Shown here: in pieces, positions 1 through 64,000 of the stretch
How the letters are laid out: each line of letters opens with the position of its first letter
How positions within the stretch are numbered: position 1 is the first letter of the stretch
Assembly: GCF_057098645.1 (NCBI RefSeq)
Contig: NZ_CM169472.1
Strand: one strand, 5' to 3'
Length of the DNA stretch: 64,000 bases
Notes under the pieces: model-generated
Seen by the model: the letters and a program-made list of their open reading frames with translations, nothing else
Told to the model about the DNA's origin: nothing
Database searches by the model: none
Position numbers and translations under genes: made by a program

Positions 1-490
1 CAACGGTTACTTTCCGCAGGGTGAAAGCCGCGACCATCCGATAAAATTCCCGGCGAAGGCGCAGTTTTATCAGAACCTGCAAAATTATTTGGAAACCGAA
101 CTCAAGCGTGAAAATCCGGTGCTGATTATGGGCGATATGAATATCAGTCCTGGCGACCTGGATATTGGCATTGGCGAAGAGAACCGTAAGCGCTGGCTGC
201 GTACCGGAAAATGTTCTTTCCTTCCGGAGGAACGCGAATGGATGGAGAGACTGATGAGCTGGGGATTGGTCGATACCTTCCGCCATGCGAATCCGCAAAC
301 AGCAGATCGTTTCTCATGGTTTGATTACCGCTCAAAAGGTTTTGACGATAACCGCGGTCTGCGCATCGACCTGCTGCTCGCCAGCCAACCGCTGGCAGAA
401 TGTTGCGTAGAAACCGGCATCGACTATGAAATTCGCAGCATGGAAAAACCGTCCGATCACGCCCCCGTCTGGGCGACCTTCCGCCGCTAA
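1..490 (+). CDS. xthA: Exodeoxyribonuclease III, C-terminal part (5' end lies outside the window)
   Basis: Open frame from the window edge to the stop at 488-490; translation ends ...[12 protein letters not shown], typical exonuclease III C-terminus; conserved position upstream of ydjX. Confidence 0.9.
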
Positions 491-656
491 TTTAGCAGCT
501 CTCCTGGCTCAAACTGGGCCAGGAGAATTAACCTTGAGAAAAATCAACAAACTGTCAGTAATGATTTGTTGCCTGCCGCCCTTTGTTATACCGTCACTGC
601 ATTTTTAGTTGTCTGACCACTTCTCTATTATCAAGTTTGATATAGGAAACTCCACG

Positions 657-1367
657 ATGAACGCTGAGCGTAAATTTCTTTTTGCCTGTCTTATTTTTGC
701 GCTGGTCATTTACGCTATCCACGCTTTCGGTTTATTCGATCTGCTCACCGATTTACCCCACTTACAGACACTCATTCGCCAGAGCGGATTGTTCGGTTAT
801 AGCCTCTATATTCTGTTATTCATCATTGCCACCCTCTTTCTGTTACCAGGAAGCATATTGGTGATCGCGGGAGGAATAGTTTTTGGCCCGTTCTTAGGGA
901 CACTACTCTCATTAATTGCCGCCACGCTGGCCTCCTCGTGCTCATTCCTGCTGGCGCGCTGGATGGGACGTGATTTACTGCTGAAATACGTTGGCCATAG
1001 CCATACCTTCCAGGCCATTGAAAAAGGCATTGCGCGTAACGGCATCGATTTTCTTATTCTGACCCGCTTAATTCCGCTGTTTCCGTACAATATTCAAAAT
1101 TACGCTTACGGATTAACCGCTATTGCTTTCTGGCCCTATACCCTTATTTCGGCATTAACCACCCTGCCCGGAATCGTAATTTATACCGTGATGGCAAGCG
1201 ATCTCGCCAATGAAGGCATTACGCTGCGCTTTATTTTACAACTCTGTCTGGCGGGCCTGGCGCTGTTTATTCTCGTCCAGCTCGCCAAACTCTACGCCCG
1301 ACACAAACATGTGGATCTGTCTGCTTCGCGCCGCAACCCACTTACTCACCCAAAAAATGAAGGATAG
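657..1367 (+). CDS. ydjX: DedA/TVP38-family inner membrane protein
   Basis: ORF 609-1367; start at internal ATG (MNAERKFLF...) gives 236 aa; multi-TM hydrophobic profile; synteny. Confidence 0.85.
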   Translation: MNAERKFLFACLIFALVIYAIHAFGLFDLLTDLPHLQTLIRQSGLFGYSLYILLFIIATLFLLPGSILVIAGGIVFGPFLGTLLSLIAATLASSCSFLLARWMGRDLLLKYVGHSHTFQAIEKGIARNGIDFLILTRLIPLFPYNIQNYAYGLTAIAFWPYTLISALTTLPGIVIYTVMASDLANEGITLRFILQLCLAGLALFILVQLAKLYARHKHVDLSASRRNPLTHPKNEG

Positions 1368-1371
1368 AACG

Positions 1372-2049
1372 ATGTTGCAACATTATTCAGTGTCATGGAA
1401 AAAAGGACTGACTGCACTCTGCTTACTGGCTGTTGCTGGGCTTAGCGGCTGCGATCAAAAAGAGAATACGGCGGCAAAAGTGGAATACGACGGACTTTCG
1501 AACAGCCAACCGCTGCGCGTCGATGCCAATAACCATACGGTAACCATGCTGGTGCAAATTAATGGTCGTTTCCTCACCGACGACACTCGTCACGGTATTG
1601 TGTTTAAAGATGGCTCCAACGGACATAAATCGCTGTTTATGGGTTATGCGACCCCGAAAGCATTTTATGAAGCCCTGAAAGAGGCAGGTGGTACGCCGGG
1701 CGAAAACATGACGATGGATAATAAAGAAACGACTCATGTCACGGGCAGCAAACTGGATATTTCGGTCAACTGGCAAGGGGCGGCAAAAGCGTATTCCTTT
1801 GATGAAGTGATTGTTGACAGTAATGGCAAGAAACTGGACATGCGCTTTGGCGGTAATTTAACGGCAGCAGAAGAGAAGAAAACGGGCTGCCTGGTGTGTC
1901 TGGATAGCTGCCCGGTCGGCATCGTCAGCAATGCAACATACACTTATGGTGCGGTGGAAAAACGCGGCGAAGTGAAATTCAAAGGCAATGCCTCGGTTCT
2001 CCCGGCGGATAACACGCTGGCAACGGTTACCTTTAAAATCACCGAATAA
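1372..2049 (+). CDS. ydjY: Putative lipoprotein YdjY
   Basis: Internal ATG at 1372 of ORF 1210-2049 (MLQHYSVSWKK...), lipobox LSGC, 225 aa; starts 5 nt after the ydjX stop. Confidence 0.8.
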   Translation: MLQHYSVSWKKGLTALCLLAVAGLSGCDQKENTAAKVEYDGLSNSQPLRVDANNHTVTMLVQINGRFLTDDTRHGIVFKDGSNGHKSLFMGYATPKAFYEALKEAGGTPGENMTMDNKETTHVTGSKLDISVNWQGAAKAYSFDEVIVDSNGKKLDMRFGGNLTAAEEKKTGCLVCLDSCPVGIVSNATYTYGAVEKRGEVKFKGNASVLPADNTLATVTFKITE

Positions 2050-2063
2050 AGCCAGGATAAAGG

Positions 2064-2771
2064 ATGATGAAGATACAATCGCGAAAAATCTGGTACTACC
2101 GTATAACCCTCATCATCCTGTTGTTCGCTATGCTGCTGGCATGGGCGCTGCTTCCCGGCGTCCATGAGTTTATCAATCGCAGCGTTGCGGCGTTTGCCGC
2201 CGTGGACCAACAGGGTATAGAACGCATTATTCAGTCTTACGGCGCACTGGCGGCAGTTGTCTCGTTCTTGTTGATGATTTTACAGGCCATTGCTGCACCG
2301 CTACCTGCGTTTTTGATCACCTTTGCCAATGCGTCGCTATTTGGCGCGTTCTGGGGCGGCTTGCTGTCGTGGACCAGTTCGATGGCCGGCGCGGCGCTGT
2401 GCTTTTTTATCGCCAGAGTGATGGGCCGCGAAGTGGTGGAAAAATTAACCGGCAAAACAGTACTTGACAGTATGGACGGCTTTTTCACTCGCTACGGCAA
2501 ACACACCATCCTGGTCTGTCGGTTATTGCCTTTTGTCCCTTTCGATCCAATCAGCTATGCTGCCGGTCTGACTTCAATCCGTTTTCGCTCGTTTTTTATC
2601 GCCACCGGGCTTGGTCAGTTACCGGCGACTATTGTTTATTCCTGGGCGGGCAGCATGTTAACAGGCGGTACCTTCTGGTTTGTCACCGGACTGTTTATTC
2701 TGTTTGCCCTGACCGTGGTGATTTTTATGGCGAAGAAAATATGGCTTGAGCGCCAGAAGAGGAATGCCTGA
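2064..2771 (+). CDS. ydjZ: DedA/TVP38-family inner membrane protein, paralog of ydjX
   Basis: 235-aa ORF with multi-TM profile; stop overlaps the ynjA start (TGATG). Confidence 0.85.
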   Translation: MMKIQSRKIWYYRITLIILLFAMLLAWALLPGVHEFINRSVAAFAAVDQQGIERIIQSYGALAAVVSFLLMILQAIAAPLPAFLITFANASLFGAFWGGLLSWTSSMAGAALCFFIARVMGREVVEKLTGKTVLDSMDGFFTRYGKHTILVCRLLPFVPFDPISYAAGLTSIRFRSFFIATGLGQLPATIVYSWAGSMLTGGTFWFVTGLFILFALTVVIFMAKKIWLERQKRNA

Positions 2772-3319
2772 TGGGTTTACCACCGCTTAGCAAAATTCCT
2801 TTCATTTTACGTCCGCAGGCGTGGCTGCATCGTCGCCATTACGGCGAGGTGCTAAGCCCCATTCGCTGGTGGGGGCGGATCCCGTTTATCTTTTATCTGG
2901 TGTCGATGTTTGTTGGCTGGATGGAGCGCAAACGCTCACCGCTCGATCCGGTAGTACGATCGCTTGTCAGCGCGCGCATTGCGCAAATGTGCCTGTGTGA
3001 GTTTTGTGTGGATATCACCAGTATGAAAGTCGCCGAGCGCACCGGCAGCAGCGATAAACTGCTGGCAGTGGCTGACTGGCGACAAAGCCCGCTCTTCAGC
3101 GATGAAGAACGGCTGGCGCTGGAGTACGCCGAAGCCGCAAGCGTCACGCCGCCAACGGTCGATGATGCCCTGCGCACCCGACTGGCTGCGCATTTTGACG
3201 CCCAGGCGCTCACCGAACTGACGGCATTGATCGGCCTGCAAAATCTGTCGGCTCGTTTTAATTCTGCCATGGACATTCCCGCTCAGGGGCTGTGCCGTAT
3301 TCCGGAAAAACGTTCTTAA
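2771..3319 (+). CDS. ynjA: Carboxymuconolactone decarboxylase / AhpD-like family protein
   Basis: 182-aa ORF; translationally coupled to ydjZ; synteny. Confidence 0.8.
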   Translation: MGLPPLSKIPFILRPQAWLHRRHYGEVLSPIRWWGRIPFIFYLVSMFVGWMERKRSPLDPVVRSLVSARIAQMCLCEFCVDITSMKVAERTGSSDKLLAVADWRQSPLFSDEERLALEYAEAASVTPPTVDDALRTRLAAHFDAQALTELTALIGLQNLSARFNSAMDIPAQGLCRIPEKRS

Positions 3320-3328
3320 GGAGAGATG

Positions 3329-4495
3329 ATGCGCCATTGTGGGTGGTTGCTGGGATTGTTATCGCTGTTTTCTCTGGCAACACATGCCAGTGACTGGCAA
3401 GAAATTAAAAATGAGGCCAAAGGGCAAACTGTCTGGTTTAACGCCTGGGGCGGCGATACCGCAATTAACCGCTATCTCGACTGGGTTAGCGGCGAGATGA
3501 AAACCCATTACGCTATAAACCTGAAGATTGTTCGTCTGGCGGATGCCGCAGACGCGGTGAAGCGCATTCAGACCGAAGCCGCAGCCGGACGTAAAACGGG
3601 CGGCTCGGTGGATCTGCTCTGGGTGAACGGCGAAAACTTCCGCACCTTAAAAGAGGCCAATTTATTACAAACGGGCTGGGCGGAGACTCTGCCCAACTGG
3701 CGCTATGTCGACACACAGCTGCCGGTGCGGGAAGATTTTTCAGTGCCGACACAAGGTGCGGAATCGCCCTGGGGCGGCGCACAACTGACGTTTATCGCCC
3801 GCCGCGATGTTACGCCACAGCCACCACAAACGCCGCAAGCCTTACTGGAGTTTGCTAAAGCCAATCCCGGCACGGTTACCTATCCGCGCCCACCGGACTT
3901 TACCGGCACGGCGTTTCTTGAACAGTTGCTGATTATGCTGGCGCCCGATCCCGCCGCATTAAAAGAAGCGTCGGACGATGCGACTTTCGCCCGTGTCACT
4001 GCTCCCTTGTGGCAATATCTTGATGCGCTGCATCCGTATTTGTGGCGCGAAGGAAAGGATTTCCCGCCTTCGCCCGCGCGGATGGATGCTCTGCTGAAAG
4101 CCGGCACATTGCGCCTGTCGCTGACCTTTAACCCCGCGCATGCGCAGCAAAAAATCGCCAGCGGCGATTTGCCTGCAAGCAGTTACAGTTTTGGCTTTCG
4201 CGAGGGGATGATTGGCAACGTGCATTTCGTCACCATTCCTGCCAACGCGAATGCCAGTGCTGCGGCGAAGGTAGTTGCCAATTTCTTGCTCTCACCCGAT
4301 GCGCAATTGCGTAAAGCAGATCCCGCTGTCTGGGGCGATCCTTCTGTTCTCGATCCGCAAAAACTGCCTGATGGGCAGCGCGAAACATTGCAATCAAGAA
4401 TGCCGCAAGATCTGCCGCCGGTACTGGCTGAACCGCACGCAGGTTGGGTAAATGCGCTGGAACAAGAATGGCTACACCGTTACGGTACGCATTAA
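3329..4495 (+). CDS. ynjB: ABC transporter periplasmic substrate-binding protein
   Basis: 388/389-aa ORF with N-terminal signal peptide (LLGLLSLFSLATHA); followed by permease and ATPase genes. Confidence 0.8.
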   Translation: MRHCGWLLGLLSLFSLATHASDWQEIKNEAKGQTVWFNAWGGDTAINRYLDWVSGEMKTHYAINLKIVRLADAADAVKRIQTEAAAGRKTGGSVDLLWVNGENFRTLKEANLLQTGWAETLPNWRYVDTQLPVREDFSVPTQGAESPWGGAQLTFIARRDVTPQPPQTPQALLEFAKANPGTVTYPRPPDFTGTAFLEQLLIMLAPDPAALKEASDDATFARVTAPLWQYLDALHPYLWREGKDFPPSPARMDALLKAGTLRLSLTFNPAHAQQKIASGDLPASSYSFGFREGMIGNVHFVTIPANANASAAAKVVANFLLSPDAQLRKADPAVWGDPSVLDPQKLPDGQRETLQSRMPQDLPPVLAEPHAGWVNALEQEWLHRYGTH

Positions 4496-6003
4496 TCTTT
4501 TTGCTGTGGGCGATGGTGGCGGTGATTTATGCACCGCTGATCCCGGCAGCTCTCACGCTGATATCGCCTGCTTTGTCGTTGACACACTGGCAGGCGTTAT
4601 TTGCCGATCCACAGTTACCGCAGGCATTACTGGCAACGCTGGTGTCGACAACCATCGCGGCGGTCGGGGCGTTGTTGATTGCCCTGCTGGTGATTGTGGC
4701 GCTGTGGCCTGGGCCGAAATGGCAGCGTATGTGCACCCGTCTGCCGTGGCTGCTCGCCATTCCCCATGTGGCTTTTGCCACCAGCGCCCTTCTGCTCTTT
4801 GCTGACGGAGGGCTGCTTTATGACTATTTCCCGTATTTCACTCCGCCAATGGACAAATTGGGTATTGGGCTGGGCTTCACGCTGGCGGTGAAAGAAAGCG
4901 CATTTCTGCTGTGGATCTTAGCAGCGGTATTGAGTGAAAAACGGCTTTTACAGCAAGTCATCGTGCTGGATTCGCTGGGCTACAGCCGCTGGCAATGCCT
5001 GAACTGGCTGCTGTTGCCCTCCGTCGCGCCTGCGCTGGCAATGGCGATGCTGGCGATTGTTGCCTGGTCGCTGTCGGTCGTGGATGTGGCGATTATTCTT
5101 GGGCCAGGTAATCCACCGACGCTGGCAGTAATTAGCTGGCAGTGGTTAACTCAGGGCGACGCCAATCAACAAACGAAAGGCGCACTCGCCAGCCTGCTGC
5201 TGATGTTGTTACTCGCCGCCTACGTTTTGCTGGGCTATCTGCTATGGTGTACCTGGCGGCGTACTATTCCCCGCGTAGATGGCGTTCGTAAGCCTGCCAC
5301 GCCTTTATTGCCAGGCATTACGCTGGCGAGTTTTTTACCCTTGACCGGTGTGCTGTGTGTGGTTCTGCTGGCGATCCTCGCGGATCAGTCGACGATCAAT
5401 AGTGAAGCGCTCATCAACAGCCTGACAATGGGGCTGGTGGCGACATTCATCGCTTTGCTCCTGTTACTGCTGTGGCTGGGATGGGGGCCACAGCGTCGCC
5501 AGTTGTGGCTATGGTTGCCCATTTTATTACCGGCACTGCAGCTGGTGGCGGGCCAGTACACGCTGGCGCTATGGCTGAACCTGGATGGAAGCTGGACGGC
5601 GGTGGTCTGGGGGTATCTGCTGTGGGTGATGCCGTGGATGCTGTTTATCCTGCAATCGGCCTGGCAGCGCATTGATTCACGGTTAATTTTGATTGCGCAA
5701 ACACTGGGCTGGTCGCGGGCCAAAATCTTCTTTTACGTGAAATGTCCGCTTATGCTACGCCCTACGCTGATTGCCTTCGCGGTGGGATTTTCAGTCAGTA
5801 TTGCGCAGTATATGCCGACGCTGTGGCTGGGCGCGGGGCGTTTTCCGACGCTCACCACTGAGGCGGTGGCATTAAGCAGCGGCGGCAGCAACGGTATTCT
5901 CGCCGCCCAGGCTTTATGGCAACTGTTGTTACCGCTTATTATTTTTGCCCTGACCGCGTTAGTCGCAAAATGGGTAGGTTATGTCAGACAAGGACTCCGC
6001 TAA
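4468..6003 (+). CDS. ynjC: ABC transporter permease (fused two-domain)
   Basis: 511-aa highly hydrophobic ORF; overlaps ynjB 3' end by 28 nt; stop overlaps ynjD start (TAATG). Confidence 0.8.
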   Translation: MATPLRYALIFLLWAMVAVIYAPLIPAALTLISPALSLTHWQALFADPQLPQALLATLVSTTIAAVGALLIALLVIVALWPGPKWQRMCTRLPWLLAIPHVAFATSALLLFADGGLLYDYFPYFTPPMDKLGIGLGFTLAVKESAFLLWILAAVLSEKRLLQQVIVLDSLGYSRWQCLNWLLLPSVAPALAMAMLAIVAWSLSVVDVAIILGPGNPPTLAVISWQWLTQGDANQQTKGALASLLLMLLLAAYVLLGYLLWCTWRRTIPRVDGVRKPATPLLPGITLASFLPLTGVLCVVLLAILADQSTINSEALINSLTMGLVATFIALLLLLLWLGWGPQRRQLWLWLPILLPALQLVAGQYTLALWLNLDGSWTAVVWGYLLWVMPWMLFILQSAWQRIDSRLILIAQTLGWSRAKIFFYVKCPLMLRPTLIAFAVGFSVSIAQYMPTLWLGAGRFPTLTTEAVALSSGGSNGILAAQALWQLLLPLIIFALTALVAKWVGYVRQGLR

Positions 6004-6656
6004 TGCTCTGCGTGAAAAATGTTTCGCTACGTTTACCAGAAAGTTGCTTGCTGACAAACGTTAACTTTACGGTGGATAAAGGTGACATTGTCACGTTAAT
6101 GGGGCCGTCTGGCTGTGGAAAATCCACTCTGTTTTCATGGATGATTGGTGCACTGGCCGGACAGTTTTCTTGTACAGGTGAGCTATGGCTCAATGAGCAA
6201 CGGATTGACATGCTACCCACCGCACAGCGTCAGATTGGCATTCTTTTTCAGGATGCACTGTTATTTGACCAGTTCAGCGTCGGGCAAAATTTACTGCTGG
6301 CGCTACCGGCGACACTTAAGGGGAATGCCCGACGTAATGCCGTGAATGATGCACTTGAGCGTTCAGGCCTTGACAGAGCTTTCCATCAGGATCCTGCCAC
6401 TTTGTCTGGCGGTCAGCGAGCGCGCGTTGCTCTACTACGCGCCCTTCTCGCCCAGCCAAAAGCGTTGCTACTGGATGAGCCATTCAGCCGTCTTGATGTG
6501 GCTCTGCGCGATAATTTTCGCCAGTGGGTGTTCAGCGAAGTTCGCGAACTGGCGATCCCCGTCGTTCAGGTAACGCACGATCTCCAGGATGTTCCTGCTG
6601 ATAGTTCTGTTCTGGATATGGCTCAGTGGTCAGAAAATTACAACAAACTGCGATAA
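6003..6656 (+). CDS. ynjD: ABC transporter ATP-binding protein
   Basis: Walker A GPSGCGKST and ABC signature LSGGQRARV in translation; 217 aa from internal ATG at 6003. Confidence 0.85.
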   Translation: MLCVKNVSLRLPESCLLTNVNFTVDKGDIVTLMGPSGCGKSTLFSWMIGALAGQFSCTGELWLNEQRIDMLPTAQRQIGILFQDALLFDQFSVGQNLLLALPATLKGNARRNAVNDALERSGLDRAFHQDPATLSGGQRARVALLRALLAQPKALLLDEPFSRLDVALRDNFRQWVFSEVRELAIPVVQVTHDLQDVPADSSVLDMAQWSENYNKLR

Positions 6657-6722
6657 CGCAAAGTTTTTCCCAATGCGTCAGTTCAGAATGGCGCACTCAA
6701 AACTACAATGTCGGGATTTTCG

Positions 6723-8030
6723 ATGAAACGTGTTTCTCAAATGACCGCGCTGGCAATGGCTTTAGGGCTGGCTTGCGCTTCTTCGTGGGCCGCTGAACTG
6801 GCGAAGCCTCTTACACTTGACCAGCTTCAACAACAAAATGGCAAAGCGATAGATACTCGCCCCAGCGCGTTTTATAACGGCTGGCCACAAACCTTAAATG
6901 GCCCTTCTGGTCATGAACCTGCCGCCTTAAACCTCTCTGCTAGCTGGCTTGACAAAATGAGCACCGAACAGCTAAACGCGTGGATCAAGCAACATAACCT
7001 GAAAGCCGATGCCCCGGTGGCGCTATACGGTAATGGCAAAGATGTCGACGCAGTCAAAACGCGACTGCAAAAAGCAGGTTTTACGCATATCTCCATTCTG
7101 AGTGACGCGCTAATCGAACCTTCCCGTCTACAAAAACTGCCGCACTTTGAGCAGCTGGTTTATCCGCAATGGCTGCACGACCTGCAACAAGGTAAAGAGG
7201 TTACGGCGAAACCTGCCGGTGACTGGAAAGTCATTGAAGCGGCCTGGGGCGCTCCTAAGCTTTACCTTATCAGCCATATTCCCGGTGCTGACTACATCGA
7301 TACCAACGAAGTGGAAAGCGAACCGCTGTGGAACAAAGTTTCTGATGAACAACTAAAAGCGATGCTGGCAAAACACGGCATTCGCCATGACACCACGGTC
7401 ATTCTGTACGGGCGTGACGTATACGCTGCAGCGCGTGTGGCGCAGATTATGCTTTATGCCGGCGTGAATGATGTGCGCCTGCTGGATGGCGGCTGGCAAA
7501 CCTGGTCCGACGCGGGACTGCCTGTTGAGCGAGGAACGCCACCGAAAGTGAAAGCGGAACCGGATTTCGGCGTGAAGATCCCGGCACAACCGCAACTAAT
7601 GCTTGATATGGAACAGGCGCGTGGACTGCTGCATCGCCAGGATGCATCGCTGGTGAGCATTCGTTCGTGGCCAGAGTTTATCGGTACGACCAGCGGTTAC
7701 AGCTATATTAAACCAAAAGGTGAAATAGCCGGAGCACGTTGGGGACACGCTGGTAGCGACTCGACGCATATGGAAGATTTCCATAACCCGGATGGCACCA
7801 TGCGTAGCGCCGATGATATTACCGCTATGTGGAAAGCATGGAATATCAAACCAGATCAGCAAGTTTCATTCTACTGCGGCACCGGCTGGCGCGCGTCCGA
7901 AACCTTTATGTACGCACGAGCAATGGGCTGGAATAACGTCTCCGTTTACGACGGCGGCTGGTACGAATGGAGCAGCGATCCAAAAAATCCGGTAGCAACC
8001 GGTGAACGCGGCCCGGACAGCAGCAAATAA
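6723..8030 (+). CDS. ynjE: Periplasmic rhodanese-domain sulfurtransferase (thiosulfate sulfurtransferase family)
   Basis: 435 aa from internal ATG (MKRVSQMTALAMALGLACASSWA signal peptide); tandem rhodanese-like architecture with CGTGWR active-site loop. Confidence 0.85.
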   Translation: MKRVSQMTALAMALGLACASSWAAELAKPLTLDQLQQQNGKAIDTRPSAFYNGWPQTLNGPSGHEPAALNLSASWLDKMSTEQLNAWIKQHNLKADAPVALYGNGKDVDAVKTRLQKAGFTHISILSDALIEPSRLQKLPHFEQLVYPQWLHDLQQGKEVTAKPAGDWKVIEAAWGAPKLYLISHIPGADYIDTNEVESEPLWNKVSDEQLKAMLAKHGIRHDTTVILYGRDVYAAARVAQIMLYAGVNDVRLLDGGWQTWSDAGLPVERGTPPKVKAEPDFGVKIPAQPQLMLDMEQARGLLHRQDASLVSIRSWPEFIGTTSGYSYIKPKGEIAGARWGHAGSDSTHMEDFHNPDGTMRSADDITAMWKAWNIKPDQQVSFYCGTGWRASETFMYARAMGWNNVSVYDGGWYEWSSDPKNPVATGERGPDSSK

Positions 8031-8038
8031 CATTGCAA

Positions 8039-8659
8039 TTACTGACGCTGGAGCGACTTCAGCGTCAGATACCCACTCCACACCCGCGTAAAGGTCGTCA
8101 TCCAGCACAACGCACCAAATACCCACGCAAACCACGGAAAACAGGTCGGAAAGAGGCAACTCAGAACAAACAGCAAAATCGTCTCGCTGCCTTCGGTTAA
8201 CCCGCCCAGATAATAAAACGATTTATGCGCATAACCGGGATTATCAATCTGATGTTTCGCCGCCAGCGCAGCAAAGGCGAGAAAACTGCTGCCCGTACCA
8301 ATAAACGCAAACAGCAGCCAGCCGCCTGCCAGCGCATTTTGCTCCGGTGCAGCAAGAATAAACCCAAAAGGCACCAGCGCGTAAAAAAGAAAATCGAGAG
8401 AAATATCGAGAAAGCCGCCCGCGTCGGTAAGCCCTCTGCGCCGCGCCAGCGCACCGTCCAGACCATCAAGCAGCCTGTTCAACAAAATGACGACTAGCGC
8501 CGCCAGATACCAGCCCAGCGCCAGAAACGGCAGAGCCAGCACGCCGATGGCAAATCCCACTAATGTTAAACCATCTGGCGTAATGCCCGGTTTATCAAGA
8601 ACCCGCACGCACTGATGCAACAACGGTTTAATCCGGGGATGAAGATGGCGGTCTAGCAC
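8039..8659 (-). CDS. ynjF: CDP-alcohol phosphatidyltransferase family membrane protein
   Basis: Minus-strand ORF; GTG at 8657-8659 lies 5 nt downstream of an AGGAG Shine-Dalgarno; 206 aa; motif DGLDGALAR. Confidence 0.8.
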   Translation of the reverse strand: MLDRHLHPRIKPLLHQCVRVLDKPGITPDGLTLVGFAIGVLALPFLALGWYLAALVVILLNRLLDGLDGALARRRGLTDAGGFLDISLDFLFYALVPFGFILAAPEQNALAGGWLLFAFIGTGSSFLAFAALAAKHQIDNPGYAHKSFYYLGGLTEGSETILLFVLSCLFPTCFPWFAWVFGALCWMTTFTRVWSGYLTLKSLQRQ

Positions 8660-8745
8660 AGGCACTCCTTAAATATAAAGCCTTTCTGATTGAGCAACAG
8701 TGCGGATATTATGGCATTTTTCGCTTATCTGCCCGTGTGTAATTT

Positions 8746-9153
8746 ATGAAAATGATTGAAGTTGTTGCCGCCATCATTGAACGTGATGGCAAAATTTTAC
8801 TCGCGCAACGCCCCGCCCAGAGCGATCAGGCGGGATTATGGGAGTTTGCCGGTGGTAAAGTCGAGCCGGATGAAAGTCAGCGGCAGGCGCTGGTGCGTGA
8901 GTTACGCGAAGAACTGGGCATCGAAGCAACTGTGGGTGAGTATGTTACCAGCCATCAGCGAGAAGTTTCGGGGCGAATTATCCATCTTCATGCCTGGCAC
9001 GTACCCGACTTCCACGGGACGTTACAGGCTCATGAACATCAGGCGCTGGTCTGGTGCTCACCTGAAGAGGCGCTGCAATATCCGCTGGCCCCTGCTGACA
9101 TTCCACTATTAGAGGCATTTATAGCTTTACGCGCCGCCAGACCAGCGGATTAG
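8746..9153 (+). CDS. nudG: Nudix hydrolase, (d)CTP pyrophosphohydrolase
   Basis: 135-aa ORF with Nudix box (GGKVEPDESQRQALVRELREELGIE). Confidence 0.85.
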   Translation: MKMIEVVAAIIERDGKILLAQRPAQSDQAGLWEFAGGKVEPDESQRQALVRELREELGIEATVGEYVTSHQREVSGRIIHLHAWHVPDFHGTLQAHEHQALVWCSPEEALQYPLAPADIPLLEAFIALRAARPAD

Positions 9154-9391
9154 TGCTAAGGGTTTTGTCATCACGCTGGCATTGCAGCAGTATTCCTTCG
9201 GCTTTAATTACCGCTCCTTCAGAATAATTTTTATCCTGATAAACGCAGCACTGAGTACAGGGCTGCGCTGACTGCCCGCCTGAACTGAACACTTCTGGCG
9301 GTACGTTAACCTCCACGTCCGGACGATAATGCGGGTTAGCCAGTGCAATTAATGGAAATGCTAATACTACGGCGAACAATGCTCGACTCAC
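9119..9391 (-). CDS. ynjH: Small secreted protein, DUF1496 family
   Basis: 90-aa ORF with N-terminal signal peptide; convergent with nudG and overlapping its 3' end by 35 nt. Confidence 0.75.
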   Translation of the reverse strand: MSRALFAVVLAFPLIALANPHYRPDVEVNVPPEVFSSGGQSAQPCTQCCVYQDKNYSEGAVIKAEGILLQCQRDDKTLSTNPLVWRRVKL

Positions 9392-9626
9392 AGGGAACTC
9401 CTTAACGTTATTGTCTCTGCTACTGATAACGGTAGCCGGGTGGCAAAACTTTAGCGTCTGAGTTATCGCATTTGGTTATGAGATTACTCTCGTTATTAAT
9501 TTGCTTTCCTGGGTCATTTTTTTCTTGCTTACCGTCACATTCTTGATGGTATAGTCGAAAACTGCAAAAGCACATCACATAAACAACATAAGCACAATCG
9601 TATTAATATATAAGGGTTTTATATCT

Positions 9627-20665: not shown

Positions 20666-22024
20666 TTAATTCACCTCAGAAATCTCTTCCAACGACACCT
20701 TCCGCGTTTCGATGCCAAAAATGGAGAGAACCAGCGCACAGAGCAATAACATGACACCAAGTACCATAAACACCGTGATCGCCCCATAATGTGTTAATAA
20801 TGCCGCAACGCCATAGGGCGTGAAGACTGCGACGATCCGTCCGACGGCATTAACGAAACCCGAACCGCGCAGGCGTAAATGCGTTGGCCAAAGCTCCGGG
20901 ATATAAACCGCCGACGCGAAGCAAACATACATGTATAAAAAGAAGATCATCACCAGGCCATAGATTAAAATCGCCCACTCTGTAGTCTGAATTGAATAGA
21001 TATAGCCTAACACGGCAATAATAATAAGTAAGGTGGAGCCAAATAACCGACGAGGAAAATGATCAATAATTAATGCCGCAATAAATATTCCTACCGGAGC
21101 GCCAATCATAATAACAGCGGTCATTAATATTGATTTATCGACATCAATGCCGGAGTTAACAAATATGGTCGGTATCCATACGGTGATGGTATAAAGTGAA
21201 ATGTTCATTGCAATTAAAACAGTAATCGCGACTAATGTACGTCGTAACATTTCACCTTTAAACAGGAGCCAGAAAGTACCCTTGATTACGTTAACCTTGC
21301 TGTTGCTCTGATACGAAGTAAGCGGGGGTAAACGAATACTCTTCTCTCTTTCAATTTGCTGCTCTACTTCACGAAGTTGGCTTTCTGCACCGGCGATTTG
21401 CCCTTTCCCTGCCAGCCATCGTGGCGACTCGATAAAGTATTTACCTGAGAGAAACCAGGCTAACAGTATGCCAATACCACCCAACAGAAACATTATCCGC
21501 CAACTAAAAAAAGCGATAACCACCACACCTATCGCCGCAGACAGCATGGGCGACCAGTTACCAACAAATGAGAGCCGCGCGGACCATTTTCCACGCACCG
21601 TCGCGGGGATAAACTCCGTAAATGAGGCATAGCCAACCATAATCAGCGCCCCCATTCCTGTTCCCATCAGGAAGCGAAAGAAGATGAGCCAGTACATATC
21701 AGGGACAAAAGCGGCCCCTGTTGCAGCAATACCGACGATGAGAAGATTTATGCGAAACGCCCTGCGCCGCCCAAAGTAATCACCGATGAACCCACCGGTA
21801 AGAGAGCCGATGAAATAACCAAACATTAATGCCGAGGTAAAGGCGGCATTGAGGAAATTATTTGACCATCCATTGCTTACCAGCTTTGCTAAGACGACAT
21901 TACCGGAGTAACTCAAAAACCCTGTTAATAACAGACTAAAGCTTATAATACCAAATATACGATAATGAAACCGGGCCAAAGGCAAGCGGTCCAGTCTTGC
22001 GCCAATTTGATCATATTGTTCCAT
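20666..22024 (-). CDS. ydjE: MFS transporter (sugar/metabolite porter family)
   Basis: 452 aa from internal ATG (MEQYDQIGARLDRLP...), 12-TM profile. Confidence 0.85.
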   Translation of the reverse strand: MEQYDQIGARLDRLPLARFHYRIFGIISFSLLLTGFLSYSGNVVLAKLVSNGWSNNFLNAAFTSALMFGYFIGSLTGGFIGDYFGRRRAFRINLLIVGIAATGAAFVPDMYWLIFFRFLMGTGMGALIMVGYASFTEFIPATVRGKWSARLSFVGNWSPMLSAAIGVVVIAFFSWRIMFLLGGIGILLAWFLSGKYFIESPRWLAGKGQIAGAESQLREVEQQIEREKSIRLPPLTSYQSNSKVNVIKGTFWLLFKGEMLRRTLVAITVLIAMNISLYTITVWIPTIFVNSGIDVDKSILMTAVIMIGAPVGIFIAALIIDHFPRRLFGSTLLIIIAVLGYIYSIQTTEWAILIYGLVMIFFLYMYVCFASAVYIPELWPTHLRLRGSGFVNAVGRIVAVFTPYGVAALLTHYGAITVFMVLGVMLLLCALVLSIFGIETRKVSLEEISEVN

Positions 22025-22141
22025 TGGGTGCCTCGGATTTGCTAAAAAAGGTAGCAATTGCGGCAAATTCACTTGCCGCATCTTTATTATCATTTTATTT
22101 CCAGGCACAGGAACAAATAATATTGACAACGTGTGCTTAAA

Positions 22142-22900
22142 TTACCACACCAGCTGGATATTATTGTCTTTGCAAAATGCTATCCACTCTGCACCCGGTG
22201 ATTTATCAGTTATTATGTAATTAATATGACTAAAGTCAGCTAACTGGACAAAAGCTTTGCGATCAAACTTAGAGTGATCAACCAATAACGCAACTTCTGT
22301 CGCCTGACGGATCATTGTCTTTTTGATTTCAGCTTCCGCTTCATTAGAGTCCAGCGCGCCGCTGTTAATATCAAGACCTTTACAACTCATTACCATGATA
22401 TCGACATGATAGCGGCTGATGATCTCTTTAGTAATTCTTCCTTGCAGTGAAAGTGTATTTTTGTTTAGTTCCCCACCCGTTGAAACGACTTTAATTTCTG
22501 ACTGAGCCAGAACATGAATCGCTTCCGCCGAGTTGGTTAGCAACGTCAGGTCACTACGGTCCTGTAACAATTTGAGCAATTCCATTACGGTACTACTGGA
22601 ATCGGCTGCCATGGTGGTTTTATTGTCGATAAAGGGTAGTGCCTTGCGTGCAATAAGCTGCTTCTCTTCATAAAACGATGAAGCGCGCTTATAAAAATGG
22701 ATATTCTCCGTCAACATCGCTGTATTTAAAACAGCACCACCATAGGTTCTGGTCAAAAAGCCCTCATCTTCCAGCTTCTCAAGATCGCGGCGAATGGTTT
22801 CTTCGGTTACCTGAAAAATCCCACTCAAATTTGAGACTGTCACCTTTTTATCGTTGGCAACCATTTGCTTAATTGCCTGAATCCTGTCTTTTGCCGCCAC
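22142..22900 (-). CDS. ydjF: DeoR-family transcriptional regulator
   Basis: 252-aa ORF with N-terminal HTH and C-terminal sugar-phosphate-binding domain. Confidence 0.85.
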   Translation of the reverse strand: MAAKDRIQAIKQMVANDKKVTVSNLSGIFQVTEETIRRDLEKLEDEGFLTRTYGGAVLNTAMLTENIHFYKRASSFYEEKQLIARKALPFIDNKTTMAADSSSTVMELLKLLQDRSDLTLLTNSAEAIHVLAQSEIKVVSTGGELNKNTLSLQGRITKEIISRYHVDIMVMSCKGLDINSGALDSNEAEAEIKKTMIRQATEVALLVDHSKFDRKAFVQLADFSHINYIITDKSPGAEWIAFCKDNNIQLVW

Positions 22901-23036
22901 GATTACACCCCTGTATCTTTTTACATCACATTAGCACGATTATCGCATAACCGATGTTTACTTTCAAAATAACCTGTTTGAATCACAGATTTTCATCACA
23001 GTTTTCACAGAAACAGAGGTGAATCGTGTTGAGTAT

Positions 23037-24017
23037 TTAACGCTCCAGGGCCTCTGCCATTTCCCTCATCAATGTTGCGTCTGCATCCGATAAGTTGATA
23101 TTCAGTGCCGCGACATTTTCGCGTACCTGTTCCGGTGCAGTAGCCCCACTAAGAATGGAGATTAAATCACTCTGTTTTAATATCCACGCCAGTGCCAGAG
23201 TGGGAATTGTGCACTGATAACGAGCACAAAGTGGCTGCCACTGTTCAAGCATATCAATCACTTTCAGCATGTTTTCACGCTGGAACCAGACTTTATTTGC
23301 CCGAGCGCCGCCCGGAACGTAATCACGAGTGATGGTGCCGGTCAACAATCCCTGCTCTAGCGGGGAATAAACCTGAACCACAATGCCATTATCACGACAT
23401 AGCGGCAGCAGTTCGTTTTCCATTGCCCGGTCGAGGATACTGTATTTCGCCTGAATAATATCCAGTTCACCATATTGCAGATACTCGCGGATATGGTCAG
23501 CATCGACGTTAGCAGCGCCTATAGCGCGAATTTTCCCTTCAGCCTTTAACTCATTAAGCACTGCGACAGTTTCAGCGATCGGCGTATAAAATGGCGGCAC
23601 CGACTGCCAGTGCGTCATGTAGATATCGATGTAATCAATACCCAGACGTTGCAAGCTGGCTTCTACCTCTTCGCGGATAGATTCCGGGGAAAGGTTTTTA
23701 TACAACTGCCGATCGCCAACTTTGTTGAATAAACTTCCTTTTCGTTCCCAGACAATGCCGCATTTGGTTTCTACTACAACCTGTTCACGGGGCAGTTTTT
23801 TTAACGCCTGACCGACGATAACTTCACTATTGCCAAAGTTATATCCTGGTGCAGTATCAATCAGATTAATGCCGCAACGATGGGCTTCAAGAATCGTATC
23901 AATACATATTTGCCGATCGAGATCGCCATTCCATGCAGGACCGCCGCCAATGGCCCATGTCCCCAACCCCATTCGCGAAAGCGTAATATCCGTTGTGCCT
24001 AAAGGTATCTTTTTCAT
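23037..24017 (-). CDS. ydjG: Aldo-keto reductase
   Basis: 326-aa ORF, AKR family; part of the ydj cluster. Confidence 0.85.
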   Translation of the reverse strand: MKKIPLGTTDITLSRMGLGTWAIGGGPAWNGDLDRQICIDTILEAHRCGINLIDTAPGYNFGNSEVIVGQALKKLPREQVVVETKCGIVWERKGSLFNKVGDRQLYKNLSPESIREEVEASLQRLGIDYIDIYMTHWQSVPPFYTPIAETVAVLNELKAEGKIRAIGAANVDADHIREYLQYGELDIIQAKYSILDRAMENELLPLCRDNGIVVQVYSPLEQGLLTGTITRDYVPGGARANKVWFQRENMLKVIDMLEQWQPLCARYQCTIPTLALAWILKQSDLISILSGATAPEQVRENVAALNINLSDADATLMREMAEALER

Positions 24018-24026
24018 TTGCCTTCA

Positions 24027-24974
24027 TTATCCTTCGTATTCTTCCAGCAATTGTTCGACCAGCTTTCTGTTTTTTACGCCGGTGGTGGCACCGACGCTTA
24101 GAACCGAGATAGCCGCCGTTGCATTGGCAAAGCGTGCGCATTCACGCAGATTTTTGCCTTCTAACAGTGCCGCAATAAAACCTGAAGCAAAGTTATCGCC
24201 CGCGCCAATGGTGTCGATGGCGGTTATTCCTGCGACCGCCGGCACCTTCATCGTCATCTCACCACGCTTGATAAAGCAGCCGTCTTTACCCGTTTTAATC
24301 ACCACCGTTTTTACGCCGCACGCAAGAAAGCAGTCAGCAATTTCATCCAGTGTCTCTTTCCCGGTGAGTAATTTTGCCTCGGCATAATTAGGAAACAGAT
24401 AATCGACATAACTCAATGCTTCGCAAATATCATCCAGCGTTTCATTCAACCGCGGTTTGATCATATCGGCACAGATAATCATCTGCCGGGCTTTAGCTTG
24501 CGTAAAAATTTCTGTTAGCGCTTTACCATCCAATAGTGGACTGTTGAAAATACTGGCCAGTGATAATAATTTTGCCTGGGAAAACCGAGCAAAATCAACA
24601 TCGTCAATATTCAATTTCCACAGACTGCCGTTACGGTTTGTGACAAACGTCCGCTCGCCATCCTCCGTCACCAGTCCAACATTAATAGAGGTATCTATGT
24701 TGACGTCCTGCTTCAGGCTTTGAATATCAATATTCTCTTTGCGGCAATGGTCGAGAATAAACTGCCCTGCGGCATCTTTACCAATACGGCTCATTAATGC
24801 TGTACGATGGCCCAGACGAGAAATAATTGTTGCTTCATTTATTGCATCACCCCCGGTGGTCATTGCGATTCTTTCAAGAGGATAAGAATCCACATCAAAG
24901 ATATTTTTACTGACCGGTTGCAATGGAATATCAACAATAGCGGCACCTATACAAATAACGTCGAGATTATCCAT
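24027..24974 (-). CDS. ydjH: PfkB-family sugar kinase
   Basis: 315 aa from internal ATG (MDNLDVICIGAAIVD...); C-terminal GAGDNF motif; start overlaps the ydjI stop. Confidence 0.8.
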   Translation of the reverse strand: MDNLDVICIGAAIVDIPLQPVSKNIFDVDSYPLERIAMTTGGDAINEATIISRLGHRTALMSRIGKDAAGQFILDHCRKENIDIQSLKQDVNIDTSINVGLVTEDGERTFVTNRNGSLWKLNIDDVDFARFSQAKLLSLASIFNSPLLDGKALTEIFTQAKARQMIICADMIKPRLNETLDDICEALSYVDYLFPNYAEAKLLTGKETLDEIADCFLACGVKTVVIKTGKDGCFIKRGEMTMKVPAVAGITAIDTIGAGDNFASGFIAALLEGKNLRECARFANATAAISVLSVGATTGVKNRKLVEQLLEEYEG

Positions 24975-24978
24975 ATCA

Positions 24979-25815
24979 TTATTCCGCTTTGCCATCAGAA
25001 CCGAACAGTTTAATTTTTTCCAATGCCCGTTCTTTTACAGCTTTACGTACTTCACGTTCTAAATGCAGGAAAGGCTGATCCTGGTTTTCTTTCACTGCGA
25101 CCATTGCGGCCTGACAGAGCTCCGTATGGATGTTGATTTTCGCGATACCCAACGAAATTGCAGTTTTAATGTCGGCATCACTGATCCCCGATGCGCCATG
25201 CAAAACCAGCGGAACAGACACGGCATCGCGTACGCGTTTGACGACCTCAAAGTTCAATTGTGGCTCTGACGTATAAACCCCATGCTGGTTGCCGATGGCG
25301 ACAGCCAATGAGTCACAGCCCGTACGTTCAACAAATTCAGCCGCCTGGTCAGGATCGGTATAGTGATAGCCCGCCAGCGCTTCCTCATAAACGGTTTCAT
25401 TACCGACATGCCCTAATTCCGCCTCTACCGGAATACCCAGCGGATGGAAGAAATCGACAGCCTCTTTGGTTAAGCGAATATTTTCTTCGAAATCAAATGC
25501 GGAAGCATCACGCATTAATGAATTCATACCATGAGTCCAGGCGTTATGAATAATCTCCATACTCCGACCATGATCCCAATGAGTTATTACCGGCACAGTT
25601 GCTTTTCGTGCCATTGATACCATCATGTGAGAGAAATCTTCAAATGAGGTGTTGCCGACAAAACCTGTACCAAAAGAAATAATAACCGGTGATTTCGCTT
25701 CTTCGGCTGCGTCGATAACGCCCATCAACATTTCTGCATTCCATACATTAAAATGGGCAATAGCATAACGTTTATTTGTGGCATCGTTTTCCCAATATCT
25801 GATATCTGCGAGCAT
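24979..25815 (-). CDS. ydjI: Class II (metal-dependent) aldolase, fructose/tagatose-bisphosphate aldolase family
   Basis: 278-aa ORF, class II aldolase family. Confidence 0.85.
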   Translation of the reverse strand: MLADIRYWENDATNKRYAIAHFNVWNAEMLMGVIDAAEEAKSPVIISFGTGFVGNTSFEDFSHMMVSMARKATVPVITHWDHGRSMEIIHNAWTHGMNSLMRDASAFDFEENIRLTKEAVDFFHPLGIPVEAELGHVGNETVYEEALAGYHYTDPDQAAEFVERTGCDSLAVAIGNQHGVYTSEPQLNFEVVKRVRDAVSVPLVLHGASGISDADIKTAISLGIAKINIHTELCQAAMVAVKENQDQPFLHLEREVRKAVKERALEKIKLFGSDGKAE

Positions 25816-25835
25816 GTTCTATTCTCCCGTATTAA

Positions 25836-26879
25836 TTAATCGCTAATCTTAATAACGCCTTTAATAATGTCGCGTTTATTGTTAACTGACTCTTCAAATG
25901 CCTGTTGTACATCCCGATAATCGTAAATATGCGTCACCATCGATTTCACATCGAATCGCCCTGAAGAAATAGCTTCAATCGTGACCGGATAACGATTGGC
26001 GTAGCGGAATACCGTCTGGATAGTAACTTCGCGATTTATTTTGAGGAAATTGATTGCCGAATCGCCGGGTACAGTACCAACAATCATAATTTTACCGCCG
26101 CGCATTACCAGATAAGGTGCCTGTTTAACGGTGACCGCAGAACCCGCTGTTTCGAAAACAATATCTGCGCCCATGTCTTCGGTAAATTGCTGACAGCGTG
26201 CAATAGTGTCTTCTTTTGCGCCGTTAATAACCACTGTCGCACCAAGCTGTTCCGCCATTGCCAGACGTTTTTCCAGCACATCAACGACGGCAATTTCCGT
26301 TGCTCCCAGGCATTTGCACGCTTGCAACGTCATCAAACCAATACAACCCGCTCCCAGAATAATTATCTTCTTACCCGGTTTAACATCTGCCAGCATCGCG
26401 GCATGCATCCCGACTGCGGCAGGCTCCACCAGCGCCCCTTCCATCGTGTCCATATTGTCGGGCAGTTTGTAAGTAAAGCTCTCCGGATGACACAGATAGT
26501 GCGTTAATGCGCCGCGGTAGTTGGGTTGTGTCGCCATAAAATCAACGTCTGGGCAGATGTTATATTTGCCTTCCAGACAGTAACGACAGTGACCGCAAGG
26601 AACGCCAGGTTCGATATTTACCCGATCCCCCGGTTTAAATTTGCGCACGCGGCTTCCCACAGCCACAACCGTCCCGGCGCATTCATGACCCAGGCCAATT
26701 TCTTGATTTGGGTCTTTAGGCGGAATAAACGGACCTGATTCAAAACCATGTACATCTGAACCACAAATACCGACATATTCTACTTTAATCAAAACTTCAT
26801 CTTCTTTAGGCACTGGTATTTCTGCTGAAATAATTTTCATTGTGCCCGGCACCTGCAATATTGCTTTTGAATTTTTCAT
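25836..26879 (-). CDS. ydjJ: Zinc-dependent alcohol/polyol dehydrogenase (MDR family)
   Basis: 347-aa ORF; catalytic zinc motif GHECAG and structural Cys cluster. Confidence 0.85.
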   Translation of the reverse strand: MKNSKAILQVPGTMKIISAEIPVPKEDEVLIKVEYVGICGSDVHGFESGPFIPPKDPNQEIGLGHECAGTVVAVGSRVRKFKPGDRVNIEPGVPCGHCRYCLEGKYNICPDVDFMATQPNYRGALTHYLCHPESFTYKLPDNMDTMEGALVEPAAVGMHAAMLADVKPGKKIIILGAGCIGLMTLQACKCLGATEIAVVDVLEKRLAMAEQLGATVVINGAKEDTIARCQQFTEDMGADIVFETAGSAVTVKQAPYLVMRGGKIMIVGTVPGDSAINFLKINREVTIQTVFRYANRYPVTIEAISSGRFDVKSMVTHIYDYRDVQQAFEESVNNKRDIIKGVIKISD

Positions 26880-26895
26880 TTTGAATCCACCCGTA

Positions 26896-28275
26896 TTATT
26901 TATTGGCTACTGCATCAATACTTAAACTTTCAACGGAGACACCTTTGGTTTCGATTCCAATGGTGGCGATAGCAATTGCTACAATAATTGAAACCGCCCC
27001 CAGAAGAATAAAGACTCCCGTAACGCCATAACTACTGAGCAGCACTGCAACGGCATAAGGTGCGGCAATACCACTGATTCGCCCTACCGCATTCGCCAGA
27101 CCGGAGCCACGGAGTTTGGCCTCTGTCGGCCAGATCTCAGGGACATACACTGCCGAGGCATAGCAAACGTACATATAGACAAAAGTAATCAGGAAGAAAC
27201 CAATCAACGTTATGAGCAACATACTGGTTTGCAGTGAATAGATATATCCGAGCACCGCAATCAGGATTAATAGCCCCACCCCCATTGTTTTACGCGGAAT
27301 TTTATCCATCACCAGCATGGCAATAAAAATGCCAAATGGCGCGCCAAACATACTCATGGTATTTAAAACAATCGAGTCTTTTAAATTAATCCCCTGGGTC
27401 ATGAATATCGTTGGCAACCAGTTAATTAGTGTGTACTGCACAACGTTCATGGCAATCAGCACACAAGAGCCTAATATCACGCGTTTCAGTAATACTCCTG
27501 TCAGTAAGGCTGAATACGGCACCGCTTGTGGTGCTTTACCGTCATCAGCAATAACCACGGGCGGCAAAGGTTTACCTGTCTGGCGTATGACGCCTTCTTC
27601 TATACTCCGCATGACTTTCTCGGCTTCCTGATACCGTCCGCGCGATTCCAGCCAGCGCGGGGATTCAGGAAAGTAGCGCCAGGCCAGCGCCGTAGCGATA
27701 AGCGACAATATTGCAGGGATAAGCAGTTGTACCCGCCAGTTCCACTCTGCACTAATCAGCGGCGTGAGTCCCATCGCTATCAATGAACAGAGCGGATATG
27801 ACCAGTTGCCAATAAAGGAAACCCGACTTGACCACGTTCCACGATTTCTACCGGGCATATATTCGGTGAAACCAGCAAACAGCGTAACCAGTAAAGCTCC
27901 CAGCCCAACTCCCATCACAAAACGGCAGGCAATAAGGAAATCCATATTCGGTGAGAAAGCACCGACAACCATCGAGGCAATATGAATGGCCTCATAGAGG
28001 ATGAACGCATTTCTGCGACCGGTTTTGTCGCCAATGATGCCGCCCACCAGCGCACCGAGAAACATTCCGGCGGTCGTGATTGCTGAGAATGTGGCTGTGG
28101 TGGAATTATCTGTCCAGCCCAACGCTTTCAGCTGCGCGAGGATCAAGCCACCAACGGCATTACTCCAGCAGACAAGCAAGCCAAACGCGACGATGGCAAA
28201 CATTGATGAATGCCAGCGGCAATCCGGTAAGCGATCCAGCCGTGCACCACAATGCGGTTTTGTTATCTGTTCCAT
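26896..28275 (-). CDS. ydjK: MFS transporter
   Basis: 459-aa hydrophobic ORF, sugar-porter-like. Confidence 0.85.
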   Translation of the reverse strand: MEQITKPHCGARLDRLPDCRWHSSMFAIVAFGLLVCWSNAVGGLILAQLKALGWTDNSTTATFSAITTAGMFLGALVGGIIGDKTGRRNAFILYEAIHIASMVVGAFSPNMDFLIACRFVMGVGLGALLVTLFAGFTEYMPGRNRGTWSSRVSFIGNWSYPLCSLIAMGLTPLISAEWNWRVQLLIPAILSLIATALAWRYFPESPRWLESRGRYQEAEKVMRSIEEGVIRQTGKPLPPVVIADDGKAPQAVPYSALLTGVLLKRVILGSCVLIAMNVVQYTLINWLPTIFMTQGINLKDSIVLNTMSMFGAPFGIFIAMLVMDKIPRKTMGVGLLILIAVLGYIYSLQTSMLLITLIGFFLITFVYMYVCYASAVYVPEIWPTEAKLRGSGLANAVGRISGIAAPYAVAVLLSSYGVTGVFILLGAVSIIVAIAIATIGIETKGVSVESLSIDAVANK

Positions 28276-28301
28276 GCGATAACGTTCCTTCAGGAGAGTG
28301 G

Positions 28302-29378
28302 TTATTCATCAAAGTCGTAAGTCATGATCACTTTGATTGCGGTTTTATCGACCATCGCATCAAACCCTTCGCGCCATTGCGACAGGCCGATACGATGCGT
28401 GATCATCGGTTTGACTTTGATAGCGCCGCTGGCTAATAGCCTGATAGCGTTACGCCATGAGGTGGAGTCATAGGCCATATGCCCAATGATGCTTTTGTTC
28501 CAGGCGGTAATGTCATTAATCGAGAAATCAAGAGGTTTGAAGCCCATTCCAACGCGTACCACTTCCCCGTTCGGGCGGAGCATTTCGATGGCTTGTTTCA
28601 GTGCGATATTGGCACCGGAGCATTCAATCACCAGTCCCAGATTGTCTTTGCCACAAATTTGCTGGCAGCGCGCCACCACATCTTCGGTAGAACCATTTAC
28701 TACTGCCGTCGCACCCAGTTCTTTTGCAACCGGGAAGCGGACCGCCACATCTTCTTGCAGACCAACGACGACGATATTTACCGCCCCCATAATTCGCGCC
28801 ATTTGTACGGAGAACAGCCCGAGTGGGCCAGTGCCGATGACGACCACATCCTGACCAGGGAGGAATTTCGATTGCTGCGCGATGGATTTGTAGGCATTAC
28901 AGATAGGGTCAAGTACGGCTGCGTCCTCATAATCAACACCATCAGGGATTTCCCACAACGCATGACGGTGAATTTTGAGAATTTCACCAGGAACCAGACA
29001 ATATTTGGAAAAACCACCGCCCCAGGTATTGTTATCCAGACCAAGGTTTACTTTTTCTGTACAACACAGAAAATCACCTTGTTCACAGGCCGGACAAACG
29101 CCGCAGACGTGACCGCTGTTATCCGACACGACGCGTTGCCCCACTTTCCAGTCTTTGACTTTTTCACCAACCTGCGCAATACAACCTGCAAACTCATGGC
29201 CGCGGATAGAGTTAAACTCATCAGAACCGCTATCGACATTGTAGTGCTTCATGTCTGCGCCGCAGATTGCCGCGGCTTTAATTTCAATCACTACATCTTC
29301 CGGGCCACAAATGGGTTGTGGCACATCGATCATCTTGTAGCCGCCAAAGGCTTTGCCAAACCGAGCCAGTGCTTTCAT
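28302..29378 (-). CDS. ydjL: Zinc-dependent alcohol/polyol dehydrogenase (MDR family)
   Basis: 358-aa ORF; GHEFAG zinc motif, Rossmann GTGPLG. Confidence 0.85.
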   Translation of the reverse strand: MKALARFGKAFGGYKMIDVPQPICGPEDVVIEIKAAAICGADMKHYNVDSGSDEFNSIRGHEFAGCIAQVGEKVKDWKVGQRVVSDNSGHVCGVCPACEQGDFLCCTEKVNLGLDNNTWGGGFSKYCLVPGEILKIHRHALWEIPDGVDYEDAAVLDPICNAYKSIAQQSKFLPGQDVVVIGTGPLGLFSVQMARIMGAVNIVVVGLQEDVAVRFPVAKELGATAVVNGSTEDVVARCQQICGKDNLGLVIECSGANIALKQAIEMLRPNGEVVRVGMGFKPLDFSINDITAWNKSIIGHMAYDSTSWRNAIRLLASGAIKVKPMITHRIGLSQWREGFDAMVDKTAIKVIMTYDFDE

Positions 29379-29747
29379 TGCGTCATCCTCTGTGTTTTGT
29401 TTTGCTTAGATGGTCATCATACTTACCCACATGATTTTTGAGGTCAACATTAAATCTGTAAAACACAGATAATGATCTGCGTTTTACAACTCAGATCACA
29501 ATTACGCAGAAAATGGCTGGGTCTGTTACAGGTTGATGGAAGGCGGGGCGCAAAAAGAGCAAATTCGAGAGGGATTACCGGCCAAATAGGTCTGAGACTT
29601 AAGTTCAGGAGAAGTCATTCAGGTGTGAACGCGACGGCAAGAGATCGGACTGGGACTTAGCCAGGTCATGGCGAGATAATTGAGATGAGTCGTGGGGTCA
29701 TTGTTGGCTATCCCCTTCATAGCCGCGGCAAAAAGGGGATGAACCAC

Positions 29748-30020
29748 TTACTCAAACATGGCAATAGGCTTTGCTGAGATACCAAAATCTTCTTTTAACT
29801 GCTGTTTGCTCTTCATGACCATCTGACCATTTGTGTCAATTGTCATATGCTGTGCTTCGGTATTATGGCGGGCTTGCCATAGCATCACCAGTTGCAGGCA
29901 GTTCTCTTTTTGTTCCTCGGTCAACGCAACGCCATCAGGCCATTTCCCCAGTTCAACGGCGGTCGACAAACGCTGGTATACCTCAGGCGTCATGCTGTTG
30001 ATAATGTCATCAAGATTCAT
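29748..30020 (-). CDS. yeaC: DUF1315 family small protein
   Basis: 90 aa from internal ATG (MNLDDIINSMTPEVYQRL...); directly downstream of msrB on the same strand. Confidence 0.75.
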   Translation of the reverse strand: MNLDDIINSMTPEVYQRLSTAVELGKWPDGVALTEEQKENCLQLVMLWQARHNTEAQHMTIDTNGQMVMKSKQQLKEDFGISAKPIAMFE

Positions 30021-30061
30021 AATTTTTCCGCTCCTGTGGAATAAGTTGCTGAATCGTTTTT

Positions 30062-30475
30062 TCAACCGTTGATTTCTTTGCCGTTTTCGCCATCGGTAAA
30101 GCGTAAAGAGGCAGAGTTAACACAATAACGTTCGCCCGTTGGCTGCGGCCCGTCGGGGAAGACATGCCCCAGATGTGCATCACAGTTACCGCAACGAATT
30201 TCTATGCGCTGCATTCCATGTGACAAGTCTTTGATATAACGAATGGATTCTTCACTTACCGGTTCGTAGAAACTGGGCCAGCCACAGCCGGAATCATACT
30301 TGGTTTGGGAATGAAACAGCGGGGCATCGCAGATCAAACAGTGATATACGCCGTCACGCTTGTTATGCAGTAAACGACCCGTAAATGGCGGCTCTGTCCC
30401 ATGATTCTGCGTCACGTAAAACTGCATCTCGGACAAATTTTTTTTCAGTTCTTCTGCCGAAGGTTTATTAGCCAT
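30062..30475 (-). CDS. msrB: Peptide methionine sulfoxide reductase B
   Basis: 137 aa from internal ATG ([12 protein letters not shown]...); CxxC...CxxC zinc site and SelR domain. Confidence 0.9.
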
Positions 30476-30804
30476 TTGCTCACATCTCACTTTAATCGTG
30501 CTCACATTACGTGACTGATTCTAACAAAACATTAACACCAACTGGCAAAATTTTGTCCTAAACTTGATCTCGACGAAATGGCTGCACCTAAATCGTGATG
30601 AAAATCACATTTTTATCGTAATTGCCCTTTAAAATTCGGGGCGCCGACCCCATGTGGTCTCAAGCCCAAAGGAAGAGTGAGGCGAGTCAGTCGCGTAATG
30701 CTTAGGCACAGGATTGATTTGTCGCAATGATTGACACGATTCCGCTTGACGCTGCGTAAGGTTTTTGTAATTTTACAGGCAACCTTTTATTCACTAACAA
30801 ATAG

Positions 30805-31812
<1,008 letters not shown>

Positions 31813-31833
31813 GTTGAGATGACACTGTGATCT

Positions 31834-31864
31834 AAAAAGAGCGACTTCGGTCGCTCTTTTTTTT
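31834..31864 (+). terminator. Rho-independent terminator of gapA
   Basis: AAAAAGAGCGAC-TTCG-GTCGCTCTTTTTTTT: GC-rich hairpin followed by a T-run, 22 nt after the gapA stop. Confidence 0.65.
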
Positions 31865-31895
31865 ACCTGATAAAATGAAGTTAAAGGACTGCGTC

Positions 31896-32780
31896 ATGAT
31901 TAAGAAAATTTTTGCCCTTCCGGTCATCGAACAAATCTCCCCTGTCCTCTCCCGTCGTAAACTGGATGAACTGGACCTCATTGTGGTCGATCATCCCCAG
32001 GTAAAAGCCTCTTTTGCATTACAGGGCGCACACCTTCTCTCGTGGAAACCTGCGGGTGAAGAAGAAGTTCTGTGGTTGAGCAACAACACACCGTTCAAAA
32101 ATGGCATCGCTATTCGCGGTGGCGTACCGGTTTGCTGGCCGTGGTTTGGTCCGGCGGCACAACAAGGCCTGCCTGCGCACGGTTTTGCCCGCAACCTGCC
32201 GTGGACGCTGAAATCACATCGTGAAGATGCTGATGGCGTAGCGCTGACTTTTGAATTGACACAAAGCGAAGAGACGAAAAAATTCTGGCCGCACGACTTT
32301 ACGCTGTTAGCGCATTTCCGCGTGGGTAAAACCTGTGAAATCGATCTTGAAGCACACGGCGAATTTGAAACCACCTCTGCCCTGCATACCTACTTTAACG
32401 TGGGTGATATCGCTAAGGTAAGCGTCAGTGGGCTGGGCGATCGCTTCATTGATAAAGTAAATGACGCGAAAGAAGATGTACTGACCGACGGTATTCAGAC
32501 CTTCCCTGACCGTACCGATCGCGTGTATCTGAATCCGCAAGATTGCAGCGTGATTAATGATGAAGCGCTGAATCGTATTATCGCCGTAGGCCACCAGCAT
32601 CATCTGAACGTTGTAGGCTGGAACCCGGGACCGGCGCTTTCAGTTAGCATGGGCGATATGCCGGATGATGGCTACAAAACATTTGTTTGTGTAGAAACGG
32701 CTTACGCTTCAGAAACGCAAAAAGTGACCAAAGAGAAACCTGCACATCTGGCGCAATCCATTCGCGTTGCGAAACGTTAA
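31896..32780 (+). CDS. yeaD: Putative glucose-6-phosphate 1-epimerase (aldose epimerase family)
   Basis: 294 aa from internal ATG (MIKKIFALPVIEQISP...); directly downstream of gapA. Confidence 0.85.
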   Translation: MIKKIFALPVIEQISPVLSRRKLDELDLIVVDHPQVKASFALQGAHLLSWKPAGEEEVLWLSNNTPFKNGIAIRGGVPVCWPWFGPAAQQGLPAHGFARNLPWTLKSHREDADGVALTFELTQSEETKKFWPHDFTLLAHFRVGKTCEIDLEAHGEFETTSALHTYFNVGDIAKVSVSGLGDRFIDKVNDAKEDVLTDGIQTFPDRTDRVYLNPQDCSVINDEALNRIIAVGHQHHLNVVGWNPGPALSVSMGDMPDDGYKTFVCVETAYASETQKVTKEKPAHLAQSIRVAKR

Positions 32781-32794
32781 TTTGCGTTAATGTT

Positions 32795-32822
32795 GTGTGC
32801 CGGGTGCGATGCATCCGGCACG
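32795..32822. repeat. REP-like palindromic element downstream of yeaD
   Basis: GTGTGCCGGGTGCGATGCATCCGGCACG imperfect palindrome. Confidence 0.4.
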
Positions 32823-32830
32823 TATCAACA

Positions 32831-33144
32831 TCACACCATATCCAGCGCAGTTTTTCCTTTTGGTGCCGGATACGCTTTGTCCAGCATGGCTAATTCCGCT
32901 GACGAAAGTTCGACCTCAAGCACAGCCGCATTCTGTTGGACATGGGCAATCGTGGCCGCTTTTGGAATCGCCATCACACCCTGATGGCTGATTACCCACG
33001 CCAACAATACTTGTGCCGCGCTGATATTGTGAGCATGTGCAATTTCGTTGACTACCGCGTTTTTTAACAGTCCATTGCGCAACCGCCCGGCCTGGGCTAA
33101 CGGACTGTAAGCCATCACCGGCATCTGCTGTTGCTGGCACCAGG
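32831..33144 (-). pseudogene. yeaE: yeaE (aldo-keto reductase) 3' fragment, separated from the 5' part by an IS21-family insertion
   Basis: Minus-strand reading frame ...WCQQQQMPVMAYSPLAQAG... ending at stop 32831-32833; native frame reaches the insertion junction at 33144. Confidence 0.8.
33138..33144. repeat. Target-site duplication CACCAGG (left copy)
   Basis: Identical 7-mer directly flanks both ends of the IS (33138-33144 and 35784-35790). Confidence 0.8.
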
Positions 33145-33346
33145 TGCAAAATGGCATCTGAATCGATCGCAGTTTGGCATTCGAATCGATCATGATTTGG
33201 CATCCATCTCCGATCACAGTTTGGCATCACAATCGATCACGATTTGGCATGCTTCCGATCATTGATTGGCATCCTGCCAGTCACTCCGGGAATTAACTCT
33301 TTTCACCACAGTCTCCATTGCCGTGTTTAAACCAGTGGAGACGTCA

Positions 33347-34912
33347 ATGTCCAGAAAGAGAAAATCCAGGAGCACTATGGAAACCTGTTTTAAGATCCTT
33401 CAGCTCAAGTTCGACAAGAAGCTGACTAACCGTTGTATCGGACTGACGTTACACATCAGCGCCTCAACCGTTTTTGAGGTTCTTGCCCGCTTCAAAGCCT
33501 CTTCTCTGTCATGGCCATTACCTGCTGATATATCCCATGACACGCTGGAGAAACTCATTTTTCCGCCCAAAGACACCTTTGCATCAGAGCTTGTAATGCC
33601 TGACATGTTGTACTTCGATACGGAAATGAGAAAACCAGGTGTGACGCGGCAACTGTTGTGGATGGAATACAAGGCACAGGCGGGTAACAAAGCGATGGGA
33701 TACTCGCACTTCTGCCGTTGCTACCGGGAGTGGAAAAAAACGCGACGTCTCTCCATGCGCCAGGAGCATCGTGCCGGCGAAAAGCTTTTTATCGACTTCT
33801 GTGGTCCTACGGTTCCTGTTATTAATCCGGACACCGGTGAGATACGCCGCGTGGCAATCTTCGTGGCCGTAATGGGGGCGTCCAACTATACCTACGTTGA
33901 AGCGTGCGAAGGTCAGGACATGATGTCATGGTTAAATGCCCACAGCCGTTGCCTGACCTTCCTGGGCGGCGTACCGAAGCTGCTCATCCCCGATAACCTC
34001 AGAAGCGCAGTGAAAAAGGCCGATCGATATGAGCCTGTCATCAACGACAGTTATCAGGCACTGGCTGAGCACTATGGCACGGTTATCATCCCGGCCCGAC
34101 CACGCAAACCTAAAGATAAACCAAAAGCAGAAAACGGCGTCCTCATCGTTGAACGATGGCTTCTTGCCCGCATCCGTAATGAAACCTTCCACACGCTCAG
34201 GGCGCTGAATGCGCGCCTTAGGGAGTTACTGACAGACATGAATAACCGGCCAATGAAGGGGTACGGCAATCAAACCCGTGCAGAACGCTTCCGCATACTG
34301 GATGCGCCAGCACTCTCTCCGCTGCCTCTGGCACCTTATGAATACACGGAATACAAAGCTGTGAAGGTTGGCCCTGACTACCACGTTGAATATGCCCGTC
34401 ACTGGTACTCCGTTCCACACGAACTGGTCGGTCAGCGTCTGTCACTGAAGGCGGGGCAGTCGGTGGTACAGCTCTGGCACAAGGGGCAGTGTGTGGCGCA
34501 ACATCCGCGCAGCACACATGAATATAAACACACAACCAATCCGCTTCACATGCCAGAGCGCCACCGGCAGCACGGGACATGGACACCGGAACGCCTGATC
34601 GAGCAGGGAAAACGTACGGGCCCGTCCACAGGCCGGGTGGTTGAATCCATGCTGAAGGCAAAACCCCATCCGGAACTGGCTTATCGTGCAGTTCTGGGGC
34701 TGCTGGCACTTCAGAAAAAATACGGCCCGGAACGGCTGGAAAAGGCCTGTTACGTTGCCCTGCACTATAACGCCCCTGACAGACGCTTTATCGACAATCT
34801 GCTGCGTCACCATCGGGAGAACCTGGAGCTTCCATTATCCCGCCAGGGCGAACAACATCCGGCATATGCTTCAGAGCATGAAAACCTGCGTGGTCCGGGC
34901 TACTACCACTGA
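33347..34912 (+). CDS. istA: IS21-family transposase IstA
   Basis: 521 aa from ATG 33347 preceded by GGAGA; N-terminal HTH region and DDE integrase core; organisation typical of IS21 family. Confidence 0.8.
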   Translation: MSRKRKSRSTMETCFKILQLKFDKKLTNRCIGLTLHISASTVFEVLARFKASSLSWPLPADISHDTLEKLIFPPKDTFASELVMPDMLYFDTEMRKPGVTRQLLWMEYKAQAGNKAMGYSHFCRCYREWKKTRRLSMRQEHRAGEKLFIDFCGPTVPVINPDTGEIRRVAIFVAVMGASNYTYVEACEGQDMMSWLNAHSRCLTFLGGVPKLLIPDNLRSAVKKADRYEPVINDSYQALAEHYGTVIIPARPRKPKDKPKAENGVLIVERWLLARIRNETFHTLRALNARLRELLTDMNNRPMKGYGNQTRAERFRILDAPALSPLPLAPYEYTEYKAVKVGPDYHVEYARHWYSVPHELVGQRLSLKAGQSVVQLWHKGQCVAQHPRSTHEYKHTTNPLHMPERHRQHGTWTPERLIEQGKRTGPSTGRVVESMLKAKPHPELAYRAVLGLLALQKKYGPERLEKACYVALHYNAPDRRFIDNLLRHHRENLELPLSRQGEQHPAYASEHENLRGPGYYH

Positions 34913-34928
34913 CAGAAGGAACAACAGT

Positions 34929-35684
34929 ATGAGTGATAACCTGTTAAACAAACTGACCCAACTGAAACTCCCGGCGATGGCCGGGAGCCTGATACGGCAG
35001 CGGGAAACGCCTCAGACCTACGACGAACTGTCGTTCGAGGAAAGGCTGACGCTGCTGGTTGATGACGAGCTTCTGAGCAGGGAAAACAGCCGTGTGGCAC
35101 GGTTGAGAAAAAATGCCGGCCTGAAATACCAGGCAACACCGGAAGGGCTGCGCTATCCGGCCTCAAGAGGTCTGCGGGCTGAACAGATGAGAGAACTGCT
35201 GAACGGCCACTACATAACCCACAGGAAAAACCTGCTGATAACCGGTCCGACAGGATGTGGCAAGAGCTGGATAGCCAATGCGCTGGGCGAACAGGCATGT
35301 CGACAGAAACACAGCGTCCGGTACTGTAGAACCGGGCGATTACTGGAACAACTGGCTCAGGGACGTGTTGATGGCAGCTGGCTGAAATATCTGAAACAGT
35401 TGCAAAAAATACAGGTTCTAATCCTGGACGATCTGGGGCTGGAACAGTTAAGTAACGCCCAGTGTAATGACCTTCTGGAGCTCATAGAGGATCGTTACGG
35501 ACAAAGCAGCACGATAGTGGTAAGCCAGTTCCCGGTAGATAAATGGCATGGTCTGATGGAGAACCCAACAACAGCAGATGCCATCCTGGACAGACTGGTA
35601 CATAACTCACACCGAGTGGTCCTTCAGGGAGAGTCACTGAGGAAAAATCCCCCGGTAGTGGAAAGCAGCGAAAAAACGCGTTAA
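34929..35684 (+). CDS. istB: IS21-family helper ATPase IstB
   Basis: 251 aa; Walker A GPTGCGKS and Walker B ILDDLG; 16 nt after istA with GAAGGA RBS. Confidence 0.85.
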   Translation: MSDNLLNKLTQLKLPAMAGSLIRQRETPQTYDELSFEERLTLLVDDELLSRENSRVARLRKNAGLKYQATPEGLRYPASRGLRAEQMRELLNGHYITHRKNLLITGPTGCGKSWIANALGEQACRQKHSVRYCRTGRLLEQLAQGRVDGSWLKYLKQLQKIQVLILDDLGLEQLSNAQCNDLLELIEDRYGQSSTIVVSQFPVDKWHGLMENPTTADAILDRLVHNSHRVVLQGESLRKNPPVVESSEKTR

Positions 35685-35783
35685 AAAGCGGTAGAAAAAG
35701 TTAAGTTCCCGGTTGATCGAATGGATGCGAATCGCTGATCGGACTTCGATGCCAATCCGTGATCGAATAGAGCGGAATACGCA

Positions 35784-35790
35784 CACCAGG
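35784..35790. repeat. Target-site duplication CACCAGG (right copy)
   Basis: Identical to 33138-33144. Confidence 0.8.
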
Positions 35791-36331
35791 GGAGTAGATC
35801 GTACTCAATCCCTCGTGAACCGAGATGGTAAAGCACCTGATTAGTGGCACACTGATTTCCCCCCGGCAGCTGCCAGAGTTCCTGCATATCAGCATAATCA
35901 AGGTTAGAAACGCCCCAGCGGCGGATTTTTCCCTGGGCGATCAATTTTTCCATCGCTGCGACAGTCTCTTCAAAAGCGAAACGGCCAGACCAGTGTAATA
36001 AGTAGAGATCGAGATAATCAGTATTGAGACGGCGTAAACTGGCTTCGCATGCATTTATCGCTTTTTGCCCGCCAGCATTCCACGGATAGACTTTAGAGAC
36101 GAGAAAGACGTTATCGCGCAGACCGGTTAATGCTTCCCCAACCACCTTTTCGGCACCGCCATCGGCATACATTTCGGCGGTATCAATGAGGGTTAAACCG
36201 AGCTCAATGCCCGCGCGTAGTGCAGCAACTTCTGTTTTGCGCTGACTGGCATCTTCGCCCATATACCATGTTCCCTGCCCTATGGCTGGCAGTGAGACAT
36301 CGCCACTAAATTGAATCATTTTTTGTTGCAT
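35784..36331 (-). pseudogene. yeaE: yeaE 5' fragment (N-terminal ~183 codons), fused to IS-derived codons
   Basis: Minus-strand ORF starting MQQKMIQFSGDVSLPAIGQGTWYMG...; authentic sequence runs to ...YDLLPWC at the IS junction, then reads into IS DNA until the stop at 35681. Confidence 0.8.
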
Positions 36332-36365
36332 TGTTTCCTCCCAGGTATTGCACCACCGTAATGCA

Positions 36366-36390
36366 AAACAGGGCGTGACGCCCTGTTTTT
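36366..36390 (-). terminator. Rho-independent terminator downstream of mipA
   Basis: AAAACAGGGCGTGACGCCCTGTTTTT: GC-rich hairpin with flanking T/A runs, 30 nt past the mipA stop. Confidence 0.55.
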
Positions 36391-36420
36391 ATGCACAAAA
36401 TGCCCTGGAAAGATGCATTA

Positions 36421-37167
36421 TCAGAATTTGTAGGTGATCCCGGTAGAAATCAGGCCAGTCCAGGATTTATCCACCATCGGGCTGTCAGTAACTTCATCAG
36501 ACAGACGGGTGTAGCGCGCGGTACCGTAAACACTCCAGTCGCCGAGGAAGTTGTAGCTGGCGCTCAGCTCCAGGTAAGGGCTCCAGCTGTCGTTCGGGTT
36601 ATAGCCACGCAGACCGCTGCGAGCGGACTCTTTGCGCGATACGCCATAATAGTATTCGTTCTGGTTTTCGCTGTTCCACTGCACACCAATACCCGGAGTC
36701 ACGGTCAGGCCACCGTTGGTGTAACGATACAACCAGGCCATATCCCAGACGATGCCGTTGCTGTTATCCAGGGTATCGCCAGCCAGGGTGGTACGCAGGT
36801 AACCGTACTGGGTAAAGTGAGCATAAGACAGACCAGCCATCATGGTGCTCTTACGGTCATCCAGGTGACGCATTTGGTGATCGCCACTGTCTTTAGCTTT
36901 GAAGTAAAGCGGCGACCAGTAAGCGGTAATTGAAAGTTTATCCGTTGCGTCATTCCACAGGTAGTAACCACCACCTAAGCCACGGAACCAGAAGTTATCG
37001 CCTTCATAGTTGATTACCGGTACTGGGTAAACATCGGTATCGTAATCTTTATATGGGTGTTCAACGACACCTACGCCTGCGCCCAGGGAAAATTTACCTT
37101 CAGCGTGCGCTACGCCTGCAGACGTTGCGATAAGCACTCCAAGTGCCAGAAGTTTGAGTTTGGTCAC
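36421..37167 (-). CDS. mipA: MltA-interacting outer membrane protein (OmpV/MipA family)
   Basis: 248-aa ORF with signal peptide (MTKLKLLALGVLIATSAGVAHA) and terminal ...GITYKF beta-barrel signature. Confidence 0.9.
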   Translation of the reverse strand: MTKLKLLALGVLIATSAGVAHAEGKFSLGAGVGVVEHPYKDYDTDVYPVPVINYEGDNFWFRGLGGGYYLWNDATDKLSITAYWSPLYFKAKDSGDHQMRHLDDRKSTMMAGLSYAHFTQYGYLRTTLAGDTLDNSNGIVWDMAWLYRYTNGGLTVTPGIGVQWNSENQNEYYYGVSRKESARSGLRGYNPNDSWSPYLELSASYNFLGDWSVYGTARYTRLSDEVTDSPMVDKSWTGLISTGITYKF

Positions 37168-37602
37168 AATTAATCATTCCTTAAACAAATGTTTAGCGGG
37201 CGACAAAGTTTACCCGTCAATACATCGAAACCCAACCTTTTTACGTTTTCATTTTTTAAAGTAACTGTTTAATTTTCCTGACGCGGATGACACCGCGCTT
37301 ACAGCCAAATGAATTTAGCGTTACTGGCGAGCCTGGTCTTTACATTAATTATGCAAAATTTATGGATGAGTTGTTGATATGCCATTGAAATTAAGAAAGC
37401 CGTGTAGGCAAGTTTTCCATTTGCCATCTACGCTTAATTTTGAAGGTGTATCACCGGGCACGTTGTTCTCATCGTCGATAAAATGGCATGAGAGTTGCTG
37501 TGTTTTAGCAAGAGACGTCGTTCAGTTTACCTCTTCCGGGAGCCTCTACTATTCATATGAACGGCTCTTAACCTGTGCTAAAAAACGAAAGGACGGCATA
37601 CC

Positions 37603-39537
37603 ATGAATATATTCGATCACTATCGCCAGCGATATGAAGCTGCCAAGGACGAAGAGTTCACACTGCAGGAGTTTCTTACCACTTGTCGGCAAGATCGCAG
37701 TGCTTATGCCAACGCGGCTGAGCGGCTATTGATGGCTATCGGTGAGCCTGTCATGGTCGATACAGCCCAGGAACCCAGACTTTCTCGACTCTTTTCTAAC
37801 CGGGTCATTGCACGTTATCCGGCGTTTGAAGAGTTTTACGGCATGGAAGACGCGATTGAACAGATTGTCTCTTATCTGAAACACGCGGCTCAGGGGCTGG
37901 AAGAGAAGAAACAAATCCTGTATCTGCTGGGGCCTGTGGGTGGGGGTAAATCATCGCTTGCTGAGCGACTGAAATCATTAATGCAGCTCGTACCGATTTA
38001 TGTATTGAGCGCCAACGGTGAGCGTAGCCCGGTCAACGATCATCCGTTCTGTCTTTTCAATCCGCAGGAAGATGCGCAGATTCTGGAAAAAGAGTATGGC
38101 ATTCCTCGCCGTTATCTCGGCACCATCATGTCGCCGTGGGCGGCAAAACGTCTGCATGAATTTGGTGGCGATATTACTAAGTTCCGGGTAGTGAAGGTCT
38201 GGCCGTCCATTCTGCAACAAATTGCTATCGCCAAAACAGAGCCCGGTGATGAGAACAACCAGGACATCTCCGCGCTGGTAGGGAAAGTCGATATTCGTAA
38301 ACTCGAACACTACGCGCAGAATGACCCAGACGCCTATGGCTATTCCGGCGCACTGTGCCGCGCCAACCAGGGGATCATGGAATTCGTTGAGATGTTTAAA
38401 GCACCGATTAAAGTGCTGCATCCCTTGTTAACCGCCACTCAGGAAGGTAACTACAACGGGACGGAAGGTATCTCCGCCCTGCCGTTCAACGGGATTATTC
38501 TTGCCCACTCGAACGAGTCCGAATGGGTCACTTTCCGTAATAACAAAAACAACGAAGCCTTCCTCGATCGTGTTTACATCGTGAAGGTGCCGTATTGCTT
38601 GCGCATTTCCGAAGAGATCAAAATCTACGAGAAATTGCTTAATCACAGTGAATTGACTCACGCCCCATGCGCCCCTGGCACGCTCGAAACACTGTCACGT
38701 TTTTCCATTCTTTCGCGCCTGAAAGAGCCAGAAAACTCCAGCATTTATTCAAAGATGCGGGTTTATGATGGCGAAAGTCTGAAAGACACCGATCCCAAAG
38801 CCAAGTCGTATCAGGAATATCGTGACTACGCCGGTGTCGATGAAGGGATGAACGGTCTGTCGACGCGTTTTGCGTTTAAGATCCTCTCCCGCGTGTTCAA
38901 CTTCGATCATGTAGAAGTGGCGGCAAACCCGGTCCATCTGTTCTACGTCCTGGAACAGCAGATCGAGCGCGAGCAGTTCCCACAAGAGCAGGCAGAACGC
39001 TATCTGGAGTTCCTGAAAGGTTATCTGATCCCGAAATATGCCGAGTTTATTGGCAAAGAGATCCAGACGGCCTACCTTGAATCCTATTCCGAATATGGGC
39101 AAAACATTTTCGACCGTTATGTTACCTACGCGGATTTCTGGATTCAGGATCAGGAGTATCGCGATCCGGATACCGGGCAGCTGTTTGACCGCGAGTCTCT
39201 TAACGCCGAGCTGGAGAAAATCGAGAAACCGGCGGGGATCAGTAATCCAAAAGATTTCCGCAACGAGATTGTTAACTTCGTACTGCGCGCCAGAGCCAAT
39301 AACAGCGGACGCAATCCGAACTGGACCAGCTATGAAAAACTGCGCACGGTTATCGAGAAGAAAATGTTCTCCAATACCGAGGAGCTGTTGCCGGTTATCT
39401 CGTTTAACGCCAAAACGTCAACCGACGAGCAGAAGAAACACGACGACTTTGTCGACCGTATGATGGAAAAAGGCTACACCCGTAAACAGGTGCGTTTACT
39501 GTGCGAATGGTATTTGCGTGTACGTAAATCGTCTTAA
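37603..39537 (+). CDS. yeaG: PrkA-family serine protein kinase
   Basis: 644-aa ORF with P-loop GPVGGGKSS; conserved pairing with yeaH. Confidence 0.9.
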   Translation: MNIFDHYRQRYEAAKDEEFTLQEFLTTCRQDRSAYANAAERLLMAIGEPVMVDTAQEPRLSRLFSNRVIARYPAFEEFYGMEDAIEQIVSYLKHAAQGLEEKKQILYLLGPVGGGKSSLAERLKSLMQLVPIYVLSANGERSPVNDHPFCLFNPQEDAQILEKEYGIPRRYLGTIMSPWAAKRLHEFGGDITKFRVVKVWPSILQQIAIAKTEPGDENNQDISALVGKVDIRKLEHYAQNDPDAYGYSGALCRANQGIMEFVEMFKAPIKVLHPLLTATQEGNYNGTEGISALPFNGIILAHSNESEWVTFRNNKNNEAFLDRVYIVKVPYCLRISEEIKIYEKLLNHSELTHAPCAPGTLETLSRFSILSRLKEPENSSIYSKMRVYDGESLKDTDPKAKSYQEYRDYAGVDEGMNGLSTRFAFKILSRVFNFDHVEVAANPVHLFYVLEQQIEREQFPQEQAERYLEFLKGYLIPKYAEFIGKEIQTAYLESYSEYGQNIFDRYVTYADFWIQDQEYRDPDTGQLFDRESLNAELEKIEKPAGISNPKDFRNEIVNFVLRARANNSGRNPNWTSYEKLRTVIEKKMFSNTEELLPVISFNAKTSTDEQKKHDDFVDRMMEKGYTRKQVRLLCEWYLRVRKSS

Positions 39538-39544
39538 CAACCCT

Positions 39545-39569
39545 GGCCCGGTACACATGCTACCGGGCC
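39545..39569 (+). other. Perfect 9-bp stem-loop between yeaG and yeaH
   Basis: GGCCCGGTA-CACATGC-TACCGGGCC; no T-run follows, so probably an intra-operon stability or attenuation element rather than a full terminator. Confidence 0.35.
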
Positions 39570-39637
39570 TACAACGACAGCGAACCGTGGGCCAGAGAAA
39601 TGGCAACACAGGCGTAGCATACAGTTGGCAAATGTAG

Positions 39638-40933
<1,296 letters not shown>

Positions 40934-41079
40934 AACTATCAGCCGGGTCATTATCGCCTGGCTGATTTTTAGCTTACTGTAAATTATCTCATTTATTACA
41001 TACATTAGCTTACAATCGCTTTAAATATGACAGCATAACCTTTACATAATTTAGTTCCAGAAAACAATCATTCGGAAAA

Positions 41080-42555
41080 ATGATTCAGTCAACACGTATT
41101 TCCATGGGGTTATTCTTTAAATATTTTTTATCGTTAACGAAAATTGATCTTGGTCAAAACTATATATCTCTGCCATCAATAAAATCCAGCACTCACATTG
41201 TTCTCCTTTTTATGGTTTCTATGGGTACACAAAAATTAAAAGCTCAAAGCTTTTTTATTTTCAGTTTATTGCTGACGTTAATTTTATTTTGCATTACTAC
41301 CTTATATAACGAAAACACAAATGTAAAACTCATCCCACAGATGAATTACCTGATGGTTGTTGTGGCTTTGTTTTTCCTTAACGCCGTCATTTTTCTTTTC
41401 ATGTTAATGAAATATTTCACTAACAAACAAATTTTACCAACACTCATTTTAAGCCTTGCATTTTTAAGTGGCCTTATCTATTTAGTTGAAACCATTGTAA
41501 TTATCCATAAACCAATTAACGGCAGTACACTGATCCAGACAAAGTCGAATGATGTTTCTATTTTCTATATTTTCCGCCAACTCAGTTTTATTTGTTTAAC
41601 CTCGCTGGCGCTCTTTTGTTATGGCAAAGACAACATCCTGAACAATAATAAGAAAAAAACGGCAATCCTGTTGCTGGCGCTGATCCCTTTTTTATTTTTT
41701 CCCGTTCTGGCACACAATCTGAGCAGTTATAACGCTGACTATTCTTTGTATGTCGTCGATTACTGTCCTGACAACCATACTGCGACCTGGGGAATCAACT
41801 ATACAAAAATATTGGTTTGTCTGTGGGCATTTTTACTGTTCTTTATTATCATGCGTACACGATTAGCCAGCGAACTATGGCCATTAATAGCATTATTATG
41901 TCTGGCATCGCTATGCTGCAACTTACTTCTACTGACTCTGGATGAGTATAATTACACCATCTGGTACATCAGTCGCGGGATTGAAGTCTCCAGTAAACTG
42001 TTTGTTGTGTCTTTTCTGATTTATAACATTTTTCAGGAGCTGCAACTCTCCAGCAAACTGGCAGTTCATGATGTGCTGACCAATATTTATAATCGGCGCT
42101 ACTTTTTCAACAGCGTAGAGTCATTATTGTCGCGACCTGTTGTTAAGGACTTTTGTGTCATGTTGGTTGATATTAATCAGTTCAAACGCATCAATGCCCA
42201 ATGGGGACATCGTGTGGGTGATAAAGTGCTGGTATCAATTGTCGATATTATCCAGCAAAGCATCCGCCCCGATGATATTTTAGCGCGACTGGAGGGTGAG
42301 GTGTTTGGCTTGCTATTTACCGAACTCAATAGTGCCCAGGCAAAAATCATTGCGGAACGTATGCGTAAAAATGTCGAACTCCTGACCGGCTTTAGTAACA
42401 GATATGATGTTCCTGAACAAATGACCATCAGTATTGGCACTGTTTTTTCAACGGGTGACACGCGTAATATCTCGCTTGTCATGACGGAAGCAGATAAAGC
42501 CTTACGCGAAGCGAAAAGCGAGGGGGGCAACAAAGTGATTATTCATCATATTTAA
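41080..42555 (+). CDS. dgcI: Membrane-anchored GGDEF-domain protein with degenerate active site
   Basis: 491-aa ORF; AT-rich N-terminal multi-TM domain; GGDEF position reads EGEVF (codons 42292-42306). Confidence 0.8.
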   Translation: MIQSTRISMGLFFKYFLSLTKIDLGQNYISLPSIKSSTHIVLLFMVSMGTQKLKAQSFFIFSLLLTLILFCITTLYNENTNVKLIPQMNYLMVVVALFFLNAVIFLFMLMKYFTNKQILPTLILSLAFLSGLIYLVETIVIIHKPINGSTLIQTKSNDVSIFYIFRQLSFICLTSLALFCYGKDNILNNNKKKTAILLLALIPFLFFPVLAHNLSSYNADYSLYVVDYCPDNHTATWGINYTKILVCLWAFLLFFIIMRTRLASELWPLIALLCLASLCCNLLLLTLDEYNYTIWYISRGIEVSSKLFVVSFLIYNIFQELQLSSKLAVHDVLTNIYNRRYFFNSVESLLSRPVVKDFCVMLVDINQFKRINAQWGHRVGDKVLVSIVDIIQQSIRPDDILARLEGEVFGLLFTELNSAQAKIIAERMRKNVELLTGFSNRYDVPEQMTISIGTVFSTGDTRNISLVMTEADKALREAKSEGGNKVIIHHI

Positions 42556-42735
42556 GTGCAAAAATATTCAGAGCCATGCTTTTTGCGTGGCTTTTGCATA
42601 CAATTTATTACTATTACCCCTAAATTTCCCCTCCCCAGCGGCGCAGAGATGAGTATAATTAGCGCCCCTGTGCCAGGCCGCAATCGAACTTTATCTGGTT
42701 TTCTCGTTTCACTAACCGAAGGAGTGCCATTTATC

Positions 42736-44226
42736 ATGAAATTGCACCATAGAATGCTCCGGCATTTTATCGCCGCAAGTGTCATTGTGCTGACATCTTC
42801 CTTCCTTATTTTTGAACTTGTCGCCAGCGACAGAGCAATGAGTGCCTATCTGCGCTATATCGTGCAGAAAGCAGACTCCTCCTTTCTTTATGATAAGTAT
42901 CAGAATCAGAGTATTGCCGCGCATGTGATGCGCGCTCTCGCTGCTGAGCAGTCGGAAGTGTCGCCAGAACAGCGGCGCGCCATCTGCGAGGCTTTTGAGT
43001 CTGCCAATAATACCCATGGCTTAAACCTGACTGCCCATAAATACCCGGGCTTACGCGGCACACTACAAACCGCATCCACTGACTGCGACACAATTGTGGA
43101 AGCTGCAGCACTATTACCCGCTTTTGATCAGGCAGTGGAAGGCAACCGCCACCAGGATGATTACGGTTCAGGTCTTGGGATGGCCGAAGAGAAATTTCAC
43201 TATTATCTCGATCTCAATGACCGCTATGTCTATTTTTATGAGCCGGTTAATGTTGAATACTTTGCGATGAATAACTGGTCCTTCCTGCAGTCAGGAAGTA
43301 TTGGCATCGATCGCAAAGATATTGAAAAGGTATTTACCGGGCGTACCGTATTGTCGAGCATTTACCAGGATCAGCGTACTAAACAGAACGTGATGAGTTT
43401 GCTGACGCCGGTGTATGTTGCAGGGCAGCTAAAAGGGATTGTGCTGCTGGATATTAACAAAAACAATCTGCGGAATATCTTTTACACTCATGACCGCCCT
43501 CTCCTCTGGCGTTTTCTCAATGTCACGCTAACCGATACAGATTCGGGGCGCGACATTATCATCAACCAGAGCGAAGATAATCTGTTCCAGTATGTCAGTT
43601 ACGTCCATGACTTACCGGGCGGCATTCGTGTCTCGTTATCCATTGATATTCTTTACTTTATCACGTCTTCGTGGAAAAGCGTTCTGTTCTGGATTTTGAC
43701 GGCGTTAATTTTGCTGAATATGGTGCGGATGCACTTCCGCTTATACCAAAATGTGTCGCGAGAAAATATTAGTGATGCGATGACTGGACTGTATAATCGC
43801 AAAATTTTAACCCCTGAACTGGAGCAGCGGTTGCAGAAACTGGTGCAATCCGGTTCTTCGGTGATGTTTATTGCAATTGACATGGACAAGTTAAAGCTAA
43901 TAAATGACACCCTCGGTCATCAGGAAGGGGATTTAGCGATTACGTTGTTAGCTCAGGCGATTAAACAGTCGATTCGTAAAAGTGATTATGCCATCCGACT
44001 CGGTGGCGATGAATTCTGCATCATTCTTGTCGATTCGACGCCGCAAATTGCATCACAACTGCCTGAACGTATCGAAAAACGTCTGCAACATATCGCGCCG
44101 CAGAAAGAGATCGGCTTCTCTTCCGGTATTTACGCGATGAAAGAAAACGATACGTTACATGATGCGTATAAAGCTTCCGATGAGCGTTTATATGTCAATA
44201 AGCAGAACAAAAACAGCCGTTCATGA
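42736..44226 (+). CDS. dgcJ: Membrane-anchored diguanylate cyclase
   Basis: 496 aa from ATG 42736 (MKLHHRMLRHF...); intact GGDEF at codons 44002-44016. Confidence 0.8.
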   Translation: MKLHHRMLRHFIAASVIVLTSSFLIFELVASDRAMSAYLRYIVQKADSSFLYDKYQNQSIAAHVMRALAAEQSEVSPEQRRAICEAFESANNTHGLNLTAHKYPGLRGTLQTASTDCDTIVEAAALLPAFDQAVEGNRHQDDYGSGLGMAEEKFHYYLDLNDRYVYFYEPVNVEYFAMNNWSFLQSGSIGIDRKDIEKVFTGRTVLSSIYQDQRTKQNVMSLLTPVYVAGQLKGIVLLDINKNNLRNIFYTHDRPLLWRFLNVTLTDTDSGRDIIINQSEDNLFQYVSYVHDLPGGIRVSLSIDILYFITSSWKSVLFWILTALILLNMVRMHFRLYQNVSRENISDAMTGLYNRKILTPELEQRLQKLVQSGSSVMFIAIDMDKLKLINDTLGHQEGDLAITLLAQAIKQSIRKSDYAIRLGGDEFCIILVDSTPQIASQLPERIEKRLQHIAPQKEIGFSSGIYAMKENDTLHDAYKASDERLYVNKQNKNSRS

Positions 44227-44268
44227 TAACCTTCTGTGGTTGTTTGCTTGTAATCTCAGGAGCATGAA

Positions 44269-44772
44269 ATGACTGAAATGGCTAAAGGAAGCGTGACGCA
44301 TCAGCGGTTAATCGCTTTATTATCACAAGAAGGTGCAGACTTCCGCGTCGTTACCCATGAAGCGGTAGGTAAATGTGAAGCGGTGTCAGAAATTCGTGGC
44401 ACCGCTTTAGGCCAGGGGGCTAAGGCACTGGTATGTAAAGTCAAAGGCAATGGCGTAAATCAACATGTTCTGGCGATCCTCGCTGCGGATCAACAGGCCG
44501 ATCTGAGCCAACTCGCCAGCCATATAGGCGGATTACGCGCTTCGTTGGCCAGCCCGGCGGAAGTCGATGAACTCACAGGCTGTGTCTTCGGCGCGATCCC
44601 CCCTTTCAGCTTCCATCCAAAACTCAAACTGGTTGCCGACCCCCTACTCTTCGAACGATTTGATGAAATCGCCTTCAATGCAGGCATGCTGGATAAATCC
44701 GTTATTTTGAAAACCGCGGATTATTTGCGCATTGCGCAACCAGAACTGATCAATTTCCGCCGCACTGCGTAA
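44269..44772 (+). CDS. yeaK: YbaK/ProX-type aminoacyl-tRNA deacylase family protein
   Basis: 167-aa ORF, family-level similarity. Confidence 0.8.
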   Translation: MTEMAKGSVTHQRLIALLSQEGADFRVVTHEAVGKCEAVSEIRGTALGQGAKALVCKVKGNGVNQHVLAILAADQQADLSQLASHIGGLRASLASPAEVDELTGCVFGAIPPFSFHPKLKLVADPLLFERFDEIAFNAGMLDKSVILKTADYLRIAQPELINFRRTA

Positions 44773-44877
44773 CTAGCCTGTCCGTTCAATAAGCAGAACG
44801 GACAAAACCAGCACAACAGCAATGGCAAAAAACGATGACGTGATAATCAGTGTCTCGACGAACATTTGATCGTTCAT
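44773..44877 (-). CDS. yoaI: Tiny inner-membrane protein (34 aa)
   Basis: Minus-strand ATG at 44875-44877 to stop 44773-44775 translates [34 protein letters not shown], a single TM helix; below the 60-aa cutoff of the ORF track. Confidence 0.5.
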
Positions 44878-45046
44878 AGCATGCCCCCGGGAGATAGCTG
44901 TTTTCACGTTATTGTTAGCGTGCACAAATGGCAGTTTGATGACAGTTCGCCTGATTTTTTATGCAAAAAACGTAAAGATTTTCTACTTCCTTCCTGCAGC
45001 AAGCGTAAAGTAAGCAGGCTTATTATTTTTTGGCAAGGAAACCACG

Positions 45047-45493
45047 ATGTTTGATGTCACTTTGCTGATCCTGCTCGGGTTAGCTGCGCTGGGCTTTATC
45101 AGTCATAACACCACTGTCGCCGTTTCAATTCTGGTGTTGATCATTGTCCGCGTCACACCGTTAAGCACCTTTTTCCCGTGGATTGAAAAACAGGGGCTAA
45201 GTATCGGGATAATCATTCTGACGATTGGCGTTATGGCCCCCATCGCCAGCGGGACGCTACCGCCCTCAACCTTGATTCACTCGTTTCTGAACTGGAAATC
45301 GCTGGTGGCAATTGCAGTAGGCGTTATTGTCTCCTGGCTGGGTGGGCGCGGCGTGACGTTAATGGGCAGCCAGCCGCAACTGGTTGCTGGGCTGCTGGTG
45401 GGCACTGTTTTAGGCGTAGCGCTGTTTCGCGGCGTACCGGTTGGCCCGCTTATTGCCGCGGGTCTGGTTTCGCTGATTGTGGGGAAACAGTAG
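45047..45493 (+). CDS. yeaL: UPF0756 family inner membrane protein
   Basis: 148-aa hydrophobic ORF. Confidence 0.8.
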
Positions 45494-46271
45494 TTAATCC
45501 CGCAATATATCGGCCTGGCGTTTGCCCCAGGCCTTTCTTAAACATAGTAATAAAGGCCGTTGTTGAATCATACCCCAGCGTATGAGCAACTTTCTGTACA
45601 GTATCGCCTTTCACTAATCCCTGAAGCGCCATAATCAGCTGTAACTGCTGACGCCACTGGCGAAAACTCAACCCCGTCTCTTTTACTATCAGTCGGGCAA
45701 GATTGCGTTCACTCATCGCAAAAAAGCCAGCCCATTGCCCCAATGACCCCCACTCGACGGGCTCTTTCGCCATCATCTCCACCATCGTGCGGATTTTAGG
45801 ATGAGAAGAAACGGGCAAGTGCAGCTGTTGTTGTGGCTGCTGAGGGAGTTCATCAAACAGGACCTGAATTAATCTGCGGGTCATCGGCTCAGCACGCTGA
45901 GTCGTAGTCCTGTTTGCCAGGGTTAAAATCAATTCCCGGCATAAGGGCGATATTTTCAATGTGCAACATGTTGTCGGCATTGTCACTGCGCTGGGTTCGA
46001 TAAACAGAAAACAGAGTTCAGCGTTAGCTGTCACTTGATTGCTATGCTTCACCCCGCCCGGTATCCAAACCGCATATTGTGGCGGCACCATCCACAAAGC
46101 ATTTTCCACCGTACAGGTAATTGCACCATGTAATGCCAGTATCAGCTGTCCTTTGCGGTGCTGATGTACAGGACTGGTTAACTCATCCGTTCCGGCGTGA
46201 ATACAAAATGCGACCGCGGCTTCATGGTGTCGGTCGGGTTCATAGCCATTGAGATTCAACCTGTGCATCAT
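45450..46271 (-). CDS. nimR: AraC-family transcriptional regulator
   Basis: 273-aa ORF (yeaM) with C-terminal AraC HTH; divergent from MFS gene yeaN; 3' end overlaps yeaL by 44 nt. Confidence 0.8.
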
Positions 46272-46367
46272 TTTGTCCGAATATAGCGATAATTTGTCAT
46301 TTTAGCTTGATTCAACATAACAATAAAAACGGTAAGGTACAGCCTCGTTTGTAACAATGAGAAGCAT

Positions 46368-47549
46368 ATGACCTGTTCAACTTCATTAAGCGGCAAAAAC
46401 AGGATTGTCCTTATCGCTGGCATTCTGATGATTGCCACTACATTACGCGTCACCTTCACCGGCGCTGCACCGTTACTCGATACGATTCGTTCCGCTTACT
46501 CGCTGACGACTGCGCAAATCGGCTTATTGACCACCCTGCCATTATTGGCCTTTGCGCTAATCTCACCTTTGGCCGCCCCGGTGGCGCGACGTTTTGGTAT
46601 GGAACGTAGCCTGTTTGCCGCGTTACTTTTGATCTGTGCTGGTATCGCAATTCGCTCTCTCCCTTCGCCTTACTTATTATTTGGCGGTACAGCGGTCATT
46701 GGCGGTGGGATTGCATTAGGCAATGTCTTACTGCCAGGATTAATTAAACGCGATTTCCCTCATTCCGTCGCCAGACTTACCGGCGCATATTCCCTGACAA
46801 TGGGAGCTGCGGCGGCACTGGGATCGGCTATGGTAGTGCCGCTGGCTTTGAACGGTTTTGGCTGGCAAGGCGCGTTGCTCATGCTGATGTGTTTTCCTCT
46901 GCTGGCTCTTTTTTTATGGCTGCCACAGTGGCGAAGCCAACAACATGCAAATTTGAGTACTTCACGCGCCTTACATACTCGGGGTATCTGGCGTTCGCCG
47001 CTTGCCTGGCAGGTAACATTGTTTCTTGGGATCAACTCACTGGTCTATTACGTGATTATTGGCTGGCTTCCGGCGATCCTCATCAGTCACGGCTATAGCG
47101 AAGCACAGGCGGGTTCACTGCATGGTTTGCTGCAACTAGCCACAGCAGCTCCCGGTTTGCTGATCCCGCTTTTCTTACATCATGTGAAAGATCAGCGTGG
47201 TATTGCAGCGTTCGTTGCCTTGATGTGCGCAGTGGGCGCGGTTGGGCTCTGCTTTATGCCAGCGCACGCGATCACCTGGACTCTGCTTTTCGGTTTTGGT
47301 TCCGGCGCAACAATGATACTGGGGTTGACGTTCATTGGTCTTCGGGCAAGTTCTGCGCATCAGGCGGCGGCACTCTCGGGGATGGCACAATCCGTCGGGT
47401 ATTTGCTGGCAGCCTGTGGGCCGCCGCTGATGGGTAAAATACACGATGCTAACGGTAACTGGTCTGTACCACTGATGGGTGTTGCCATGCTTTCACTACT
47501 GATGGCGATTTTCGGACTTTGCGCCGGAAGAGACAAAGAAATTCGCTAA
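46368..47549 (+). CDS. nimT: MFS efflux transporter
   Basis: 393-aa 12-TM ORF (yeaN), divergent from the AraC regulator. Confidence 0.8.
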   Translation: MTCSTSLSGKNRIVLIAGILMIATTLRVTFTGAAPLLDTIRSAYSLTTAQIGLLTTLPLLAFALISPLAAPVARRFGMERSLFAALLLICAGIAIRSLPSPYLLFGGTAVIGGGIALGNVLLPGLIKRDFPHSVARLTGAYSLTMGAAAALGSAMVVPLALNGFGWQGALLMLMCFPLLALFLWLPQWRSQQHANLSTSRALHTRGIWRSPLAWQVTLFLGINSLVYYVIIGWLPAILISHGYSEAQAGSLHGLLQLATAAPGLLIPLFLHHVKDQRGIAAFVALMCAVGAVGLCFMPAHAITWTLLFGFGSGATMILGLTFIGLRASSAHQAAALSGMAQSVGYLLAACGPPLMGKIHDANGNWSVPLMGVAMLSLLMAIFGLCAGRDKEIR

Positions 47550-47603
47550 TATCCGGTGCTATAGTGACGTGACAAATCATGCGTGAAAGGGAGAACAAAC
47601 ACG

Positions 47604-47951
47604 ATGAATATTCAGTGCAAACGCGTTTATGATCCGGCAGAACAGAGCGATGGTTATCGCATACTGGTCGACCGCCTCTGGCCGCGCGGTATCAAAAAAA
47701 CCGATTTAGCCCTTGATGAGTGGGATAAAGAAATCACGCCGTCAACGGAACTGCGCAAAGCCTTTCACGGCGAAGTCGTCGATTTTGCAACCTTTCGCGA
47801 GCAATATCTTGCAGAACTGGCGCAACACGAGCAAGAAGGAAAGCGGCTGGCGGACATCGCCAAAAAACAGCCGCTGACCCTGCTCTACTCAGCAAAAAAC
47901 ACCACGCAGAACCATGCGCTGGTGCTGGCCGACTGGCTACGTAGCTTGTGA
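47604..47951 (+). CDS. yeaO: DUF488 family protein
   Basis: 115 aa from internal ATG (MNIQCKRVYDPAEQSDGYRI...). Confidence 0.75.
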   Translation: MNIQCKRVYDPAEQSDGYRILVDRLWPRGIKKTDLALDEWDKEITPSTELRKAFHGEVVDFATFREQYLAELAQHEQEGKRLADIAKKQPLTLLYSAKNTTQNHALVLADWLRSL

Positions 47952-47972
47952 TTTTAGTACAGCATCCGGCGG

Positions 47973-48227
47973 TTATTTTTCACCAGCCGGATGGTCCCGT
48001 CGCCACAATGCCCATTCATCAATCGTTTCACCGCCCGGTAATTTGCAATTGTTGCTGACCCCTTGCGCTGTCTGCACTGGAATGAGCGTCCCGCCCTTCT
48101 GCTGGCAATAGACCGACGCCGGATTTGCCATACCAATCTGCGGCGGTTTAGGTGCATCTGGCTGAGAAGGGGTTGAACAACCAGCCAGGACCAGCAAGCA
48201 AGGCAGAACAAAACTGATAATTTTCAT
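47973..48227 (-). CDS. yoaF: Putative lipoprotein (DUF333)
   Basis: 84-aa ORF with lipobox LAGC. Confidence 0.75.
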   Translation of the reverse strand: MKIISFVLPCLLVLAGCSTPSQPDAPKPPQIGMANPASVYCQQKGGTLIPVQTAQGVSNNCKLPGGETIDEWALWRRDHPAGEK

Positions 48228-48409
48228 TTATTGATCTCACATATTTATCCAAGCTTAGAGTATCGCGGTATCGTTTTGTTTTGCAGCACTATTTTTATTA
48301 CATTCACTCAAAACATATTACGTCTTGTTTCATCTTTGTTGATGATGTTTTATCATGCCTGCAAAGATTAAATAATCAGCACTTACCCGCCGTATCCTGG
48401 AGTTGTTCC

Positions 48410-49435
48410 GTGTCAGATCAGATTATCGCCCGCGTCTCGCAATCCCTTGCCAAAGAACAGTCACTGGAAAGTCTGGTCCGACAGCTTCTGGAGATGCTGG
48501 AAATGGTCACTGATATGGAATCAACCTACCTGACCAAAGTGGATGTCGAAGCGCGCCTGCAGCATATTATGTTTGCCCGTAACAGCCAGAAAATGCACAT
48601 CCCGGAGAATTTTACCGTCTCGTGGGATTACTCGTTATGCAAACGCGCCATTGATGAAAACTGCTTTTTCAGCGATGAAGTCCCTGACCGTTGGGGCGAC
48701 TGTATTGCGGCACGCAATCTTGGCATCACCACATTTCTGAGCACGCCAATTCACTTACCGGATGGATCATTCTATGGCACGCTTTGCGCCGCCAGCAGTG
48801 AGAAGCGCCAGTGGAGTGAACGCGCGGAACAGGTTTTACAGTTATTCGCCGGACTGATTGCACAATATATTCAAAAAGAGGCACTGGTTGAACAGCTGCG
48901 CGAAGCCAATGCTGCGCTGATTGCGCAATCGTATACCGACTCGTTAACCGGGCTACCGAATCGGCGGGCGATTTTTGAAAATCTGACGACGCTGTTTTCC
49001 CTCGCCCGGCATCTTAACCATAAGATAATGATCGCGTTTATCGATCTGGATAACTTCAAATTAATCAATGATCGTTTTGGTCATAATAGTGGCGATCTGT
49101 TTCTCATTCAGGTTGGCGAGCGCCTTAATACGCTCCAGCAAAATGGCGAAGTTATTGGTCGTCTCGGTGGTGATGAGTTTTTGGTTGTTTCACTAAACAA
49201 CGAGAATGCGGATATTTCGTCGCTGCGAGAACGTATTCAACAGCAAATACGTGGAGAATATCACTTAGGTGATGTTGATTTGTATTATCCCGGTGCCAGT
49301 CTTGGCATAGTAGAAGTCGATCCTGAAACGACCGATGCAGACAGTGCCCTGCATGCTGCCGATATCGCGATGTATCAGGAGAAAAAACACAAACAGAAAA
49401 CACCTTTTGTCGCGCATCCAGCGCTACATTCCTGA
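48410..49435 (+). CDS. dgcP: Diguanylate cyclase with N-terminal GAF-like sensor domain
   Basis: 341 aa from GTG 48410 (after GGAG); intact GGDEF at 49166-49180. Confidence 0.8.
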   Translation: MSDQIIARVSQSLAKEQSLESLVRQLLEMLEMVTDMESTYLTKVDVEARLQHIMFARNSQKMHIPENFTVSWDYSLCKRAIDENCFFSDEVPDRWGDCIAARNLGITTFLSTPIHLPDGSFYGTLCAASSEKRQWSERAEQVLQLFAGLIAQYIQKEALVEQLREANAALIAQSYTDSLTGLPNRRAIFENLTTLFSLARHLNHKIMIAFIDLDNFKLINDRFGHNSGDLFLIQVGERLNTLQQNGEVIGRLGGDEFLVVSLNNENADISSLRERIQQQIRGEYHLGDVDLYYPGASLGIVEVDPETTDADSALHAADIAMYQEKKHKQKTPFVAHPALHS

Positions 49436-49467
49436 GGCGTATTCACATCCTTTTGATTGGTGATAAC

Positions 49468-49566
49468 ATGCGAATCGGTATTATTTTTCCGGTTGTAATC
49501 TTCATTACAGCGGTCGTATTTTTAGCATGGTTTTTTATTGGCGGCTATGCTGCCCCGGGAGCATAA
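49468..49566 (+). CDS. yoaK: Tiny membrane protein (32 aa)
   Basis: ATG 49468 to TAA 49564-49566: MRIGIIFPVVIFITAVVFLAWFFIGGYAAPGA; single TM; below ORF-track cutoff. Confidence 0.45.
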   Translation: MRIGIIFPVVIFITAVVFLAWFFIGGYAAPGA

Positions 49567-49568
49567 AG

Positions 49569-49643
49569 ATGAAAAAAACAACGATTATTATGATGGGTGT
49601 GGCGATTATTGTCGTACTCGGCACTGAGCTGGGATGGTGGTAA
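49569..49643 (+). CDS. yoaJ: Tiny membrane protein (24 aa)
   Basis: ATG 49569 to TAA 49641-49643: MKKTTIIMMGVAIIVVLGTELGWW; starts 2 nt after yoaK. Confidence 0.45.
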   Translation: MKKTTIIMMGVAIIVVLGTELGWW

Positions 49644-49651
49644 CGTCACCT

Positions 49652-49688
49652 CTAAAAAATAGCAAAGGCTGCCTGTGTGCAGCCTTTG
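49652..49688. terminator. Bidirectional hairpin terminator between yoaJ (+) and yeaQ (-)
   Basis: CAAAGGCTGC-CTGTGTG-CAGCCTTTG stem-loop with an A-run on the plus strand (T-run for the minus-strand yeaQ transcript). Confidence 0.5.
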
Positions 49689-49701
49689 TGCAATTTAAGC
49701 G

Positions 49702-49950
49702 TTAACTTTTAATCTTCCTGTAGATAAATAGCACGACAATCGCACCAATAACGGCAACCACGAAGCTGCCAAAATTGAAGCCATCAACTTTACCAAAGCC
49801 AAACAGCGTGCTGATCCATCCGCCGACTACGGCACCGACTATCCCCAGCAGGATAGTCATAAAGAATCCACCACCATCTTTACCTGGCATGATCCACTTC
49901 GCCAGAATACCGGCAATAAGCCCAAAAATAATCCATGACAGAATGCCCAT
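49702..49950 (-). CDS. yeaQ: GlsB/YeaQ/YmgE family small membrane protein
   Basis: 82-aa ORF, Gly-rich TM helices (MGILSWIIFGLIAGILAKWIMPG...). Confidence 0.8.
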   Translation of the reverse strand: MGILSWIIFGLIAGILAKWIMPGKDGGGFFMTILLGIVGAVVGGWISTLFGFGKVDGFNFGSFVVAVIGAIVVLFIYRKIKS

Positions 49951-50097
49951 TGTTTCCTCACTTATCTGTTTTGCATTAGCGGGTTAGTCGCTGATAAAAA
50001 GCATAGCACAACATCGGGAGGGCAAGATTTGTGACGAGCATCACGGAGGATTTTTTTGCGATGGCGCAGAAATTGCGCCATCAACGATCAGTGATAA

Positions 50098-50280
50098 TTA
50101 CCAACCACAAACATCATGTTCGTTTTCCGTGTCATAAGAACGTACGGTATTCACCAGATCTTTTATCACTTCAGCCGCCTCTTCTGGCACCAGCAAAGTC
50201 ATCGGCGTCTCTGTTTCATAATCGACAGAAACGCCATTGCTGTTATTGGTGACGGTCACGGTATACGTTGCTTTGCTCAT
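50098..50280 (-). CDS. yoaG: DUF1869 small protein
   Basis: 60-aa ORF immediately downstream of yeaR on the same strand. Confidence 0.7.
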   Translation of the reverse strand: MSKATYTVTVTNNSNGVSVDYETETPMTLLVPEEAAEVIKDLVNTVRSYDTENEHDVCGW

Positions 50281-50283
50281 GAT

Positions 50284-50643
50284 TCATTTCCCGTTATGAA
50301 TGACTTTCCGTTGTTGCGCACCTTCCATCAGGACTTCAGGAGCCACGAAGAAGTCAATATTGAAATAAGTATCGTCAGTCATGGCTTCAATGTTGTGCCA
50401 CTTTTCTGGAGGGAACACCGCGAACTGCCCCGCTTCGATAAGGATCACCTGATCAGGCTCTGCACTGTGTTCATCAGCGTAGCCGAGATATTTGACCGCC
50501 CCATGCATAACGGAAAGGCGTGGGTAAACCCCCGGGCGCGTTCCTTTATCAAGATGACGTTCGAATATTCCGGCAGGCGCAGTTTGTTTATTCCAGAAAG
50601 GCGTTGAGCGCGTATGAATATAATTCTGTGGGATTTGCAGCAT
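50284..50643 (-). CDS. yeaR: DUF1971 family protein
   Basis: 119-aa ORF; first gene of the yeaR-yoaG pair. Confidence 0.8.
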   Translation of the reverse strand: MLQIPQNYIHTRSTPFWNKQTAPAGIFERHLDKGTRPGVYPRLSVMHGAVKYLGYADEHSAEPDQVILIEAGQFAVFPPEKWHNIEAMTDDTYFNIDFFVAPEVLMEGAQQRKVIHNGK

Positions 50644-50815
50644 CCTTTTCCCTCCTTCGGTGAATGCGCTGAAAACGGTTTATTCCAGCCGTTTCAGGGT
50701 ACGCCTGATAATTTGCATTTTAAATACCATTTATTGGTTACTTTTTAGCACCATATCAGAGAAGAATCAGGGAGGATTATAGATGGGAAGCCCGCGACAA
50801 CGCGGGCTGAAAGCA

Positions 50816-51523
<708 letters not shown>

Positions 51524-51580
51524 TTAGAAAGGAGAAAATCAGGTTTTAACCTGATATCAACCCGATAATTGAATCATTAA

Positions 51581-52504
51581 TCAGGCATGCTCCAGTGAAA
51601 AATTCGGGTAGTGCTCGGCAAAATACTGGCGTAAAAATTCTACCGTTATCCGCACTTTCGCTGACGTCGCCAGCCTTGAAACATAAACGGCCCAGACGTT
51701 CGCTGGCTGGTAATATTCCGGTAGCACTTGCACTAAATGACCACTGGCAATGTTTTCGCTAACATCCCACCAGGAACGCAAAGCAATCCCCTGCCCATCG
51801 AGACACCACTGATGGACAATTTCTCCATGATTAGACGACAGTGGGCCGGTGACTTTAATCGCATGGTGGCCTTCTTTATTGCGTAATTGCCAGACACCAA
51901 AAGGATGATCGCGCTCTTTAATGACCAGGCACGGCAATGCAGAAAGATCGGTTAAATGTTTCGGCGCGCCATGTTGCGCAATAAATTCCGGCGACGCGCA
52001 GAGAATGCGGTAATTGGTCGCCAGTTTGCGGGCGATTAAATTAGGGGCGATGTCATCGCCAATGCGAATATCGAGATCGACACCTTCATTGACCAAATCG
52101 ACCAGCCGGTCTTCCACATCAAAACGTAATTCCAGTTGCGGATACGCCTTCGCCAGCGCTGATAACGCCGGAGCCACCACCTGTCGTCCAAAACCAAAGC
52201 TGCTGATAATACGCAGCATCCCCTGTGGCACCTGACGCACGTCAGAAAGTTCGTCCATCATCTGACCGACATCCTGCAAAATCCGCTGCGCCCATTCATA
52301 AATCCGCTCTCCTTCTTCGGTAATGGTGACGCGGCGGGTGGTGCGGTGTAACAACACCACGTTTAGCGTTTGCTCCAGCAAGGCGATGCGCTTGCTGACG
52401 AACGCCGGTGAAACGCCCAGTTCTTCCGCCACGGCGGCAAAACCAGCCCGGCGAGCCACCAGCATAAAGACGCGCAAATCATTCAGCAGCGGTAAATTAT
52501 TCAT
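51581..52504 (-). CDS. dmlR: LysR-family transcriptional regulator
   Basis: 307 aa from internal ATG (MNNLPLLNDLRVFMLVARRAGFAAVAEELGVSPAFVS...); divergent from dmlA. Confidence 0.85.
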   Translation of the reverse strand: MNNLPLLNDLRVFMLVARRAGFAAVAEELGVSPAFVSKRIALLEQTLNVVLLHRTTRRVTITEEGERIYEWAQRILQDVGQMMDELSDVRQVPQGMLRIISSFGFGRQVVAPALSALAKAYPQLELRFDVEDRLVDLVNEGVDLDIRIGDDIAPNLIARKLATNYRILCASPEFIAQHGAPKHLTDLSALPCLVIKERDHPFGVWQLRNKEGHHAIKVTGPLSSNHGEIVHQWCLDGQGIALRSWWDVSENIASGHLVQVLPEYYQPANVWAVYVSRLATSAKVRITVEFLRQYFAEHYPNFSLEHA

Positions 52505-52609
52505 GATTCGTGTTTTATGTTTCACCAGTTACGGGGATTAATTCCTTTTCAGTCAATTATAGGATGGTGATGTTGTCAATTTTGATGGTCAGGAAGTGAG
52601 AACCCAATA

Positions 52610-53692
52610 ATGAAAACGATGCGTATTGCTGCGATCCCGGGAGACGGGATTGGCAAAGAAGTCCTTCCTGAAGGGATTCGCGTGTTACAGGCTGCCGCTG
52701 AGCGCTGGGGCTTCGCCTTGAGTTTTGAGCAAATGGAGTGGGCGAGCTGCGAGTATTACAGCCATCACGGTAAAATGATGCCGGACGACTGGCATGAGCA
52801 ACTTAGCCGTTTCGACGCCATCTATTTTGGTGCCGTCGGCTGGCCGGACACCGTTCCGGACCATATTTCGTTGTGGGGTTCGCTGCTGAAATTTCGTCGT
52901 GAATTCGACCAGTACGTCAACCTGCGCCCGGTTCGTCTCTTTCCTGGCGTTCCCTGCCCGCTGGCGGGAAAACAGCCTGGCGACATCGATTTTTACGTGG
53001 TCAGGGAAAACACCGAAGGCGAATATTCCTCGCTCGGCGGTAGAGTGAATGAAGGTACAGAGCATGAAGTCGTCATTCAGGAATCGGTATTTACGCGTCG
53101 TGGTGTCGATCGCATTTTGCGTTATGCCTTCGAACTTGCGCAAAGCCGCCCACGTAAGACGCTAACTTCTGCCACTAAATCAAACGGTTTAGCCATCAGC
53201 ATGCCGTACTGGGATGAGCGAGTGGAAGCAATGGCCGAGAATTACCCGGAGATCCGCTGGGACAAGCAGCATATTGATATTCTCTGCGCGCGTTTTGTGA
53301 TGCAGCCGGAACGCTTCGATGTGGTGGTGGCGTCCAATTTGTTTGGCGATATCCTTTCCGATCTTGGCCCGGCCTGCACCGGCACCATTGGCATTGCCCC
53401 ATCCGCCAACCTGAATCCGGAACGCACTTTCCCGTCGCTCTTCGAGCCTGTCCACGGTTCCGCGCCGGATATCTACGGGAAAAATATTGCTAACCCTATC
53501 GCCACAATTTGGGCCGGTGCAATGATGCTCGATTTTCTCGGCAATGGCGATGAGCGTTTCCAGCAAGCGCATAACGGTATTCTGGCAGCGATTGAAGAAG
53601 TGATTGCTCACGGGCCGAAAACACCGGATATGAAAGGCAGTGCCACCACGCCACAGGTTGCCGACGCGATTTGCAAAATTATTTTGCGTTAA
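52610..53692 (+). CDS. dmlA: D-malate / tartrate dehydrogenase (decarboxylating), isocitrate/isopropylmalate dehydrogenase family
   Basis: 360-aa ORF (MKTMRIAAIPGDGIGKEV...), family signature. Confidence 0.9.
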   Translation: MKTMRIAAIPGDGIGKEVLPEGIRVLQAAAERWGFALSFEQMEWASCEYYSHHGKMMPDDWHEQLSRFDAIYFGAVGWPDTVPDHISLWGSLLKFRREFDQYVNLRPVRLFPGVPCPLAGKQPGDIDFYVVRENTEGEYSSLGGRVNEGTEHEVVIQESVFTRRGVDRILRYAFELAQSRPRKTLTSATKSNGLAISMPYWDERVEAMAENYPEIRWDKQHIDILCARFVMQPERFDVVVASNLFGDILSDLGPACTGTIGIAPSANLNPERTFPSLFEPVHGSAPDIYGKNIANPIATIWAGAMMLDFLGNGDERFQQAHNGILAAIEEVIAHGPKTPDMKGSATTPQVADAICKIILR

Positions 53693-53711
53693 GGTCAAAC
53701 CAGTTTATTTG

Positions 53712-53738
53712 AACCGCGTCACTGACGCGGTTTTTTTA
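53712..53738 (+). terminator. Rho-independent terminator of dmlA
   Basis: AACCGCGTCA-CTGACGCGGTTTTTTTATT: hairpin plus T-run 20 nt after the stop. Confidence 0.6.
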
Positions 53739-53942
53739 TTCGTTCTTTGCAGTTAATAACCTGCGTCATTTCACCTTTTATTGTTTCCGTTTCGTGTTTT
53801 ATGGCTTTCCGTATTCTTAATTGTTTAATTTATGTAACATGCAAATAATCAATTTGTTAAACACAACATACAACTCATTACCCTGCAAATAATTACAACT
53901 GGCAAAAGCCAGAGACGGGCTTTTATGCCCAGGAGATGACTC

Positions 53943-55553
53943 ATGATGAGCAATGTTAAGAAAAAAGATGTGCCGCTGATAAGCATCAGCCTGGTGGCCA
54001 TTCTTTTCATCGCAGCTGCATTAAGCCTTTTCCCACAACAATCGACCGACGCGGCCAACGCAATATACACTTTTGTTACGCGTACGTTAGGTTCCGCAGT
54101 ACAGGTATTGGTTTTGCTGGCAATGGGACTGGTGATTTATTTAGCCACCAGTAAATACGGCAATATTCGTCTTGGCGAAGGAAAACCGGAATACAGCACG
54201 CTCTCCTGGCTGTTTATGTTTATTTGTGCCGGTTTAGGTTCTTCTACGCTTTATTGGGGGGTTGCTGAATGGGCCTATTATTATCAAACGCCTGGATTAA
54301 ATATCGCACCGCGTTCACAACAGGCACTCGAATTTAGCGTCCCTTACTCCTTCTTCCACTGGGGCATCAGCGCCTGGGCAACTTATACGCTGGCCTCATT
54401 AATCATGGCTTATCACTTTCATGTGCGGAAAAACAAAGGTCTGAGTCTTTCCGGCATTATTGCCGCGATTACCGGCGTTCGCCCGCAAGGCCCATGGGGA
54501 AAACTGGTTGATTTGATGTTCCTGATCGCCACTGTCGGCGCACTGACTATTTCCCTTGTTGTCACCGCAGCAACCTTTACTCGTGGACTTTCCGCACTGA
54601 CCGGTTTACCCGATAACTTCACCGTGCAGGCATTTGTGATCCTGCTTTCCGGCGGCATTTTTTGCCTAAGCTCATGGATTGGTATCAACAACGGTTTGCA
54701 ACGTCTGAGCAAAATGGTTGGCTGGGGCGCGTTCCTGCTGCCATTACTGGTGCTGATTGTCGGTCCAACCGAATTTATTACCAACAGCATCATCAATGCC
54801 ATCGGCCTGACCACGCAAAACTTCCTGCAAATGAGCTTATTCACCGATCCGCTTGGCGATGGTTCATTTACCCGCAACTGGACCGTTTTCTACTGGCTGT
54901 GGTGGATCTCATACACCCCTGGCGTAGCAATGTTTGTCACCCGCGTTTCCCGCGGTCGTAAGATTAAAGAAGTTATCTGGGGACTGATCCTCGGCAGCAC
55001 CGTCGGTTGCTGGTTCTTCTTCGGCGTAATGGAAAGCTATGCCATTCATCAGTTTATCAATGGCGTAATCAACGTCCCACAGGTGCTGGAAACACTGGGC
55101 GGCGAAACAGCTGTACAGCAAGTTCTGATGTCGTTGCCAGCCGGTAAATTGTTCCTCGCCGCATACCTGGGCGTGATGATTATTTTCCTTGCCTCGCATA
55201 TGGATGCAGTGGCCTAAACCATGGCGGCGACCAGTACGCGTAATCTCCAGGAAGGTGACGATCCTGACCGTGGGCTGCGTCTTTTCTGGTGCGTGGTGAT
55301 CACTCTGATCCCGCTTTCCATCTTGTTTACCGGTGCTTCGCTGGAAACGATGAAAACCACCGTCGTGCTCACAGCCCTTCCCTTCCTCGTCATTTTACTG
55401 GTGAAAGTCGGCGGATTTATTCGCTGGCTGAAACAGGATTACGCCGACATTCCGGCTCATCAAGTTGAACATTATCTCCCGCAGACACCGGTTGAAGCCC
55501 TGGAAAAAACACCAGTGCTCCCTGCGGGAACCGTATTCAAAGGCGACAACTGA
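53943..55553 (+). pseudogene. yeaV: BCCT-family transporter gene interrupted by an in-frame TAA at 55215-55217
   Basis: ORFs 53943-55217 and 55221-55553 are in the same frame; the downstream ORF encodes the conserved final TM segments; the stop sits where BCCT transporters have a conserved Tyr (CaiT SYTLAMS), consistent with TAT/TAC to TAA. Confidence 0.6.
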
Positions 55554-55584
55554 GCGCCATCATCCTAACGATAAAGGTATCCCT

Positions 55585-56709
55585 ATGAGCAATCTGAGCC
55601 CTGACTTTGTACTACCCGAAAATTTTTGCGCTAACCCGCAAGAGGCGTGGACCATTCCTGCCCGTTTTTATACCGATCAGAACGCCTTTGAACACGAAAA
55701 AGAGAACGTCTTCGCCAAAAGCTGGATTTGCGTCGCTCACAGCAGCGAACTGGCGAATGCCAATGATTATGTAACGCGTGAGATCATTGGCGAAAGCATC
55801 GTGCTGGTACGCGGTCGTGATAAGGTTTTGCGCGCGTTCTATAACGTGTGTCCGCACCGTGGTCATCAGTTGTTGAGCGGTGAAGGAAAAGCAAAAAATG
55901 TGATTACCTGCCCATATCACGCATGGGCATTCAAACTCGATGGCAATCTGGCCCATGCACGTAACTGCGAAAACGTCGCCAATTTCGATAGCGACAAAGC
56001 GCAACTGGTTCCGGTGCGTCTGGAAGAATATGCCGGATTCGTCTTCATCAACATGGACCCCAACGCCACCAGCGTAGAAGATCAGTTACCCGGTCTGGGC
56101 GCGAAAGTGCTGGAAGCCTGCCCGGAAGTCCACGATCTGAAACTGGCGGCCCGCTTTACCACCCGTACGCCTGCCAACTGGAAGAACATTGTCGATAACT
56201 ATCTCGAGTGCTATCACTGTGGTCCGGCGCATCCAGGTTTCTCCGACTCCGTACAGATTGATCGTTACTGGCACACCATGCACGGTAACTGGACGCTGCA
56301 ATACGGTTTCGCCAAACCGTCCGAACAGTCGTTTAAATTTGAAGAGGGTACGGATGCGGCATTCCACGGTTTCTGGCTGTGGCCGTGCACGATGCTGAAC
56401 GTCACCCCGATCAAAGGGATGATGACGGTCATTTATGAATTCCCGGTGGATTCTGAAACTACCCTGCAAAACTACGATATTTACTTCACCAATGAAGAGT
56501 TAACCGACGAGCAAAAATCGCTGATTGAGTGGTATCGCGATGTGTTCCGTCCGGAAGATTTACGTCTGGTTGAAAGCGTACAGAAAGGGCTGAAATCGCG
56601 TGGCTATCGTGGTCAGGGGCGCATCATGGCCGACAGTAGCGGTAGCGGCATTTCCGAACATGGTATCGCCCATTTCCATAATCTGCTGGCGCAGGTATTT
56701 AAGGACTAA
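55585..56709 (+). CDS. yeaW: Rieske [2Fe-2S] oxygenase subunit (carnitine monooxygenase CntA-like)
   Basis: 374 aa from internal ATG (MSNLSPDFVLPENF...); Rieske motif CPHRGH...CPYHAW. Confidence 0.9.
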   Translation: MSNLSPDFVLPENFCANPQEAWTIPARFYTDQNAFEHEKENVFAKSWICVAHSSELANANDYVTREIIGESIVLVRGRDKVLRAFYNVCPHRGHQLLSGEGKAKNVITCPYHAWAFKLDGNLAHARNCENVANFDSDKAQLVPVRLEEYAGFVFINMDPNATSVEDQLPGLGAKVLEACPEVHDLKLAARFTTRTPANWKNIVDNYLECYHCGPAHPGFSDSVQIDRYWHTMHGNWTLQYGFAKPSEQSFKFEEGTDAAFHGFWLWPCTMLNVTPIKGMMTVIYEFPVDSETTLQNYDIYFTNEELTDEQKSLIEWYRDVFRPEDLRLVESVQKGLKSRGYRGQGRIMADSSGSGISEHGIAHFHNLLAQVFKD

Positions 56710-56764
56710 TGACATCGGCGGCGGTATTTTCCGCCGCCGGGCTGATTTTTGATGGAGTACAGCA

Positions 56765-57730
56765 ATGTCAGACTATCAAATGTTTGAAGTACAGGTGAGT
56801 CAGGTGGAACCACTTACCGAACAGGTGAAACGCTTCACGCTGGTGGCAACCGATGGCAAACCGCTGCCTGCGTTCACCGGAGGAAGTCACATCATAGTGC
56901 AGATGAGCGATGGTGATAACCAGTACAGCAATGCGTATTCACTACTGAGTTCACCGCATAACACCTCTAGTTATCAGATTGCCGTTCGACTGGAAGAAAA
57001 CTCGCGCGGCGGTTCCCGCTTTTTGCATCAGCAGGTAAAAGTGGGCGATCGGTTAACGATCTCAACGCCTAATAACCTGTTTGCGCTAATTCCCTCAGCC
57101 AGAAAGCATCTGTTTATCGCGGGCGGTATTGGTATCACCCCTTTCCTGTCGCACATGGCAGAGTTGCAACACAGCAACGTCGACTGGCAGCTACATTACT
57201 GCTCGCGAAATCCAGAAAGTTGCGCATTTCGTGATGAGCTAGTCCAGCATCCGCAGGCTGAGAAAGTCCATTTGCATCATTCATCAACCGGAACACGACT
57301 GGAATTAGCGCGATTATTGGCGGATATCGAACCTGGCACACACGTTTATACCTGTGGCCCCGAGGCGCTAATTGAAGCGGTAAGAAGTGAAGCTGCGCGT
57401 CTGGACATCGCCGCCGATACGCTGCACTTTGAGCAATTTGCTATCGAAGACAAAACCGGCGATGCATTTACCCTAGTGCTTGCCCGTTCCGGAAAAGAGT
57501 TTGTGGTGCCGGAAGAGATGACTATTTTGCAGGTTATTGAAAATAATAAAGCCGCGAAAGTGGAATGTTTATGTCGTGAAGGGATATGCGGAACCTGCGA
57601 AACGGCAATACTGGAAGGTGAAGCTGACCATCGGGATCAGTATTTTAGCGATGAAGAGCGTGCCAGCCAGCAAAGTATGTTGATCTGTTGTTCGCGTGCG
57701 AAGGGTAAACGCCTGGTGTTGGATTTGTAG
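56765..57730 (+). CDS. yeaX: Oxygenase reductase subunit (FMN/FAD-NAD binding plus plant-type 2Fe-2S ferredoxin; CntB-like)
   Basis: 321-aa ORF; C-terminal ferredoxin Cys cluster CREGICGTCE. Confidence 0.9.
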   Translation: MSDYQMFEVQVSQVEPLTEQVKRFTLVATDGKPLPAFTGGSHIIVQMSDGDNQYSNAYSLLSSPHNTSSYQIAVRLEENSRGGSRFLHQQVKVGDRLTISTPNNLFALIPSARKHLFIAGGIGITPFLSHMAELQHSNVDWQLHYCSRNPESCAFRDELVQHPQAEKVHLHHSSTGTRLELARLLADIEPGTHVYTCGPEALIEAVRSEAARLDIAADTLHFEQFAIEDKTGDAFTLVLARSGKEFVVPEEMTILQVIENNKAAKVECLCREGICGTCETAILEGEADHRDQYFSDEERASQQSMLICCSRAKGKRLVLDL

Positions 57731-57733
57731 TTT

Positions 57734-57776
57734 GCCGAAGCCGGATGTGGCGCTGAGCGCGCCCAGTCCGGCTTCG
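57734..57776. repeat. REP-like palindrome / hairpin downstream of yeaX
   Basis: GCCGAAGCCGGATGTGGCGCTGAGCGCGCCCAGTCCGGCTTCGG inverted repeat. Confidence 0.4.
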
Positions 57777-57783
57777 GAAGATT

Positions 57784-58911
57784 TTACTGCGGATATTCCT
57801 GCAATAAATTGTGTAATGCTTCCGCCATCAGCTCACCACGCCAGCCGGAAATCAGCTCCGGCAAATTGTTCTGCGGTTTCAGTTTCCAGTGCCAGTTCAG
57901 CAGTTGGTTGATTTGCCGACGCGATGCCAGCAATTCGGCGCTGATATTATGCGTTTCGCTCACGTCAGTAATCAGCGACTTAATCGCTTTAAACGCTTTA
58001 CGATAACCCGGCATGTCCATCAGGTTAAGCATCGGCTGCGGTAAGGCATCTTCCGGCAATGTCTGCGCTTTTTCCACCAGCGCCAGCAGCGTTTTACCGT
58101 GAAAGCGGATTTCGCTACCGGATAAACCCAGGCTGTCCAGTTCGCCTAAACTTCCCGGCATATAACGCGCTACCGACCACAAATGCTCTTCACGCACGAC
58201 AAAGTTCACCGCCAGATCGCGCTCTCGCGCCTTGCGCAGTCGCCAGTCGGCTAACAGTTGCAGACAGGCCAGTTGGCGTGTGCGTAATTGCCAGGCATTG
58301 GTGATATCACGCCAGGCATCTTCCGGCGCAACGACTTCCTGACGACGCATTTGCATCAGGCGACATTCATCCAGCGCCGCTGGTAGCCAGCCGGAGGCCT
58401 CCGTTTCTACCATAAGCTTGGCGGTGATCGGTAACAGATACCAGACATCCGCCGCTGCATATTCACACTGACGTTCGGTCAGCGGTCTGGCCAGCCAGTC
58501 GGTGCGCGATTCACTCTTGTCCAGCGTAACGCCGGAATACTCTTCCACCATGGAAGCGAAACCCCATGACATCGGGCGTCCGCAGAAGGCAGCAAGGATT
58601 TGCGTGTCAATCAGGGGTTGTGGTAATTCGCCAAAGACATTGAGGAACACTTCCAGATCTTCACTGCCTGCATGGAGAAATTTTGTGATGGACGGATCGC
58701 GCAGGATCGCTTTCAGCGGTGACCAGTCGGTGATCCCGAGAGGATCAATTAGCGCCAGATGCTCGCCATCGAAAAGTTGAATCAACCCCAGCTGCGGGTA
58801 ATAAGTGCGCGTACGAACAAATTCAGTATCCAGGGCTATCGCCGGAAAGGCACGGACGGCTTCACACAAAGAAGCCAGCGCATCGTCCGTGGTAATCATT
58901 TGGTAATTCAA
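57784..58911 (-). CDS. rnd: Ribonuclease D
   Basis: 375-aa ORF with 3'-5' exonuclease and HRDC domains. Confidence 0.9.
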   Translation of the reverse strand: MNYQMITTDDALASLCEAVRAFPAIALDTEFVRTRTYYPQLGLIQLFDGEHLALIDPLGITDWSPLKAILRDPSITKFLHAGSEDLEVFLNVFGELPQPLIDTQILAAFCGRPMSWGFASMVEEYSGVTLDKSESRTDWLARPLTERQCEYAAADVWYLLPITAKLMVETEASGWLPAALDECRLMQMRRQEVVAPEDAWRDITNAWQLRTRQLACLQLLADWRLRKARERDLAVNFVVREEHLWSVARYMPGSLGELDSLGLSGSEIRFHGKTLLALVEKAQTLPEDALPQPMLNLMDMPGYRKAFKAIKSLITDVSETHNISAELLASRRQINQLLNWHWKLKPQNNLPELISGWRGELMAEALHNLLQEYPQ

Positions 58912-58980
58912 ATTGTATTCTCTTTAGTGGGCGTCAAAAAAAAAGCCGGATTAACCGGCGTCTGACGACTGACTTAACGC

Positions 58981-60666
58981 TCAGGCTTTATTGTCCACTT
59001 TGCCGCGCGCTTCGTCACGTAATTCTCGTCGCAAAATTTTTCCGACGTTAGATTTCGGTAACTCATCACGAAACTCCACCAGCTTCGGTACTTTGTAGCC
59101 CGTGAGCTGACGGCGGCAAAAGGTCACCAGTGACTCTTCGGTAAGCGATGGATCTTTTTTCACTACGAAGATTTTCACCGCTTCACCACTGGAGCCGGAA
59201 GGTACGCCAACAGCCGCGACTTCCTGTACGCCAGGATGCTGCATGACGACATCTTCAATCTCGTTGGGATAGACGTTAAAACCGGAAACCAGAATCATGT
59301 CTTTTTTACGATCGACAATGCGCAGGAACCCTTCTTCATCCATCACCGCGATGTCGCCGGTGTGTAACCAGCCATTTTTGATGATCTCATCTGTAGCATC
59401 CGGACGCTGCCAGTAACCCAGCATCACCTGCGGTCCTTTGACACAAAGCTCACCCGGTTGACCCGGTGGTACTTCATTATCATCATCATCCACCAGTTTG
59501 GCTTCCGTCGACGGCACCGGCAAACCGATGCTACCACTATGATAATCAATATCATATGGGTTAACGCTGACCAGCGGCGCACACTCGGTAAGGCCATAGC
59601 CTTCCAGCAGATACTGTCCTGTCAGTTTCACCCAACGCTCTGCCACCACTTGCTGCACTGGCATCCCACCGCCTGCGGAAAGATGCAGACTGGAGAAATC
59701 CAGCTGCTGGAACTCTTTATTGTTCAGCAACGCATTGAACAAGGTGTTAACGCCAGTGATAGCGGTAAACGGATATTTCGCTAACTCTTTTACCAACCCT
59801 GGAATATCACGCGGGTTAGTGATAAGCAGGTTCTGCCCACCCAGTTCGATAAACAGCAGGCAGTTAATGGTCAGGGCAAAAATGTGATACAGCGGCAGTG
59901 CCGTTACTACCAGTTCTTTACCTGGATGCAGCAACGGCCCATAGGTAGCGTTGACCTGTTCCAGGTTCGCCAGCATATTGCGGTGAGTCAGCATCGCGCC
60001 TTTCGCCACACCTGTGGTGCCGCCGGTGTATTGCAGGAAGGCTAAATCTTCCGGCACCAGTTCGGGTTTGACGTACTGCATCCGGTAGCCGTTATGCAGT
60101 GCGCTACGAAATGAAATGGCATCTGGCAGATGGTATTTCGGCACCAAACGCTTGATGTATTTAACAACGAAATTGACTACCGTGCCTTTTGCCGTAGATA
60201 GCTGATCGCCCATACGGGTCAGAATTACGTGCTGAACGGCGGTTTTATCAACTACCTTTTCCAGAGTGTGGGCAAAGTTAGACACGATAACAATCGCCGA
60301 TGCGCCACTATCGTTAAGCTGATGCTCAAGCTCGCGCGGGGTATACAACGGGTTGACGTTTACGACAATCATCCCGGCGCGCAAAATGCCAAACAGCGCC
60401 ACTGGATATTGCAATAAGTTAGGCATCATCAGCGCAACGCGATCGCCTTTCTTCAGCCCCAACCCTTGTTGCAAATAAGCGGCAAACGCGCGACTGCGCT
60501 CTTCCAGCTTGCGGAAGGTCATCACCTCCCCCATATTCACAAACGCAGGCTGATCGGCGTAGCGCGCGACCGACTGCTCAAACATATCTACCAGAGATTG
60601 ATAACGGTCAGGGTTGATCTCCGTCGGAACGTCCGCGGGATAACGGTTAAGCCAAACCTTCTTCAA
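58981..60666 (-). CDS. fadD: Long-chain-fatty-acid--CoA ligase
   Basis: ORF 58981-60732; likely TTG start giving 561 aa ([13 protein letters not shown]...); AMP-binding motif [12 protein letters not shown]. Confidence 0.9.
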
Positions 60667-60738
60667 TTCTTCACCTCTAAAATGCGTGTTCGTCGTCATC
60701 GCAACCCCAAATGATATACATGCTGTTAACATAATATT

Positions 60739-60755
60739 AACTCATCATACCAGCT
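60739..60755 (-). promoter_or_regulatory. Candidate FadR operator upstream of fadD (proximal)
   Basis: Minus-strand AGCTGGTATGATGAGTT fits the FadR consensus half-sites (TGGT...ACC-like) recalled for the fadD promoter. Confidence 0.4.
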
Positions 60756-60824
60756 TGATAATTACCCAACGAAAAGGTTGCGAAGCGCGTCACTATTTAT
60801 TTTTATCTTTACCGTAAGAATGCA

Positions 60825-60841
60825 GAAACAGCGGACCAGCC
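60825..60841 (-). promoter_or_regulatory. Candidate FadR operator upstream of fadD (distal), overlapping the yeaY 3' hairpin
   Basis: Minus-strand GGCTGGTCCGCTGTTTC; also part of palindrome GAAACAGCGG-ACCAGC-CGCTGTTTC. Confidence 0.4.
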
Positions 60842-60870
60842 GCTGTTTCTTTTTCTTTAAAAACAAGCAA

Positions 60871-61452
60871 TTATTCAGTTACAACTGTTTGTACTCTCGC
60901 GGGGCCGGGATTATACCAGCCCCATCCGCCGTAGCCATAGGGCCAGCCACGACCGCCATAAAACCATGGATCAATCGGCTGAGGCGGCATAATCACCTGC
61001 TGGGTAAAATGCCAACGTTTGTAACCCGTTACTTGCATCACCATAAATTTATAGGGCGTATTGCCGATTTTGCCGTCAACCGCACCAGTGATTGGCCCGA
61101 CTACCGTAACCAGTTGTCCACGGAAATCCACCGGGTCCAGAAAACCGTTCACATCGGCATAAATGCGACCGCGAGAAGGTTCTCCCAGCGTCGGTCTGGC
61201 TCCGCTGTCCAGCGGTACGGTAGCAATCTCCAGGCGGGTTTTCCCTTGCTGGTTTTGTACCGCAACCACTTTGCCACCAAAGCGTGCCTCCTGACCAACG
61301 TACAGCTGCGGCGCACTCATCACCCGAACTAAATCTTGTTGCGGCGTGGGACTGCTGCCTTTAATGGCGTCCGGCACAGTGACACAACCGCTCAGCATTA
61401 GCGCAAACGTACCTGCCAGTATGCCTTTGATAACATTCTTTTGAACCGCCAT
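60871..61452 (-). CDS. yeaY: Slp-family outer membrane lipoprotein
   Basis: 193-aa ORF with lipobox LSGC. Confidence 0.8.
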
Positions 61453-61491
61453 GATGCGACTCCTTTTTTTCTCAGGGCATACTCTTAAGAT

Positions 61492-62187
61492 TCATTCTTT
61501 GCCCGGAAGTTTCTTCCATGCGACGTTGTTACGTAAATAAACCGGTTCGGCATGTTCCACCGCCACCGTTTTACCCTCGGCAAACATCTGACACGCAATC
61601 GGCAGCATATCTTCCGCCGCTGGCAGTAAAACTTCTCCGTCGCGCAAAACCAGCCCGCTCTCTTTACCGAGATCCGGCCAGGCTTGCCAGCCCGTCCCTA
61701 CCGTCACCCATTCGCCGGAAAGCTGTTGCATTCGTTCATGAACGAGTTCGGGTTTGAGTACGGCTTCGGTTTCTTCACCGTGCCAGATACCGTTTTCATC
61801 ACGCTGATATTCGGCCCAGTAAACTTCGCCCATTCGCGCGTCAATGGCTGACAGCACGCGTGTTGCGCCGTTTTTGCGCCACGCCCCTTGCGCCATCGTC
61901 ATTAGCGTGGAGACGCCAATCATCGGTAATTCCGCGCCAAGCGCCAGCCCTTGCGCGATGCCAATACCAATGCGCACGCCGGTAAAGCTACCGGGGCCGC
62001 GCCCGTAAGCCAGAGCGTTAATATCAGTCAGGGAAGTTCCGCTGGTGGTCAGGATATCCTGCACCATCGGTAAGATTCGTTGAGTATGTTCACGAGGGCA
62101 AAGCTCAAAATGAGCGTTGACAGTACCGTCGTTCCACAGGGCGACAGAGCAGGCCTCTGTCGCGGTATCGATAGCCAGAATTCGCAT
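61492..62187 (-). CDS. tsaB: tRNA threonylcarbamoyladenosine biosynthesis protein TsaB (YeaZ)
   Basis: 231-aa ORF starting [17 protein letters not shown] (Kae1/YgjD-family inactive homolog). Confidence 0.9.
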
Positions 62188-62244
62188 GGGTCTTCGTGCT
62201 TAGATCAATAAAAAGGCGCGCATCATACCATACTCCGTAACAAA

Positions 62245-64000
62245 TTACCTGGAGGATGGTATCGCAAGGAAACGAACCGCACGGGCAATGTCACGGGTGC
62301 GCGGCGCTGGCGGCAGACTGGCGAGAAACGTCGCGCCGTAAGGGCGCATCACCAGCCGGTTGTCGCAAATCACCAAAACCCCGCGATCGTCGGCGTCGCG
62401 AATCAGTCGCCCTACCCCCTGCTTGAGAGTAATGACCGCATCCGGCAGTTGCACTTCATCGAACGGGTCGCCACCGCGCAAACGACAATCTTCCATGCGC
62501 GCTTTTAACAGTGGATCATCCGGCGAGGTAAACGGCAATTTGTCGATAATTACCAATGACAATGTATCGCCACGCACGTCCACCCCTTCCCAGAAACTAC
62601 TGGTTGCCACAAGAAGCGCGTTACCGGCGCTGACAAATTGCTGCAACAGTTGCCCTTTGCTGGTTTCCCCCTGCAACAAAACGGGAAGCGTCATGGTAGC
62701 GCGGAACTGCTCGGCCAGATCGCGCATCATGGCGTGCGAGGTACAAAGCATAAAACAACGACCGTTGTTAGCTTCGATGATCGGTCGCAGCATTGCCGCC
62801 AGTTGCCGTGCACAACCCGGTTGATTGGTTTGCGGCAGGTTGCGCGGCACACAGAGTAACGCCTGGCGGCTGTAATCAAACGGGCTTGGCAATAGCAACG
62901 ACTCCGCCTGTTCTATCCCAAGCCGCGAGGTGAAATGATGCAGATCGTCGTTCACCGACAGCGTTGCTGAGGTGAAGATCCAGCTACCGGGCTTTTGCGC
63001 CATTAACTCTTTGAATTTATCCGCCACGCTGAGCGGCGTGAGAGCCAGAGTAAAATGGCGCGAAGTGCATTCGTACCAGTAGCTGTAGCCCGGCTGATTG
63101 ATCTCTTTTAGCCGCTTCAGCCGTGTGCGATACAACGTGGCGCGCTCAAATGCCGCATCCAGCAAGGCGGAACGCCCCAGTGACAGTTTCGCCACGTCAT
63201 AACAAAGTTCCAGGGTGTCATCGAGCAGTAAAAATGCCCGCTGAATTTGCGGATTAGCTAACAGCTCACGCAGGTTACCGCGATAACCTGGCTCACCGAG
63301 TTGCAGACGAAAATCCTGCGCACTCTGGGCAAGACGATCAGCGCACTTTTGTAACTGCTGGGTGTCTTTTAATTCGGTGCGGTAGGCGATGGTGATGTCT
63401 TTTGCCAGGTCGAGCAGTTGTCGACTGGAGAGTGACTGACCAAAATACTGGCTGGCAATGTCCGGTAGCTGGTGGGCTTCGTCGAAGATCATGACGTCCG
63501 CTTCCGGGATCAGTTCGCCAAATCGACTCTCTTTAACCACCATATCCGCCAGAAAGAGATGATGGTTTACCACCACCACATCGGCGTCCATCGCTTTTTT
63601 ACGTGCTTTGACCACAAAGCAATCTTTATACATCGGGCAGTCGCTGCCAAGACAGTTGTCGTTGGTGCTGGTGACCAGCGGCCACGCCTGTGAATCTTCC
63701 GCCACGCTGACGCAGGTGCTGATATCACCATCGACTGTTTGATTAGACCAGGAGCGCAGCAGGATCACATCGCTTAAGATTTGTACCGGCAGTTCGCCCC
63801 CCGCCAGCGCCTGCTGTTCGAGACGCTCGAGGCAGAGGTAGTTTGAGCGCCCTTTCAGCAGCGCCACGTTGCCCGTATATTTCAATGCCTTTGAGACTGT
63901 TGGCAAATCGCGGCTGTAGAGCTGATCCTGCAACGCTTTTGAGCCGGTCGAGATAATGACTTTCTTTTTCGCCCGCAGCGCAGGAGCCAGGTAAGCGTAG
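62245..64000 (-). CDS. yoaA: DinG-family ATP-dependent helicase YoaA (5' end lies outside the window)
   Basis: Minus-strand frame open from stop 62245-62247 to the window edge; helicase motifs (DEAH-like FDEAHQL). Confidence 0.85.
   Translation of the reverse strand, partial: YAYLAPALRAKKKVIISTGSKALQDQLYSRDLPTVSKALKYTGNVALLKGRSNYLCLERLEQQALAGGELPVQILSDVILLRSWSNQTVDGDISTCVSVAEDSQAWPLVTSTNDNCLGSDCPMYKDCFVVKARKKAMDADVVVVNHHLFLADMVVKESRFGELIPEADVMIFDEAHQLPDIASQYFGQSLSSRQLLDLAKDITIAYRTELKDTQQLQKCADRLAQSAQDFRLQLGEPGYRGNLRELLANPQIQRAFLLLDDTLELCYDVAKLSLGRSALLDAAFERATLYRTRLKRLKEINQPGYSYWYECTSRHFTLALTPLSVADKFKELMAQKPGSWIFTSATLSVNDDLHHFTSRLGIEQAESLLLPSPFDYSRQALLCVPRNLPQTNQPGCARQLAAMLRPIIEANNGRCFMLCTSHAMMRDLAEQFRATMTLPVLLQGETSKGQLLQQFVSAGNALLVATSSFWEGVDVRGDTLSLVIIDKLPFTSPDDPLLKARMEDCRLRGGDPFDEVQLPDAVITLKQGVGRLIRDADDRGVLVICDNRLVMRPYGATFLASLPPAPRTRDIARAVRFLAIPSSR

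Follow-up and report, generated by a model that had tools for sequence, protein, structure and literature searches.

Parts of the locus analysed here have counterparts in systems that are already described. The VTT domain of YdjX and YdjZ is common to lipid transporters of the DedA superfamily, namely the UptA/DedA undecaprenyl-phosphate flippases and the TMEM41B/VMP1 scramblases. The Pcs/ChoXWV pair combines phosphatidylcholine synthase, which condenses imported choline with CDP-diacylglycerol, with a choline ABC importer, and it likewise encodes an importer together with an enzyme of the CDP-alcohol phosphatidyltransferase family. A further point of comparison is given by the genes for YedE/YedF, the Se_S_carrier protein (DUF3343) and SelD, of which yedEF are co-expressed with ydjXYZ-ynjABCD in Escherichia coli; YedE/YedF are related to YeeE/YeeD, a thiosulfate uptake pair. 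Where that system has a YedE/YeeE channel in the membrane, the present one has a VTT/DedA pair, and it adds an extracytoplasmic rhodanese and a lipoprotein with three cysteines.

The closest described locus is that of E. coli K-12 itself, ydjXYZ-ynjABCD (b1750–b1756) with ynjE (b1757), in which the genes, their order and their junctions are the same as here. In published ChIP-seq and RNA-seq experiments in K-12, ydjXYZ-ynjABCD is taken as one operon, activated directly by FNR from a site at −60.5, and ynjE has a separate FNR-dependent promoter; in one published study all eight genes were inspected as a single operon. In a transcriptome table, ydjY and ynjE vary together with anaerobic genes, and an uncharacterised iModulon comprises the operon, ynjE, yedEF and yjiLM. 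This anaerobic module requires both fnr and arcA, and a role in molybdenum or selenium usage was proposed by the authors who described it. No function has been assigned to ydjXYZ-ynjABCD in the literature searched.

The window, that is, the whole stretch of 64,000 nucleotides that was analysed, carries all eight genes from ydjX to ynjE on the + strand at 657–8030, where a first-pass annotation made from the sequence alone had placed them and where RefSeq annotates them. The features that matter for the following argument are these:

534–547, no strand: FNR-like palindrome TTGAGAAAAATCAA, 5' of ydjX, with one mismatch to TTGATNNNNATCAA
657–1367, + strand: ydjX (RefSeq), VTT/DedA-superfamily (TVP38/TMEM64-type) inner-membrane protein
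1372–2049, + strand: ydjY (RefSeq), lipoprotein with a YdjY domain and invariant C173, C176, C180 and H74
2064–2771, + strand: ydjZ (RefSeq), second VTT/DedA-superfamily membrane protein
2771–3319, + strand: ynjA (RefSeq), soluble CMD/AhpD-like protein with the CxxC motif C76-E-F-C79
3329–4495, + strand: ynjB (RefSeq), periplasmic substrate-binding protein of the ABC importer
4468–6003, + strand: ynjC (RefSeq), fused double permease of the ABC importer
6003–6656, + strand: ynjD (RefSeq), ABC ATPase
6723–8030, + strand: ynjE (RefSeq), secreted three-domain rhodanese, EanB-like, with active-site C385 in CGTGWR
8039–8659, − strand: ynjF, CDP-alcohol phosphatidyltransferase, convergent with ynjE across an 8-nt gap
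14219–15268, − strand: selD (RefSeq), selenophosphate synthetase, 6.2 kb past ynjE

The block is the already known E. coli ydjXYZ-ynjABCD operon followed by ynjE, and it is not new. The first 10 kb of the window are 100% identical to E. coli O145 chromosomes, and at least 80% of them is covered in 5392 of the 5426 complete E. coli genomes, a conservation of the block that is not due to chance. No structural difference separates the window, an O145-type allele, from the K-12 locus, whose existing description had gone unrecognised in the first-pass annotation.

Overlapping or tight junctions are commonplace in bacterial operons. Direct reading of the sequence finds the TGATG at 2769–2773, the 28-nt overlap of ynjB and ynjC and the TAATG at 6001–6005 exactly as they had been reported; the spacing between ydjX and ydjY is 4 nt, not 5. 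The gaps between ydjY and ydjZ and between ynjA and ynjB are 14 and 9 nt, a Shine-Dalgarno-like element is present before each gene of the block, and there is no room for terminators between the genes of ydjXYZ-ynjABCD. The assignment to the FNR-activated operons combines the palindrome at 534–547, seen here, with occupancy and expression taken from the literature. The proposal of a single coupled operon is supported for ydjXYZ-ynjABCD by the FNR ChIP-seq and RNA-seq data and the lack of room for terminators, but not for ynjE, which has its own FNR-dependent promoter and is not merely the last gene of one transcript. No FNR site with two or fewer mismatches was found upstream of ynjE.

That two DedA-family membrane proteins lie on either side of YdjY is borne out by the Pfam VTT_dom model (91.8 bits for YdjX and 87 bits for YdjZ, cutoff 33.9) and by several hydrophobic segments in each protein, and both cluster with the eukaryotic TMEM41/TMEM64/Tvp38 branch of the superfamily. 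An identity as UptA-type undecaprenyl-phosphate transporters was considered and rejected, as the two proteins reach 27.6 and 35.8 bits against an NCBIfam cutoff of 250. In a published heterologous assay of undecaprenyl-phosphate transport, DedA was the only one of eight E. coli paralogues to confer high-level MX2401 resistance, which makes a different substrate probable for YdjX and YdjZ.

The protein between them, correctly recognised as a lipoprotein, has a lipobox (LSG/C) and matches NCBIfam NF040466 at 146 bits. It is rare: about 100,000 genomes gave matches in 97 species, and 1.84 billion representatives gave 395 clusters. An alignment of 29 YdjY sequences, which are 48–76% identical across phyla, has 36 invariant columns, three of them cysteines, and the AF2 model (pLDDT 90.8) has no close fold in the PDB. 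In 72 of 79 loci, and in 38 of 45 genus-level groups, YdjY has a VTT gene no more than 10 kb away. Fusions of rhodanese and YdjY occur in both domain orders and with lipoprotein signals (P0271, P0274, P0345, P0269), and secreted YnjE-like rhodaneses adjoin YdjY in Campylobacter, Catonella and Peptostreptococcaceae. The other recurrent neighbours are YnjF-YnjBCD, SelD, YedF, the Se/S-carrier protein and an HdrD-like reductase (a CCG/Fer4 protein), the last of which occurs near YdjY in 17 genus groups, with 12 ORFs that join it to VTT in a single protein. One locus, L093, repeats the full E. coli set, with two VTT genes, a rhodanese-YdjY fusion, YnjF and YnjBCD, and adds a YedF-like protein and a PF11823 Se_S_carrier; YdjZ is 57% identical to the VTT gene that adjoins the fusion there. 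Many loci of Gemella and Finegoldia have YdjY and VTT alone, with no chalcogen gene nearby.

YnjE had been described as a secreted tandem rhodanese 52 nt downstream of ynjD, a description that stands for its secretion and its family. The ATG chosen, at 6708, lies 51 nt after ynjD and gives 440 residues, whereas the RefSeq start at 6723 leaves a 66-nt gap, is preceded by a GGGA Shine-Dalgarno-like element and gives the 435 residues of both RefSeq and the crystallised protein, with a signal peptide beginning MKRVSQ. The tandem, two-domain architecture does not stand: YnjE has three Pfam rhodanese stretches, with C385 in FYCGTGWR, and three domains are also given by the structures (PDB 3IPO, about 98% identical, and 2WLR, near-identical) and by the title of the paper in which the crystal structure was published. 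In previous work, YnjE had poor activity with thiosulfate or 3-mercaptopyruvate and was treated as periplasmic; it has also been connected with cytoplasmic Moco biosynthesis. YnjE aligns over its full length, with E about 1e-88, with the ‘Sulfurtransferase’ entries PDB 6KTV and 6H98, which we take to be EanB, the anaerobic ergothioneine synthase. The catalytic cysteine of EanB and the tyrosine in its SGY(N/S)Y motif are conserved (C385 and Y326). EanB-type enzymes are cytoplasmic, act on hercynine and are paired with a histidine methyltransferase, EanA; YnjE is secreted, and the annotated genes on either side of ynjE include no methyltransferase of the EanA type. It has been noted by others, with the YnjE structure cited, that EanB-like enzymes may sulfurise heterocycles.

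YnjA is indeed AhpD-like, with a Pfam CMD domain (36.6 bits, cutoff 23), the motif C76-E-F-C79, no transmembrane segments, and AhpD-like proteins and Bmp8 as its PDB relatives; its top NCBIfam match, a YciW-related (seleno)protein model, reaches 101 bits, under the cutoff of 310. The ABC importer that follows is complete, as had been said, and of type I, with binding protein, permease and ATPase encoded together. YnjC has 12 hydrophobic segments and corresponds to two separate permease genes in Firmicutes, so the term fused permease is right, although BPD_transp_1 is detected in its C-terminal half only and under cutoff (23.4 bits against 26.4). YnjD matches ABC_tran at 104 bits (cutoff 25), and its best NCBIfam matches, the PhnT2, sulfate and ThiQ models, all remain under their cutoffs. 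YnjB matches SBP_bac_8 at 54.5 bits (cutoff 27) and PRK11622 at 559 bits. The top 50 folds for its AF2 model (pLDDT 85) comprise sugar binders and the PotD/PhnS/FbpA/AfuA group, the nearest, with TM about 0.6.

It is highly improbable that YnjBCD imports thiamine or thiosulfate, as database labels and the test proposed in the first-pass annotation would have it. JGI source labels name relatives ‘putative thiamine transport system substrate-binding protein’, and YnjD reaches 133 bits with the ThiQ model and 136 bits with that of a sulfate ABC ATPase, but these scores are under the curated cutoffs (245 and 343) and generic for ABC ATPases. YnjB has no match to TbpA, CysP/Sbp or ModA among NCBIfam models and PDB sequences, and its nearest folds are others. 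Its invariant columns hold W, Y, F, D, E, N, Q, G and one K, with none of the Arg, Ser and Thr expected of an oxyanion site. Neither the sequence nor the model of YnjB suggests that it binds an oxyanion such as thiosulfate, and both the thiosulfate/sulfate (CysP/Sbp) and the thiamine (TbpA) assignments were rejected.

The gene that faces ynjE was missed in the first-pass annotation, though it is an operon partner of ynjBCD in other bacteria. YnjF matches the Pfam CDP-alcohol phosphatidyltransferase model at 43.8 bits (cutoff 22), and the family pattern used here, D-x2-D-G-x2-A-R-x7,8-G-x3-D-x3-D in a membrane protein, is intact as DGLDGALARRRGLTDAGGFLDISLD at residue 65 and kept in five Firmicute orthologues; its top models, archaetidylinositol-phosphate and PIP synthases, are both under cutoff. 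A same-strand YnjF-YnjB-YnjC-YnjC-YnjD operon adjoins YdjY/VTT in five loci (L026, L051, L057, L066, L093), and in Citrobacter a ynjA homologue (CMD) is coupled to ynjF instead. From this gene context, ynjF is proposed to belong to the same system as the block.

Genes for selenium utilisation (SelD, YedF, Se_S_carrier) are co-localised with YdjY in 4–5 genus groups and in L093. In Deltaproteobacteria, SelD and/or YedF adjoin YdjY/VTT; the order is VTT-YdjY-SelD, with gaps of about 60 nt, in L027 and SelD-YedF-x-YdjY in L087. Locus L096 shows the canonical SelD-TusA-Se_S_carrier-SelB order. The Facklamia cluster also includes SelD, SelB and SelA, and SelD is present in at least one species of Gemella that carries YdjY (Gemella sp. 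GH3). Between selD and the block, E. coli has five unrelated genes; selD, some 6 kb downstream, was also missed in the first-pass annotation. Gene context suggests that selD is possibly part of the system. The link to selenium may be indirect, since some of the neighbour clusters encode selenoproteins of their own, which alone could attract sel genes; examples are a PrdB-like ORF that has a TGA in frame and the ‘(seleno)protein’ families ArsS and C-GCAxxG-C-C. The earlier suggestion of a sulfur-containing or redox-active substrate finds support in the rhodanese-YdjY fusions, in the HdrD-like, YedF, SelD and Se/S-carrier neighbours and in the co-expression with yedEF, but not in YnjB, which does not resemble thiosulfate or sulfate binders.

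Taken together, these observations suggest, tentatively and with somewhat less than even weight, a relay in the cell envelope that is induced by FNR and handles sulfane sulfur or selenium; we infer all its biochemical steps as well as the choice between the two elements. The genes ydjX to ynjD, ynjE and the convergent ynjF would form one anaerobically induced envelope system; on the outer side of the cytoplasmic membrane it would mobilise a chalcogen, either sulfane sulfur or selenium or both, and then bring it in. YnjE (Cys385) and YdjY (Cys173/176/180) would hand persulfide- or perselenide-type species between their cysteines in the periplasm, and YdjX and YdjZ would perform the membrane step, moving the chalcogen species or its carrier lipid. 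YnjA would act as a cytoplasmic thiol-disulfide reductase, a part that in Deltaproteobacteria would fall to an HdrD-like CCG/Fe-S domain fused to the VTT protein. In the least understood arm, YnjBCD would import an organic compound that is not an oxyanion, and YnjF would join an alcohol to a phosphatidyl group.

A simple chalcogen relay leaves YnjF and YnjBCD unexplained. A rival reading is a membrane-lipid pathway that involves no chalcogen: YnjBCD would import a polar head-group alcohol, YnjF would condense it with CDP-diacylglycerol, YdjX and YdjZ would flip the resulting lipid, and YdjY and YnjE would act on this lipid in the periplasm. Such a pathway would account for the conserved motif of YnjF and its five orthologues, for the position of YnjF directly upstream of YnjBCD in other bacteria, for DedA-superfamily lipid transporters whose substrate is probably not undecaprenyl phosphate, and for the aromatic and acidic invariant residues of YnjB, which suit a ligand that is cationic or a polyol. 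In several groups the genes near YdjY include one for a flippase-like TIGR00374 protein and a set for a kinase, a nucleotidyltransferase and a GT2 protein, which point the same way. We consider it unlikely, however, since it gives no reason for the fusion of rhodanese to YdjY, for the presence of HdrD-like and CxxC reductases, for YedF, SelD and Se_S_carrier as neighbours or for the co-expression with yedEF, and we know of no unusual phospholipid in anaerobic E. coli.

Also counting against the chalcogen relay are the conserved residues of YnjB, which are unlike those of an oxyanion site, the loci with YdjY and VTT only in Gemella and Finegoldia, the link of YnjE to cytoplasmic Moco biosynthesis and the ArsS cluster (formerly rSAM/selenodomain-associated). 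In 7–8 genus groups, ArsS (TIGR04167) and the ‘arsenosugar biosynthesis’ genes TIGR04282 and TIGR04283 are found no more than 10 kb from YdjY, often together with genes for a nucleoside hydrolase and a kinase of the APH type; they are frequent neighbours of YdjY/VTT in Campylobacter, Catonella, Facklamia, Thermincola and Syntrophus, and they point to arsenosugar-type chemistry. A cluster of three thiolates is a classical binding site for As(III), and the cysteine triad of YdjY could bind As(III) while the VTT proteins move an arsenical or arsenosugar lipid. Handling of arsenic or antimony is nonetheless distinctly improbable for E. coli, where ArsS, TIGR04282 and TIGR04283 are absent from the block, no ars genes lie near it, and the genes are regulated by FNR and co-expressed with yedEF rather than with ars genes; the ArsS family itself is one of ‘(seleno)proteins’. 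The cluster may be an alternative supply arm to YnjBCD/YnjF. The Moco link leads to the view that the genes are mere neighbours, YnjE serving cytoplasmic molybdenum-cofactor sulfuration beside an unrelated transporter and DedA operon, as its annotation as molybdopterin synthase sulfurtransferase, its separate promoter and the grouping of ynjABCDEFI with suf genes in published genetic-interaction profiles would allow. This we regard as quite doubtful, given that YnjE bears a signal peptide and has been regarded as a periplasmic protein, that ynjE is co-expressed with ydjXYZ-ynjABCD, and that secreted YnjE-like rhodaneses and rhodanese-YdjY fusions recur beside VTT in unrelated phyla.

The operon and its direct activation by FNR, the ynjE promoter, the YnjE structure and the anaerobic co-expression module with yedEF had already been published. 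What is added here to the possible picture of an FNR-induced chalcogen relay is the conservation of YdjY and its adjacency to VTT, the rhodanese fusions, the recurrent neighbours, and ynjF and possibly selD as proposed members.

The gene block lies on the E. coli chromosome. Over its first 10 kb the window matches O145 strains at 100% identity, and of 5426 complete E. coli genomes, 5392 cover this stretch to at least 80%. The RefSeq genes and their junctions, which were read directly, confirm the block with minor corrections:

Genes of the block and its flanks (RefSeq)
ending at 490: xthA
657–1367, + strand: ydjX
1372–2049, + strand: ydjY
2064–2771, + strand: ydjZ
2771–3319, + strand: ynjA
3329–4495, + strand: ynjB
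4468–6003, + strand: ynjC
6003–6656, + strand: ynjD
6723–8030, + strand: ynjE
8039–8659, − strand: ynjF, followed by nudG, ynjH and gdhA

The genes are separated by 4 nt (ydjX/ydjY), 14 nt (ydjY/ydjZ) and 9 nt (ynjA/ynjB), or overlap, in TGATG at 2769–2773 (ydjZ/ynjA), in TAATG at 6001–6005 (ynjC/ynjD) and over 28 nt (ynjB/ynjC), and a Shine-Dalgarno-like element precedes every start. Tight or overlapping junctions of this kind are usual in operons and are unremarkable alone. The junction figures of the first-pass annotation stand except for two: it gave 5 nt between ydjX and ydjY, and it began ynjE at the ATG at 6708 (51 nt after ynjD), while the protein as annotated and crystallised begins 66 nt after ynjD, at 6723. 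The family calls for the proteins of the block are confirmed by Pfam and NCBIfam, and YnjE, which had been called a tandem rhodanese, has three rhodanese domains and not two, according to Pfam and the published structure.

Around the block, ynjE and ynjF converge with 8 nt between their stop codons (8030–8039), and nudG (+) and ynjH (−) share about 35 nt at their 3′ ends (9119–9153); both pairs are among the “excludon” overlaps detected by RNA-seq in K-12. In the matching O145 record ynjI (DUF1266, about 11087–12128, −) carries the annotation of a frameshifted pseudogene, and leuE (leucine efflux, about 48173–48812, −) is likewise annotated as frameshifted in the matching record.

The block is a re-discovery of a described locus, and the operon is textbook-annotated in E. 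coli. In a genome-wide study of FNR, ydjXYZ-ynjABCD appears as a single operon under direct FNR activation (site at −60.5), and ynjE has an entry of its own, with an FNR site at −41.5. The interpretation in the first-pass annotation is partly supported: the seven genes are treated as one operon, and ynjE is not simply its last gene. An FNR-like palindrome, TTGAGAAAAATCAA at 534–547, matches the published activation of ydjXYZ-ynjABCD. Upstream of ynjE no FNR site with two or fewer mismatches was found, and since the best matches (at 6493 and 6613) carry three, the published site cannot be placed from sequence. A scan for promoter and terminator consensus sequences gave nothing convincing between the seven genes; a TTCAGA-16-TACAAT match lies at 6682–6709, and its transcription start would fall within the longer ynjE reading frame of the first-pass annotation. 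The inverted repeat CTCCTGGC...GCCAGGAG is located at 501–525, directly after xthA, with no T-run behind it and with the FNR-like site next to it. An Rfam scan of positions 1–9700 (E-value mode) showed no riboswitch or leader RNA; its sole hit, a sub-threshold permuted-tmRNA match inside ynjC/ynjD (5872–6037, −; 25.6 bits vs 47, E 0.045), was rejected as probably due to chance.

As for expression, in a ribosome-profiling benchmark the eight genes were examined together as one operon of low expression, and ynjA and ynjB are mildly induced when BaeR is over-expressed. An independent-component analysis of E. coli transcriptomes has placed the operon of the block, ynjE, yedEF and yjiLM in one uncharacterised module, which is active anaerobically and lowered in fnr and arcA mutants, and whose authors propose a role in Mo/Se usage.

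The informative gene for comparison across bacteria is ydjY. Its product, a lipoprotein, has three invariant Cys (GCLxCLDSCP) and one invariant His, and the E. coli protein shares 48–76% identity with those of Firmicutes, Deltaproteobacteria, Campylobacterota and a spirochaete. Despite this conservation the family is rare: a pattern scan over about 100,000 species genomes yielded 97 carriers, and searching 1.84 billion representative proteins with a profile gave 395 clusters. Nearly all carriers are anaerobes or microaerophiles. A sequence search of the PDB returned only insignificant ferredoxin-like matches (E about 0.3), and the label “4Fe-4S ferredoxin-type”, whose sole basis is the string CxxCxxxCP, was discarded. 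Likewise, the 451-residue protein P0242 (VTT plus YdjY) was set aside; it is probably a frameshifted reading of the E. coli pair, since ydjX and ydjY sit 4 nt apart in different frames.

Open reading frames were called in 80 YdjY loci and their neighbours were classified, with counts taken from per-family phmmer queries. Of 79 loci, 72 (38 of 45 genus-level groups) have, no more than 10 kb from YdjY and usually next to it, a gene for a protein with the VTT domain, the DedA-superfamily membrane domain of YdjX and YdjZ. A small membrane protein of four helices is frequently encoded after YdjY or forms a fusion with the VTT protein. Within the same 10 kb, and again out of 45 groups, the neighbours include an HdrD-like CCG/Fe-S protein (17, with a VTT fusion in 12 ORFs), a rhodanese (12, those checked having signal peptides), YnjB and YnjC (10–11), TIGR04282/TIGR04283 transferases (7–8), an ArsS radical-SAM (seleno)protein (7), YnjF (6), YedF (5) and SelD (4). 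In loci L026, L051, L057 and L066, ynjF is on the same strand as ynjB and directly upstream of it; the arm formed by YnjBCD and YnjF is a real conserved association. Rhodanese–YdjY fusions, in both domain orders and with lipoprotein signals, occur in at least four representative proteins, and Campylobacter, Catonella and a Peptostreptococcaceae genome encode secreted rhodaneses next to YdjY that share 32–40% identity with YnjE. One locus, L093, holds the entire E. coli set: a VTT protein (57% identical to YdjZ), a rhodanese–YdjY fusion, a small membrane protein and a second VTT protein, after which come a TusA/DsrE protein resembling YedF and a Se/S-carrier (PF11823), with CCG, YnjF, YnjB, two permease genes and an ATPase on the opposite strand. 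Many Gemella and Finegoldia loci consist of YdjY plus VTT alone. In two Citrobacter-type loci (L090/L091, 12752–13937, −) ydjY is absent and a ynjA-like CMD gene lies upstream of ynjF with an 8-nt overlap, so the E. coli gene order is a lineage-specific rearrangement. In Sulfurospirillum arcachonense (L002, 8933–11029) YdjY follows two small ferredoxin-like genes in a nif cluster (NifB-like, homocitrate synthase-like, NifT), and no VTT-domain gene is present among the ORFs called in that locus.

The selenium genes are a further notable part of this context. Deltaproteobacterial loci place SelD and YedF in an operon-like arrangement with VTT and YdjY (in L027 as VTT-YdjY-SelD, spaced by about 60 nt, and in L087 as SelD-YedF-x-YdjY), and in Facklamia the YdjY cluster continues into SelD-YedF-SelB-SelA. 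In E. coli selD (selenophosphate synthetase, 14219–15268, −) lies 6.2 kb beyond ynjE, with nudG, ynjH, gdhA, the ynjI pseudogene and topB, which overlaps the 3′ end of selD, in between. This position is worth noting because SelD neighbours YdjY/VTT in other phyla; it could be a coincidence, and the sel genes may be clustered at the other loci merely because some of these encode selenoproteins. An example of such a selenoprotein, putative and unannotated, is a PrdB/GrdB-like ORF beside the YdjY cluster (L078, 4879–5346, +; also L074, L082, L084 and L088): it contains an in-frame TGA, across which it reads SPG-TGA-YICHQSVGLIQ, and would have a UxxC motif. The ArsS-type neighbours, in turn, point to arsenosugar-like chemistry and, like the Gemella and Finegoldia loci with YdjY and VTT alone, are a caveat to a chalcogen reading.

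YnjE can be aligned from end to end with 6KTV and 6H98 of the PDB (titled “Sulfurtransferase”; E about 1e-88), which we take to be the anaerobic ergothioneine synthase EanB, and with which it shares both the catalytic Cys and the Tyr in SGY(N/S)Y. The EanB literature, citing the YnjE structure, remarks that EanB-like enzymes of unknown function may put sulfur on heterocycles; YnjE itself has been described as a periplasmic protein with poor thiosulfate or 3-mercaptopyruvate activity and has been tied to molybdopterin synthesis. The model of YnjB (pLDDT 85) falls among binders of the PotD, PhnS, FbpA and AfuA type (TM about 0.6); Foldseek returned generic cluster neighbours only, with no specific match or ligand call, and a PDB sequence search gave no match. 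Among its invariant residues Trp, Tyr, Phe, Asp, Glu, Asn and Gln predominate; there is a single Lys, and Arg, Ser and Thr are absent, a pattern that disfavours a thiosulfate or sulfate site; the thiamine and thiosulfate importer labels of YnjBCD were both rejected. YnjA, a CMD protein, is soluble and carries CEFC (residues 76–79), and YnjF retains the full catalytic motif of its family. Within the DedA superfamily, YdjX and YdjZ fall in the TMEM41/TMEM64/Tvp38 branch, and in a heterologous undecaprenyl-phosphate transport assay only DedA, of eight E. coli paralogues, conferred high-level MX2401 resistance.

Taken together, the components make most sense as an envelope system, induced by FNR, that handles a chalcogen. 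We hold this reading tentatively, and selenium as the specific cargo is somewhat less likely; every chemical step is inferred. The rhodanese–YdjY, HdrD–VTT, SelD, YedF, Se_S_carrier and YnjF-YnjBCD contexts agree with the published co-expression with yedEF. Outside the membrane, a Cys relay would operate between YnjE and YdjY, as the rhodanese–YdjY fusions support; the VTT pair would carry out the membrane step, and a cytoplasmic disulfide reductase (YnjA in E. coli, HdrD-like elsewhere) would act next. Where the cargo is selenium, the product would pass to YedF-type carriers and SelD. For YnjBCD and YnjF, the most economical idea is that a head-group alcohol is imported and joined to a phosphatidyl group; this opens a more radical and improbable option, in which the cargo would cross the membrane on a lipid.

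Extending this idea to the whole system as a lipid-linked chalcogen shuttle is improbable in our estimation. In such a shuttle, YnjBCD would bring in the head-group alcohol, YnjF would couple the phosphatidyl group to it, and one VTT protein would flip the carrier lipid outward; periplasmic YnjE and YdjY would then load sulfane sulfur or selenium, the second VTT protein would return the lipid to the inner leaflet, and YnjA (or the VTT-fused HdrD-like domain in other bacteria) would free HS−/HSe− to YedF-type carriers and SelD. If true, it would represent a dedicated anaerobic route of selenium (or sulfur) acquisition and a new role for DedA/VTT proteins.

We know of no resolved account of how E. 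coli specifically acquires trace selenium for its anaerobic formate dehydrogenases, and the function of the block is among the remaining blanks of its genome. What gives the block its moderate interest is that it offers a well-defined candidate, open to testing, for a missing E. coli function; the fusions, neighbourhoods and co-expression narrow a vague “unknown transporter” down to a few testable points. If the link holds, it would provide a concrete substrate class for the TVP38/TMEM64 branch of the DedA superfamily, a branch that also contains eukaryotic relatives.

Follow-up and report, generated by a model that had tools for sequence, protein, structure and literature searches.

For convergent genes, Ju and co-workers reportedly described, in 2019, intrinsic terminators that act in both directions and termination driven by collision, and Peters and co-workers are said to have found, in 2012, that Rho and NusG suppress antisense transcription in Escherichia coli. 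Collision-driven bidirectional termination depends on a stem-loop located between the boundaries of the two genes (Wang et al., preprint 10.1101/2022.10.23.513370). E. coli K-12 also contains 58 convergent pairs whose coding sequences overlap; these overlaps have been attributed to stop-codon mutation, and the terminators of such genes must sit in the coding sequence of the partner (Lillo and Krakauer 2007, PMC2174442). Among convergent overlaps of at least 5 nt, 123:132 is the commonest phase and accounts for 49% of cases (PMC2174442). More recently, the excludome obtained with ExcludonFinder (NAR 2025, PMC12288877) listed 165 convergent excludons for strain MG1655, the criterion being that transcripts overlap in 50% or more of 58 MG1655 transcriptomes. 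The nudG-ynjH and yeaL-nimR pairs examined here are among them, and the same catalogue names ynjE-ynjF, yeaK-yoaI, yeaO-yoaF and pdeD-yoaE. Both overlaps are thus already known, from standard annotation as well as from the 2025 E. coli catalogue.

We examined both pairs in a 64,000-nt stretch of E. coli DNA (the window), which is 99.9% identical to E. coli O145 strain RM9872. The genes and their overlaps are as follows.

8746-9153, + strand: nudG coding sequence, CTP pyrophosphohydrolase, 135 aa (ORF list, PGAP; Pfam NUDIX at residues 4-125)
9119-9391, - strand: ynjH coding sequence, DUF1496/YnjH family protein, 90 aa (ORF list, PGAP; Pfam DUF1496 at residues 33-89)
45047-45493, + strand: yeaL coding sequence, DUF441 membrane protein, 148 aa (ORF list, PGAP; Pfam DUF441 at residues 7-145)
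45450-46271, - strand: nimR (yeaM) coding sequence, AraC-family regulator, 273 aa (ORF list, PGAP; Pfam HTH_18 at residues 180-255)
9119-9153, both strands: nudG/ynjH coding overlap, 35 nt, with nudG codon positions 1-2-3 opposite ynjH positions 1-3-2
45450-45493, both strands: yeaL/nimR coding overlap, 44 nt, of the same phase class as nudG/ynjH

A sequence-only reading of the window had reported overlaps of exactly these lengths, and they are borne out by the ORF coordinates and by the same boundaries in RefSeq/PGAP. It had also argued that no room is left for terminators between the genes, which is correct, since the ORF listing and the alignment place each stop codon within the reading frame of the partner in both pairs. 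Its further statement that transcripts must run antisense into the partner follows necessarily from the coding overlap, and overlapping transcription is indeed present in published RNA-seq (PMC12288877). It had suggested, too, that expression of the partners could thereby be negatively coupled, a reading taken up below as the functional excludon.

All four genes are genuine protein-coding genes. Their boundaries are identical in the RefSeq/PGAP annotation of the closest genomes and of divergent E. coli strains, and the nudG/ynjH and yeaL/nimR loci are present in 5423 and 5411, respectively, of 5426 complete E. coli genomes. NudG, YnjH, YeaL and NimR each contain a Pfam domain and have orthologues across genera, the structure of full-length NudG has been solved (PDB 2RRK), and strand-specific Ribo-seq is available for nudG and ynjH, a pair that GWIPS-viz uses to illustrate overlapping genes (PMC5753223). 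An annotation artefact, in which one gene of each pair is unreal or ends earlier, was considered because small ORFs such as ynjH (90 aa) can be spurious, but nothing was found in its favor. The 3' ends are set by stop codons and not by the choice of start site, and the domains, orthologues, structure and ribosome profiling effectively refute this explanation, to which we give almost no credence.

The lengths of the two overlaps are well within what chance would produce. As a null model for run-on, we considered the 61 genes of the region in the three antisense frames and determined, for an ORF entering the 3' end of a gene without spacer, the distance to the first antisense stop. This distance has a median of 61 nt, and it reaches at least 35 nt with a probability of 0.65 and at least 44 nt with a probability of 0.60; with such a median, overlaps of 35 and 44 nt require no selection. 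Both overlaps have the 123:132 phase, and neither is statistically unusual. Across the window there are 11 convergent junctions in the closest genome, with spacers of 8, -35, 116, 92, 50, 0, -44, 21, 58, 53 and 119 nt; two of the 11 overlap, and five have a spacer of 21 nt or less.

Some of the other junctions are similarly tight. The convergent genes yeaK (+) and yoaI (-) (44269-44877), the latter coding for a small membrane protein, meet at 44772/44773 with zero intergenic bases and form a third terminator-less junction. A published 3' end on the + strand (U00096.3 position 1874225; Adams 2021) is annotated as antisense to yoaI and is presumably the end of the yeaK transcript. The convergent pairs ynjE/ynjF (8030-8039) and yeaO/yoaF (about 47951-47973) have spacers of 8 and 21 nt, respectively. 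A co-directional overlap of 28 nt, between the same-strand ABC transporter genes ynjB and ynjC (4468-4495), is annotated in the closest genome. Elsewhere in the window, yeaE is interrupted by a 2.64-kb insertion relative to RM9872 (33145-35783), which is an IS21-family element: it contains two ORFs with integrase-core/Mu-transposase-C and IstB_IS21 domains, and several subterminal repeats of ~23 nt (CGATC..TTTGGCAT) are found at both of its ends.

The comparison of nudG and ynjH among relatives reveals which of the two genes dictates the overlap. A NudG scan with one genome per species gave 80 loci, and ynjH is convergent with, and directly adjoins, nudG in 78 of them. Among the sampled Enterobacteriaceae (Escherichia, Citrobacter, Salmonella, Kosakonia, Kluyvera, Buttiauxella, Phytobacter, Atlantibacter, Mangrovibacter and Pseudocitrobacter), the genes overlap at every locus where ynjH was detected, by 41 nt (n=28), 35 nt (n=17), 38 nt and 44 nt (n=3 each), 26 nt (n=3) or 23 nt (n=1). 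Over all 78 loci, the overlaps apart from the 41- and 35-nt classes span 23-50 nt, with further overlaps of 8-12 nt (n=5) and gaps of 3-30 nt (n=16), and in Serratia, Yersinia and Erwinia the genes mostly have such a short overlap or gap. In 50 Enterobacteriaceae loci the ynjH stop is fixed at nudG start + 373 while the nudG stop shifts, and among orthologues nudG stops at codon 133, 136, 137, 138 or 139. Such shifts can be silent in the partner: the TAG stop of nudG in E. coli corresponds to TGG (Trp) in other Escherichia, which is a synonymous ACT/ACC (Thr) change in ynjH.

The domain limits and residue conservation show the same asymmetry. The Pfam domain of NudG ends at F125 (9118-9120), where the ynjH stop (9119-9121) is also found, and the residues beyond it form a tail on the passenger side.

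9121-9150, + strand: run-on tail at the C-terminus of NudG (residues 126-135, IALRAARPAD), past the Pfam NUDIX envelope; passenger side
9123, both strands: single-base variant, A here and G in the closest genome and other aligned E. coli, giving NudG M126I and YnjH P90L

Each column of this tail holds 2-6 different residues among the 50 loci, except for the invariant A131. On the opposite strand, the last 12 residues of YnjH (STNPLVWRRVKx) are almost invariant across the same 50 loci, and the Pfam DUF1496 domain extends to the penultimate residue. For the variant at 9123, no exact match to the 61-mer around it was found in the 5426 complete E. coli genomes; 3690 of them gave a hit, each with at least one mismatch. 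The same state at 9123 is also natural in Salmonella diarizonae (L018).

Per-site entropy by codon position was computed for the 50 Enterobacteriaceae loci with the fixed ynjH stop. Upstream of the ynjH stop the highest entropy is at nudG position 3 (1.58 bits). Inside the overlap the maximum (0.77 bits) falls on the third position of ynjH codons, corresponding to the second position in nudG, and the minimum (0.18 bits) on the third position of nudG codons, corresponding to the second position in ynjH. The switch from nudG to ynjH periodicity occurs exactly at the ynjH stop; substitutions within the overlap obey the codon periodicity of ynjH and not that of nudG. The entropy at ynjH position 3 is lower in the overlap than in the ynjH-only part (0.77 versus 1.22). 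Constraint from both genes may be the cause, as opposed to codon make-up, and this counts against a purely neutral overlap.

These data also bear on the possibility that the tails (NudG 126-135 and NimR 256-273) are functional dual-coding sequences, which maintain the overlap through a role in stability, localisation or regulation. In the AlphaFold2 model of NudG (mean pLDDT 92.8), the terminal helix (118-130) reaches residue 130, five residues into the overlap, followed by coil at residues 131-135 (mean pLDDT 59). The tail is semi-conserved and ALRAARPAD-like in Enterobacteriaceae, with A131 unchanged throughout, and the long NimR tail is common to E. coli and Citrobacter freundii. But the invariant and semi-conserved NudG positions are exactly those fixed by the ynjH W-R-R-V codons opposite. 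The conserved ...LLxAFI of NudG is usually followed by just 4-10 further residues in Serratia, Yersinia and Erwinia, and what comes after AFI in Yersinia and Serratia is unrelated sequence. Similarly, the last 9 NimR residues are missing in most genera, and the resemblance of the E. coli tail to that of Citrobacter is imposed by yeaL, whose sequence on the other strand is conserved. A functional role of the tails is therefore highly improbable.

At the second locus, yeaL is the gene that dictates the overlap. YeaL (148 aa) has a conserved C-terminus in almost all sampled Enterobacteriaceae, regardless of the neighbouring gene, and the variable end belongs to NimR.

45453-45506, - strand: NimR C-terminal run-on tail, residues 256-273, beyond the HTH domain; passenger side

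The HTH domain of NimR ends at Y255 (45507-45509), 13 nt beyond the yeaL stop, which ends at 45493. NimR has 273 aa in E. coli and 272 aa, also a long form, in Citrobacter freundii, versus 262-264 aa in most other genera (Salmonella, Klebsiella, Kluyvera, Enterobacter, Raoultella, Lelliottia and Pluralibacter) and in one non-coli Escherichia lineage. Salmonella, Klebsiella, Kluyvera, Enterobacter and non-coli Escherichia have a tail that is shorter by 9-10 residues and differs in sequence. The E. coli extension arose by a change of the ancestral TAA to CAA, followed by nine extra codons to the next antisense TAA. This change corresponds to ATT to GTG in yeaL, that is, Ile to Val; a loss of the nimR stop that is synonymous in yeaL was thereby ruled out by codon inspection.

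The 3' end of yeaL has also met other partners. In Kosakonia and Pseudescherichia, an ABC-transporter permease gene replaces nimR as the convergent neighbour and overlaps the yeaL 3' end by 21 nt (L091, 2927-2947) and 18 nt (L095, 2930-2947), which indicates that the end of yeaL is recurrently overlapped by unrelated genes. In Atlantibacter, which lacks nimRT, 87 nt of spacer follow yeaL and contain a strong hairpin terminator (dG -18.5, z -2.6).

The sequence-only reading would be refuted by earlier stop codons in orthologues that remove the overlaps, and on this point the result is mixed. For nudG/ynjH, an earlier nudG stop in Serratia, Yersinia and Erwinia mostly removes the overlap or cuts it to 8-12 nt, but 23-44 nt are kept in the Enterobacteriaceae in which ynjH was found. 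For nimR, the stop is indeed earlier in the other genera examined, but the overlap merely shrinks, to 21 nt in Salmonella and 17 nt in the others.

Taken together, both sites are probably ordinary tail-to-tail overlaps that arose by neutral or near-neutral 3' run-on, with the complementarity of the transcripts as a by-product. The functional ends of each pair abut with essentially no spacer, and the conserved, domain-coding end of one gene (ynjH or yeaL, the driver) would dictate the DNA. Translation of the other gene (nudG or nimR, the passenger) would then continue opposite the driver up to the first antisense stop, giving a short and weakly constrained tail, and the passenger stop moves by point mutations that leave the driver protein unchanged or alter it conservatively. 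Asymmetric constraint is evident from the codon-position entropy, the residue counts, the domain limits and the two lengths of NimR, and relatives with an earlier stop or a spacer exist for both pairs (gaps in Yersinia and Serratia, the spacer of Atlantibacter, and the shorter nimR overlaps). Gene boundaries, conservation asymmetry, stop drift and an overlap length under the neutral expectation are all directly observed. Because the length drifts, the frame of one partner constrains the overlap and the length falls below the neutral median, the comparative data do not need a coupling function.

As each stop lies within the ORF of the partner, a terminator cannot sit between the two genes, and full-length mRNAs must share at least 35 nt (nudG/ynjH) or at least 44 nt (yeaL/nimR) of complementarity with the mRNA of the partner. 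For the same reason, each mRNA would end inside the partner gene. Even in Serratia, Yersinia and Erwinia the spacer is merely 3-30 nt, so that a terminator still has no room. A scan for the terminator consensus gave no site near the 3' ends of nudG, ynjH or nimR, and the folding of the first ~110 nt past these three stops and of the nudG/ynjH junction was not better than that of shuffled sequences (z 0.06 to 1.13). The junction folds (9105-9170) have z of +0.4 and +1.1 on the two strands, and the nimR 3' extension (z = +0.57) has no hairpin. An Rfam scan found no family at either overlap; its sole match in the window is the sRNA sroD (58937-59022, - strand; 108.5 bits). The structure and composition of the regions past the stops gave the following candidates.

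45512-45543, + strand: candidate terminator-like hairpin (45512-45533) with a UUUCUU tract, 7-bp GC stem and 8-nt loop, 19 nt past the yeaL stop and within nimR codons 244-254
8807-8962, - strand: part of the ynjH 3' extension, antisense to nudG, C-rich and G-poor (C/G up to 1.94); candidate Rho loading region
45294-45449, - strand: C-rich part of the nimR 3' extension, antisense to yeaL (C/G 1.43-1.94); candidate Rho loading region
45572-45805, + strand: C-rich part of the yeaL 3' extension, antisense to nimR (C/G 1.6-2.17)

The hairpin past yeaL has a dG of -14.1 kcal/mol (z -2.2 to -2.9), but as an intrinsic terminator of yeaL it is a candidate only. The scan found one site at yeaL/nimR versus 2.2 expected from shuffles, and Salmonella, Klebsiella, Enterobacter and Kluyvera lack the structure even though the nimR codons are conserved, the perfect stem being present only in E. 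coli. Its palindrome comes from the Gly-Leu and Pro-Gly codons of nimR, and the U tract from Lys-Lys codons.

Rho acts on untranslated antisense RNA, and C-rich, G-poor RNA is its typical substrate. Based on the C/G ratio in 78-nt windows, for which the 95th percentile over the whole window is 1.73, three of the four 3' extensions hold stretches of C over G at or above this percentile; the nudG extension has none. This composition suggests Rho-dependent termination inside the partner gene. Each mRNA would probably end in this way, on its untranslated C-rich antisense extension, and the yeaL transcript might have an alternative end at the weak E. coli-specific hairpin. Because the supplements of Adams 2021 and of SMRT-Cappable-seq list no 3' ends for nudG, ynjH, yeaL or nimR, we infer the mode of termination from composition. 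The complementarity of 35-44 nt between sense and antisense RNA is most likely tolerated, with little regulatory effect. We take all four genes to be lowly expressed.

The main alternative is that the layout is a functional excludon, in which the spacer-less convergent arrangement is selected since read-through antisense transcription makes expression of the partners mutually exclusive, through collision of RNA polymerases, through RNase III cutting the 35-44 bp duplex and longer 3' extensions, or through both. Both pairs belong to the MG1655 excludome (PMC12288877, Table 1), in which excludon pairs show, as a class, less frequent co-expression in single cells and more synteny, and the partners are not shielded by strong terminators. 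Its strongest point is the retention of nudG/ynjH across Enterobacterales, in 78 of 81 loci, where 77 of the 78 have an overlap or a gap of 30 nt or less, while ynjF and gdhA vary. But the support for mutual exclusion in that study comes from class-level single-cell co-expression ratios and is specific to neither pair, p19 capture of double-stranded RNA was uninformative for convergent pairs and thus did not validate them, and the definition used takes in any pair with overlapping coding sequences, whatever its function (PMC12288877). The overlap length and the tail sequence drift freely, and in some genera the overlap persists although the partner of yeaL differs. We know of nothing that links a nucleotide pyrophosphohydrolase functionally to a secreted protein of the DUF1496 family, or the nitroimidazole regulator to yeaL, which also counts against a selected coupling. 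We consider a functional excludon unlikely.

The genes on either side of nudG and ynjH have changed repeatedly among the relatives. The distance between ynjF and nudG is about 640 nt in many genera (L010-L053, which include Citrobacter, Kluyvera, Buttiauxella and others) versus 87 nt in Escherichia, implying an extra gene there, and gdhA is not beside ynjH in Buttiauxella or at any Serratia, Yersinia or Erwinia locus. The flanks are thus much less stable than the nudG/ynjH pair itself. That convergent adjacency is kept while both flanks change is a point against a neutral origin. Nevertheless, without a breakable spacer between the genes, neutral run-on accounts for the retention equally well.

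A more far-reaching version for nudG/ynjH is that it forms an ancient, selectively maintained spacer-less convergent module, in which antisense read-through reciprocally controls the Nudix enzyme and the secreted DUF1496 protein, possibly extending to non-contiguous ynjH-ynjF and nudG-gdhA transcripts in Escherichia. The scan gave no terminator-like site between ynjH and ynjF or between nudG and gdhA. Neither the nudG/ynjH nor the yeaL/nimR locus is among the three non-contiguous operons reported for E. coli (PMC12288877). We regard such a module as rather improbable. If the pair were a functional excludon after all, nudG/ynjH would be a small, deeply conserved model for the coupling of convergent transcription.

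Under neutral 3' run-on, which we prefer, the overlaps themselves have significance little beyond bookkeeping, and the terminator question for convergent overlaps was discussed already in 2007. What they add is an example of how an overlap can be formal rather than functional, with a conserved end on one side and a drifting run-on tail on the other, and this calls for caution before regulation is read into every listed excludon.

Compared with excludons, as described in Listeria (Sesto et al. 2013) and mapped in E. coli and S. aureus (PMC12288877), the two loci are alike in having overlapping transcripts of opposite-strand neighbours. The classical cases, however, have long antisense overlaps and demonstrated reciprocal expression, whereas the present pairs are documented for transcript overlap only. 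With bidirectional intrinsic terminators and collision-driven termination they share the convergent arrangement, in which polymerases must meet and collision could aid 3'-end formation. They differ in that both pairs lack intergenic DNA and a shared hairpin flanked by A and U tracts; the lone hairpin, at 45512-45533 within nimR, is unidirectional and lacks conservation. The suppression of antisense transcription by Rho and NusG provides another likeness, as the antisense RNA past each stop is untranslated and, in three of the four cases, C-rich and G-poor. It differs from the present loci in that the searchable data report no 3' ends sensitive to bicyclomycin for any of the four genes. The closest match is to the convergent overlaps produced by stop-codon mutation and 3' elongation (Fukuda et al. 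2003; PMC2174442). As in those, two real opposite-strand genes have their 3' ends in common, in the 123:132 phase, one partner carries a poorly conserved extension, point mutations toggle its stop, and the overlap is tens of nt long. There is no essential difference between them and the pairs described here; what is additional in nudG/ynjH and yeaL/nimR is that the driver was identified, from the codon-position pattern and the limits of the domains.

Follow-up and report, generated by a model that had tools for sequence, protein, structure and literature searches.

The window analysed here is a stretch of 64,000 nucleotides of contig NZ_CM169472.1 (assembly GCF_057098645.1). Its positions 20666-29378 carry eight intact open reading frames on the minus strand, in the order ydjL-K-J-I-H-G-F-E, from the ydjL start codon at 29378 to the ydjE stop codon at 20666. 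The first gene of the operon, ydjL (28302..29378), encodes a Zn-dependent, threonine-dehydrogenase-like dehydrogenase, and is followed by ydjK (26896..28275; MFS transporter), ydjJ (25836..26879; Zn-dependent polyol/ketose dehydrogenase), ydjI (24979..25815; class II (Zn) ketose-phosphate aldolase), ydjH (24027..24974; PfkB-family sugar kinase), ydjG (23037..24017; aldo-keto reductase, annotated as an NADH-dependent methylglyoxal reductase), ydjF (22142..22900; DeoR/GlpR-family regulator of 252 aa with a GTG start) and ydjE (20666..22024; MFS transporter of 452 aa). The two transporters are assigned from annotation and Pfam (for ydjE also from the open reading frame), and YdjH, YdjI and YdjJ from Pfam and PDB. 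The gene names, order and protein families given in the original prediction match the annotation, and Pfam confirms each family (MFS twice, HTH_DeoR plus DeoRC, aldo-keto reductase, PfkB, class II aldolase, and Zn-dehydrogenase twice), so that gene content and families are established. Gaps of only 4-26 bp separate the genes from ydjL through ydjG, and ydjLKJIHG is a tight operon; the gaps before ydjF and ydjE are 136 bp and 117 bp, respectively.

The cluster is the chromosomal ydj locus of E. coli, which has been described before, and as a finding it is known and ordinary. Annotated E. coli chromosomes match its DNA at 98.9-100% identity. The source of the window is O145:H28-like (RM9872 and other strains are 100% identical across 20000-30000), E. 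coli O145 chromosomes are 100% identical to this region, and K-12 is 98.9% identical over 10 kb, with the same annotation. Genes, order and flanks are those of the K-12 ydjLKJIHG-ydjF-ydjE locus (Huddleston, Raushel and co-workers 2019, Biochemistry 58:3340 and 58:3354, as described in PMC9602453 and PMC11194214); the window differs from it by strain-level substitutions only, and the YdjH, YdjI and YdjJ structures match. What is new relative to the described locus is a predicted operator for YdjF, the 15-bp palindrome TCTGTG-AAA-CACAGA.

The aldolase YdjI matches PF01116 over residues 10-276 with 298 bits (cut-off 25.5) and TIGR00167 with 323.7 (cut-off 215.6), and corresponds to PDB 6OFU, “YdjI aldolase” (residues 1-278, E=2e-186). 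As a tagatose-1,6-bisphosphate aldolase it scores below the cut-offs of GatY (240 vs 383), KbaY (185.9 vs 542) and TIGR01858 (225.6 vs 443.55), and therefore is not filed as GatY or KbaY. Its reaction in vitro is known from the literature: PMC11194214 describes a DHAP-dependent aldol activity that makes or cleaves octuluronate-1-phosphate (DHAP plus L-arabinuronate), and the best in-vitro substrate, as given in PMC9602453 and PMC11194214, is L-glycero-L-galacto-octuluronate. The kinase YdjH matches PF00294 over its full length (247 bits), is the same protein as PDB 3H49/3IN1 (E=6e-205), and misses the NCBIfam equivalog cut-offs of both ribokinase and IolC. The literature also reports that YdjH and YdjI favour long-chain monosaccharides that end in a carboxylate (PMC9602453). 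YdjJ and YdjL each contain ADH_N (GroES-like) and ADH_zinc_N domains, and miss every NCBIfam equivalog cut-off for threonine, idonate or galactitol-1-phosphate dehydrogenase. YdjJ is the same protein as PDB 5VM2, and among characterised proteins it is closest to ketose reductase and sorbitol dehydrogenase. YdjG matches PF00248 with 226 bits and passes the NCBIfam methylglyoxal reductase equivalog NF049922 (628.6 bits, cut-off 550); methylglyoxal reduction is its sole demonstrated activity (PMC6561318).

Both transporters have MFS_1/Sugar_tr profile matches spanning the protein, and neither reaches the NCBIfam cut-off of a substrate-level MFS subfamily. YdjK is found at 50-78% identity in many non-enterobacterial clusters, with SDF or ABC transporters substituting for it in others, and is the cassette's own permease in many lineages. 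YdjE is a paralogue of YdjK, with 44% identity to the protein in the YdjK position of other taxa. It is accessory, confined to enterobacterial versions of the cluster and absent from those of Firmicutes, Actinobacteria and Fusobacteria; ydjE is an enterobacterial add-on to the cassette.

Two known systems resemble the locus. The E. coli L-fucose system comprises the FucP permease, the FucK kinase, the FucA aldolase, the FucO oxidoreductase and the DeoR-type regulator FucR. Like the ydj system as we picture it, it proceeds from a permease through a 2-ketose and a ketose-1-phosphate to cleavage into DHAP and an aldehyde for an oxidoreductase, and its DeoR-family regulator senses a phosphorylated intermediate. 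It differs in that FucA belongs to an aldolase family other than PF01116, an isomerase and not dehydrogenases produces the ketose, FucR is an activator, and a 6-deoxyhexose takes the place of the long acidic sugar as substrate. The second likeness is to the galactitol and N-acetylgalactosamine pathways (GatY/KbaY, the Zn-dehydrogenase GatD, and the repressors GatR/AgaR). YdjI matches AgaY (1GVF) and KbaY with E~1e-49, YdjJ and YdjL weakly match the galactitol-1-phosphate 5-dehydrogenase model, and the regulators belong to the same family as YdjF (AgaR model, E=9e-45). However, the ydj proteins miss every NCBIfam equivalog cut-off for GatY, KbaY, GatD and AgaR, and uptake in those pathways is by a phosphotransferase system rather than by MFS permeases. 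In addition, the substrate of YdjI is a ketose-1-phosphate with 7-9 carbons, as opposed to tagatose-1,6-bisphosphate for GatY/KbaY (PMC9602453 and PMC11194214).

In the pathway that we propose, YdjK (and perhaps also YdjE) would import an acidic sugar or sugar alcohol of seven to nine carbons, and the sorbitol-dehydrogenase-like YdjJ and YdjL, together with YdjG, would bring it to the oxidation level of a 2-ketose, which YdjH would phosphorylate; the redox order and the site of phosphorylation are those that we infer. YdjI would then cleave the ketose-1-phosphate to dihydroxyacetone phosphate and an aldehyde-acid, e.g., L-arabinuronate, to be processed by the remaining oxidoreductases. The original prediction had proposed uptake, phosphorylation and aldol cleavage of an unusual carbohydrate, which agrees with the enzymology cited in PMC9602453 and PMC11194214. 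It had also held that the substrate is not readable from sequence, and this is fair because even the biochemistry offers only an in-vitro best substrate. Since PMC9602453 gives that substrate as one without known natural abundance, the pathway as drawn may be a mere approximation.

The same proteins might be thought to form mainly a stress or detoxification module, directed not at nutrition but at reactive aldehydes, acid or osmotic stress. YdjG, as an NADH-dependent methylglyoxal reductase by both equivalog and activity, fits this idea, as does the improved growth in high salt upon overexpression of ydjK (PMC6561318). The ydj genes are also commoner in lactic-acid-resistant meat-plant isolates, but phylogroup is a confounder here (29.9% in B1 vs 96.6-100% in A, B2, D and E; PMC9602453). 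The gene set instead bears the signature of carbohydrate catabolism, combining a kinase and a DHAP-forming aldolase with a permease and a DeoR regulator of the sugar-phosphate type, the catabolic genes stay together across phyla under strong purifying selection, and non-enterobacterial versions gain a ribulose-phosphate-3-epimerase-family gene and more solute transporters. We therefore regard a stress module as very unlikely, and retain the catabolic pathway.

The regulator YdjF contains an N-terminal HTH_DeoR domain (PF08220, residues 6-60) and a C-terminal DeoRC sensor domain (PF00455, residues 77-233). It falls below the NCBIfam equivalog cut-offs of GlpR, AgaR, SrlR and FucR, and is therefore a distinct member of the DeoR/GlpR family. 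YdjF is predicted to bind 15-bp palindromes at the ydjL and ydjF promoters, all on the minus strand as given here. The inferred ydjL promoter (29419..29447) consists of a -35 element TTGACC (29447-29442), a 17-nt spacer and a weak -10 element AAGTAT (29424-29419); in 14 Enterobacterales TTGAC is invariant and TAAGTAT is conserved. The predicted operator O1 (TCTGTGTTTTACAGA in gene orientation, 29455..29469) lies 7 nt upstream of this -35, and the predicted operator O2 (GTTGTAAAACGCAGA, 29476..29490) lies ~20-21 bp, or two helical turns, from O1, the two forming a 32-bp inverted repeat (I2; 14-nt arms, 93% complementary). The ydjF promoter (22939..22967; TTGAAA-17-GATAAT with a TG extension) is the best sigma-70 promoter-like match of the region (10/12), and is the sequence of the constitutive RpoD promoter given to ydjF by genomic SELEX (PMC3946193). 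Here too a predicted operator (TCTGTGATTCAAACA, 22975..22989) is located 7 nt upstream of the -35 hexamer, implying autoregulation; 14 enterobacterial loci have this site in the same arrangement, and their spacers between ydjG and ydjF align almost without variation. A search for DeoR operators upstream of ydjL and ydjF, suggested along with the original prediction, thus yields a predicted site in the same position at both promoters.

Three further elements lie in or near the start of ydjL. An intragenic palindrome (TCTGTGTTGTACAGA, 29056..29070, minus strand), 309-323 nt into the gene, is a predicted auxiliary operator for DNA looping, and the 7-codon window over it has the highest synonymous-codon conservation of 160 ydjL windows in 15 Enterobacterales (0.978 vs a gene mean of 0.686). 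A third copy of the core (AAACACAGA, 29389..29397, minus strand) overlaps the ydjL ribosome-binding region, and may be an operator half-site or simply conserved 5' UTR. A CRP-like site (AATTGTGATCTGAGTTGTAAAA, 29482..29503, minus strand) overlaps O2 and has a good TGTGA left half only; the TTTGTGATCT block there is almost invariant in Enterobacterales, and forms the upstream edge of conservation. As ydjLKJIHG is a newly assigned Crp-activated unit (PMC8085971), we infer from the sequence that 29482..29503 may be its CRP site.

AAACRCAGA occurs three times in the 64 kb, always within 100 bp upstream of ydjL, and over 80 loci the core motif has a density of 4.5 per kb in ydjL upstream regions vs 0.084 per kb elsewhere, in k-mer statistics that treat related Lachnospiraceae loci as independent. 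Within the window, the full composite, in which the palindrome is followed after 7 nt by a TTG-type -35, is confined to the promoters of ydjL and ydjF, with one occurrence at each. The palindrome-7 nt-TTGACN arrangement recurs in 55 of the 83 ydjL upstream regions, from several phyla, and 7 nt is the modal spacing between palindrome and -35 (39/61 hits). Other hits of the composite are mostly found before cluster-linked transporter genes.

We suggest that YdjF controls the cluster, which is off in culture, and would do so as a repressor from two predicted sites upstream of the ydjL -35, one inside ydjL and one at the ydjF promoter; its release would probably be through a phosphorylated pathway intermediate, with CRP assisting. 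Most members of the DeoR/GlpR family (GlpR, DeoR, AgaR, SrlR, GatR, UlaR) are repressors. Sites placed directly before the -35, combined with a weak -10 such as that of E. coli ydjL, would also suit an activator, and FucR is among the similarly scoring relatives of YdjF. YdjF could then recruit RNA polymerase beside the -35 when inducer is present, from a main operator that ends 7 nt upstream of it in those 55 of 83 promoters. We consider this possible but doubtful, given the prevalence of repressors in the family and three properties of the predicted sites. An extra half-site, AAACAAAGA, directly follows the -35 within the spacer in many promoters, so that the -35 is sandwiched; the intragenic auxiliary site is under constraint, which suits looping repression; and the same predicted site is present at the ydjF promoter, although this promoter is constitutive with no factor other than RNA polymerase.

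The eight genes are not a single co-regulated unit, as the original prediction had implied: ydjF has its own promoter, ydjE is preceded by a 117-bp spacer and by no operator, and ydjE is absent from the cassette outside Enterobacterales. The ydjF-ydjE spacer contains a hairpin (GCGGCAA...TTGCCGC, 22059..22080, minus strand), followed in E. coli by a T-tract, which may be a terminator or attenuator. Its stem is conserved across Enterobacteriaceae while the loops vary, and Yokenella has a compensatory change (GCGGTAA/TTACCGC).

The order ydjLKJIHGF is kept in Firmicutes, Actinobacteria, Synergistetes and Fusobacteria. At loci L005-L088, which belong to Lachnospiraceae, Clostridium, Veillonella/Megamonas, Atopobiaceae, Synergistaceae and Sebaldella, the cassettes have the gene order and orientation of E. 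coli, and share with it the predicted operator palindrome as well as the distance of 7 nt from this to the -35, but lack ydjE. In 30 non-enterobacterial loci the epimerase-family gene is inserted between ydjL and ydjK, in 29 an SDF-family symporter is added after ydjF (~20 with their own operator-bearing promoter), and in ~10 a Liv-type ABC transporter takes the place of ydjK. YdjL and YdjI are the most conserved cassette proteins (70-87% identity across phyla, vs 40-66% for YdjF), and a YdjL plus YdjI tree conflicts with taxonomy. We conclude that ydjLKJIHGF is a cassette of old standing that has passed between phyla of gut anaerobes, and has long resided at one enterobacterial site. That site, yeaC|pncA, is the same in at least seven genera (Escherichia, Salmonella, Citrobacter, Klebsiella, Raoultella, Yokenella and Intestinirhabdus), in which the cluster proteins are 82-96% identical and the flanking genes 80-99%.

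The base composition of the cluster is heterogeneous, as originally predicted, and this heterogeneity is real but moderate: G+C ranges from 0.42 (ydjF) to 0.50 (ydjL), and the 3' half of ydjE is more AT-rich than the 5' half (0.431 vs 0.479). The compositional profile proposed as a check distinguishes the cluster from its neighbours, both in G+C (0.465 vs 0.504 in the rest of the window) and in mean GC3 (0.468 for the eight genes vs 0.545 for 49 other ORFs; Mann-Whitney p=1.3e-4). Another 8.7-kb stretch, at ~36.3-45.6 kb, is equally low in G+C, and the most AT-rich 500 bp of the window are at ~40.95 kb (G+C 0.30). A deficit of 2-5 points is common to the enterobacterial genera carrying the cluster, and cluster G+C tracks host G+C across them (r=0.92); the low G+C is thus a family-wide offset, not a strain-specific signature.

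The original suggestion of an acquired origin holds for the deep past only. A recently acquired E. coli genomic island would account for the low G+C and GC3, for a clean-edged presence/absence polymorphism in E. coli, and for close homologues in unrelated phyla. This reading is largely refuted, and we hold it to be extremely improbable, in view of the common site in seven genera, a divergence resembling that of the flanks, and the G+C offset shared by the whole family. We found no tRNA gene in 10000-40000, no integrase or mobility gene in the cluster by Pfam search, no repeats at the 20631/29750 boundaries, and no true plasmid copies, the sole “plasmid” matches being mislabelled chromosome-sized records. 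The cluster therefore has the atypical composition of a genomic island, but neither the tRNA, integrase or transposase genes with flanking direct repeats, nor a strain-restricted distribution with absence from the syntenic site of related genera; it is variable within E. coli.

Among 5,426 complete E. coli genomes, 4,262 (78.5%) carry the cluster, 1,087 (20%) have an empty-site junction, and ~1.4% have an IS-disrupted or partly deleted cluster. The present/absent block (20632..29749; 9,118 bp) comprises the eight genes and the ydjL upstream region, and is replaced in the empty-site allele by ~93 unrelated bp, for which no homologue was identified. All sampled empty sites share one junction, which points to one event rather than repeated gain. 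By parsimony, about a fifth of E. coli has probably lost the cluster secondarily, as a single deletion allele, rather than keeping an ancestral polymorphism.

Such losses and disruptions, the silence of the cluster in laboratory culture (PMC6561318) and the lack of a known growth substrate could mean that the E. coli cluster is a decaying, effectively cryptic remnant. We think this very unlikely for a locus that retains all eight frames intact, in this window as in 78.5% of complete genomes, and whose regulatory DNA and synonymous sites at the predicted intragenic operator are conserved across genera. The literature also reports that the ydjL promoter, silent in vitro, is specifically activated in the mouse gut (PMC6561318). 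Overall, we consider it highly probable that the E. coli ydj locus serves the catabolism of a long acidic sugar under YdjF control, as an old cross-phylum cassette lost in about one fifth of E. coli. Between the convergent pncA and ydjE, a REP-like hairpin (GGCCTACA...TGTAGGCC, 20583..20613) is kept in strains without the cluster.

The interval named in the original prediction (20666-29378) runs exactly from the stop codon of ydjE to the start codon of ydjL, and holds eight intact genes on the minus strand: ydjL (28302-29378), ydjK (26896-28275), ydjJ (25836-26879), ydjI (24979-25815), ydjH (24027-24974), ydjG (23037-24017), ydjF (22142-22900, with a GTG start) and ydjE (20666-22024). On either side are pncA, which lies on the plus strand and ends at 20573, and yeaC on the minus strand (29748-30020). 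Gene coordinates are those of the RefSeq annotation of the matching record, carried over to the window; over 20000-30000 the window matches E. coli O145:H28 chromosomes at 100% identity and K-12 MG1655 at 98.9%. The 487-aa ydjE ORF of a mechanical ORF listing is a TTG-extended form of the annotated 452-aa gene. All eight protein families that had been named beforehand are matched in Pfam (two MFS, HTH_DeoR plus DeoRC, aldo-keto reductase, PfkB, class II aldolase and two Zn-dependent dehydrogenases), and structures have been solved for YdjI (6OFU), YdjH (3H49/3IN1) and YdjJ (5VM2). Only YdjG passes an NCBIfam equivalog cut-off, that of NADH-dependent methylglyoxal reductase. The remaining proteins fall under the cut-offs for GatY, KbaY, ribokinase, IolC, GlpR, AgaR, SrlR and FucR, as well as those for threonine, idonate and galactitol-1-phosphate dehydrogenases, and are therefore distinct members of their families. 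An Rfam scan of 19500-31000 found no known RNA family, the sole match being a sub-threshold miRNA model on a REP-like hairpin (24 bits vs a cut-off of 72).

The locus is already catalogued and partly characterised, and its re-identification by itself adds nothing new. Two 2019 enzymology papers, as summarised in PMC9602453, found that YdjH and YdjI favour long-chain monosaccharides bearing a terminal carboxylate; the summary gives L-glycero-L-galacto-octuluronate, a compound not known to be abundant in nature, as the top YdjI substrate (PMC9602453). A passage in PMC11194214 describes the YdjI reaction as DHAP plus L-arabinuronate to octuluronate-1-phosphate. The ydjL promoter is turned on in the mouse gut (PMC6561318), ydjLKJIHG is one of the newly assigned Crp-activated units (PMC8085971), and YdjF is still given as an uncharacterised DeoR-family factor (PMC4797297). 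The ydj locus is thus an orphan pathway with three solved structures, and a kinase and an aldolase that have been characterised in vitro. Its reading as a pathway for an unusual carbohydrate is supported, with qualifications on co-regulation and on the meaning of "acquired". In the mechanism we propose, an acidic long-chain sugar or polyol would be imported by the permease, YdjJ, YdjL and YdjG would adjust its oxidation state to give a 2-ketose, YdjH would phosphorylate the ketose, and YdjI would split the ketose-1-phosphate into DHAP and an aldehyde-acid. Published data cover only what YdjH and YdjI do in vitro and the induction in the gut; all other steps we infer. What we add is modest, namely a cross-phylum cassette, one empty-site allele (most simply a deletion) in 20% of E. 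coli, an accessory ydjE and testable predicted operators, and it serves chiefly to bring the question of the natural substrate within closer reach.

Outside the enterobacteria, relatives of YdjI at 73-87% identity occur in Firmicutes (Lachnospiraceae, Clostridium, Oscillospiraceae, Erysipelotrichaceae, Anaerococcus, Veillonella and Megamonas), in Actinobacteria (Atopobiaceae and Parafannyhessea), in Synergistaceae, in Sebaldella (Fusobacteriota) and in Gilliamella, a bee-gut gammaproteobacterium. The gene order ydjL-K-J-I-H-G-F recurs in 80 fetched loci, where identities outside Enterobacterales are 69-87% for YdjL and 40-66% for YdjF. A neighbour-joining tree of YdjL plus YdjI conflicts with taxonomy in several ways: the two actinobacterial sequences fall in separate clades, Synergistaceae group with Blautia, Sebaldella lies beside Enterobacterales, and Gilliamella lies apart from them. 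Judged from these sequence relations, the cassette clearly appears to have been mobile on a deep time scale. Its conserved core consists of ydjL, J, I, H, G and usually F, and the variable element is the transporter. Outside Enterobacterales, a gene of the ribulose-phosphate-3-epimerase family lies between ydjL and ydjK in 30 loci, an SDF-family (sodium:dicarboxylate symporter) gene follows ydjF in 29, and a Liv-type ABC transporter stands in place of ydjK in about ten. A paralogue of ydjK (its product is 44% identical to proteins in the YdjK position of other taxa), ydjE is restricted to the enterobacterial cluster; upstream in Veillonella and Clostridium puniceum lie MFS genes that resemble ydjE more distantly. 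Setting the core apart from this enterobacterial add-on narrows the substrate question. The carboxylate-type SDF symporter in Firmicutes fits the preference for acidic substrates in vitro, and a pathway common to many gut anaerobes at 70-87% protein identity argues for a common, gut-borne substrate.

The ydjL upstream region contains a 32-bp inverted repeat, and all three copies of the 9-mer AAACRCAGA in the 64-kb window fall in the 100 bp that precede ydjL. An unbiased 8-mer count over 57 non-Enterobacterales ydjL upstream regions gave AACAAAGA and AACACAGA as top words (p from 1e-22 to 1e-31 for loci that are related, not independent), and alignment of the sites yields a 15-bp palindrome, TCTKTG-AAA-CAMAGA. 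Its core occurs at 4.5 per kb within the 300 bp before ydjL vs 0.084 per kb elsewhere in the loci. A TTGACN -35 element follows the palindrome after 6-8 nt in 55 of 83 ydjL upstream regions, with a gap of exactly 7 nt in 39 of 61 matches, and many loci have an extra half-site directly after the -35. Across phyla the module takes the form of the palindrome TCTKTG-WWW-CAMAGA, 7 nt, and a -35 hexamer. A composite of palindrome, 7 nt and TTG-type -35 is present exactly twice in the window, at the ydjL and ydjF promoters; the search for DeoR operators suggested by the original prediction was positive. Neither the cross-phylum spread nor the operator was found described in the searchable literature. 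On a further-reaching view, which we rate a little short of evenly balanced, ydjLKJIHGF would be a cassette that has passed between phyla and is confined to anaerobes living with hosts (Enterobacterales, Gilliamella, Lachnospiraceae, Negativicutes, Coriobacteriia, Synergistaceae and Fusobacteriota), that carries along its regulator and a near-invariant operator-promoter module, and whose substrate would be one particular acidic sugar, frequent in gut habitats and as a nutrient so far unrecognised. If true, the operator and regulator pair could be used directly as a biosensor for the compound.

At the ydjL promoter, the predicted operator O1 occupies 29455-29469, with the -35 at 29442-29447, and a second predicted operator, O2 (29476-29490), lies two helical turns from O1. 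In an alignment of 14 enterobacterial ydjL upstream regions, conservation starts abruptly at TTTGTGATCT, a putative CRP-like half-site overlapping O2, and runs to the start codon. The coding sequence of ydjL holds a further palindrome (29056-29070), some 399 bp away from O1. In 15 Enterobacterales, the seven codons that cover it form the window with the highest synonymous-codon conservation of 160 in ydjL (0.978 vs a ydjL mean of 0.686), which points to selection on the DNA itself, the pattern expected of an auxiliary looping operator. A 17-mer in ydjH (24470-24486), 94% identical to the O1/O2 junction, has no synonymous-site conservation in other Enterobacterales, and we attribute it to chance. 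The predicted operator sequences are explicit and ready for reporter construction.

For ydjF, a constitutive sigma-70 promoter (TTGAAA-17-GATAAT) has been assigned in the ydjG-ydjF spacer (PMC3946193), and the promoter bearing the predicted operator (22975-22989, with the -35 at 22962-22967) is the same as this SELEX promoter and is also the best match of a promoter scan. The strict core AAAC[AG][CA]AGA is not enriched upstream of ydjF; the full 15-bp palindrome, with two mismatches allowed and the -35 spacing imposed, recovers the ydjF site and reverses that negative, and by its sequence the site is a degenerate copy of the palindrome. Nothing like the operator-promoter module is present upstream of enterobacterial ydjE, and the Lachnospiraceae SDF transporter gene carries its own copy. 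The qualification on co-regulation of the eight genes is that operators are predicted at ydjL and ydjF and none before ydjE. The ydjF leader also contains, between the -10 and the GTG start (about 22906-22930), the sequence CCCTGTATCTTTTTACATCA, a degenerate LexA site proposed from ChIP-chip with a score of 1.30 (PMC3542263). In the ydjF-ydjE spacer, a hairpin GCGGCAA...TTGCCGC (22059-22080) is kept across the Enterobacteriaceae with variable loops and, in Yokenella, one compensatory pair change; in E. coli another small hairpin and a T-tract come next, some 20 nt ahead of the start codon of ydjE. The spacer hairpin may act in termination, attenuation or translation.

YdjF would keep the operon off by binding O1, O2 and the intragenic site, and a phosphorylated intermediate would free it, with CRP aiding activation. 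We consider it fairly probable that YdjF acts as a repressor, because half-sites flank the -35, the intragenic site is constrained, and most members of the DeoR family are repressors; activation in the manner of FucR, which a palindrome placed just before a -35 would also suit, is the less probable mode. The helix-turn-helix of YdjF is highly identical across phyla, which is weak evidence because TEETIRRDL is a motif that DeoR-family proteins share in general.

The AT-rich 3' half of ydjE pointed out in the original prediction is borne out (43.1% G+C vs 47.9% in the 5' half), and the cluster as a whole is low in G+C (46.5% vs 50.4% for the rest of the window). The eight genes average a GC3 of 0.468, and 49 other long ORFs average 0.545 (Mann-Whitney p=1.3e-4); G+C by gene ranges from 0.42 (ydjF) to 0.50 (ydjL). 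The deviation is real but moderate, and a second 8.7-kb stretch (about 36.3-45.6 kb) is equally low. The AT-richest spot of the window lies outside the cluster at 40750-41400 (G+C about 0.30 over 500 bp, near 40.95 kb), and is far more extreme than any part of it; this spot sits at the start of a 491-aa ORF (41080-42555, G+C 0.38) that by position is probably yeaI. Two neighbouring minus-strand ORFs at 11087-12125 (195 and 154 aa; G+C 0.43/0.40, GC3 0.45/0.39) are reported as lower than any ydj gene. In every enterobacterial genus that shares the yeaC/pncA site, the cluster is 2-5 G+C points under its flanks. Over all hosts its G+C tracks that of the host (r=0.92, slope 0.76, range 32-64%), and composition has therefore had time to adjust since the transfers. 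For the deficit in E. coli, incomplete adjustment or protein-level constraint is a better reading than fresh import.

The yeaC/pncA site is common to the cryptic Escherichia clades, Salmonella, Citrobacter, Yokenella, the Klebsiella oxytoca group, Raoultella and Intestinirhabdus, where protein identity to E. coli is 82-96% for the cluster and 80-99% for flanking genes. No tRNA gene, mobility gene or boundary repeat was found at the cluster in the window, and a plasmid search with ydjI gave three matches, all of them chromosome-sized or misassigned records, with no true plasmid carriage. The same site, flank-like divergence and lack of mobility marks therefore identify the cluster as a long-term resident of the family, and the hint of an acquired origin stands for the cross-phylum cassette on a deep time scale and largely fails for a recent import. 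A 426-aa secreted GH18 chitinase-like gene lies on the opposite strand between yeaC and ydjL in Citrobacter, Klebsiella, Raoultella and Yokenella (at about 4900-6200 in fetched loci L013-L025 and L077). It is reduced to a 76-aa fragment in Salmonella, and no remnant was found in the 369-bp yeaC-ydjL spacer of E. coli (best E=1.1).

The 10-kb query is covered to 80% or more in 4,262 of 5,426 complete E. coli genomes (78.5%), and pncA adjoins yeaC in a spread sample of the remainder. The cluster is reportedly present in 80% of E. coli genomes, according to the 2019 enzymology abstracts. Alignment of two cluster-less strains places the breakpoints at 20631 and 29750, so that 9,118 bp, comprising all eight genes and the region upstream of ydjL, give way to about 93 bp; apart from a shared REP hairpin, nothing in the window or the fetched loci is homologous to these. 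The empty-site junction occurs once per genome in 1,087 genomes (20.0%), with at least 99% identity in 975 of them, so the empty site is one allele. On parsimony only, it is most simply a single secondary loss. A 16-nt repeat (D11, spacing 9,121 bp) was considered as the cause of the deletion and rejected, as its copies are inside ydjE and yeaC, off the indel junctions. The block polymorphism agrees with the phylogroup bias reported for ydjI, which is present in 29.9% of B1 isolates vs 96.6-100% of A, B2, D and E (PMC9602453). This clean 20% deletion allele offers natural isogenic-like contrasts for colonisation studies.

Relative to the window, the cluster-less strains are 96.8-97.1% identical over the left flank (18826-20631, ansA-pncA) and 99.0-99.3% over the right (29750-31500, yeaC-gapA), and the 3' end of yeaC also differs; this asymmetry beside the indel suggests that the empty allele has moved by recombination. 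Clusters disrupted by IS1, IS3 or IS5 or partly deleted make up about 1.4% of genomes. The decayed examples, a minority of genomes (locus L004 of 2017.02.04CC, and E. coli matches H13, H24, H25, H27 and H41), include IS1 copies removing ydjI, ydjJ and parts of ydjH/ydjK/ydjE, an internal stop in ydjL, and IS3/IS5 insertions.

Outside the cluster, at 32831-36331, yeaE is apparently split by an IS21-family element, whose 521-aa IstA-like transposase (33347-34912) has rve and Mu-transposase C domains and whose IstB ATPase (34866-35684) is 272 aa long; in the otherwise identical strain RM9872, yeaE is intact at this position. A second indel polymorphism, besides that of the ydj cluster, is a SIMPL/DUF541 gene (18063-18773, within 17985-18825) between sppA and ansA, which is missing from both cluster-less strains examined (sppA-ansA gap of 166 bp). 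It has no match between sppA and ansA in Salmonella, Citrobacter or Klebsiella, and is kept in the Escherichia clades.

Follow-up and report, generated by a model that had tools for sequence, protein, structure and literature searches.

What has split yeaE into two fragments in this strain, is the intervening DNA a working mobile element, and how did it come to lie there? The window (the whole 64,000-nucleotide stretch that was analysed) holds the following features at this locus:

32831-33144, reverse strand: 3′ fragment of yeaE, from codon 181 to the stop, severed from its promoter and start codon
33138-33144, no strand: left copy of the target-site duplication, CACCAGG, single copy in uninterrupted genomes
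33145-35783, forward strand: complete IS21-family insertion sequence of 2,639 bp with TG...CA tips, assigned here as an ISSso4 isoform
33145-33273, forward strand: left end, with the tip TGCAAAATGGCAT and five direct repeats of CGATCAnnnTTTGGCAT, predicted IstA binding sites
33347-34912, forward strand: istA, DDE transposase, 521 aa from the ATG at 33347 or 511 aa from the ATG at 33377
34929-35684, forward strand: istB, AAA+ helper ATPase, 251 aa
35690-35783, reverse strand: right end, with inverted units at 35749-35764 and 35725-35740, a degenerate third unit, and the tip ...GGAATACGCA
35784-35790, no strand: right copy of the target-site duplication, CACCAGG
35784-36331, reverse strand: 5′ fragment of yeaE, codons 1-183, now reading into the element

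Disruption of yeaE

The insertion lies at codons 181-183 of yeaE, with the element oriented opposite to the gene, and CACCAGG is found as a perfect repeat at both junctions, as an earlier note on this DNA had reported; the duplication is exactly 7 bp, because the adjacent bases do not extend the repeat, and two junctions fixed in advance would share a 7-mer by chance with a probability of about 6e-5. When the element and one copy of the repeat were removed in silico, translation gave a continuous YeaE of 284 amino acids (...YDLLPWCQQQQ...), and the uninterrupted 284-codon gene that the earlier note had described is thereby recovered. Of the 5,426 complete E. coli genomes, 5,423 have the site unbroken, in some of them at 100% identity. 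In the closest genomes, the matches of the two 25-kb flanks overlap by exactly 7 bp; in strain Z1323HEC0422, for instance, the left flank matches 480802-505748 and the right flank 455892-480808. The gene name follows the RefSeq annotation of the empty site (“methylglyoxal reductase YeaE”); no YeaE-specific NCBIfam model scored above its cut-off.

In its present state the 5′ part of yeaE continues into 33 foreign codons of the element, forming a chimeric ORF of 216 aa (35681-36331). The truncated protein, which ends its native sequence after about residue 183 of 284, would be inactive because the C-terminal third of the fold is lost. The activity of YeaE and its redundancy with other reductases have been described (PMC5297802); since several other E. 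coli reductases act on methylglyoxal, the loss of YeaE alone is probably buffered and its phenotype probably mild. We suggest that yeaE in the source strain be annotated as a pseudogene, with an element of the ISSso4 type as the cause of the disruption; beyond this correction of the annotation, the insertion has little significance.

Identity and coding capacity of the element

The element starts with TGCA and ends with CGCA, and full-length copies that are 100% identical to it were found in many E. coli chromosomes and plasmids with different flanks. Since the same 2,639 bp recur end to end elsewhere, the boundaries of the element are fixed independently of the window. Single genomes can carry identical copies at various sites, with as many as 34 places in one genome, which points indirectly to transposition by IstA and IstB; copies on plasmids come from Escherichia, Salmonella, Shigella, and Klebsiella; many of the best-matching E. 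coli records are from poultry. An exact search with the left 36 nt of the element gave 0 matches in a collection with one genome per species, whose representatives evidently do not carry the exact left-end sequence.

Under the ISfinder naming convention, the same element or an isoform shares at least about 95% full-length DNA identity with the reference. A Shigella sonnei plasmid copy, both genes of which are labelled as ISSso4 family in RefSeq, is 96.3% identical to the element over 2,639 bp, and we therefore regard the element as a probable isoform of ISSso4. RefSeq assigns the identical copies to the ISSso4 family, as an IS21-like element; the IstA variant found here is labelled there only “IS21 family transposase,” with “ISSso4 family” kept for the S. 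sonnei IstA variant. Plasmid pCT carries a copy with 99.7% identity to the element, and this copy has been named ISSso4 (PMC6361801), so that the name is based on the RefSeq labels and this one paper. The kind of element is already known, and the insertion is an ordinary event.

The element carries two genes, istA followed by istB, both on the forward strand and separated by 16 nt, and family assignment of their products was made with NCBIfam equivalog cut-offs. IstA scored 284.6 bits against NF033546 (transpos_IS21; cut-off 160) and contains the Pfam domains rve and Mu-transpos_C_2. Its predicted catalytic triad is D140, D206, and E252 in the 511-aa numbering (codons 33794-96, 33992-94, and 34130-32), which align with D124, D187, and E233 of IS5376 IstA (PDB 8B4H/8Q4D), the catalytic residues reported for that protein (PMC10122671). 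The earlier note had described a 521-aa DDE transposase: the DDE assignment and the ORF from the ATG at 33347 both stand, and the choice of start calls for adjustment, as RefSeq places the start in identical copies ten codons downstream, at 33377. Both ATGs are preceded by a Shine-Dalgarno sequence. IstB scored 257.8 bits against NF038214 (cut-off 200) and matched the Pfam family IstB_IS21 (PF01695, 1.2e-60). The Walker A and B motifs claimed for this 251-aa protein were located as GPTGCGKS (residues 106-113) and VLILDD (residues 163-168), and align to the IS5376 IstB structures 8Q3W and 5BQ5; the exact protein occurs in 12,539 blocks of the public collection. A scan for promoters and terminators in and around the element returned none above the shuffle expectation.

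Both ends carry a repeat unit of about 20 nt, CGATCAnnnTTTGGCAT, with five units on the left at a spacing of 22-24 bp and two to three inverted units on the right. The left units are located at 33162-81, 33185-204, 33209-28, 33232-51, and 33254-73 (spacing 23, 24, 23, and 22 bp). The earlier note had counted five copies of TTTGGCAT at this end, which is one too many: exact copies start at 33173, 33196, 33220, and 33243, and the fifth unit has ATTGGCAT instead; the tip has AATGGCAT. The units of the right end lie at the same distances from the tip as those of the left end (about 35 and 59 nt), and the ends are nearly invariant among copies that differ by 3.7% overall. End repeats in the IS21 family are 23 bp apart (PMC10122671), and we infer that the 23-bp-phased repeats on both sides are binding sites for IstA. 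Every repeat site contains a GATC (Dam) sequence, with five in the left 135 bp and three in the right 100 bp. Two diverged relatives (77-88% identity) proved to be decayed relics and could not be used for testing whether the GATCs in the repeats are conserved. Partial and decayed relatives are numerous in E. coli plasmids and chromosomes.

Taken one by one, the sequence marks of the IS21 family are all present: an IstA of the DDE, IS21 type and an AAA+ IstB with Walker A and B motifs, the gene order istA-istB, TG...CA tips with several subterminal sites about 23 bp apart, and a short target duplication, here of 7 bp. The family assignment made in the earlier note is therefore upheld, by the NCBIfam scores of both proteins and by the phasing of the subterminal repeats.

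Origin and age of the insertion

Judged from these sequence comparisons, we consider it very probable that an intact, presumably transposition-competent copy of an ISSso4 isoform entered yeaE through the usual DDE mechanism. From what has been published on IS21 and IS5376, this would have proceeded as follows: a tetramer of IstA would bind the 23-bp-phased repeats at both ends and pair the ends, and would expose a 3′-OH at the terminal CA; ATP-bound decamers of IstB would bend a target DNA chosen with little preference for sequence, and would recruit IstA; and staggered strand transfer followed by gap repair would leave a short duplication, 7 bp long at codons 181-183 of yeaE. Target duplications of 5 bp have been reported for many members of the IS21 family (PMC11208146). 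We compared 50 independent insertion sites of the same element with the same ends, and found duplications of 4-7 bp with a mode of 6 bp (4 bp at 3 of these unique sites, 5 bp at 7, 6 bp at 23, and 7 bp at 12), so 7 bp ranks second among the lengths that this element produces.

The insertion looks recent and strain-specific, because none of the 5,426 complete E. coli genomes shares it at the exact position; likewise, the public gene collection has no entry for the chimeric 216-aa ORF. Over 25 kb on each side, the flanks match those of genomes with an empty site at 100.0% identity. The earlier description of a clean and probably recent transposition agrees with the perfect duplication, the identical copies elsewhere, the identity of the flanks, and the absence of the insertion from other genomes; the event itself is undatable. 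The insertion may serve as a strain-specific marker in an O145:H28-like backbone.

Among other explanations, a non-random insertion, in which yeaE is a preferred target of the element or its loss is selected, fares best and is still improbable. In its favour, strain CDF6 has an independent insertion of the same element in yeaE, at codons 10-12 and in the same orientation, with a 7-bp duplication (ACATCGC), and in strain MS 200-1 a copy is found in a different gene but inside the same 11-mer, CTGGCACCAGG. However, given roughly 500-1,500 independent insertions in the genomes searched (an estimate), a second hit in this 855-bp gene is expected with a chance of 8-23%, and the MS 200-1 site had been selected for its similarity to the yeaE flank. 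Strings such as TGGCA or CTGGCACC, resembling the core of the element's own repeat, occur in several flanks and were considered as a target motif; we dropped it, since the sites with these strings had been picked by BLAST for similarity to the yeaE flank, and TGGCA occurs 5 times on 45 unbiased sites versus 3.5 expected (P = 0.27). No AT/GC profile was seen around the 45 unbiased sites, and IS21 is reported to have no strong target specificity (PMC11208146).

Local avoidance of GATC was also considered as a property of the insertion sites (2 versus about 13 expected within 40 nt, from core-genome frequencies). We do not claim it, since GATC is scarce in the flanks as far as 1.2 kb from the sites (1.4-1.7 per kb, versus 3.8 in the window) and depletion within 60 nt of the sites is marginal against the local background (P ~0.03). 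The GATC-poor flanks reflect insertion or survival in accessory DNA; at the site in yeaE itself, a GATC lies 7 nt from the duplication.

It is very unlikely that the element is an old, inactive relic that was fixed long ago in the lineage. The abundance of decayed relatives would fit such a history, but the copy in yeaE is complete and matches those of unrelated strains at 100% identity, with both ORFs and all catalytic motifs intact, and the perfect duplication, the identical flanks, and the missing counterparts in complete genomes all speak against long residence. Less likely again is an assembly artefact, in which the assembler misplaced a repeat copy into yeaE. The junction is in no complete E. 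coli genome and the chimeric ORF is not on record, in keeping with an artefact; yet an artefact would not duplicate 7 bp perfectly where every relative has the target only once, at a length that the element commonly produces, nor would its junctions fall precisely on the TG and CA tips that serve at 50 other sites. Finally, IS21-family elements are known to act on tandem copies (PMC10122671), but that this one is an arm of a composite transposon or of a tandem (IS)2 mobilising neighbouring genes is scarcely credible, since it is the sole copy in the window, with no partial copies, and is bordered on its two sides by yeaD and mipA, the core genes expected there, in an arrangement collinear with that of reference genomes.

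Wider biology and comparison with known systems

The variant of the element found in yeaE is clearly active, is expanding in some E. coli, and rides conjugative plasmids across the Enterobacteriaceae. Its copies can cause genes to be lost or segments to be inverted; two inversions of this kind were observed in other genomes. One identical transposase-helper pair gives rise to duplications of 4, 5, 6, or 7 bp, which is looser than the fixed 5-bp spacing in the solved IS5376 transpososome. This loose duplication length, the five presumed IstA sites, the GATCs, and the two istA starts together could mean that methylation or replication gates transposition and that strand transfer is flexible in its geometry; we regard this as a doubtful suggestion, which is not specific to the copy in yeaE and may in part be on record in ISfinder already. 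Searching the literature for regulation of IstA by Dam brought up only irrelevant papers.

The prototype IS21, from plasmid R68.45, has the istA-istB operon, multiple end repeats, and TG...CA tips, as does the element; IS21 is about 2.1 kb long, with a shorter IstA. A further difference is that no tandem copy is present here. Two in-frame starts of istA a few codons apart are common to both; in IS21 they yield a transposase and a cointegrase, the latter without 8 residues (PMC10122671). The two istA ATGs of the element, each with its Shine-Dalgarno sequence, are 10 codons apart and resemble this pair.

IS5376 of Geobacillus stearothermophilus, the member of the family with solved structures (PDB 8B4H, 8Q4D, 8Q3W, and 5BQ5), resembles the element in the DDE core of IstA, where the triads align, and in its beta-barrel; it has an IstB that aligns over its whole length including the Walker motifs, and the same terminal CA and 23-bp spacing of the end repeats. 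The sequence relationship is distant (E ~1e-14 and ~1e-24). IS5376 IstA has about 400 aa versus 511-521 aa in the element, which leaves the latter with a C-terminal extension of about 110 aa that has no Pfam match. IS5376 also differs in having two left-end repeats rather than five, and a reported duplication of 5 bp (PMC11208146) rather than 4-7 bp.

The closest of the known systems is ISSso4 of S. sonnei, where the element was first named. It is 2,638 bp long versus 2,639 bp here, with the same gene order and nearly identical end sequences, and the proteins share 499 of 511 residues (IstA) and 244 of 250 residues (IstB), or 98% each. The S. sonnei copy is about 3.7% divergent in DNA, and the variant found in yeaE is the one that has spread through E. 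coli and enterobacterial plasmids.

The insertion in yeaE and its empty site

By direct reading and by script, the element measures 2,639 bp, starts with TGCAAAATGG and ends with GGAATACGCA, and is bracketed by a duplication of exactly 7 bp, the bases adjoining the two heptamers being different:

33138-33144 and 35784-35790: copies of the target duplication CACCAGG
33145-35783: insertion sequence
33347 (first ATG), + strand: istA, a frame of 548 codons, 521 aa from this ATG (ORF list)
34929-35684, + strand: istB, 251 aa (ORF list)

In-silico removal of the element and one heptamer yielded an unbroken 284-codon ORF on the minus strand (product MQQKMIQF...YDLLPWCQQQQ...ALDMV), with the insertion point at codons 181-183; thus both the CACCAGG-flanked element and the restoration of yeaE by its excision, as claimed in the earlier note, are borne out. 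The 5′ fragment of yeaE now continues into the element for 33 codons, which makes a 216-aa chimeric ORF (35681-36331) with no record in the public gene collection. We infer that the truncated YeaE, with 183 native residues of 284, is inactive; its loss is probably buffered by other reductases, since E. coli has several aldo-keto reductases that act on glyoxal and methylglyoxal, YeaE among them (PMC5297802). The element has no other copy in the window, complete or partial.

Joined together, the two flanks (300 bp from each side) form one unbroken stretch in 5,423 of the 5,426 complete E. coli genomes; in O145:H28 strains the match is at 100% identity and the site is annotated as "methylglyoxal reductase YeaE". 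Each 25-kb flank is 100.0% identical to empty-site genomes; for example, the flanks fall at 480802-505748 and 455892-480808 in strain Z1323HEC0422, an overlap of exactly seven bases. The exact window junction was found in no complete genome of the E. coli set searched: the insertion is unique among these genomes and probably recent, and the earlier reading of a probably recent transposition was correct.

Some O145:H28 genomes (12E115, RM12581, RM13514, and FWSEC0002; flank hits H96-H99) match window positions 8200-33144 in two pieces, spanning ∼26.4 kb versus 24.9 kb, with ∼1.45 kb extra, at some point in this region, that is absent from the window. The sole Rfam match in the window is the sroD sRNA (58937-59022, minus strand, 108.5 bits), and the window has no tRNA genes, neither being unusual in this region of the E. 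coli chromosome.

Identity, genes, and ends of the element

Full-length copies of the 2,639 bp, 100% identical, are present in many complete chromosomes and plasmids of E. coli, with as many as 34 places in a single genome, and the element also resides on Escherichia, Salmonella, Shigella, and Klebsiella plasmids. In identical copies, the RefSeq label of istB is "IS21-like element ISSso4 family helper ATPase". Both genes are ISSso4-labelled in the 2,638-bp copy on a S. sonnei virulence-type plasmid (NZ_CP046285), which is 96.3% identical in DNA and 98% in both proteins to the window element, with nearly invariant ends; the copy on plasmid pCT, 99.7% identical, has been named ISSso4 (PMC6361801). 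Because of these labels, identities, and the pCT name, we call the element, on sequence grounds, a probable ISSso4 isoform; ISSso4 appears routinely in lists of S. sonnei and E. coli insertion sequences. Several plasmids of E. coli and Klebsiella contain solo right- or left-tip fragments of 33-34 bp (100% identity) adjacent to virulence genes (K88 fimbriae, eltAB), for example at L025:2501-2533 (ETEC K88 plasmid p14ODK88) and L026:2501-2534 (LT plasmid of F5656C1); these fragments look like remnants of truncated copies.

On NCBIfam NF033546, "IS21 family transposase", IstA reaches 284.6 bits against a cut-off of 160, and it has the Pfam domains rve and Mu-transpos_C_2; IstB reaches 257.8 bits on NF038214, "IS21-like element helper ATPase IstB", whose cut-off is 200, matches PF01695 at 1.2e-60, and has the Walker A and B motifs GPTGCGKS and VLILDD. 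The istA gene has two in-frame ATGs 10 codons apart (33347 and 33377; region 33332-33379), each preceded by a Shine-Dalgarno sequence (GGAGA, AGGAG); the copies from S. sonnei and E. albertii retain both. The earlier note was right about both genes and the 251-aa istB, while its 521-aa istA has an alternative start at 33377.

The left end has CGATCAnnnTTTGGCAT in five direct copies, spaced by 23, 24, 23, and 22 bp; the note had counted five repeats, but exact TTTGGCAT occurs four times and the fifth unit reads ATTGGCAT. Two good and one degenerate inverted copies lie at the right end, at distances from the tip equal to those at the left; past the first three bases (TGC) the two tips share little similarity. 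Every subterminal repeat unit (33145-33279 and 35684-35783) contains a Dam site (GATC), with five in the left 135 bp and three in the right 100 bp (30-37 per kb, versus 2.1 in the element interior and 3.8 in the window).

Other insertion sites and target preference

We surveyed 50 unique insertion sites of the same element in other genomes (loci L001-L059), all 50 with identical tips. Duplications are 4 bp at three sites, 5 bp at seven, 6 bp at 23, and 7 bp at 12; a 7-bp duplication thus lies within the usual range of this element. Five sites lack a duplication; at four of these the flanks have been exchanged between two copies within one genome (L006/L009 in GCA_027278235.1; L016/L017 in APEC E956, CP087294). 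Since 6-bp duplications (CACAGG/GTCATT and CGTAAA/TCTGGT) match across these copies, the exchanged flanks indicate that recombination between inverted IS copies has inverted segments of ∼413 kb and ∼20 kb. At L018 the duplication is absent and no partner copy was found.

Most surveyed sites lie in prophage, island, plasmid, or other mobile-element genes (45 sites), and a core-gene insertion such as that in yeaE is the less common case. Among the genomes examined yeaE was struck twice: E. coli strain CDF6 (NZ_CP158429; L001:4307-6959) has a separate insertion in codons 10-12, in the same orientation, with a 7-bp duplication ACATCGC (window 36297-36303). We do not claim a hotspot, because with the number of insertions surveyed we estimate a chance of 8-23% for a second hit. 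GATC is low around 45 insertion sites out to 1.2 kb (1.4-1.7 per kb versus 3.8 in the window); an apparent depletion of GATC at the targets reflects this kb-scale scarcity in accessory DNA. A target motif resembling the IS repeat core was rejected on an unbiased site set. In E. coli MS 200-1, a copy in a fimbrial chaperone gene (L029:∼3000-3240) lies inside the window-target 11-mer CTGGCACCAGG, offset a few bases from the window position; its duplication is only 4 bp (ACCA). The shared 11-mer may be coincidental, the site having come from a similarity-biased selection.

Comparison with IS21 and IS5376

The element is a known insertion sequence, and the event an ordinary gene-disrupting transposition. 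The earlier note was correct in both observation and interpretation, the repeat count and the alternative istA start aside. Its intact genes and motifs, ends, and duplication, and identical copies at different sites in single genomes, imply recent activity, as judged from sequence. By analogy with IS21 and IS5376 (PMC11208146; PMC10122671), an IstA tetramer would pair both ends via the phased repeats and expose the 3′ CA; ATP-bound IstB decamers, showing little sequence preference, would bend the target DNA and would both bring in and activate IstA; and staggered strand transfer followed by repair would produce the target duplication.

End repeats with 23-bp spacing are a trait of the IS21 family, built into the IstA-DNA structure (PMC10122671). 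IstA aligns to the IS5376 IstA structures 8B4H and 8Q4D, with D140, D206, and E252 (511-aa numbering) on the catalytic residues D124, D187, and E233 (PMC10122671), and for IstB the alignment to IS5376 IstB (8Q3W, 5BQ5) covers the entire protein. The two istA starts resemble, by analogy, the transposase/cointegrase pair of IS21 (PMC10122671). IstA is ∼110 aa longer at the C-terminus than the 400-aa IS5376 IstA (34570-34909; residues ∼400-511), a tail with no Pfam match, and the 4-7 bp stagger, with near-identical proteins, is looser than the 5 bp of the solved IS5376 transpososome.

Follow-up and report, generated by a model that had tools for sequence, protein, structure and literature searches.

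CdgI, a MASE4–GGDEF protein with a degenerate active site, and its predicted diguanylate cyclase neighbors DgcJ and DgcP in Escherichia coli

The 64,000-nucleotide stretch of contig NZ_CM169472.1 (RefSeq assembly GCF_057098645.1) analyzed here, referred to as the window, contains three GGDEF-domain genes in a known core segment of the E. coli chromosome, yeaG-yeaH-cdgI-dgcJ-yeaK...dgcP. We consider it likely that dgcJ and dgcP encode ordinary diguanylate cyclases, and that cdgI is an H-NS-silenced paralog of dgcT whose product binds c-di-GMP but is not catalytic. In the RefSeq annotation, cdgI (yeaI, b1785) occupies positions 41080–42555 and encodes 491 amino acids. It is followed by dgcJ (yeaJ, b1786; 42736–44226), identified by annotation and domain matches, and by dgcP (yeaP, b1794; 48410–49435), which has a GTG start. 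(All features described here are on the + strand of the window.) The first gene had been called dgcI in the original prediction, but that name belongs to yliF (b0834), at another chromosomal locus. K-12 is colinear with a 13-kb region of the window and carries the same cdgI gene, with 98.6% DNA identity and six amino-acid differences that amount to strain-level polymorphism only; the RPDD and EGEVF motifs discussed below are unchanged. The locus (at least 80% of a 3.4-kb query) was found in 5389 of 5426 E. coli genomes. The three gene starts fall within 7.33 kb, for which the simulated chance was 0.002–0.007 when 13–19 GGDEF genes were placed at random chromosome positions. The cdgI-dgcJ-dgcP cluster itself is ordinary and already known. 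The new observations are minor and comprise the GGEEF genes at the same position in Citrobacter, the monophyletic degenerate clade, the dN/dS values and a revised start for cdgI.

CdgI consists of a MASE4 integral-membrane sensor domain (41341–42036; Pfam PF17158, E = 1.8e-48, residues 88–319), followed by a degenerate GGDEF domain (42061–42534; PF00990, E = 9e-45, residues 328–485). PF00990 was matched by all three proteins, with about 160 of the 161 profile positions covered in each. The translation of 42262–42321, around the A-site of CdgI, is IRPDDILARLEGEVFGLLFT. Here, EGEVF replaces GG(D/E)EF at 42292–42306, exactly where it had been predicted, and an RxxD I-site motif (RPDD, 42265–42276) is located five residues (ILARL) before it. 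When the three domains were aligned, EGEVF was in register with the GGDEF of DgcJ and DgcP, and it shared its columns with the GGEEF of DgcT and of the solved cyclases 6zxm and 3ign. The EGEVF stretch is thus homologous to the GGDEF signature position. The changes in the signature are G1 to E and E4 to V, together with DID to DIN and ND to NA. In characterised cyclases, the first glycine and the fourth-position glutamate of GGDEF are required. CdgI was also described as having a degenerate A-site and an intact I-site by Sarenko (2017; PMC5635695), where its purified GGDEF domain was found to bind c-di-GMP (Fig. S4B). The degenerate A-site, the intact I-site and the published binding all match the proposal that the product most likely lacks cyclase activity and works as a receptor or regulator instead.

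The GGDEF motifs of dgcJ (44002–44016) and dgcP (49166–49180) are intact and, like EGEVF, had been placed correctly to the base. The surrounding residues, translated from 43972–44031 and 49136–49195, are IRKSDYAIRLGGDEFCIILV in DgcJ and QQNGEVIGRLGGDEFLVVSL in DgcP. DgcJ has a GAPES1 periplasmic sensor (42826–43647; Pfam), a GGDEF domain (43771–44217; PF00990, E = 1.1e-39) and an RKSD I-site (43975–43986) in the arrangement RKSD-YAIRL-GGDEF. DgcP has a GAF domain (48458–48874; Pfam) and a GGDEF domain (48932–49399; PF00990, E = 5.6e-41), and is without RxxD at the I-site position, which reads QQNG. Both proteins are listed with KNDHDRGGDEF in the residue table of Spurbeck (2012; PMC3484386), and the activity of the Shigella DgcP ortholog depends on the GG pair, being abolished by a GG to AA change (PMC11327459). 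Judged from their sequences, DgcJ (GAPES1–GGDEF) and DgcP (GAF–GGDEF) are ordinary diguanylate cyclases.

Among the 80 species-level yeaH loci returned in our survey, none of them from Salmonella, the gene after yeaH was a MASE4 gene in five, all of them Escherichia. The order was yeaH-dgcJ-yeaK in Citrobacter, yeaK directly followed yeaH in Enterobacter and some other genera, and the remaining loci differ. A protein search added a few Citrobacter with the MASE4–GGDEF gene; in other Citrobacter, the yeaH/dgcJ junction is empty or occupied by unrelated cargo. The Citrobacter proteins P0017, P0021 and P0022 (NCBI: Citrobacter sp. NCU1) are 58–62% identical to CdgI but, unlike CdgI, have intact signatures, GGEEF and DIDHFKRIND. 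The genes for P0017 and P0021 (NCBI: Citrobacter sp. Awk 4) share the position of cdgI, flanked by yeaH and dgcJ and preceded by a spacer of ~290–300 nt, and have the same low GC; the identity of their flanking genes is at the Citrobacter level. In the tree, the degenerate sequences formed a monophyletic clade with about 90% bootstrap support, and the GGEEF genes at the same position were its sister group. Within the degenerate clade the A-site reads EGEVF, DGEVF, EGDVF, EGNVF, EGEEF or EGKRF, while RxxD is invariant in every member. Such drift of the A-site next to a fixed RxxD is not what would be expected of a catalytic site under constraint. The EGEVF site was also compared across strains: the surrounding 90 nt were present in 5413 of the 5426 complete E. 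coli genomes, identical in 3321, and three sampled variants of this region contained only a synonymous C>T change at 42270.

The annotated start of cdgI is probably ~141 nt too far upstream, judging from substitution patterns and alignments. The yeaH stop codon at 40933 is located just before a terminator-like hairpin with a T-run (40938–40966; 11-pair stem with six G–C pairs, then TTTTAGCTTA), predicted by a consensus scan. This hairpin probably ends the yeaGH unit, so that cdgI would need its own promoter; a weak promoter-like site was picked up in the leader at 41041–41068, also by consensus scan. The AT-rich leader from yeaH to the conserved cdgI start (40934–41220) includes 47 annotated codons (41080–41220). 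Substitutions by codon position numbered 7/10/5 and 6/10/4 in these codons, compared to 33/20/108 in the cdgI core. The first 47 codons thus evolve like non-coding DNA, and the true start is therefore probably at 41212 or 41221. The frame from the conserved Met (MGTQKLKAQ..., 444 amino acids, 41221–42555) is probably the real one, with the ATG at 41212 as an alternative start. The Met at 41221 is kept in all six Escherichia-type orthologs and aligns with M1 of DgcT, while the frame upstream of it is closed or has no ATG codon in loci L011 and L013–L015. RefSeq calls proteins of 447 amino acids in other Escherichia, and the spacer between yeaH and the gene, 290–299 nt, is kept in all orthologs.

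A GC plot confirmed that the 5' part of cdgI is AT-rich, with the lowest GC in the window: the 300-bp minimum of 0.283, at 40991, is about 4 SD below the mean of 0.499 (SD 0.051). The GC content is 0.351 for 40940–42000, 0.32 for the leader at 40934–41079 and 0.30 for the 600 bp from 40971. Both a GC well below background and a patchy distribution at a conserved locus, features of H-NS-silenced or horizontally acquired DNA, are found here. A promoter island inside yeaI was bound by H-NS in all three compiled K-12 ChIP data sets and is classified as foreign by GIST, Nakamura 2004 and Lawrence & Ochman 1998 (PMC3661553, Table 1). By our own coordinate conversion, the promoter island 1868534_304 in yeaI (Panyukov and Ozoline 2013) corresponds to about 41200–41510 in the window, at the GC minimum. 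In contrast to such promoter islands, a simple sigma-70 scan of the region did not find more promoter-like sites than expected (6 vs. 7.3), and a motif scan of the AT-rich region of cdgI showed no enrichment of the H-NS nucleation motif TCGATAAATT. The view of the AT-rich 5' end as H-NS-associated and predicted foreign DNA holds, but recent acquisition is not indicated, since the AT-richness is shared with dgcT (one half with a GC of 0.351, the other with 0.441) and with the same-position genes in Citrobacter (0.36–0.39). Any acquisition of cdgI would be old.

We considered the possibility that the AT-richness reflects only the amino-acid composition of a multi-pass membrane domain, and is uninformative about H-NS or foreign origin. 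Within the coding sequence, AT-richness does peak in the MASE4 domain, GC1 (0.35) and GC2 (0.29) are low, as expected from richness in Ile, Leu, Phe, Asn and Lys, and the paralog dgcT has the same profile. However, GC3 is also low, at 0.42 for annotated codons 1–327 (41080–42060, GC 0.355, containing MASE4) compared to 0.50–0.64 in neighboring genes, the non-coding leader has a GC of 0.29–0.39 in all orthologs, the neighboring membrane-protein genes nimT and yeaL have a GC of 0.53 and 0.55, and H-NS occupancy has been measured in K-12 (PMC3661553), which makes composition alone an unlikely explanation. Least probable of all is the origin suggested in the original prediction, an old tandem duplication of cdgI and dgcJ with one copy turned into a receptor. 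cdgI and dgcJ are same-strand neighbors of similar length, and the product of each has a C-terminal GGDEF domain with an RxxD I-site, but the N-terminal two-thirds have unrelated folds, MASE4 in CdgI and GAPES1 in DgcJ (Pfam). Their similarity is restricted to the GGDEF domain (28% identity over 153 residues, E = 2e-13; 23% in the GGDEF-domain matrix) and is lower than that of CdgI to most other E. coli paralogs, DgcJ being among the lowest-identity of 12 CdgI paralogs and outside the top five; the two are thus not mutual nearest paralogs. CdgI is instead homologous to DgcT over its full length (38% identity over 445 residues, E = 5e-100; 45% in the GGDEF-domain matrix), and many genera have dgcJ adjoining yeaH and no MASE4 gene. 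cdgI is therefore paralogous to dgcT and did not arise as a duplicate of dgcJ, and its product belongs to the MASE4–GGDEF subfamily with DgcT and DgcX. DgcT (YcdT, b1025), encoded next to pgaABCD, resembles CdgI in its MASE4–GGDEF architecture, AT-rich profile and RPDD I-site, but has kept GGEEF and DIDHFKKVND, is encoded at another locus and is considered to be catalytically active.

That CdgI still works as a diguanylate cyclase, perhaps a weak or conditional one, despite EGEVF, appears distinctly improbable. Sanchez-Torres is said to have found in 2011 that mutation of EGEVF abolished the effect of YeaI on motility, which would count in favor of activity, and one Escherichia allele, P0005, has regained the catalytic Glu (EGEEF). 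Furthermore, Spurbeck (2012; PMC3484386) lists YeaI with “verified diguanylate cyclase activity”, citing earlier K-12 work, in conflict with an inactive CdgI, and the cyclase WspR complements the biofilm defect of CFT073 yeaI in LB without salt. However, WspR fails to do so in M9-glycerol in the same study, CdgI has other residues in place of both the first Gly and the Glu at the fourth position, the A-site drifts among orthologs while RxxD stays fixed, and CdgI is treated as inactive by both Sarenko (2017; PMC5635695) and Cimdins-Ahne (2023; PMC10459773). Less probable still is that cdgI is a functionless remnant, repressed by H-NS and degenerating into a pseudogene. CdgI was undetectable under laboratory conditions and toxic when overexpressed (Sarenko 2017, PMC5635695), its catalytic motif is degenerate, some strains have IS1 insertions in or deletions of cdgI, and S. 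flexneri lacks the gene. Nevertheless, dN/dS among Escherichia species is 0.08–0.10 in both gene halves, and thus both domains (dS 0.35–0.87), as in the GGEEF clade; no full-length Escherichia ortholog that we recovered has a disrupted 444-codon frame (L014 is truncated at the end of its contig); the gene is found in >99% of complete E. coli genomes, with the motif unchanged in sampled variants; and the I-site is invariant.

The preferred reading is that CdgI would be an inner-membrane MASE4–GGDEF protein in which the active site has decayed and the RxxD inhibitory site is retained, serving as a c-di-GMP-binding, non-catalytic regulator. PopA of Caulobacter and PelD of P. aeruginosa are degenerate-GGDEF receptors that bind c-di-GMP via the I-site. 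Like CdgI, they are described as having lost the A-site and kept RxxD for c-di-GMP sensing, but their N-terminal domains are unrelated to that of CdgI and their outputs differ. The MASE4–GGDEF gene would have been present at the yeaH/dgcJ junction, a variable site, before the divergence of Escherichia; it may have been gained there by insertion, or may be ancestral and repeatedly lost, and the catalytic motif would have been lost once, on the branch to Escherichia. H-NS bound to the AT-rich leader and 5' coding region, together with CsrA, would keep cdgI almost silent, and SrsR would switch it on in stationary phase. CsrA repression and SrsR control are taken from the literature, the latter from a gSELEX peak at K-12 position 1,868,366 (PMC9181523), or ~41040 in the window by our own conversion. 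Once made, CdgI would form heteromeric GGDEF–GGDEF contacts with other cyclases, modulated by c-di-GMP, as in a published proposal whose mechanism is inferred.

Alignment of the three GGDEF domains placed the EGEVF stretch of CdgI in the GG(D/E)EF column of DgcJ and DgcP, so that the homology supposed in the original prediction holds, and the positions it gave for the three signature stretches (42292-42306, 44002-44016 and 49166-49180; IRPDDILARLEGEVF, IRKSDYAIRLGGDEF and QQNGEVIGRLGGDEF) were exact. CdgI (annotated at 41080-42555, 491 aa), DgcJ (42736-44226) and DgcP (48410-49435) each match the Pfam GGDEF profile across essentially its entire length. EGEVF also fell in the signature column in a pairwise alignment with DgcT (YcdT), a MASE4-GGDEF cyclase encoded at another locus, and against the solved cyclases 6zxm and 3ign. 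The catalytic changes in CdgI are G1 to E and E4 to V, plus DIN for DID and NA for ND; the residue table of Spurbeck 2012, which gives KNAHDREGEVF for CdgI, is in agreement (PMC3484386). The RxxD I-site, five residues from the signature (RPDD in CdgI, 42265-42276), is present in CdgI and DgcJ and absent from DgcP. The 90 nt around EGEVF were present in 5413 of 5426 E. coli genomes and identical in 3321; three sampled one-mismatch variants all carried the same synonymous C>T at 42270. A full-text literature search for "EGEVF" returned unrelated papers only.

The name dgcI, under which the gene had been described, is wrong: RefSeq calls it cdgI (yeaI), and dgcI is yliF (b0834), which adjoins pdeI. 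The RefSeq gene order, which the stretch matches, is yeaG, yeaH, cdgI, dgcJ, yeaK, yoaI, yeaL, nimR, nimT, yeaO, yoaF, dgcP, yoaK, yoaJ. E. coli O145 RM9872 matches the 3.4-kb core (40900-44300) at 100% identity. Of 5426 complete E. coli genomes, 5389 contain at least 80% of this core, and identity among the listed records is 98-100%. From mipA to yoaJ (36695-49695, 13 kb), the sequence is colinear with K-12 MG1655, with 146 mismatches. An ungapped comparison of the RM9872 locus with the window gave 1431 mismatches, which leave the region considered here unaffected. In simulations that placed 13-19 GGDEF genes at random, three gene starts fell within 7.33 kb with a probability of 0.002-0.007. 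Two matches to the cdgI region in the complete genome set fell on plasmid-typed records; these may reflect mis-typed replicons, or plasmids that carry pieces of the chromosome. The leuE gene (50816-51454, minus strand) carries a frameshift annotation in RM9872, a record that otherwise matches; its 212-aa frame in the window is intact, starts with GTG and is preceded by a GAGG ribosome-binding site, and we dropped it as a candidate pseudogene. An Rfam search of 37000-52000 at the gathering threshold found no RNA family.

Tandem cdgI and dgcJ had been read as an old duplication. This is wrong, since the sensor domains differ and CdgI is homologous to DgcT over its full length. The Pfam architectures are MASE4+GGDEF for CdgI, GAPES1+GGDEF for DgcJ and GAF+GGDEF for DgcP. 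When CdgI was compared with 12 cyclases (10 K-12 genes that we fetched, with DgcJ and DgcP taken from the window), the DgcT match was full-length, with 38% identity over 445 aa (E 5e-100), while the DgcJ match was confined to the GGDEF domain, with 28% identity over 153 aa (E 2e-13). In a matrix of GGDEF domains only, CdgI and DgcT were 45% identical and CdgI and DgcJ 23%, among the lowest values, and the five best paralogs of CdgI among the 12 exclude DgcJ. An N-terminal domain common to CdgI, DgcT and DgcX was described by Sarenko 2017 (PMC5635695), and DgcX, YcdT and the inactive YeaI were placed together in a MASE4-GGDEF family by Cimdins-Ahne 2023 (PMC10459773).

A scan for YeaH, with one genome per species, returned 80 loci, of which only five, all Escherichia-type, had a MASE4 gene downstream of yeaH. 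The order yeaH-dgcJ-yeaK was found in 11 Citrobacter-type loci (10 titled Citrobacter and one titled Raoultella), and yeaK followed yeaH immediately in Enterobacter and some other genera; in many of the remaining loci, yeaK was further downstream or outside the fetched flank. The Citrobacter-type loci that lack the MASE4 gene have either a yeaH-dgcJ spacer of 140-165 bp or unrelated ORFs, and no MASE4 remnant was found in these gaps (no match at E <0.4). The junction is thus a variable site, where accessory genes appear to have inserted repeatedly. Gaps of 1.0-2.1 kb were seen in six loci (L018, L020, L021, L024, L027 and the Raoultella-titled L025), and the longer gaps in several Citrobacter-type genomes hold unrelated minus-strand ORFs of 256, 136 and 204 aa.

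Closer relatives of CdgI, at 77%, 64%, 62%, 61% and 58% identity, were recovered by protein search. Three of these, P0011 (77%), P0017 (62%) and P0021 (58%, named Citrobacter sp. Awk 4 at NCBI), could be traced to contigs, and all three occupy the same slot, yeaH-[MASE4-GGDEF]-dgcJ-yeaK-yeaL. The flanks of P0017 and P0021 (YeaH 94-95% and DgcJ 63-64% identical to E. coli) equal those of other Citrobacter; the spacer from yeaH to the gene start is 290-299 nt in every case, and the GC content of the gene is 0.36-0.39 throughout. The shared slot, spacer and low GC, together with the Citrobacter-level flanks, indicate an old gene at this site, whose AT-richness is durable. A metagenome contig (L092, ENA k141_331532) encodes YeaH, DgcJ and CdgI that are 98%, 68% and 77% identical to E. 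coli; its CdgI has EGEVF, and nimR is missing between yeaL and nimT. In E. coli ET791 (L098, 2562-3330), an IS1 lies in cdgI directly 3' of the EGEVFGLL codons, and another genome has an IS1 inside the 3.4-kb region. A K-12 derivative with IS1 inserted in dgcJ, and with a deletion of cdgI-dgcJ', has been reported (PMC8117528). The cdgI-dgcJ locus appears prone to IS1 insertion.

Comparison of the signature across strains and species showed a range of states. Three relatives of the Citrobacter clade (P0017, P0021 and P0022) have GGEEF and a canonical DIDHFKRIND; P0015 (64%) has EGKRF and P0011 has EGEVF; the Escherichia alleles are EGEVF, DGEVF, EGDVF, EGNVF and, once, EGEEF. The RxxD motif was constant in all relatives compared. 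Neighbour joining placed the degenerate sequences in one clade (≈90% bootstrap), sister to the GGEEF genes at the same position (100%), with DgcT outside. In pairwise comparisons of the window with four other Escherichia species, dN/dS was 0.08-0.10 in both the MASE4 and GGDEF halves of cdgI (dS 0.35-0.87), compared to 0.10 for the GGEEF pair, 0.03-0.04 for dgcJ and 0.00-0.01 for yeaH. These sequence comparisons fit a single loss of catalysis in CdgI followed by continued purifying selection, and fit a constraint lifted from the A-site and retained at the I-site. The junction may hold a graded series of natural variants between enzyme and receptor, with an invariant I-site and dN/dS near 0.1: GGEEF in the Citrobacter clade, next EGKRF and EGEVF in metagenomic lineages, and lastly EGEVF, DGEVF, EGDVF, EGNVF and EGEEF in Escherichia.

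The predicted AT-richness of the cdgI 5' end was borne out by GC windows: the 300-bp minimum of the 64-kb window, 0.283, lies at 40991 (mean 0.499, sd 0.051), and the 600-bp and 1000-bp minima fall in the same region. Codons 1-327 (41080-42060), which contain MASE4, have a GC content of 0.355 and GC3 of 0.42, and the GGDEF part 0.437; neighbouring genes range from 0.46 to 0.55, including the membrane-protein genes nimT and yeaL. The halves of dgcT have 0.351 and 0.441, and the low GC is thus common to cdgI and dgcT. The AT-richness of cdgI is a durable property shared with dgcT, and no mark of recent arrival. Table 1 of Panyukov & Ozoline 2013 lists a 304-bp "promoter island" inside yeaI, bound by H-NS in every ChIP study compiled there and considered foreign according to GIST, Nakamura 2004 and Lawrence & Ochman 1998 (PMC3661553); by our own coordinate conversion, it corresponds to approximately 41200-41510. 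The H-NS nucleation motif TCGATAAATT, with up to two mismatches, had 110 matches in the window, one of them (41176) in the AT-rich region. A simple sigma-70 scan of 40600-42800 gave 6 sites against 7.3 expected and did not reproduce the published island.

The annotated start of cdgI is probably 132-141 nt too early, judging from the comparison of orthologs, and the true start would be 41212 or 41221. In alignments, Met48 of annotated CdgI (MGTQKLKAQ, 41221) falls opposite the first Met of DgcT and the GGEEF orthologs. This Met48 is kept in all six Escherichia-type sequences, and in four of these the frame upstream is closed by stops or lacks an ATG. The RefSeq proteins of other Escherichia have 447 aa, and the conserved protein is 444-447 aa long. 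Between the window and two species with an open upstream frame, substitutions by codon position were 7/10/5 and 6/10/4 in the 47 upstream codons (41080-41220), and 33/20/108 and 31/22/117 in the 444-codon core. Lacking a third-position excess, the upstream 141 nt evolve as non-coding sequence. No Shine-Dalgarno sequence was evident at either ATG. Starting at 41212 or 41221, cdgI would have ≈280-290 nt of AT-rich untranslated leader, in that case the real platform for control by H-NS, SrsR and CsrA. A strong terminator-like hairpin is predicted at 40938-40966, five bases past the yeaH stop codon, and cdgI is therefore probably transcribed apart from yeaGH. Mechanical ORFs reach well upstream of the annotated starts of dgcP (TTG 48281 vs. 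GTG 48410) and dgcJ (GTG 42556 vs. ATG 42736), the latter beginning immediately 3' of the cdgI stop codon.

Sarenko 2017 reported that the purified CdgI GGDEF domain binds c-di-GMP, that in two-hybrid tests this domain forms strong heteromeric contacts with the GGDEF domains of other proteins, that CdgI is below detection throughout growth and toxic when overexpressed, and that CsrA represses cdgI; these authors suggested that CdgI may inhibit other cyclases, modulated by c-di-GMP (PMC5635695). The yeaH/cdgI spacer is bound by SrsR (YgfI), an activator of cdgI (PMC9181523). In S. flexneri, cdgI is absent, dgcJ truncated and dgcP active (PMC11327459). Deletion of yeaI in K-12 reportedly raises early biofilm. 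This conflicts with CFT073, in which biofilm is lower without yeaI, and WspR complements in one medium but fails in another (PMC3484386).

The original observation is accurate, and its picture of an inactive cyclase turned receptor, an AT-rich H-NS target and a foreign-looking gene is right, has been published before and is already reflected in the K-12 annotation. Since what it rediscovers is textbook knowledge on the c-di-GMP network of E. coli, its significance goes little past bookkeeping: dgcI should be renamed cdgI, the duplication replaced by paralogy with dgcT, and the cdgI start rechecked, because 491-aa constructs and topology models may carry 47 spurious residues. Our additions are small: the GGEEF genes at the same position, a gene under purifying selection whose A-site drifts and whose I-site stays fixed, and a start codon that is probably mis-annotated. 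The start shift and the graded enzyme-receptor series are modest points that may be new to the literature, and we give this reading an even chance. The series could serve for a stepwise reconstruction of the change from cyclase to c-di-GMP sensor, and the GGEEF genes offer a ready comparison for the effects of the loss of catalysis.

Follow-up and report, generated by a model that had tools for sequence, protein, structure and literature searches.

Several sensor kinases are modulated by small or accessory proteins, as in the pairs MzrA-EnvZ, MgrB-PhoQ and SafA-PhoQ. YoaI of Escherichia coli K-12 belongs beside these: this membrane protein binds EnvZ, itself a sensor kinase, and activates it (bioRxiv 10.1101/2024.09.13.612970). 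[quoted passage not shown] No sequence relationship connects YoaI with MzrA, MgrB or SafA; moreover, MzrA has 127 aa against the 34 of YoaI, and MgrB inhibits its kinase, whereas YoaI activates, acting through cytoplasmic Glu31. The chain from PhoB through YoaI to EnvZ-OmpR has been shown experimentally in K-12: YoaI and EnvZ interact in two-hybrid assays, omrB, ompC and ompF reporters respond, and E31A/Q substitutions cause loss of function, Glu31 being needed for EnvZ binding (bioRxiv 10.1101/2024.09.13.612970). Published data also include PhoB-dependent transcription of yoaI, a Ribo-RET start-site peak, and detection of the protein, carrying a chromosomal SPA tag, in membranes. A second described group, the small single-helix membrane proteins that interact with RseP (YqfG, YkgR, HokB and others), has a counterpart in another small E. 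coli protein, YoaJ, which is type II single-pass and co-purifies with RseP (PMC10470546, PMC4597795).

We analyzed a stretch of 64,000 nucleotides (the window) that matches E. coli O145:H28 chromosomes at 100% identity; the region is present in 5403 of 5426 complete E. coli genomes. Three small genes are central to what follows:

44773..44877, minus strand: yoaI, 34 aa, one transmembrane helix, with S26, V27 and E31 present; RefSeq "small membrane protein YoaI"
49468..49566, plus strand: yoaK, 32 aa, one transmembrane helix and a conserved GGYAAPG tail, encoding MRIGIIFPVVIFITAVVFLAWFFIGGYAAPGA; RefSeq
49569..49643, plus strand: yoaJ, 24 aa, an M[KR]K[TS]T N-terminus, one helix and a C-terminal GWW, encoding MKKTTIIMMGVAIIVVLGTELGWW; RefSeq

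The preliminary description had claimed three tiny single-helix membrane protein genes here, and the coordinates and sequences of all three match exactly. As 123 ORFs of 20 aa or more overlap positions 44000-50500, the existence of an ORF is by itself weak evidence; the case for these genes is made by RefSeq annotation, NCBIfam equivalog hits and codon-level conservation across genera. RefSeq annotates all three at the window coordinates, and each product exceeds the cut-off of its own equivalog model over its full length: YoaI against NF041475 (79.8 bits, cut-off 45; residues 1-34 on profile positions 1-34), YoaK against NF033821 (69.1 bits, cut-off 32) and YoaJ against NF011343 (60.4 bits, cut-off 54; 24 positions). 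Exact copies of each are present in 1000 or more contigs; the UniRef names are YOAI_ECOLI, YoaK and YOAJ_ECOLI. The best hydropathy windows have mean Kyte-Doolittle values of 2.5-2.8 (2.79 for YoaK) and point to a single helix in each protein; AlphaFold2 models place it at residues 3-24 of YoaK (pLDDT 85.6) and residues 2-33 of YoaI (pLDDT 94.3). Thus, yoaI, yoaK and yoaJ are real single-helix membrane protein genes, and nothing argues against their identities. All three are already known, having been annotated and studied in E. coli, and outcomes for the translation signal and the tagged protein, which the preliminary description had wished to see, are already in print. Taken whole, we consider it very probable that these are three genuine small inner-membrane protein genes in two unrelated units, working by the mechanisms proposed below.

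Conservation of the small ORFs and their start codons across Enterobacteriaceae, which had been named as a check, was found: among 80 Enterobacteriaceae loci, with orthologues at 43 (yoaI), 47 (yoaK) and 62 (yoaJ), starts align, lengths are nearly constant, and frames, start codons and ribosome-binding sites are kept under purifying selection. Estimates of dN/dS were 0.07-0.10 for YoaK, 0.18-0.28 for YoaJ and 0.26-0.43 for YoaI, values that are biased downward because the orthologue sets were collected by protein similarity. Codon-position entropy falls in the order 3 > 1 > 2, and Shine-Dalgarno pairing is much stronger than at random positions. The yoaK analysis comprised 47 sequences (46 loci, L024 being left out, and the window), all 47 of which start with ATG and share 14 invariant residues. 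YoaJ is exactly 24 aa long in 61 of 63 sequences (62 orthologues and the window). In an alignment of 26 YoaI sequences V27 never varies, and conservation of S26 and E31 is at least 90%. YoaK is also a stand-alone protein and not part of larger ones: searching 1.84 billion representatives with the profile yielded 53 hits, none reaching 100 aa, the longer ones being start-site or frameshift artefacts.

The window YoaI is identical in sequence to that of K-12 (NF041475; Vellappan et al. 2025, Sci Signal), with the same 34 aa, PhoB site and neighbours, yeaK and yeaL; we detect no difference between the two, the window coming from an O145:H28-type strain. The following features surround the gene:

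44884..44888, minus strand: Shine-Dalgarno-like GGGGG, 6 nt ahead of the yoaI ATG, read from the sequence
44911..44917, minus strand: putative -10-like TAACAAT of the PhoB-dependent yoaI promoter, following the Pho box by 10 nt, read from the sequence
44927..44945, minus strand: Pho box CTGTCATCAAACTGCCAT(T), PhoB binding site, an exact match to a ChIP-seq site
44773..44925, minus strand: 50-aa GTG-extended yoaI ORF from the ORF list, so annotated in some GenBank records, its start rejected
44269..44772, plus strand: yeaK, aminoacyl-tRNA editing domain (ORF list, RefSeq, domain), convergent neighbour of yoaI

Positions 44927-44944 hold one exact match to the PhoB ChIP-seq site TGTCATCAAACTGCCATT, which was assigned to yoaI/yeaL (PMC10294691). 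In 37 of 44 yoaI orthologues, against 0.5% of shuffles, a Pho box precedes the start by 42-61 nt; yoaI is served by a conserved PhoB-box promoter of its own. The putative -10 element and transcription start were read from the sequence, and the spacing of the former was inferred from the usual layout of Pho promoters. The duplex of the yoaI ribosome-binding site with the anti-Shine-Dalgarno sequence reaches -8.6 kcal/mol, the orthologue median being -7.85 against -2.5 at random positions. The GTG start of the 50-aa form was rejected: every orthologue start aligns with the ATG, and the GTG falls after the Pho box and ahead of the -10 element, which places it upstream of the expected transcription start.

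In our reading, yoaI stands alone as a gene, and PhoB activates its promoter, in which the Pho box replaces a -35 element. Under phosphate limitation, as shown experimentally in K-12, PhoB recruits RNA polymerase to this promoter, and the 34-aa single-helix product inserts into the inner membrane and binds EnvZ via the conserved cytoplasmic Glu31, leading to higher EnvZ-OmpR output. By analogy with the identical protein, for which binding and activation of EnvZ were shown in K-12, the window YoaI should do the same. The general idea that such micro-proteins modulate larger membrane proteins, put forward in the preliminary description, thus holds for YoaI, EnvZ being the protein modulated (bioRxiv 10.1101/2024.09.13.612970). 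On the other side, YoaI protein is up at low Mg2+ with no transcriptional change.

At its 3' end, yoaI lies where it had been placed, abutting the yeaK stop: on the plus strand its own stop reads CTA (44773-44775) and directly adjoins the yeaK TAA (44770-44772), with a spacer of 0 nt. A tail-to-tail gap of -4 to +28 nt is kept in 36 of 39 loci, and a scan of the minus strand inside yeaK gave no terminator-like site. With the two genes tail to tail and no spacer, their transcripts must overlap. Consistent with this, the ExcludonFinder map of E. coli lists yeaK-yoaI as a convergent excludon with RNA-seq overlap (PMC12288877). The pair shares with other convergent excludons its tail-to-tail order, 0-nt spacer and lack of an intervening terminator; the likeness is one of arrangement and transcript overlap, not of reciprocal regulation.

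The second unit, yoaK-yoaJ, has the same dgcP-yoaK-yoaJ-(yeaQ) order and identical YoaK (NF033821) and YoaJ (NF011343) sequences as in K-12, so that we see no difference there. Its signals and neighbour are:

48410..49435, plus strand: dgcP (yeaP), soluble GAF + GGDEF diguanylate cyclase (RefSeq, domains), upstream gene of the unit
49459..49464, plus strand: GGTGAT, Shine-Dalgarno-like site of yoaK, -5.8 kcal/mol (orthologue median -6.0)
49557..49561, plus strand: GGGAG, Shine-Dalgarno site of yoaJ, inside the final yoaK codons (P-G-A), -6.6 kcal/mol

The two small genes had been described as lying back-to-back, 33 nt after dgcP. They are adjacent, but head-to-tail on one strand rather than divergent; the yoaK ATG begins at the 33rd base past the dgcP stop (49435), leaving a gap of 32 nt in which the terminator scan found no terminator-like site. 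yoaJ begins 2 nt past the yoaK TAA, and in 46 of 46 pairs the junction falls between -4 and +3 nt, a constancy that points to translational coupling. Orthologues carry a GGAG/GGGG counterpart of the yoaJ Shine-Dalgarno site. With this ribosome-binding site within the final yoaK codons, yoaJ would be translationally coupled to yoaK; the pair closes the dgcP transcript as its final two cistrons, and each gives one transmembrane helix. Among the 80 loci, yoaK occurs without yoaJ once and yoaJ without yoaK 16 times.

Both proteins have been studied directly. YoaK-SPA has been detected (10.1101/511675), and YoaJ is integral to the membrane with an N-in/C-out topology (PMC4597795); its type II topology is attributed there to Fontaine et al. 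2011. The basic N-terminus of YoaJ, MKK, is consistent with the positive-inside rule for this orientation. YoaJ co-immunoprecipitates with RseP (PMC4597795), and purified RseP cleaves both YoaJ and YoaK (PMC10470546, PMC4597795). These RseP data depend on the tag and disagree from assay to assay (class II substrates), and cleavage in vivo was likewise tag-dependent and absent with chromosomal RseP. For the mechanism, we infer that YoaJ may be the core component, a type II helix that ends in the periplasm with GWW, and YoaK an accessory partner made in a fixed ratio with it. Together they could form a small membrane module whose target is a larger envelope protein and not DgcP; the only partner documented so far is RseP.

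The preliminary description had suggested that the position of these genes beside c-di-GMP genes may be functional. On such a reading, for example, YoaK and YoaJ might tether or regulate DgcP at the membrane, and YoaI might act with DgcJ. For yoaK-yoaJ the association is real: RNA-seq defines a yeaP-yoaK-yoaJ operon (PMC4620388), so the pair, with no terminator separating it from dgcP, sits in the dgcP transcription unit and is co-transcribed with the cyclase gene. In 46 of 62 yoaJ-bearing loci, a dgcP orthologue lies upstream of one or both small genes, at a distance of 30-129 nt. In the hydropathy scan DgcP had no hydrophobic or membrane segment (best 19-aa window 1.12), which makes a membrane partner conceivable. 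However, 16 of the 62 loci, including Salmonella, keep the small genes, motifs intact, without dgcP: the pair in seven (two Salmonella subspecies, three C. amalonaticus, T. guamensis and a Raoultella) and yoaJ alone in nine. Conversely, four untruncated dgcP loci have neither small gene, so that co-occurrence is not obligatory in either direction. Given these loci and a soluble DgcP, a necessary c-di-GMP link is unsupported, and our literature search found no report linking yoaK with dgcP, nor of a physical or genetic interaction. yoaI shows no visible link to c-di-GMP: it lies on the other strand, convergent with yeaK, which separates it from dgcJ, and it has its PhoB promoter and a demonstrated partner in EnvZ. 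We therefore consider a c-di-GMP role for the small proteins unlikely.

Returning to the coupled pair, yoaK might mainly be a leader ORF that delivers ribosomes to yoaJ, its peptide functionless. The placement of the yoaJ Shine-Dalgarno site in the last yoaK codons and the fixed junction would suit such a role, as would the fact that Kosakonia, Phytobacter, Buttiauxella and others do without yoaK and have a separate Shine-Dalgarno site for yoaJ, and the rank of YoaK among the more weakly expressed small proteins. Nevertheless, YoaK is the most constrained of the three by dN/dS, the 14 invariant residues of its 32 are spread along the whole helix, beyond the 3' end, and tagged YoaK accumulates; we give this alternative very little chance.

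That the small ORFs are chance hydrophobic frames, or that an opposite-strand ORF is the true gene at the yoaI locus, is next to inconceivable: short ORFs are common in the region, several alternative frames of the small genes are open in many species (in the +2 frame, a trivial consequence of NTN codons) and a few old records call the opposite-strand ORF a "hypothetical protein", yet codon-position pattern, dN/dS, starts, Shine-Dalgarno sites and lengths are kept across about 25 genera, the small proteins have been detected experimentally, and the orthologue alignment, dN/dS and the breakage of the opposite frame outside E. coli proper already refute the idea. The ORF in question is:

44866..45054, plus strand: 62-aa TTG ORF, antisense to the yoaI start, running through the intergenic region and 8 nt into yeaL; an artefact

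Its exact sequence occurs in only five contigs, and outside the window the frame stays open in just two near-identical Escherichia loci; stops or a frameshift break it in L004-L007 and every other genus, and family searches with it gave no match. We rejected it as a gene, in agreement with its earlier description as a likely artefact.

Finally, yoaJ and yeaQ converge on a strong hairpin:

49662..49689, no strand assigned: GC-rich hairpin between yoaJ and yeaQ, -21 kcal/mol, z -3.7

This had been described as a bidirectional terminator, which our results bear out only in part. The terminator scan calls it for yeaQ, on the minus strand with its tail CUAUUUUUUA, and not on the plus strand, whose tail is UGCAAUUU. 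For yeaQ it is a clear terminator, for yoaJ a weaker one. Downstream of yoaJ, 50 of 63 sequences have a hairpin of -10 kcal/mol or stronger.

Three very small genes, yoaI, yoaK and yoaJ, had been placed outside the ORF track by a preliminary description of the window. All of its coordinates are borne out by the sequence and the ORF list, and RefSeq annotates the three genes at precisely those positions; they fall outside the track solely because they are shorter than the usual length threshold. The features are:

44773-44877, minus strand: yoaI, 34 aa, stop codon abutting the yeaK stop, annotated in RefSeq
49468-49566, plus strand: yoaK, 32 aa, 32 nt downstream of the dgcP stop, annotated in RefSeq
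49569-49643, plus strand, as yoaK: yoaJ, 24 aa, 2 nt past the yoaK stop, annotated in RefSeq
44866-45054, plus strand: a TTG ORF of 62 aa

As 123 ORFs of 20 aa or more overlap this 6.5 kb, an ORF alone is no evidence of a gene. The identities of yoaI, yoaK and yoaJ are supported: YoaI, YoaK and YoaJ match their NCBIfam equivalog models end to end, with 79.8, 69.1 and 60.4 bits against cut-offs of 45, 32 and 54, respectively. A Pfam search with all three proteins returned no model, only sub-threshold noise, and an Rfam search of 44000-50500 gave nothing above chance (a single match, JUMPstart, E 0.55). Hydropathy confirms the single hydrophobic helix described for each protein, and AlphaFold2 models of YoaK and YoaI agree. 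E. coli O145:H28 chromosomes match segment 44200-50000 with 100% identity, and of 5426 complete E. coli genomes, 5403 contain 80% or more of it. All the essentials are already known for the three genes, from RefSeq entries, curated family models and experimental detection, so the discovery value is low.

To compare relatives, we anchored 80 Enterobacteriaceae loci on the neighbouring gene yeaL, searched their six-frame translations by iterated HMM, and recovered orthologues of yoaI, yoaK and yoaJ at 43, 47 and 62 loci. Conservation of the small ORFs and their start codons, proposed earlier as a check, was evident: starts align and lengths are near constant among orthologues, YoaJ being exactly 24 aa in 61 of 63 sequences (62 loci and the window). 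Third codon positions hold most of the nucleotide variation in all three genes. Nei-Gojobori dN/dS was 0.07-0.10 for YoaK, 0.18-0.28 for YoaJ and 0.26-0.43 for YoaI, values biased downward because the sequence sets were gathered by similarity. Upstream pairing with the 16S rRNA 3' end had medians of -6.0 to -7.9 kcal/mol, compared to -2.5 kcal/mol at random positions.

The 62-aa ORF opposite yoaI is an artefact, as had been suspected, with a frame open only in the window and two near-identical Escherichia loci. Stops interrupt the frame at three of the compared loci (L004-L006) and riddle it in all other genera, and a frameshift breaks it in E. albertii; a family search of NCBIfam and Pfam found no match. 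Conservation beneath it is that of DNA, comprising the Pho box of yoaI and the region 5' of yeaL. A 50-aa, GTG-extended yoaI appears in some GenBank records, but this form is unlikely, since its GTG (44923-44925), positioned between the Pho box and a TAACAAT resembling a -10 element, falls 5' of where transcription is expected to start. We also rejected a 38-aa YoaJ from the ATG at 49527, since the starts of all orthologues, with their Shine-Dalgarno sites, line up with that of the 24-aa form; the openness of the extension is no evidence, because a run of NTN codons can never give a stop in its +2 frame.

A PhoB ChIP-seq site has been reported between yoaI and yeaL (PMC10294691), and the window carries an exact copy at 44927-44944 on the minus strand. 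In 37 of 44 orthologues, a two-repeat Pho box with at least 11 of 14 matches, a score reached by only 0.5% of shuffled upstream regions, lies 42-61 nt 5' of the start codon. In K-12, whose YoaI is identical, transcription is PhoB-dependent and RNA polymerase is recruited (PMC10294691). The K-12 gene also shows a Ribo-RET peak at its start site, the SPA-tagged protein is in the membrane fraction, and a GFP fusion localises to the cell periphery. By two-hybrid assay, YoaI interacts with EnvZ and not with PhoQ or PhoR; it activates omrB in an EnvZ-dependent manner with reciprocal effects on ompC and ompF, and both binding and activation are lost in E31A and E31Q variants (bioRxiv 10.1101/2024.09.13.612970). 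The window YoaI carries S26, V27 and E31. Together, the Pho box and the published PhoB and EnvZ data make yoaI a member of the Pho regulon acting on EnvZ-OmpR, a mechanism that joins PhoR-PhoB to EnvZ-OmpR.

At all 46 loci with both yoaK and yoaJ, the stop-start distance is -4 to +3 nt, and in the window the yoaJ Shine-Dalgarno site (GGGAG, 49557-49561) sits within the final yoaK codons. An embedded site and so tight a junction are a signature of translational coupling, which by this sequence criterion would be invariable wherever both genes occur. One locus has yoaK without yoaJ, and 16 have yoaJ without yoaK; in the latter, yoaJ is preceded by a Shine-Dalgarno site of its own, for example in Kosakonia, Phytobacter, Buttiauxella, Cedecea and Intestinirhabdus. 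As a lead rather than a discovery, yoaJ forms the core of the pair, with yoaK as its accessory. With 14 of 32 residues invariant, YoaK is the most strongly constrained of the three proteins, which rules out a mere leader ORF. When 1.84 billion representative proteins were searched with a YoaK profile, 53 relatives turned up, all small; none was a fusion to a larger domain or hinted at a function, the remaining variants being mis-called or frameshifted versions. YoaK-SPA is detectable at a low level (10.1101/511675). YoaJ is reported to be integral to the membrane with type II topology and to co-immunoprecipitate with RseP (PMC4597795). Purified RseP cuts both YoaK and YoaJ, and results in vivo are inconsistent (PMC10470546, PMC4597795). 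YoaJ is also reported to rise with diamide.

Several variants of the pair were seen. In Kosakonia and Phytobacter, the dgcP-yoaJ spacer of about 110 nt (L036:19140-19251, also L040, L042 and L037) is AT-rich and holds a short hydrophobic ORF, LENCLIFFYLIIICIAG..., with a varying stop; we did not accept it as a diverged yoaK. Intestinirhabdus (L020:11738-11936) has a decayed yoaK ending ...FIGGSAASGA*. The yoaK stop is lost in one C. amalonaticus strain (L024:14726-14914), giving 62 aa that run across yoaJ, and protein P0048 is a 57-aa in-frame YoaK-YoaJ fusion. A yoaJ-like gene, MRKTTIVLIVVAILVWLASQQGWI, lies directly 3' of a DinI-like 80-aa gene near icd in Buttiauxella and Cedecea (L053:17021-17438; also L055, L056, L058 and L080), and may be either an orthologue that has moved or a paralogue.

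The preliminary description further proposed that adjacency to c-di-GMP genes may be functional. For yoaI we see no connection: it lies on the strand opposite to dgcJ, with yeaK in between, and belongs to the Pho regulon. For yoaK-yoaJ, linkage is common and not obligatory. The small genes lie 30-129 nt 3' of dgcP at 46 loci, no terminator separates dgcP from yoaK in the window, and an RNA-seq database calls yeaP-yoaK-yoaJ an operon (PMC4620388). However, an intact pair persists without dgcP at seven loci (two Salmonella subspecies, three C. amalonaticus, T. guamensis and a Raoultella), yoaJ stands alone with neither yoaK nor dgcP at nine, and at four untruncated loci dgcP is present but both small genes are missing. 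Moreover, the GAF-GGDEF protein DgcP is soluble and lacks any hydrophobic segment, so the usual docking of a micro-protein on a larger membrane protein is not directly applicable, and none of the papers in the library searched mentions yoaK alongside dgcP. We consider a functional tie to DgcP quite unlikely. It is similarly doubtful that YoaK and YoaJ form a fixed-ratio, translationally coupled two-helix membrane module that would recruit or gate DgcP at the inner membrane where dgcP is present, with a second, DgcP-independent role where dgcP is lost; if true, this would lead to local c-di-GMP signalling. With the c-di-GMP suggestion tested and largely set aside, the coupled junction, the core status of yoaJ, the constraint on YoaK and retention after dgcP loss are leads, not discoveries, that may guide yoaK-yoaJ experiments.

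A scan for promoters gave no more sites than chance would (3, with 7.7 expected). One promoter-like site, TTCACA/TAACAT at 49442-49469, runs into the yoaK ATG and cannot drive yoaK. When we checked genomes without dgcP for a retained dgcP promoter, blastn homology started only 9 nt 5' of the yoaK ATG. Downstream, the element earlier called a bidirectional terminator is a stable 28-nt hairpin (49662-49689; -21 kcal/mol, z -3.7) with a good U-run on the minus strand only, serving yeaQ; the plus-strand U-tract is weak in the window. Hairpins of -10 kcal/mol or lower follow yoaJ in 50 of 63 sequences, and several genera have a symmetrical post-yoaJ terminator (A-run, stem, U-run). Bidirectionality in the window is plausible.

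The yeaK and yoaI stop codons (44770-44775) meet tail-to-tail, and the two genes are spaced by -4 to +28 nt at 36 of 39 loci. A terminator scan of the window found none that fits between the two genes, and with so minimal a spacer the convergent transcripts must overlap. The pair yeaK-yoaI is already catalogued from RNA-seq as a convergent excludon, as are yeaL-nimR and yeaO-yoaF (PMC12288877). The conserved overlap might conceivably contribute to the increase in YoaI seen at low Mg2+, which is post-transcriptional. The 3' ends of yeaL (plus) and nimR (minus) overlap by 44 nt (45450-45493). Ten loci (L036, L040, L042, L049-L051, L057, L059, L066 and L079) carry an insertion of about 3.7 kb between yoaI and yeaL, and there yoaI remains beside yeaK, not yeaL.

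Nearly all 80 loci share a pattern 5' of yeaL (44985-45046, plus strand in the window): an A-run, GCCTGnn ... TAnnnT AAGCAGGC TTAtTTTTT GGCAAGGA ... ATG. In Citrobacter and Huaxiibacter it forms a strong hairpin resembling a terminator (-22 to -24 kcal/mol, z about -3; L008, L015 and L059 at 9925-10003) whose arms show compensatory changes such as GCCTGAT/ATCAGGC. The 5' arm of the window copy is eroded, and this copy folds no more stably than shuffled sequence (z +0.87). No Rfam family matches the element, which has the appearance of a terminator for yeaK that overlaps with the promoter and 5' UTR of yeaL. The nimR-nimT genes (window equivalent 45450-47549, yeaL to yeaO) are present in the window and most genera, absent from E. 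albertii, E. whittamii and two further Escherichia lineages (L004-L007), and reduced to a 41-aa NimR remnant in L002. Between nimR and nimT, a 33-aa stop-free segment (46253-46351, plus strand) matches 32 loci from many genera and is probably operator and promoter DNA, not a gene.
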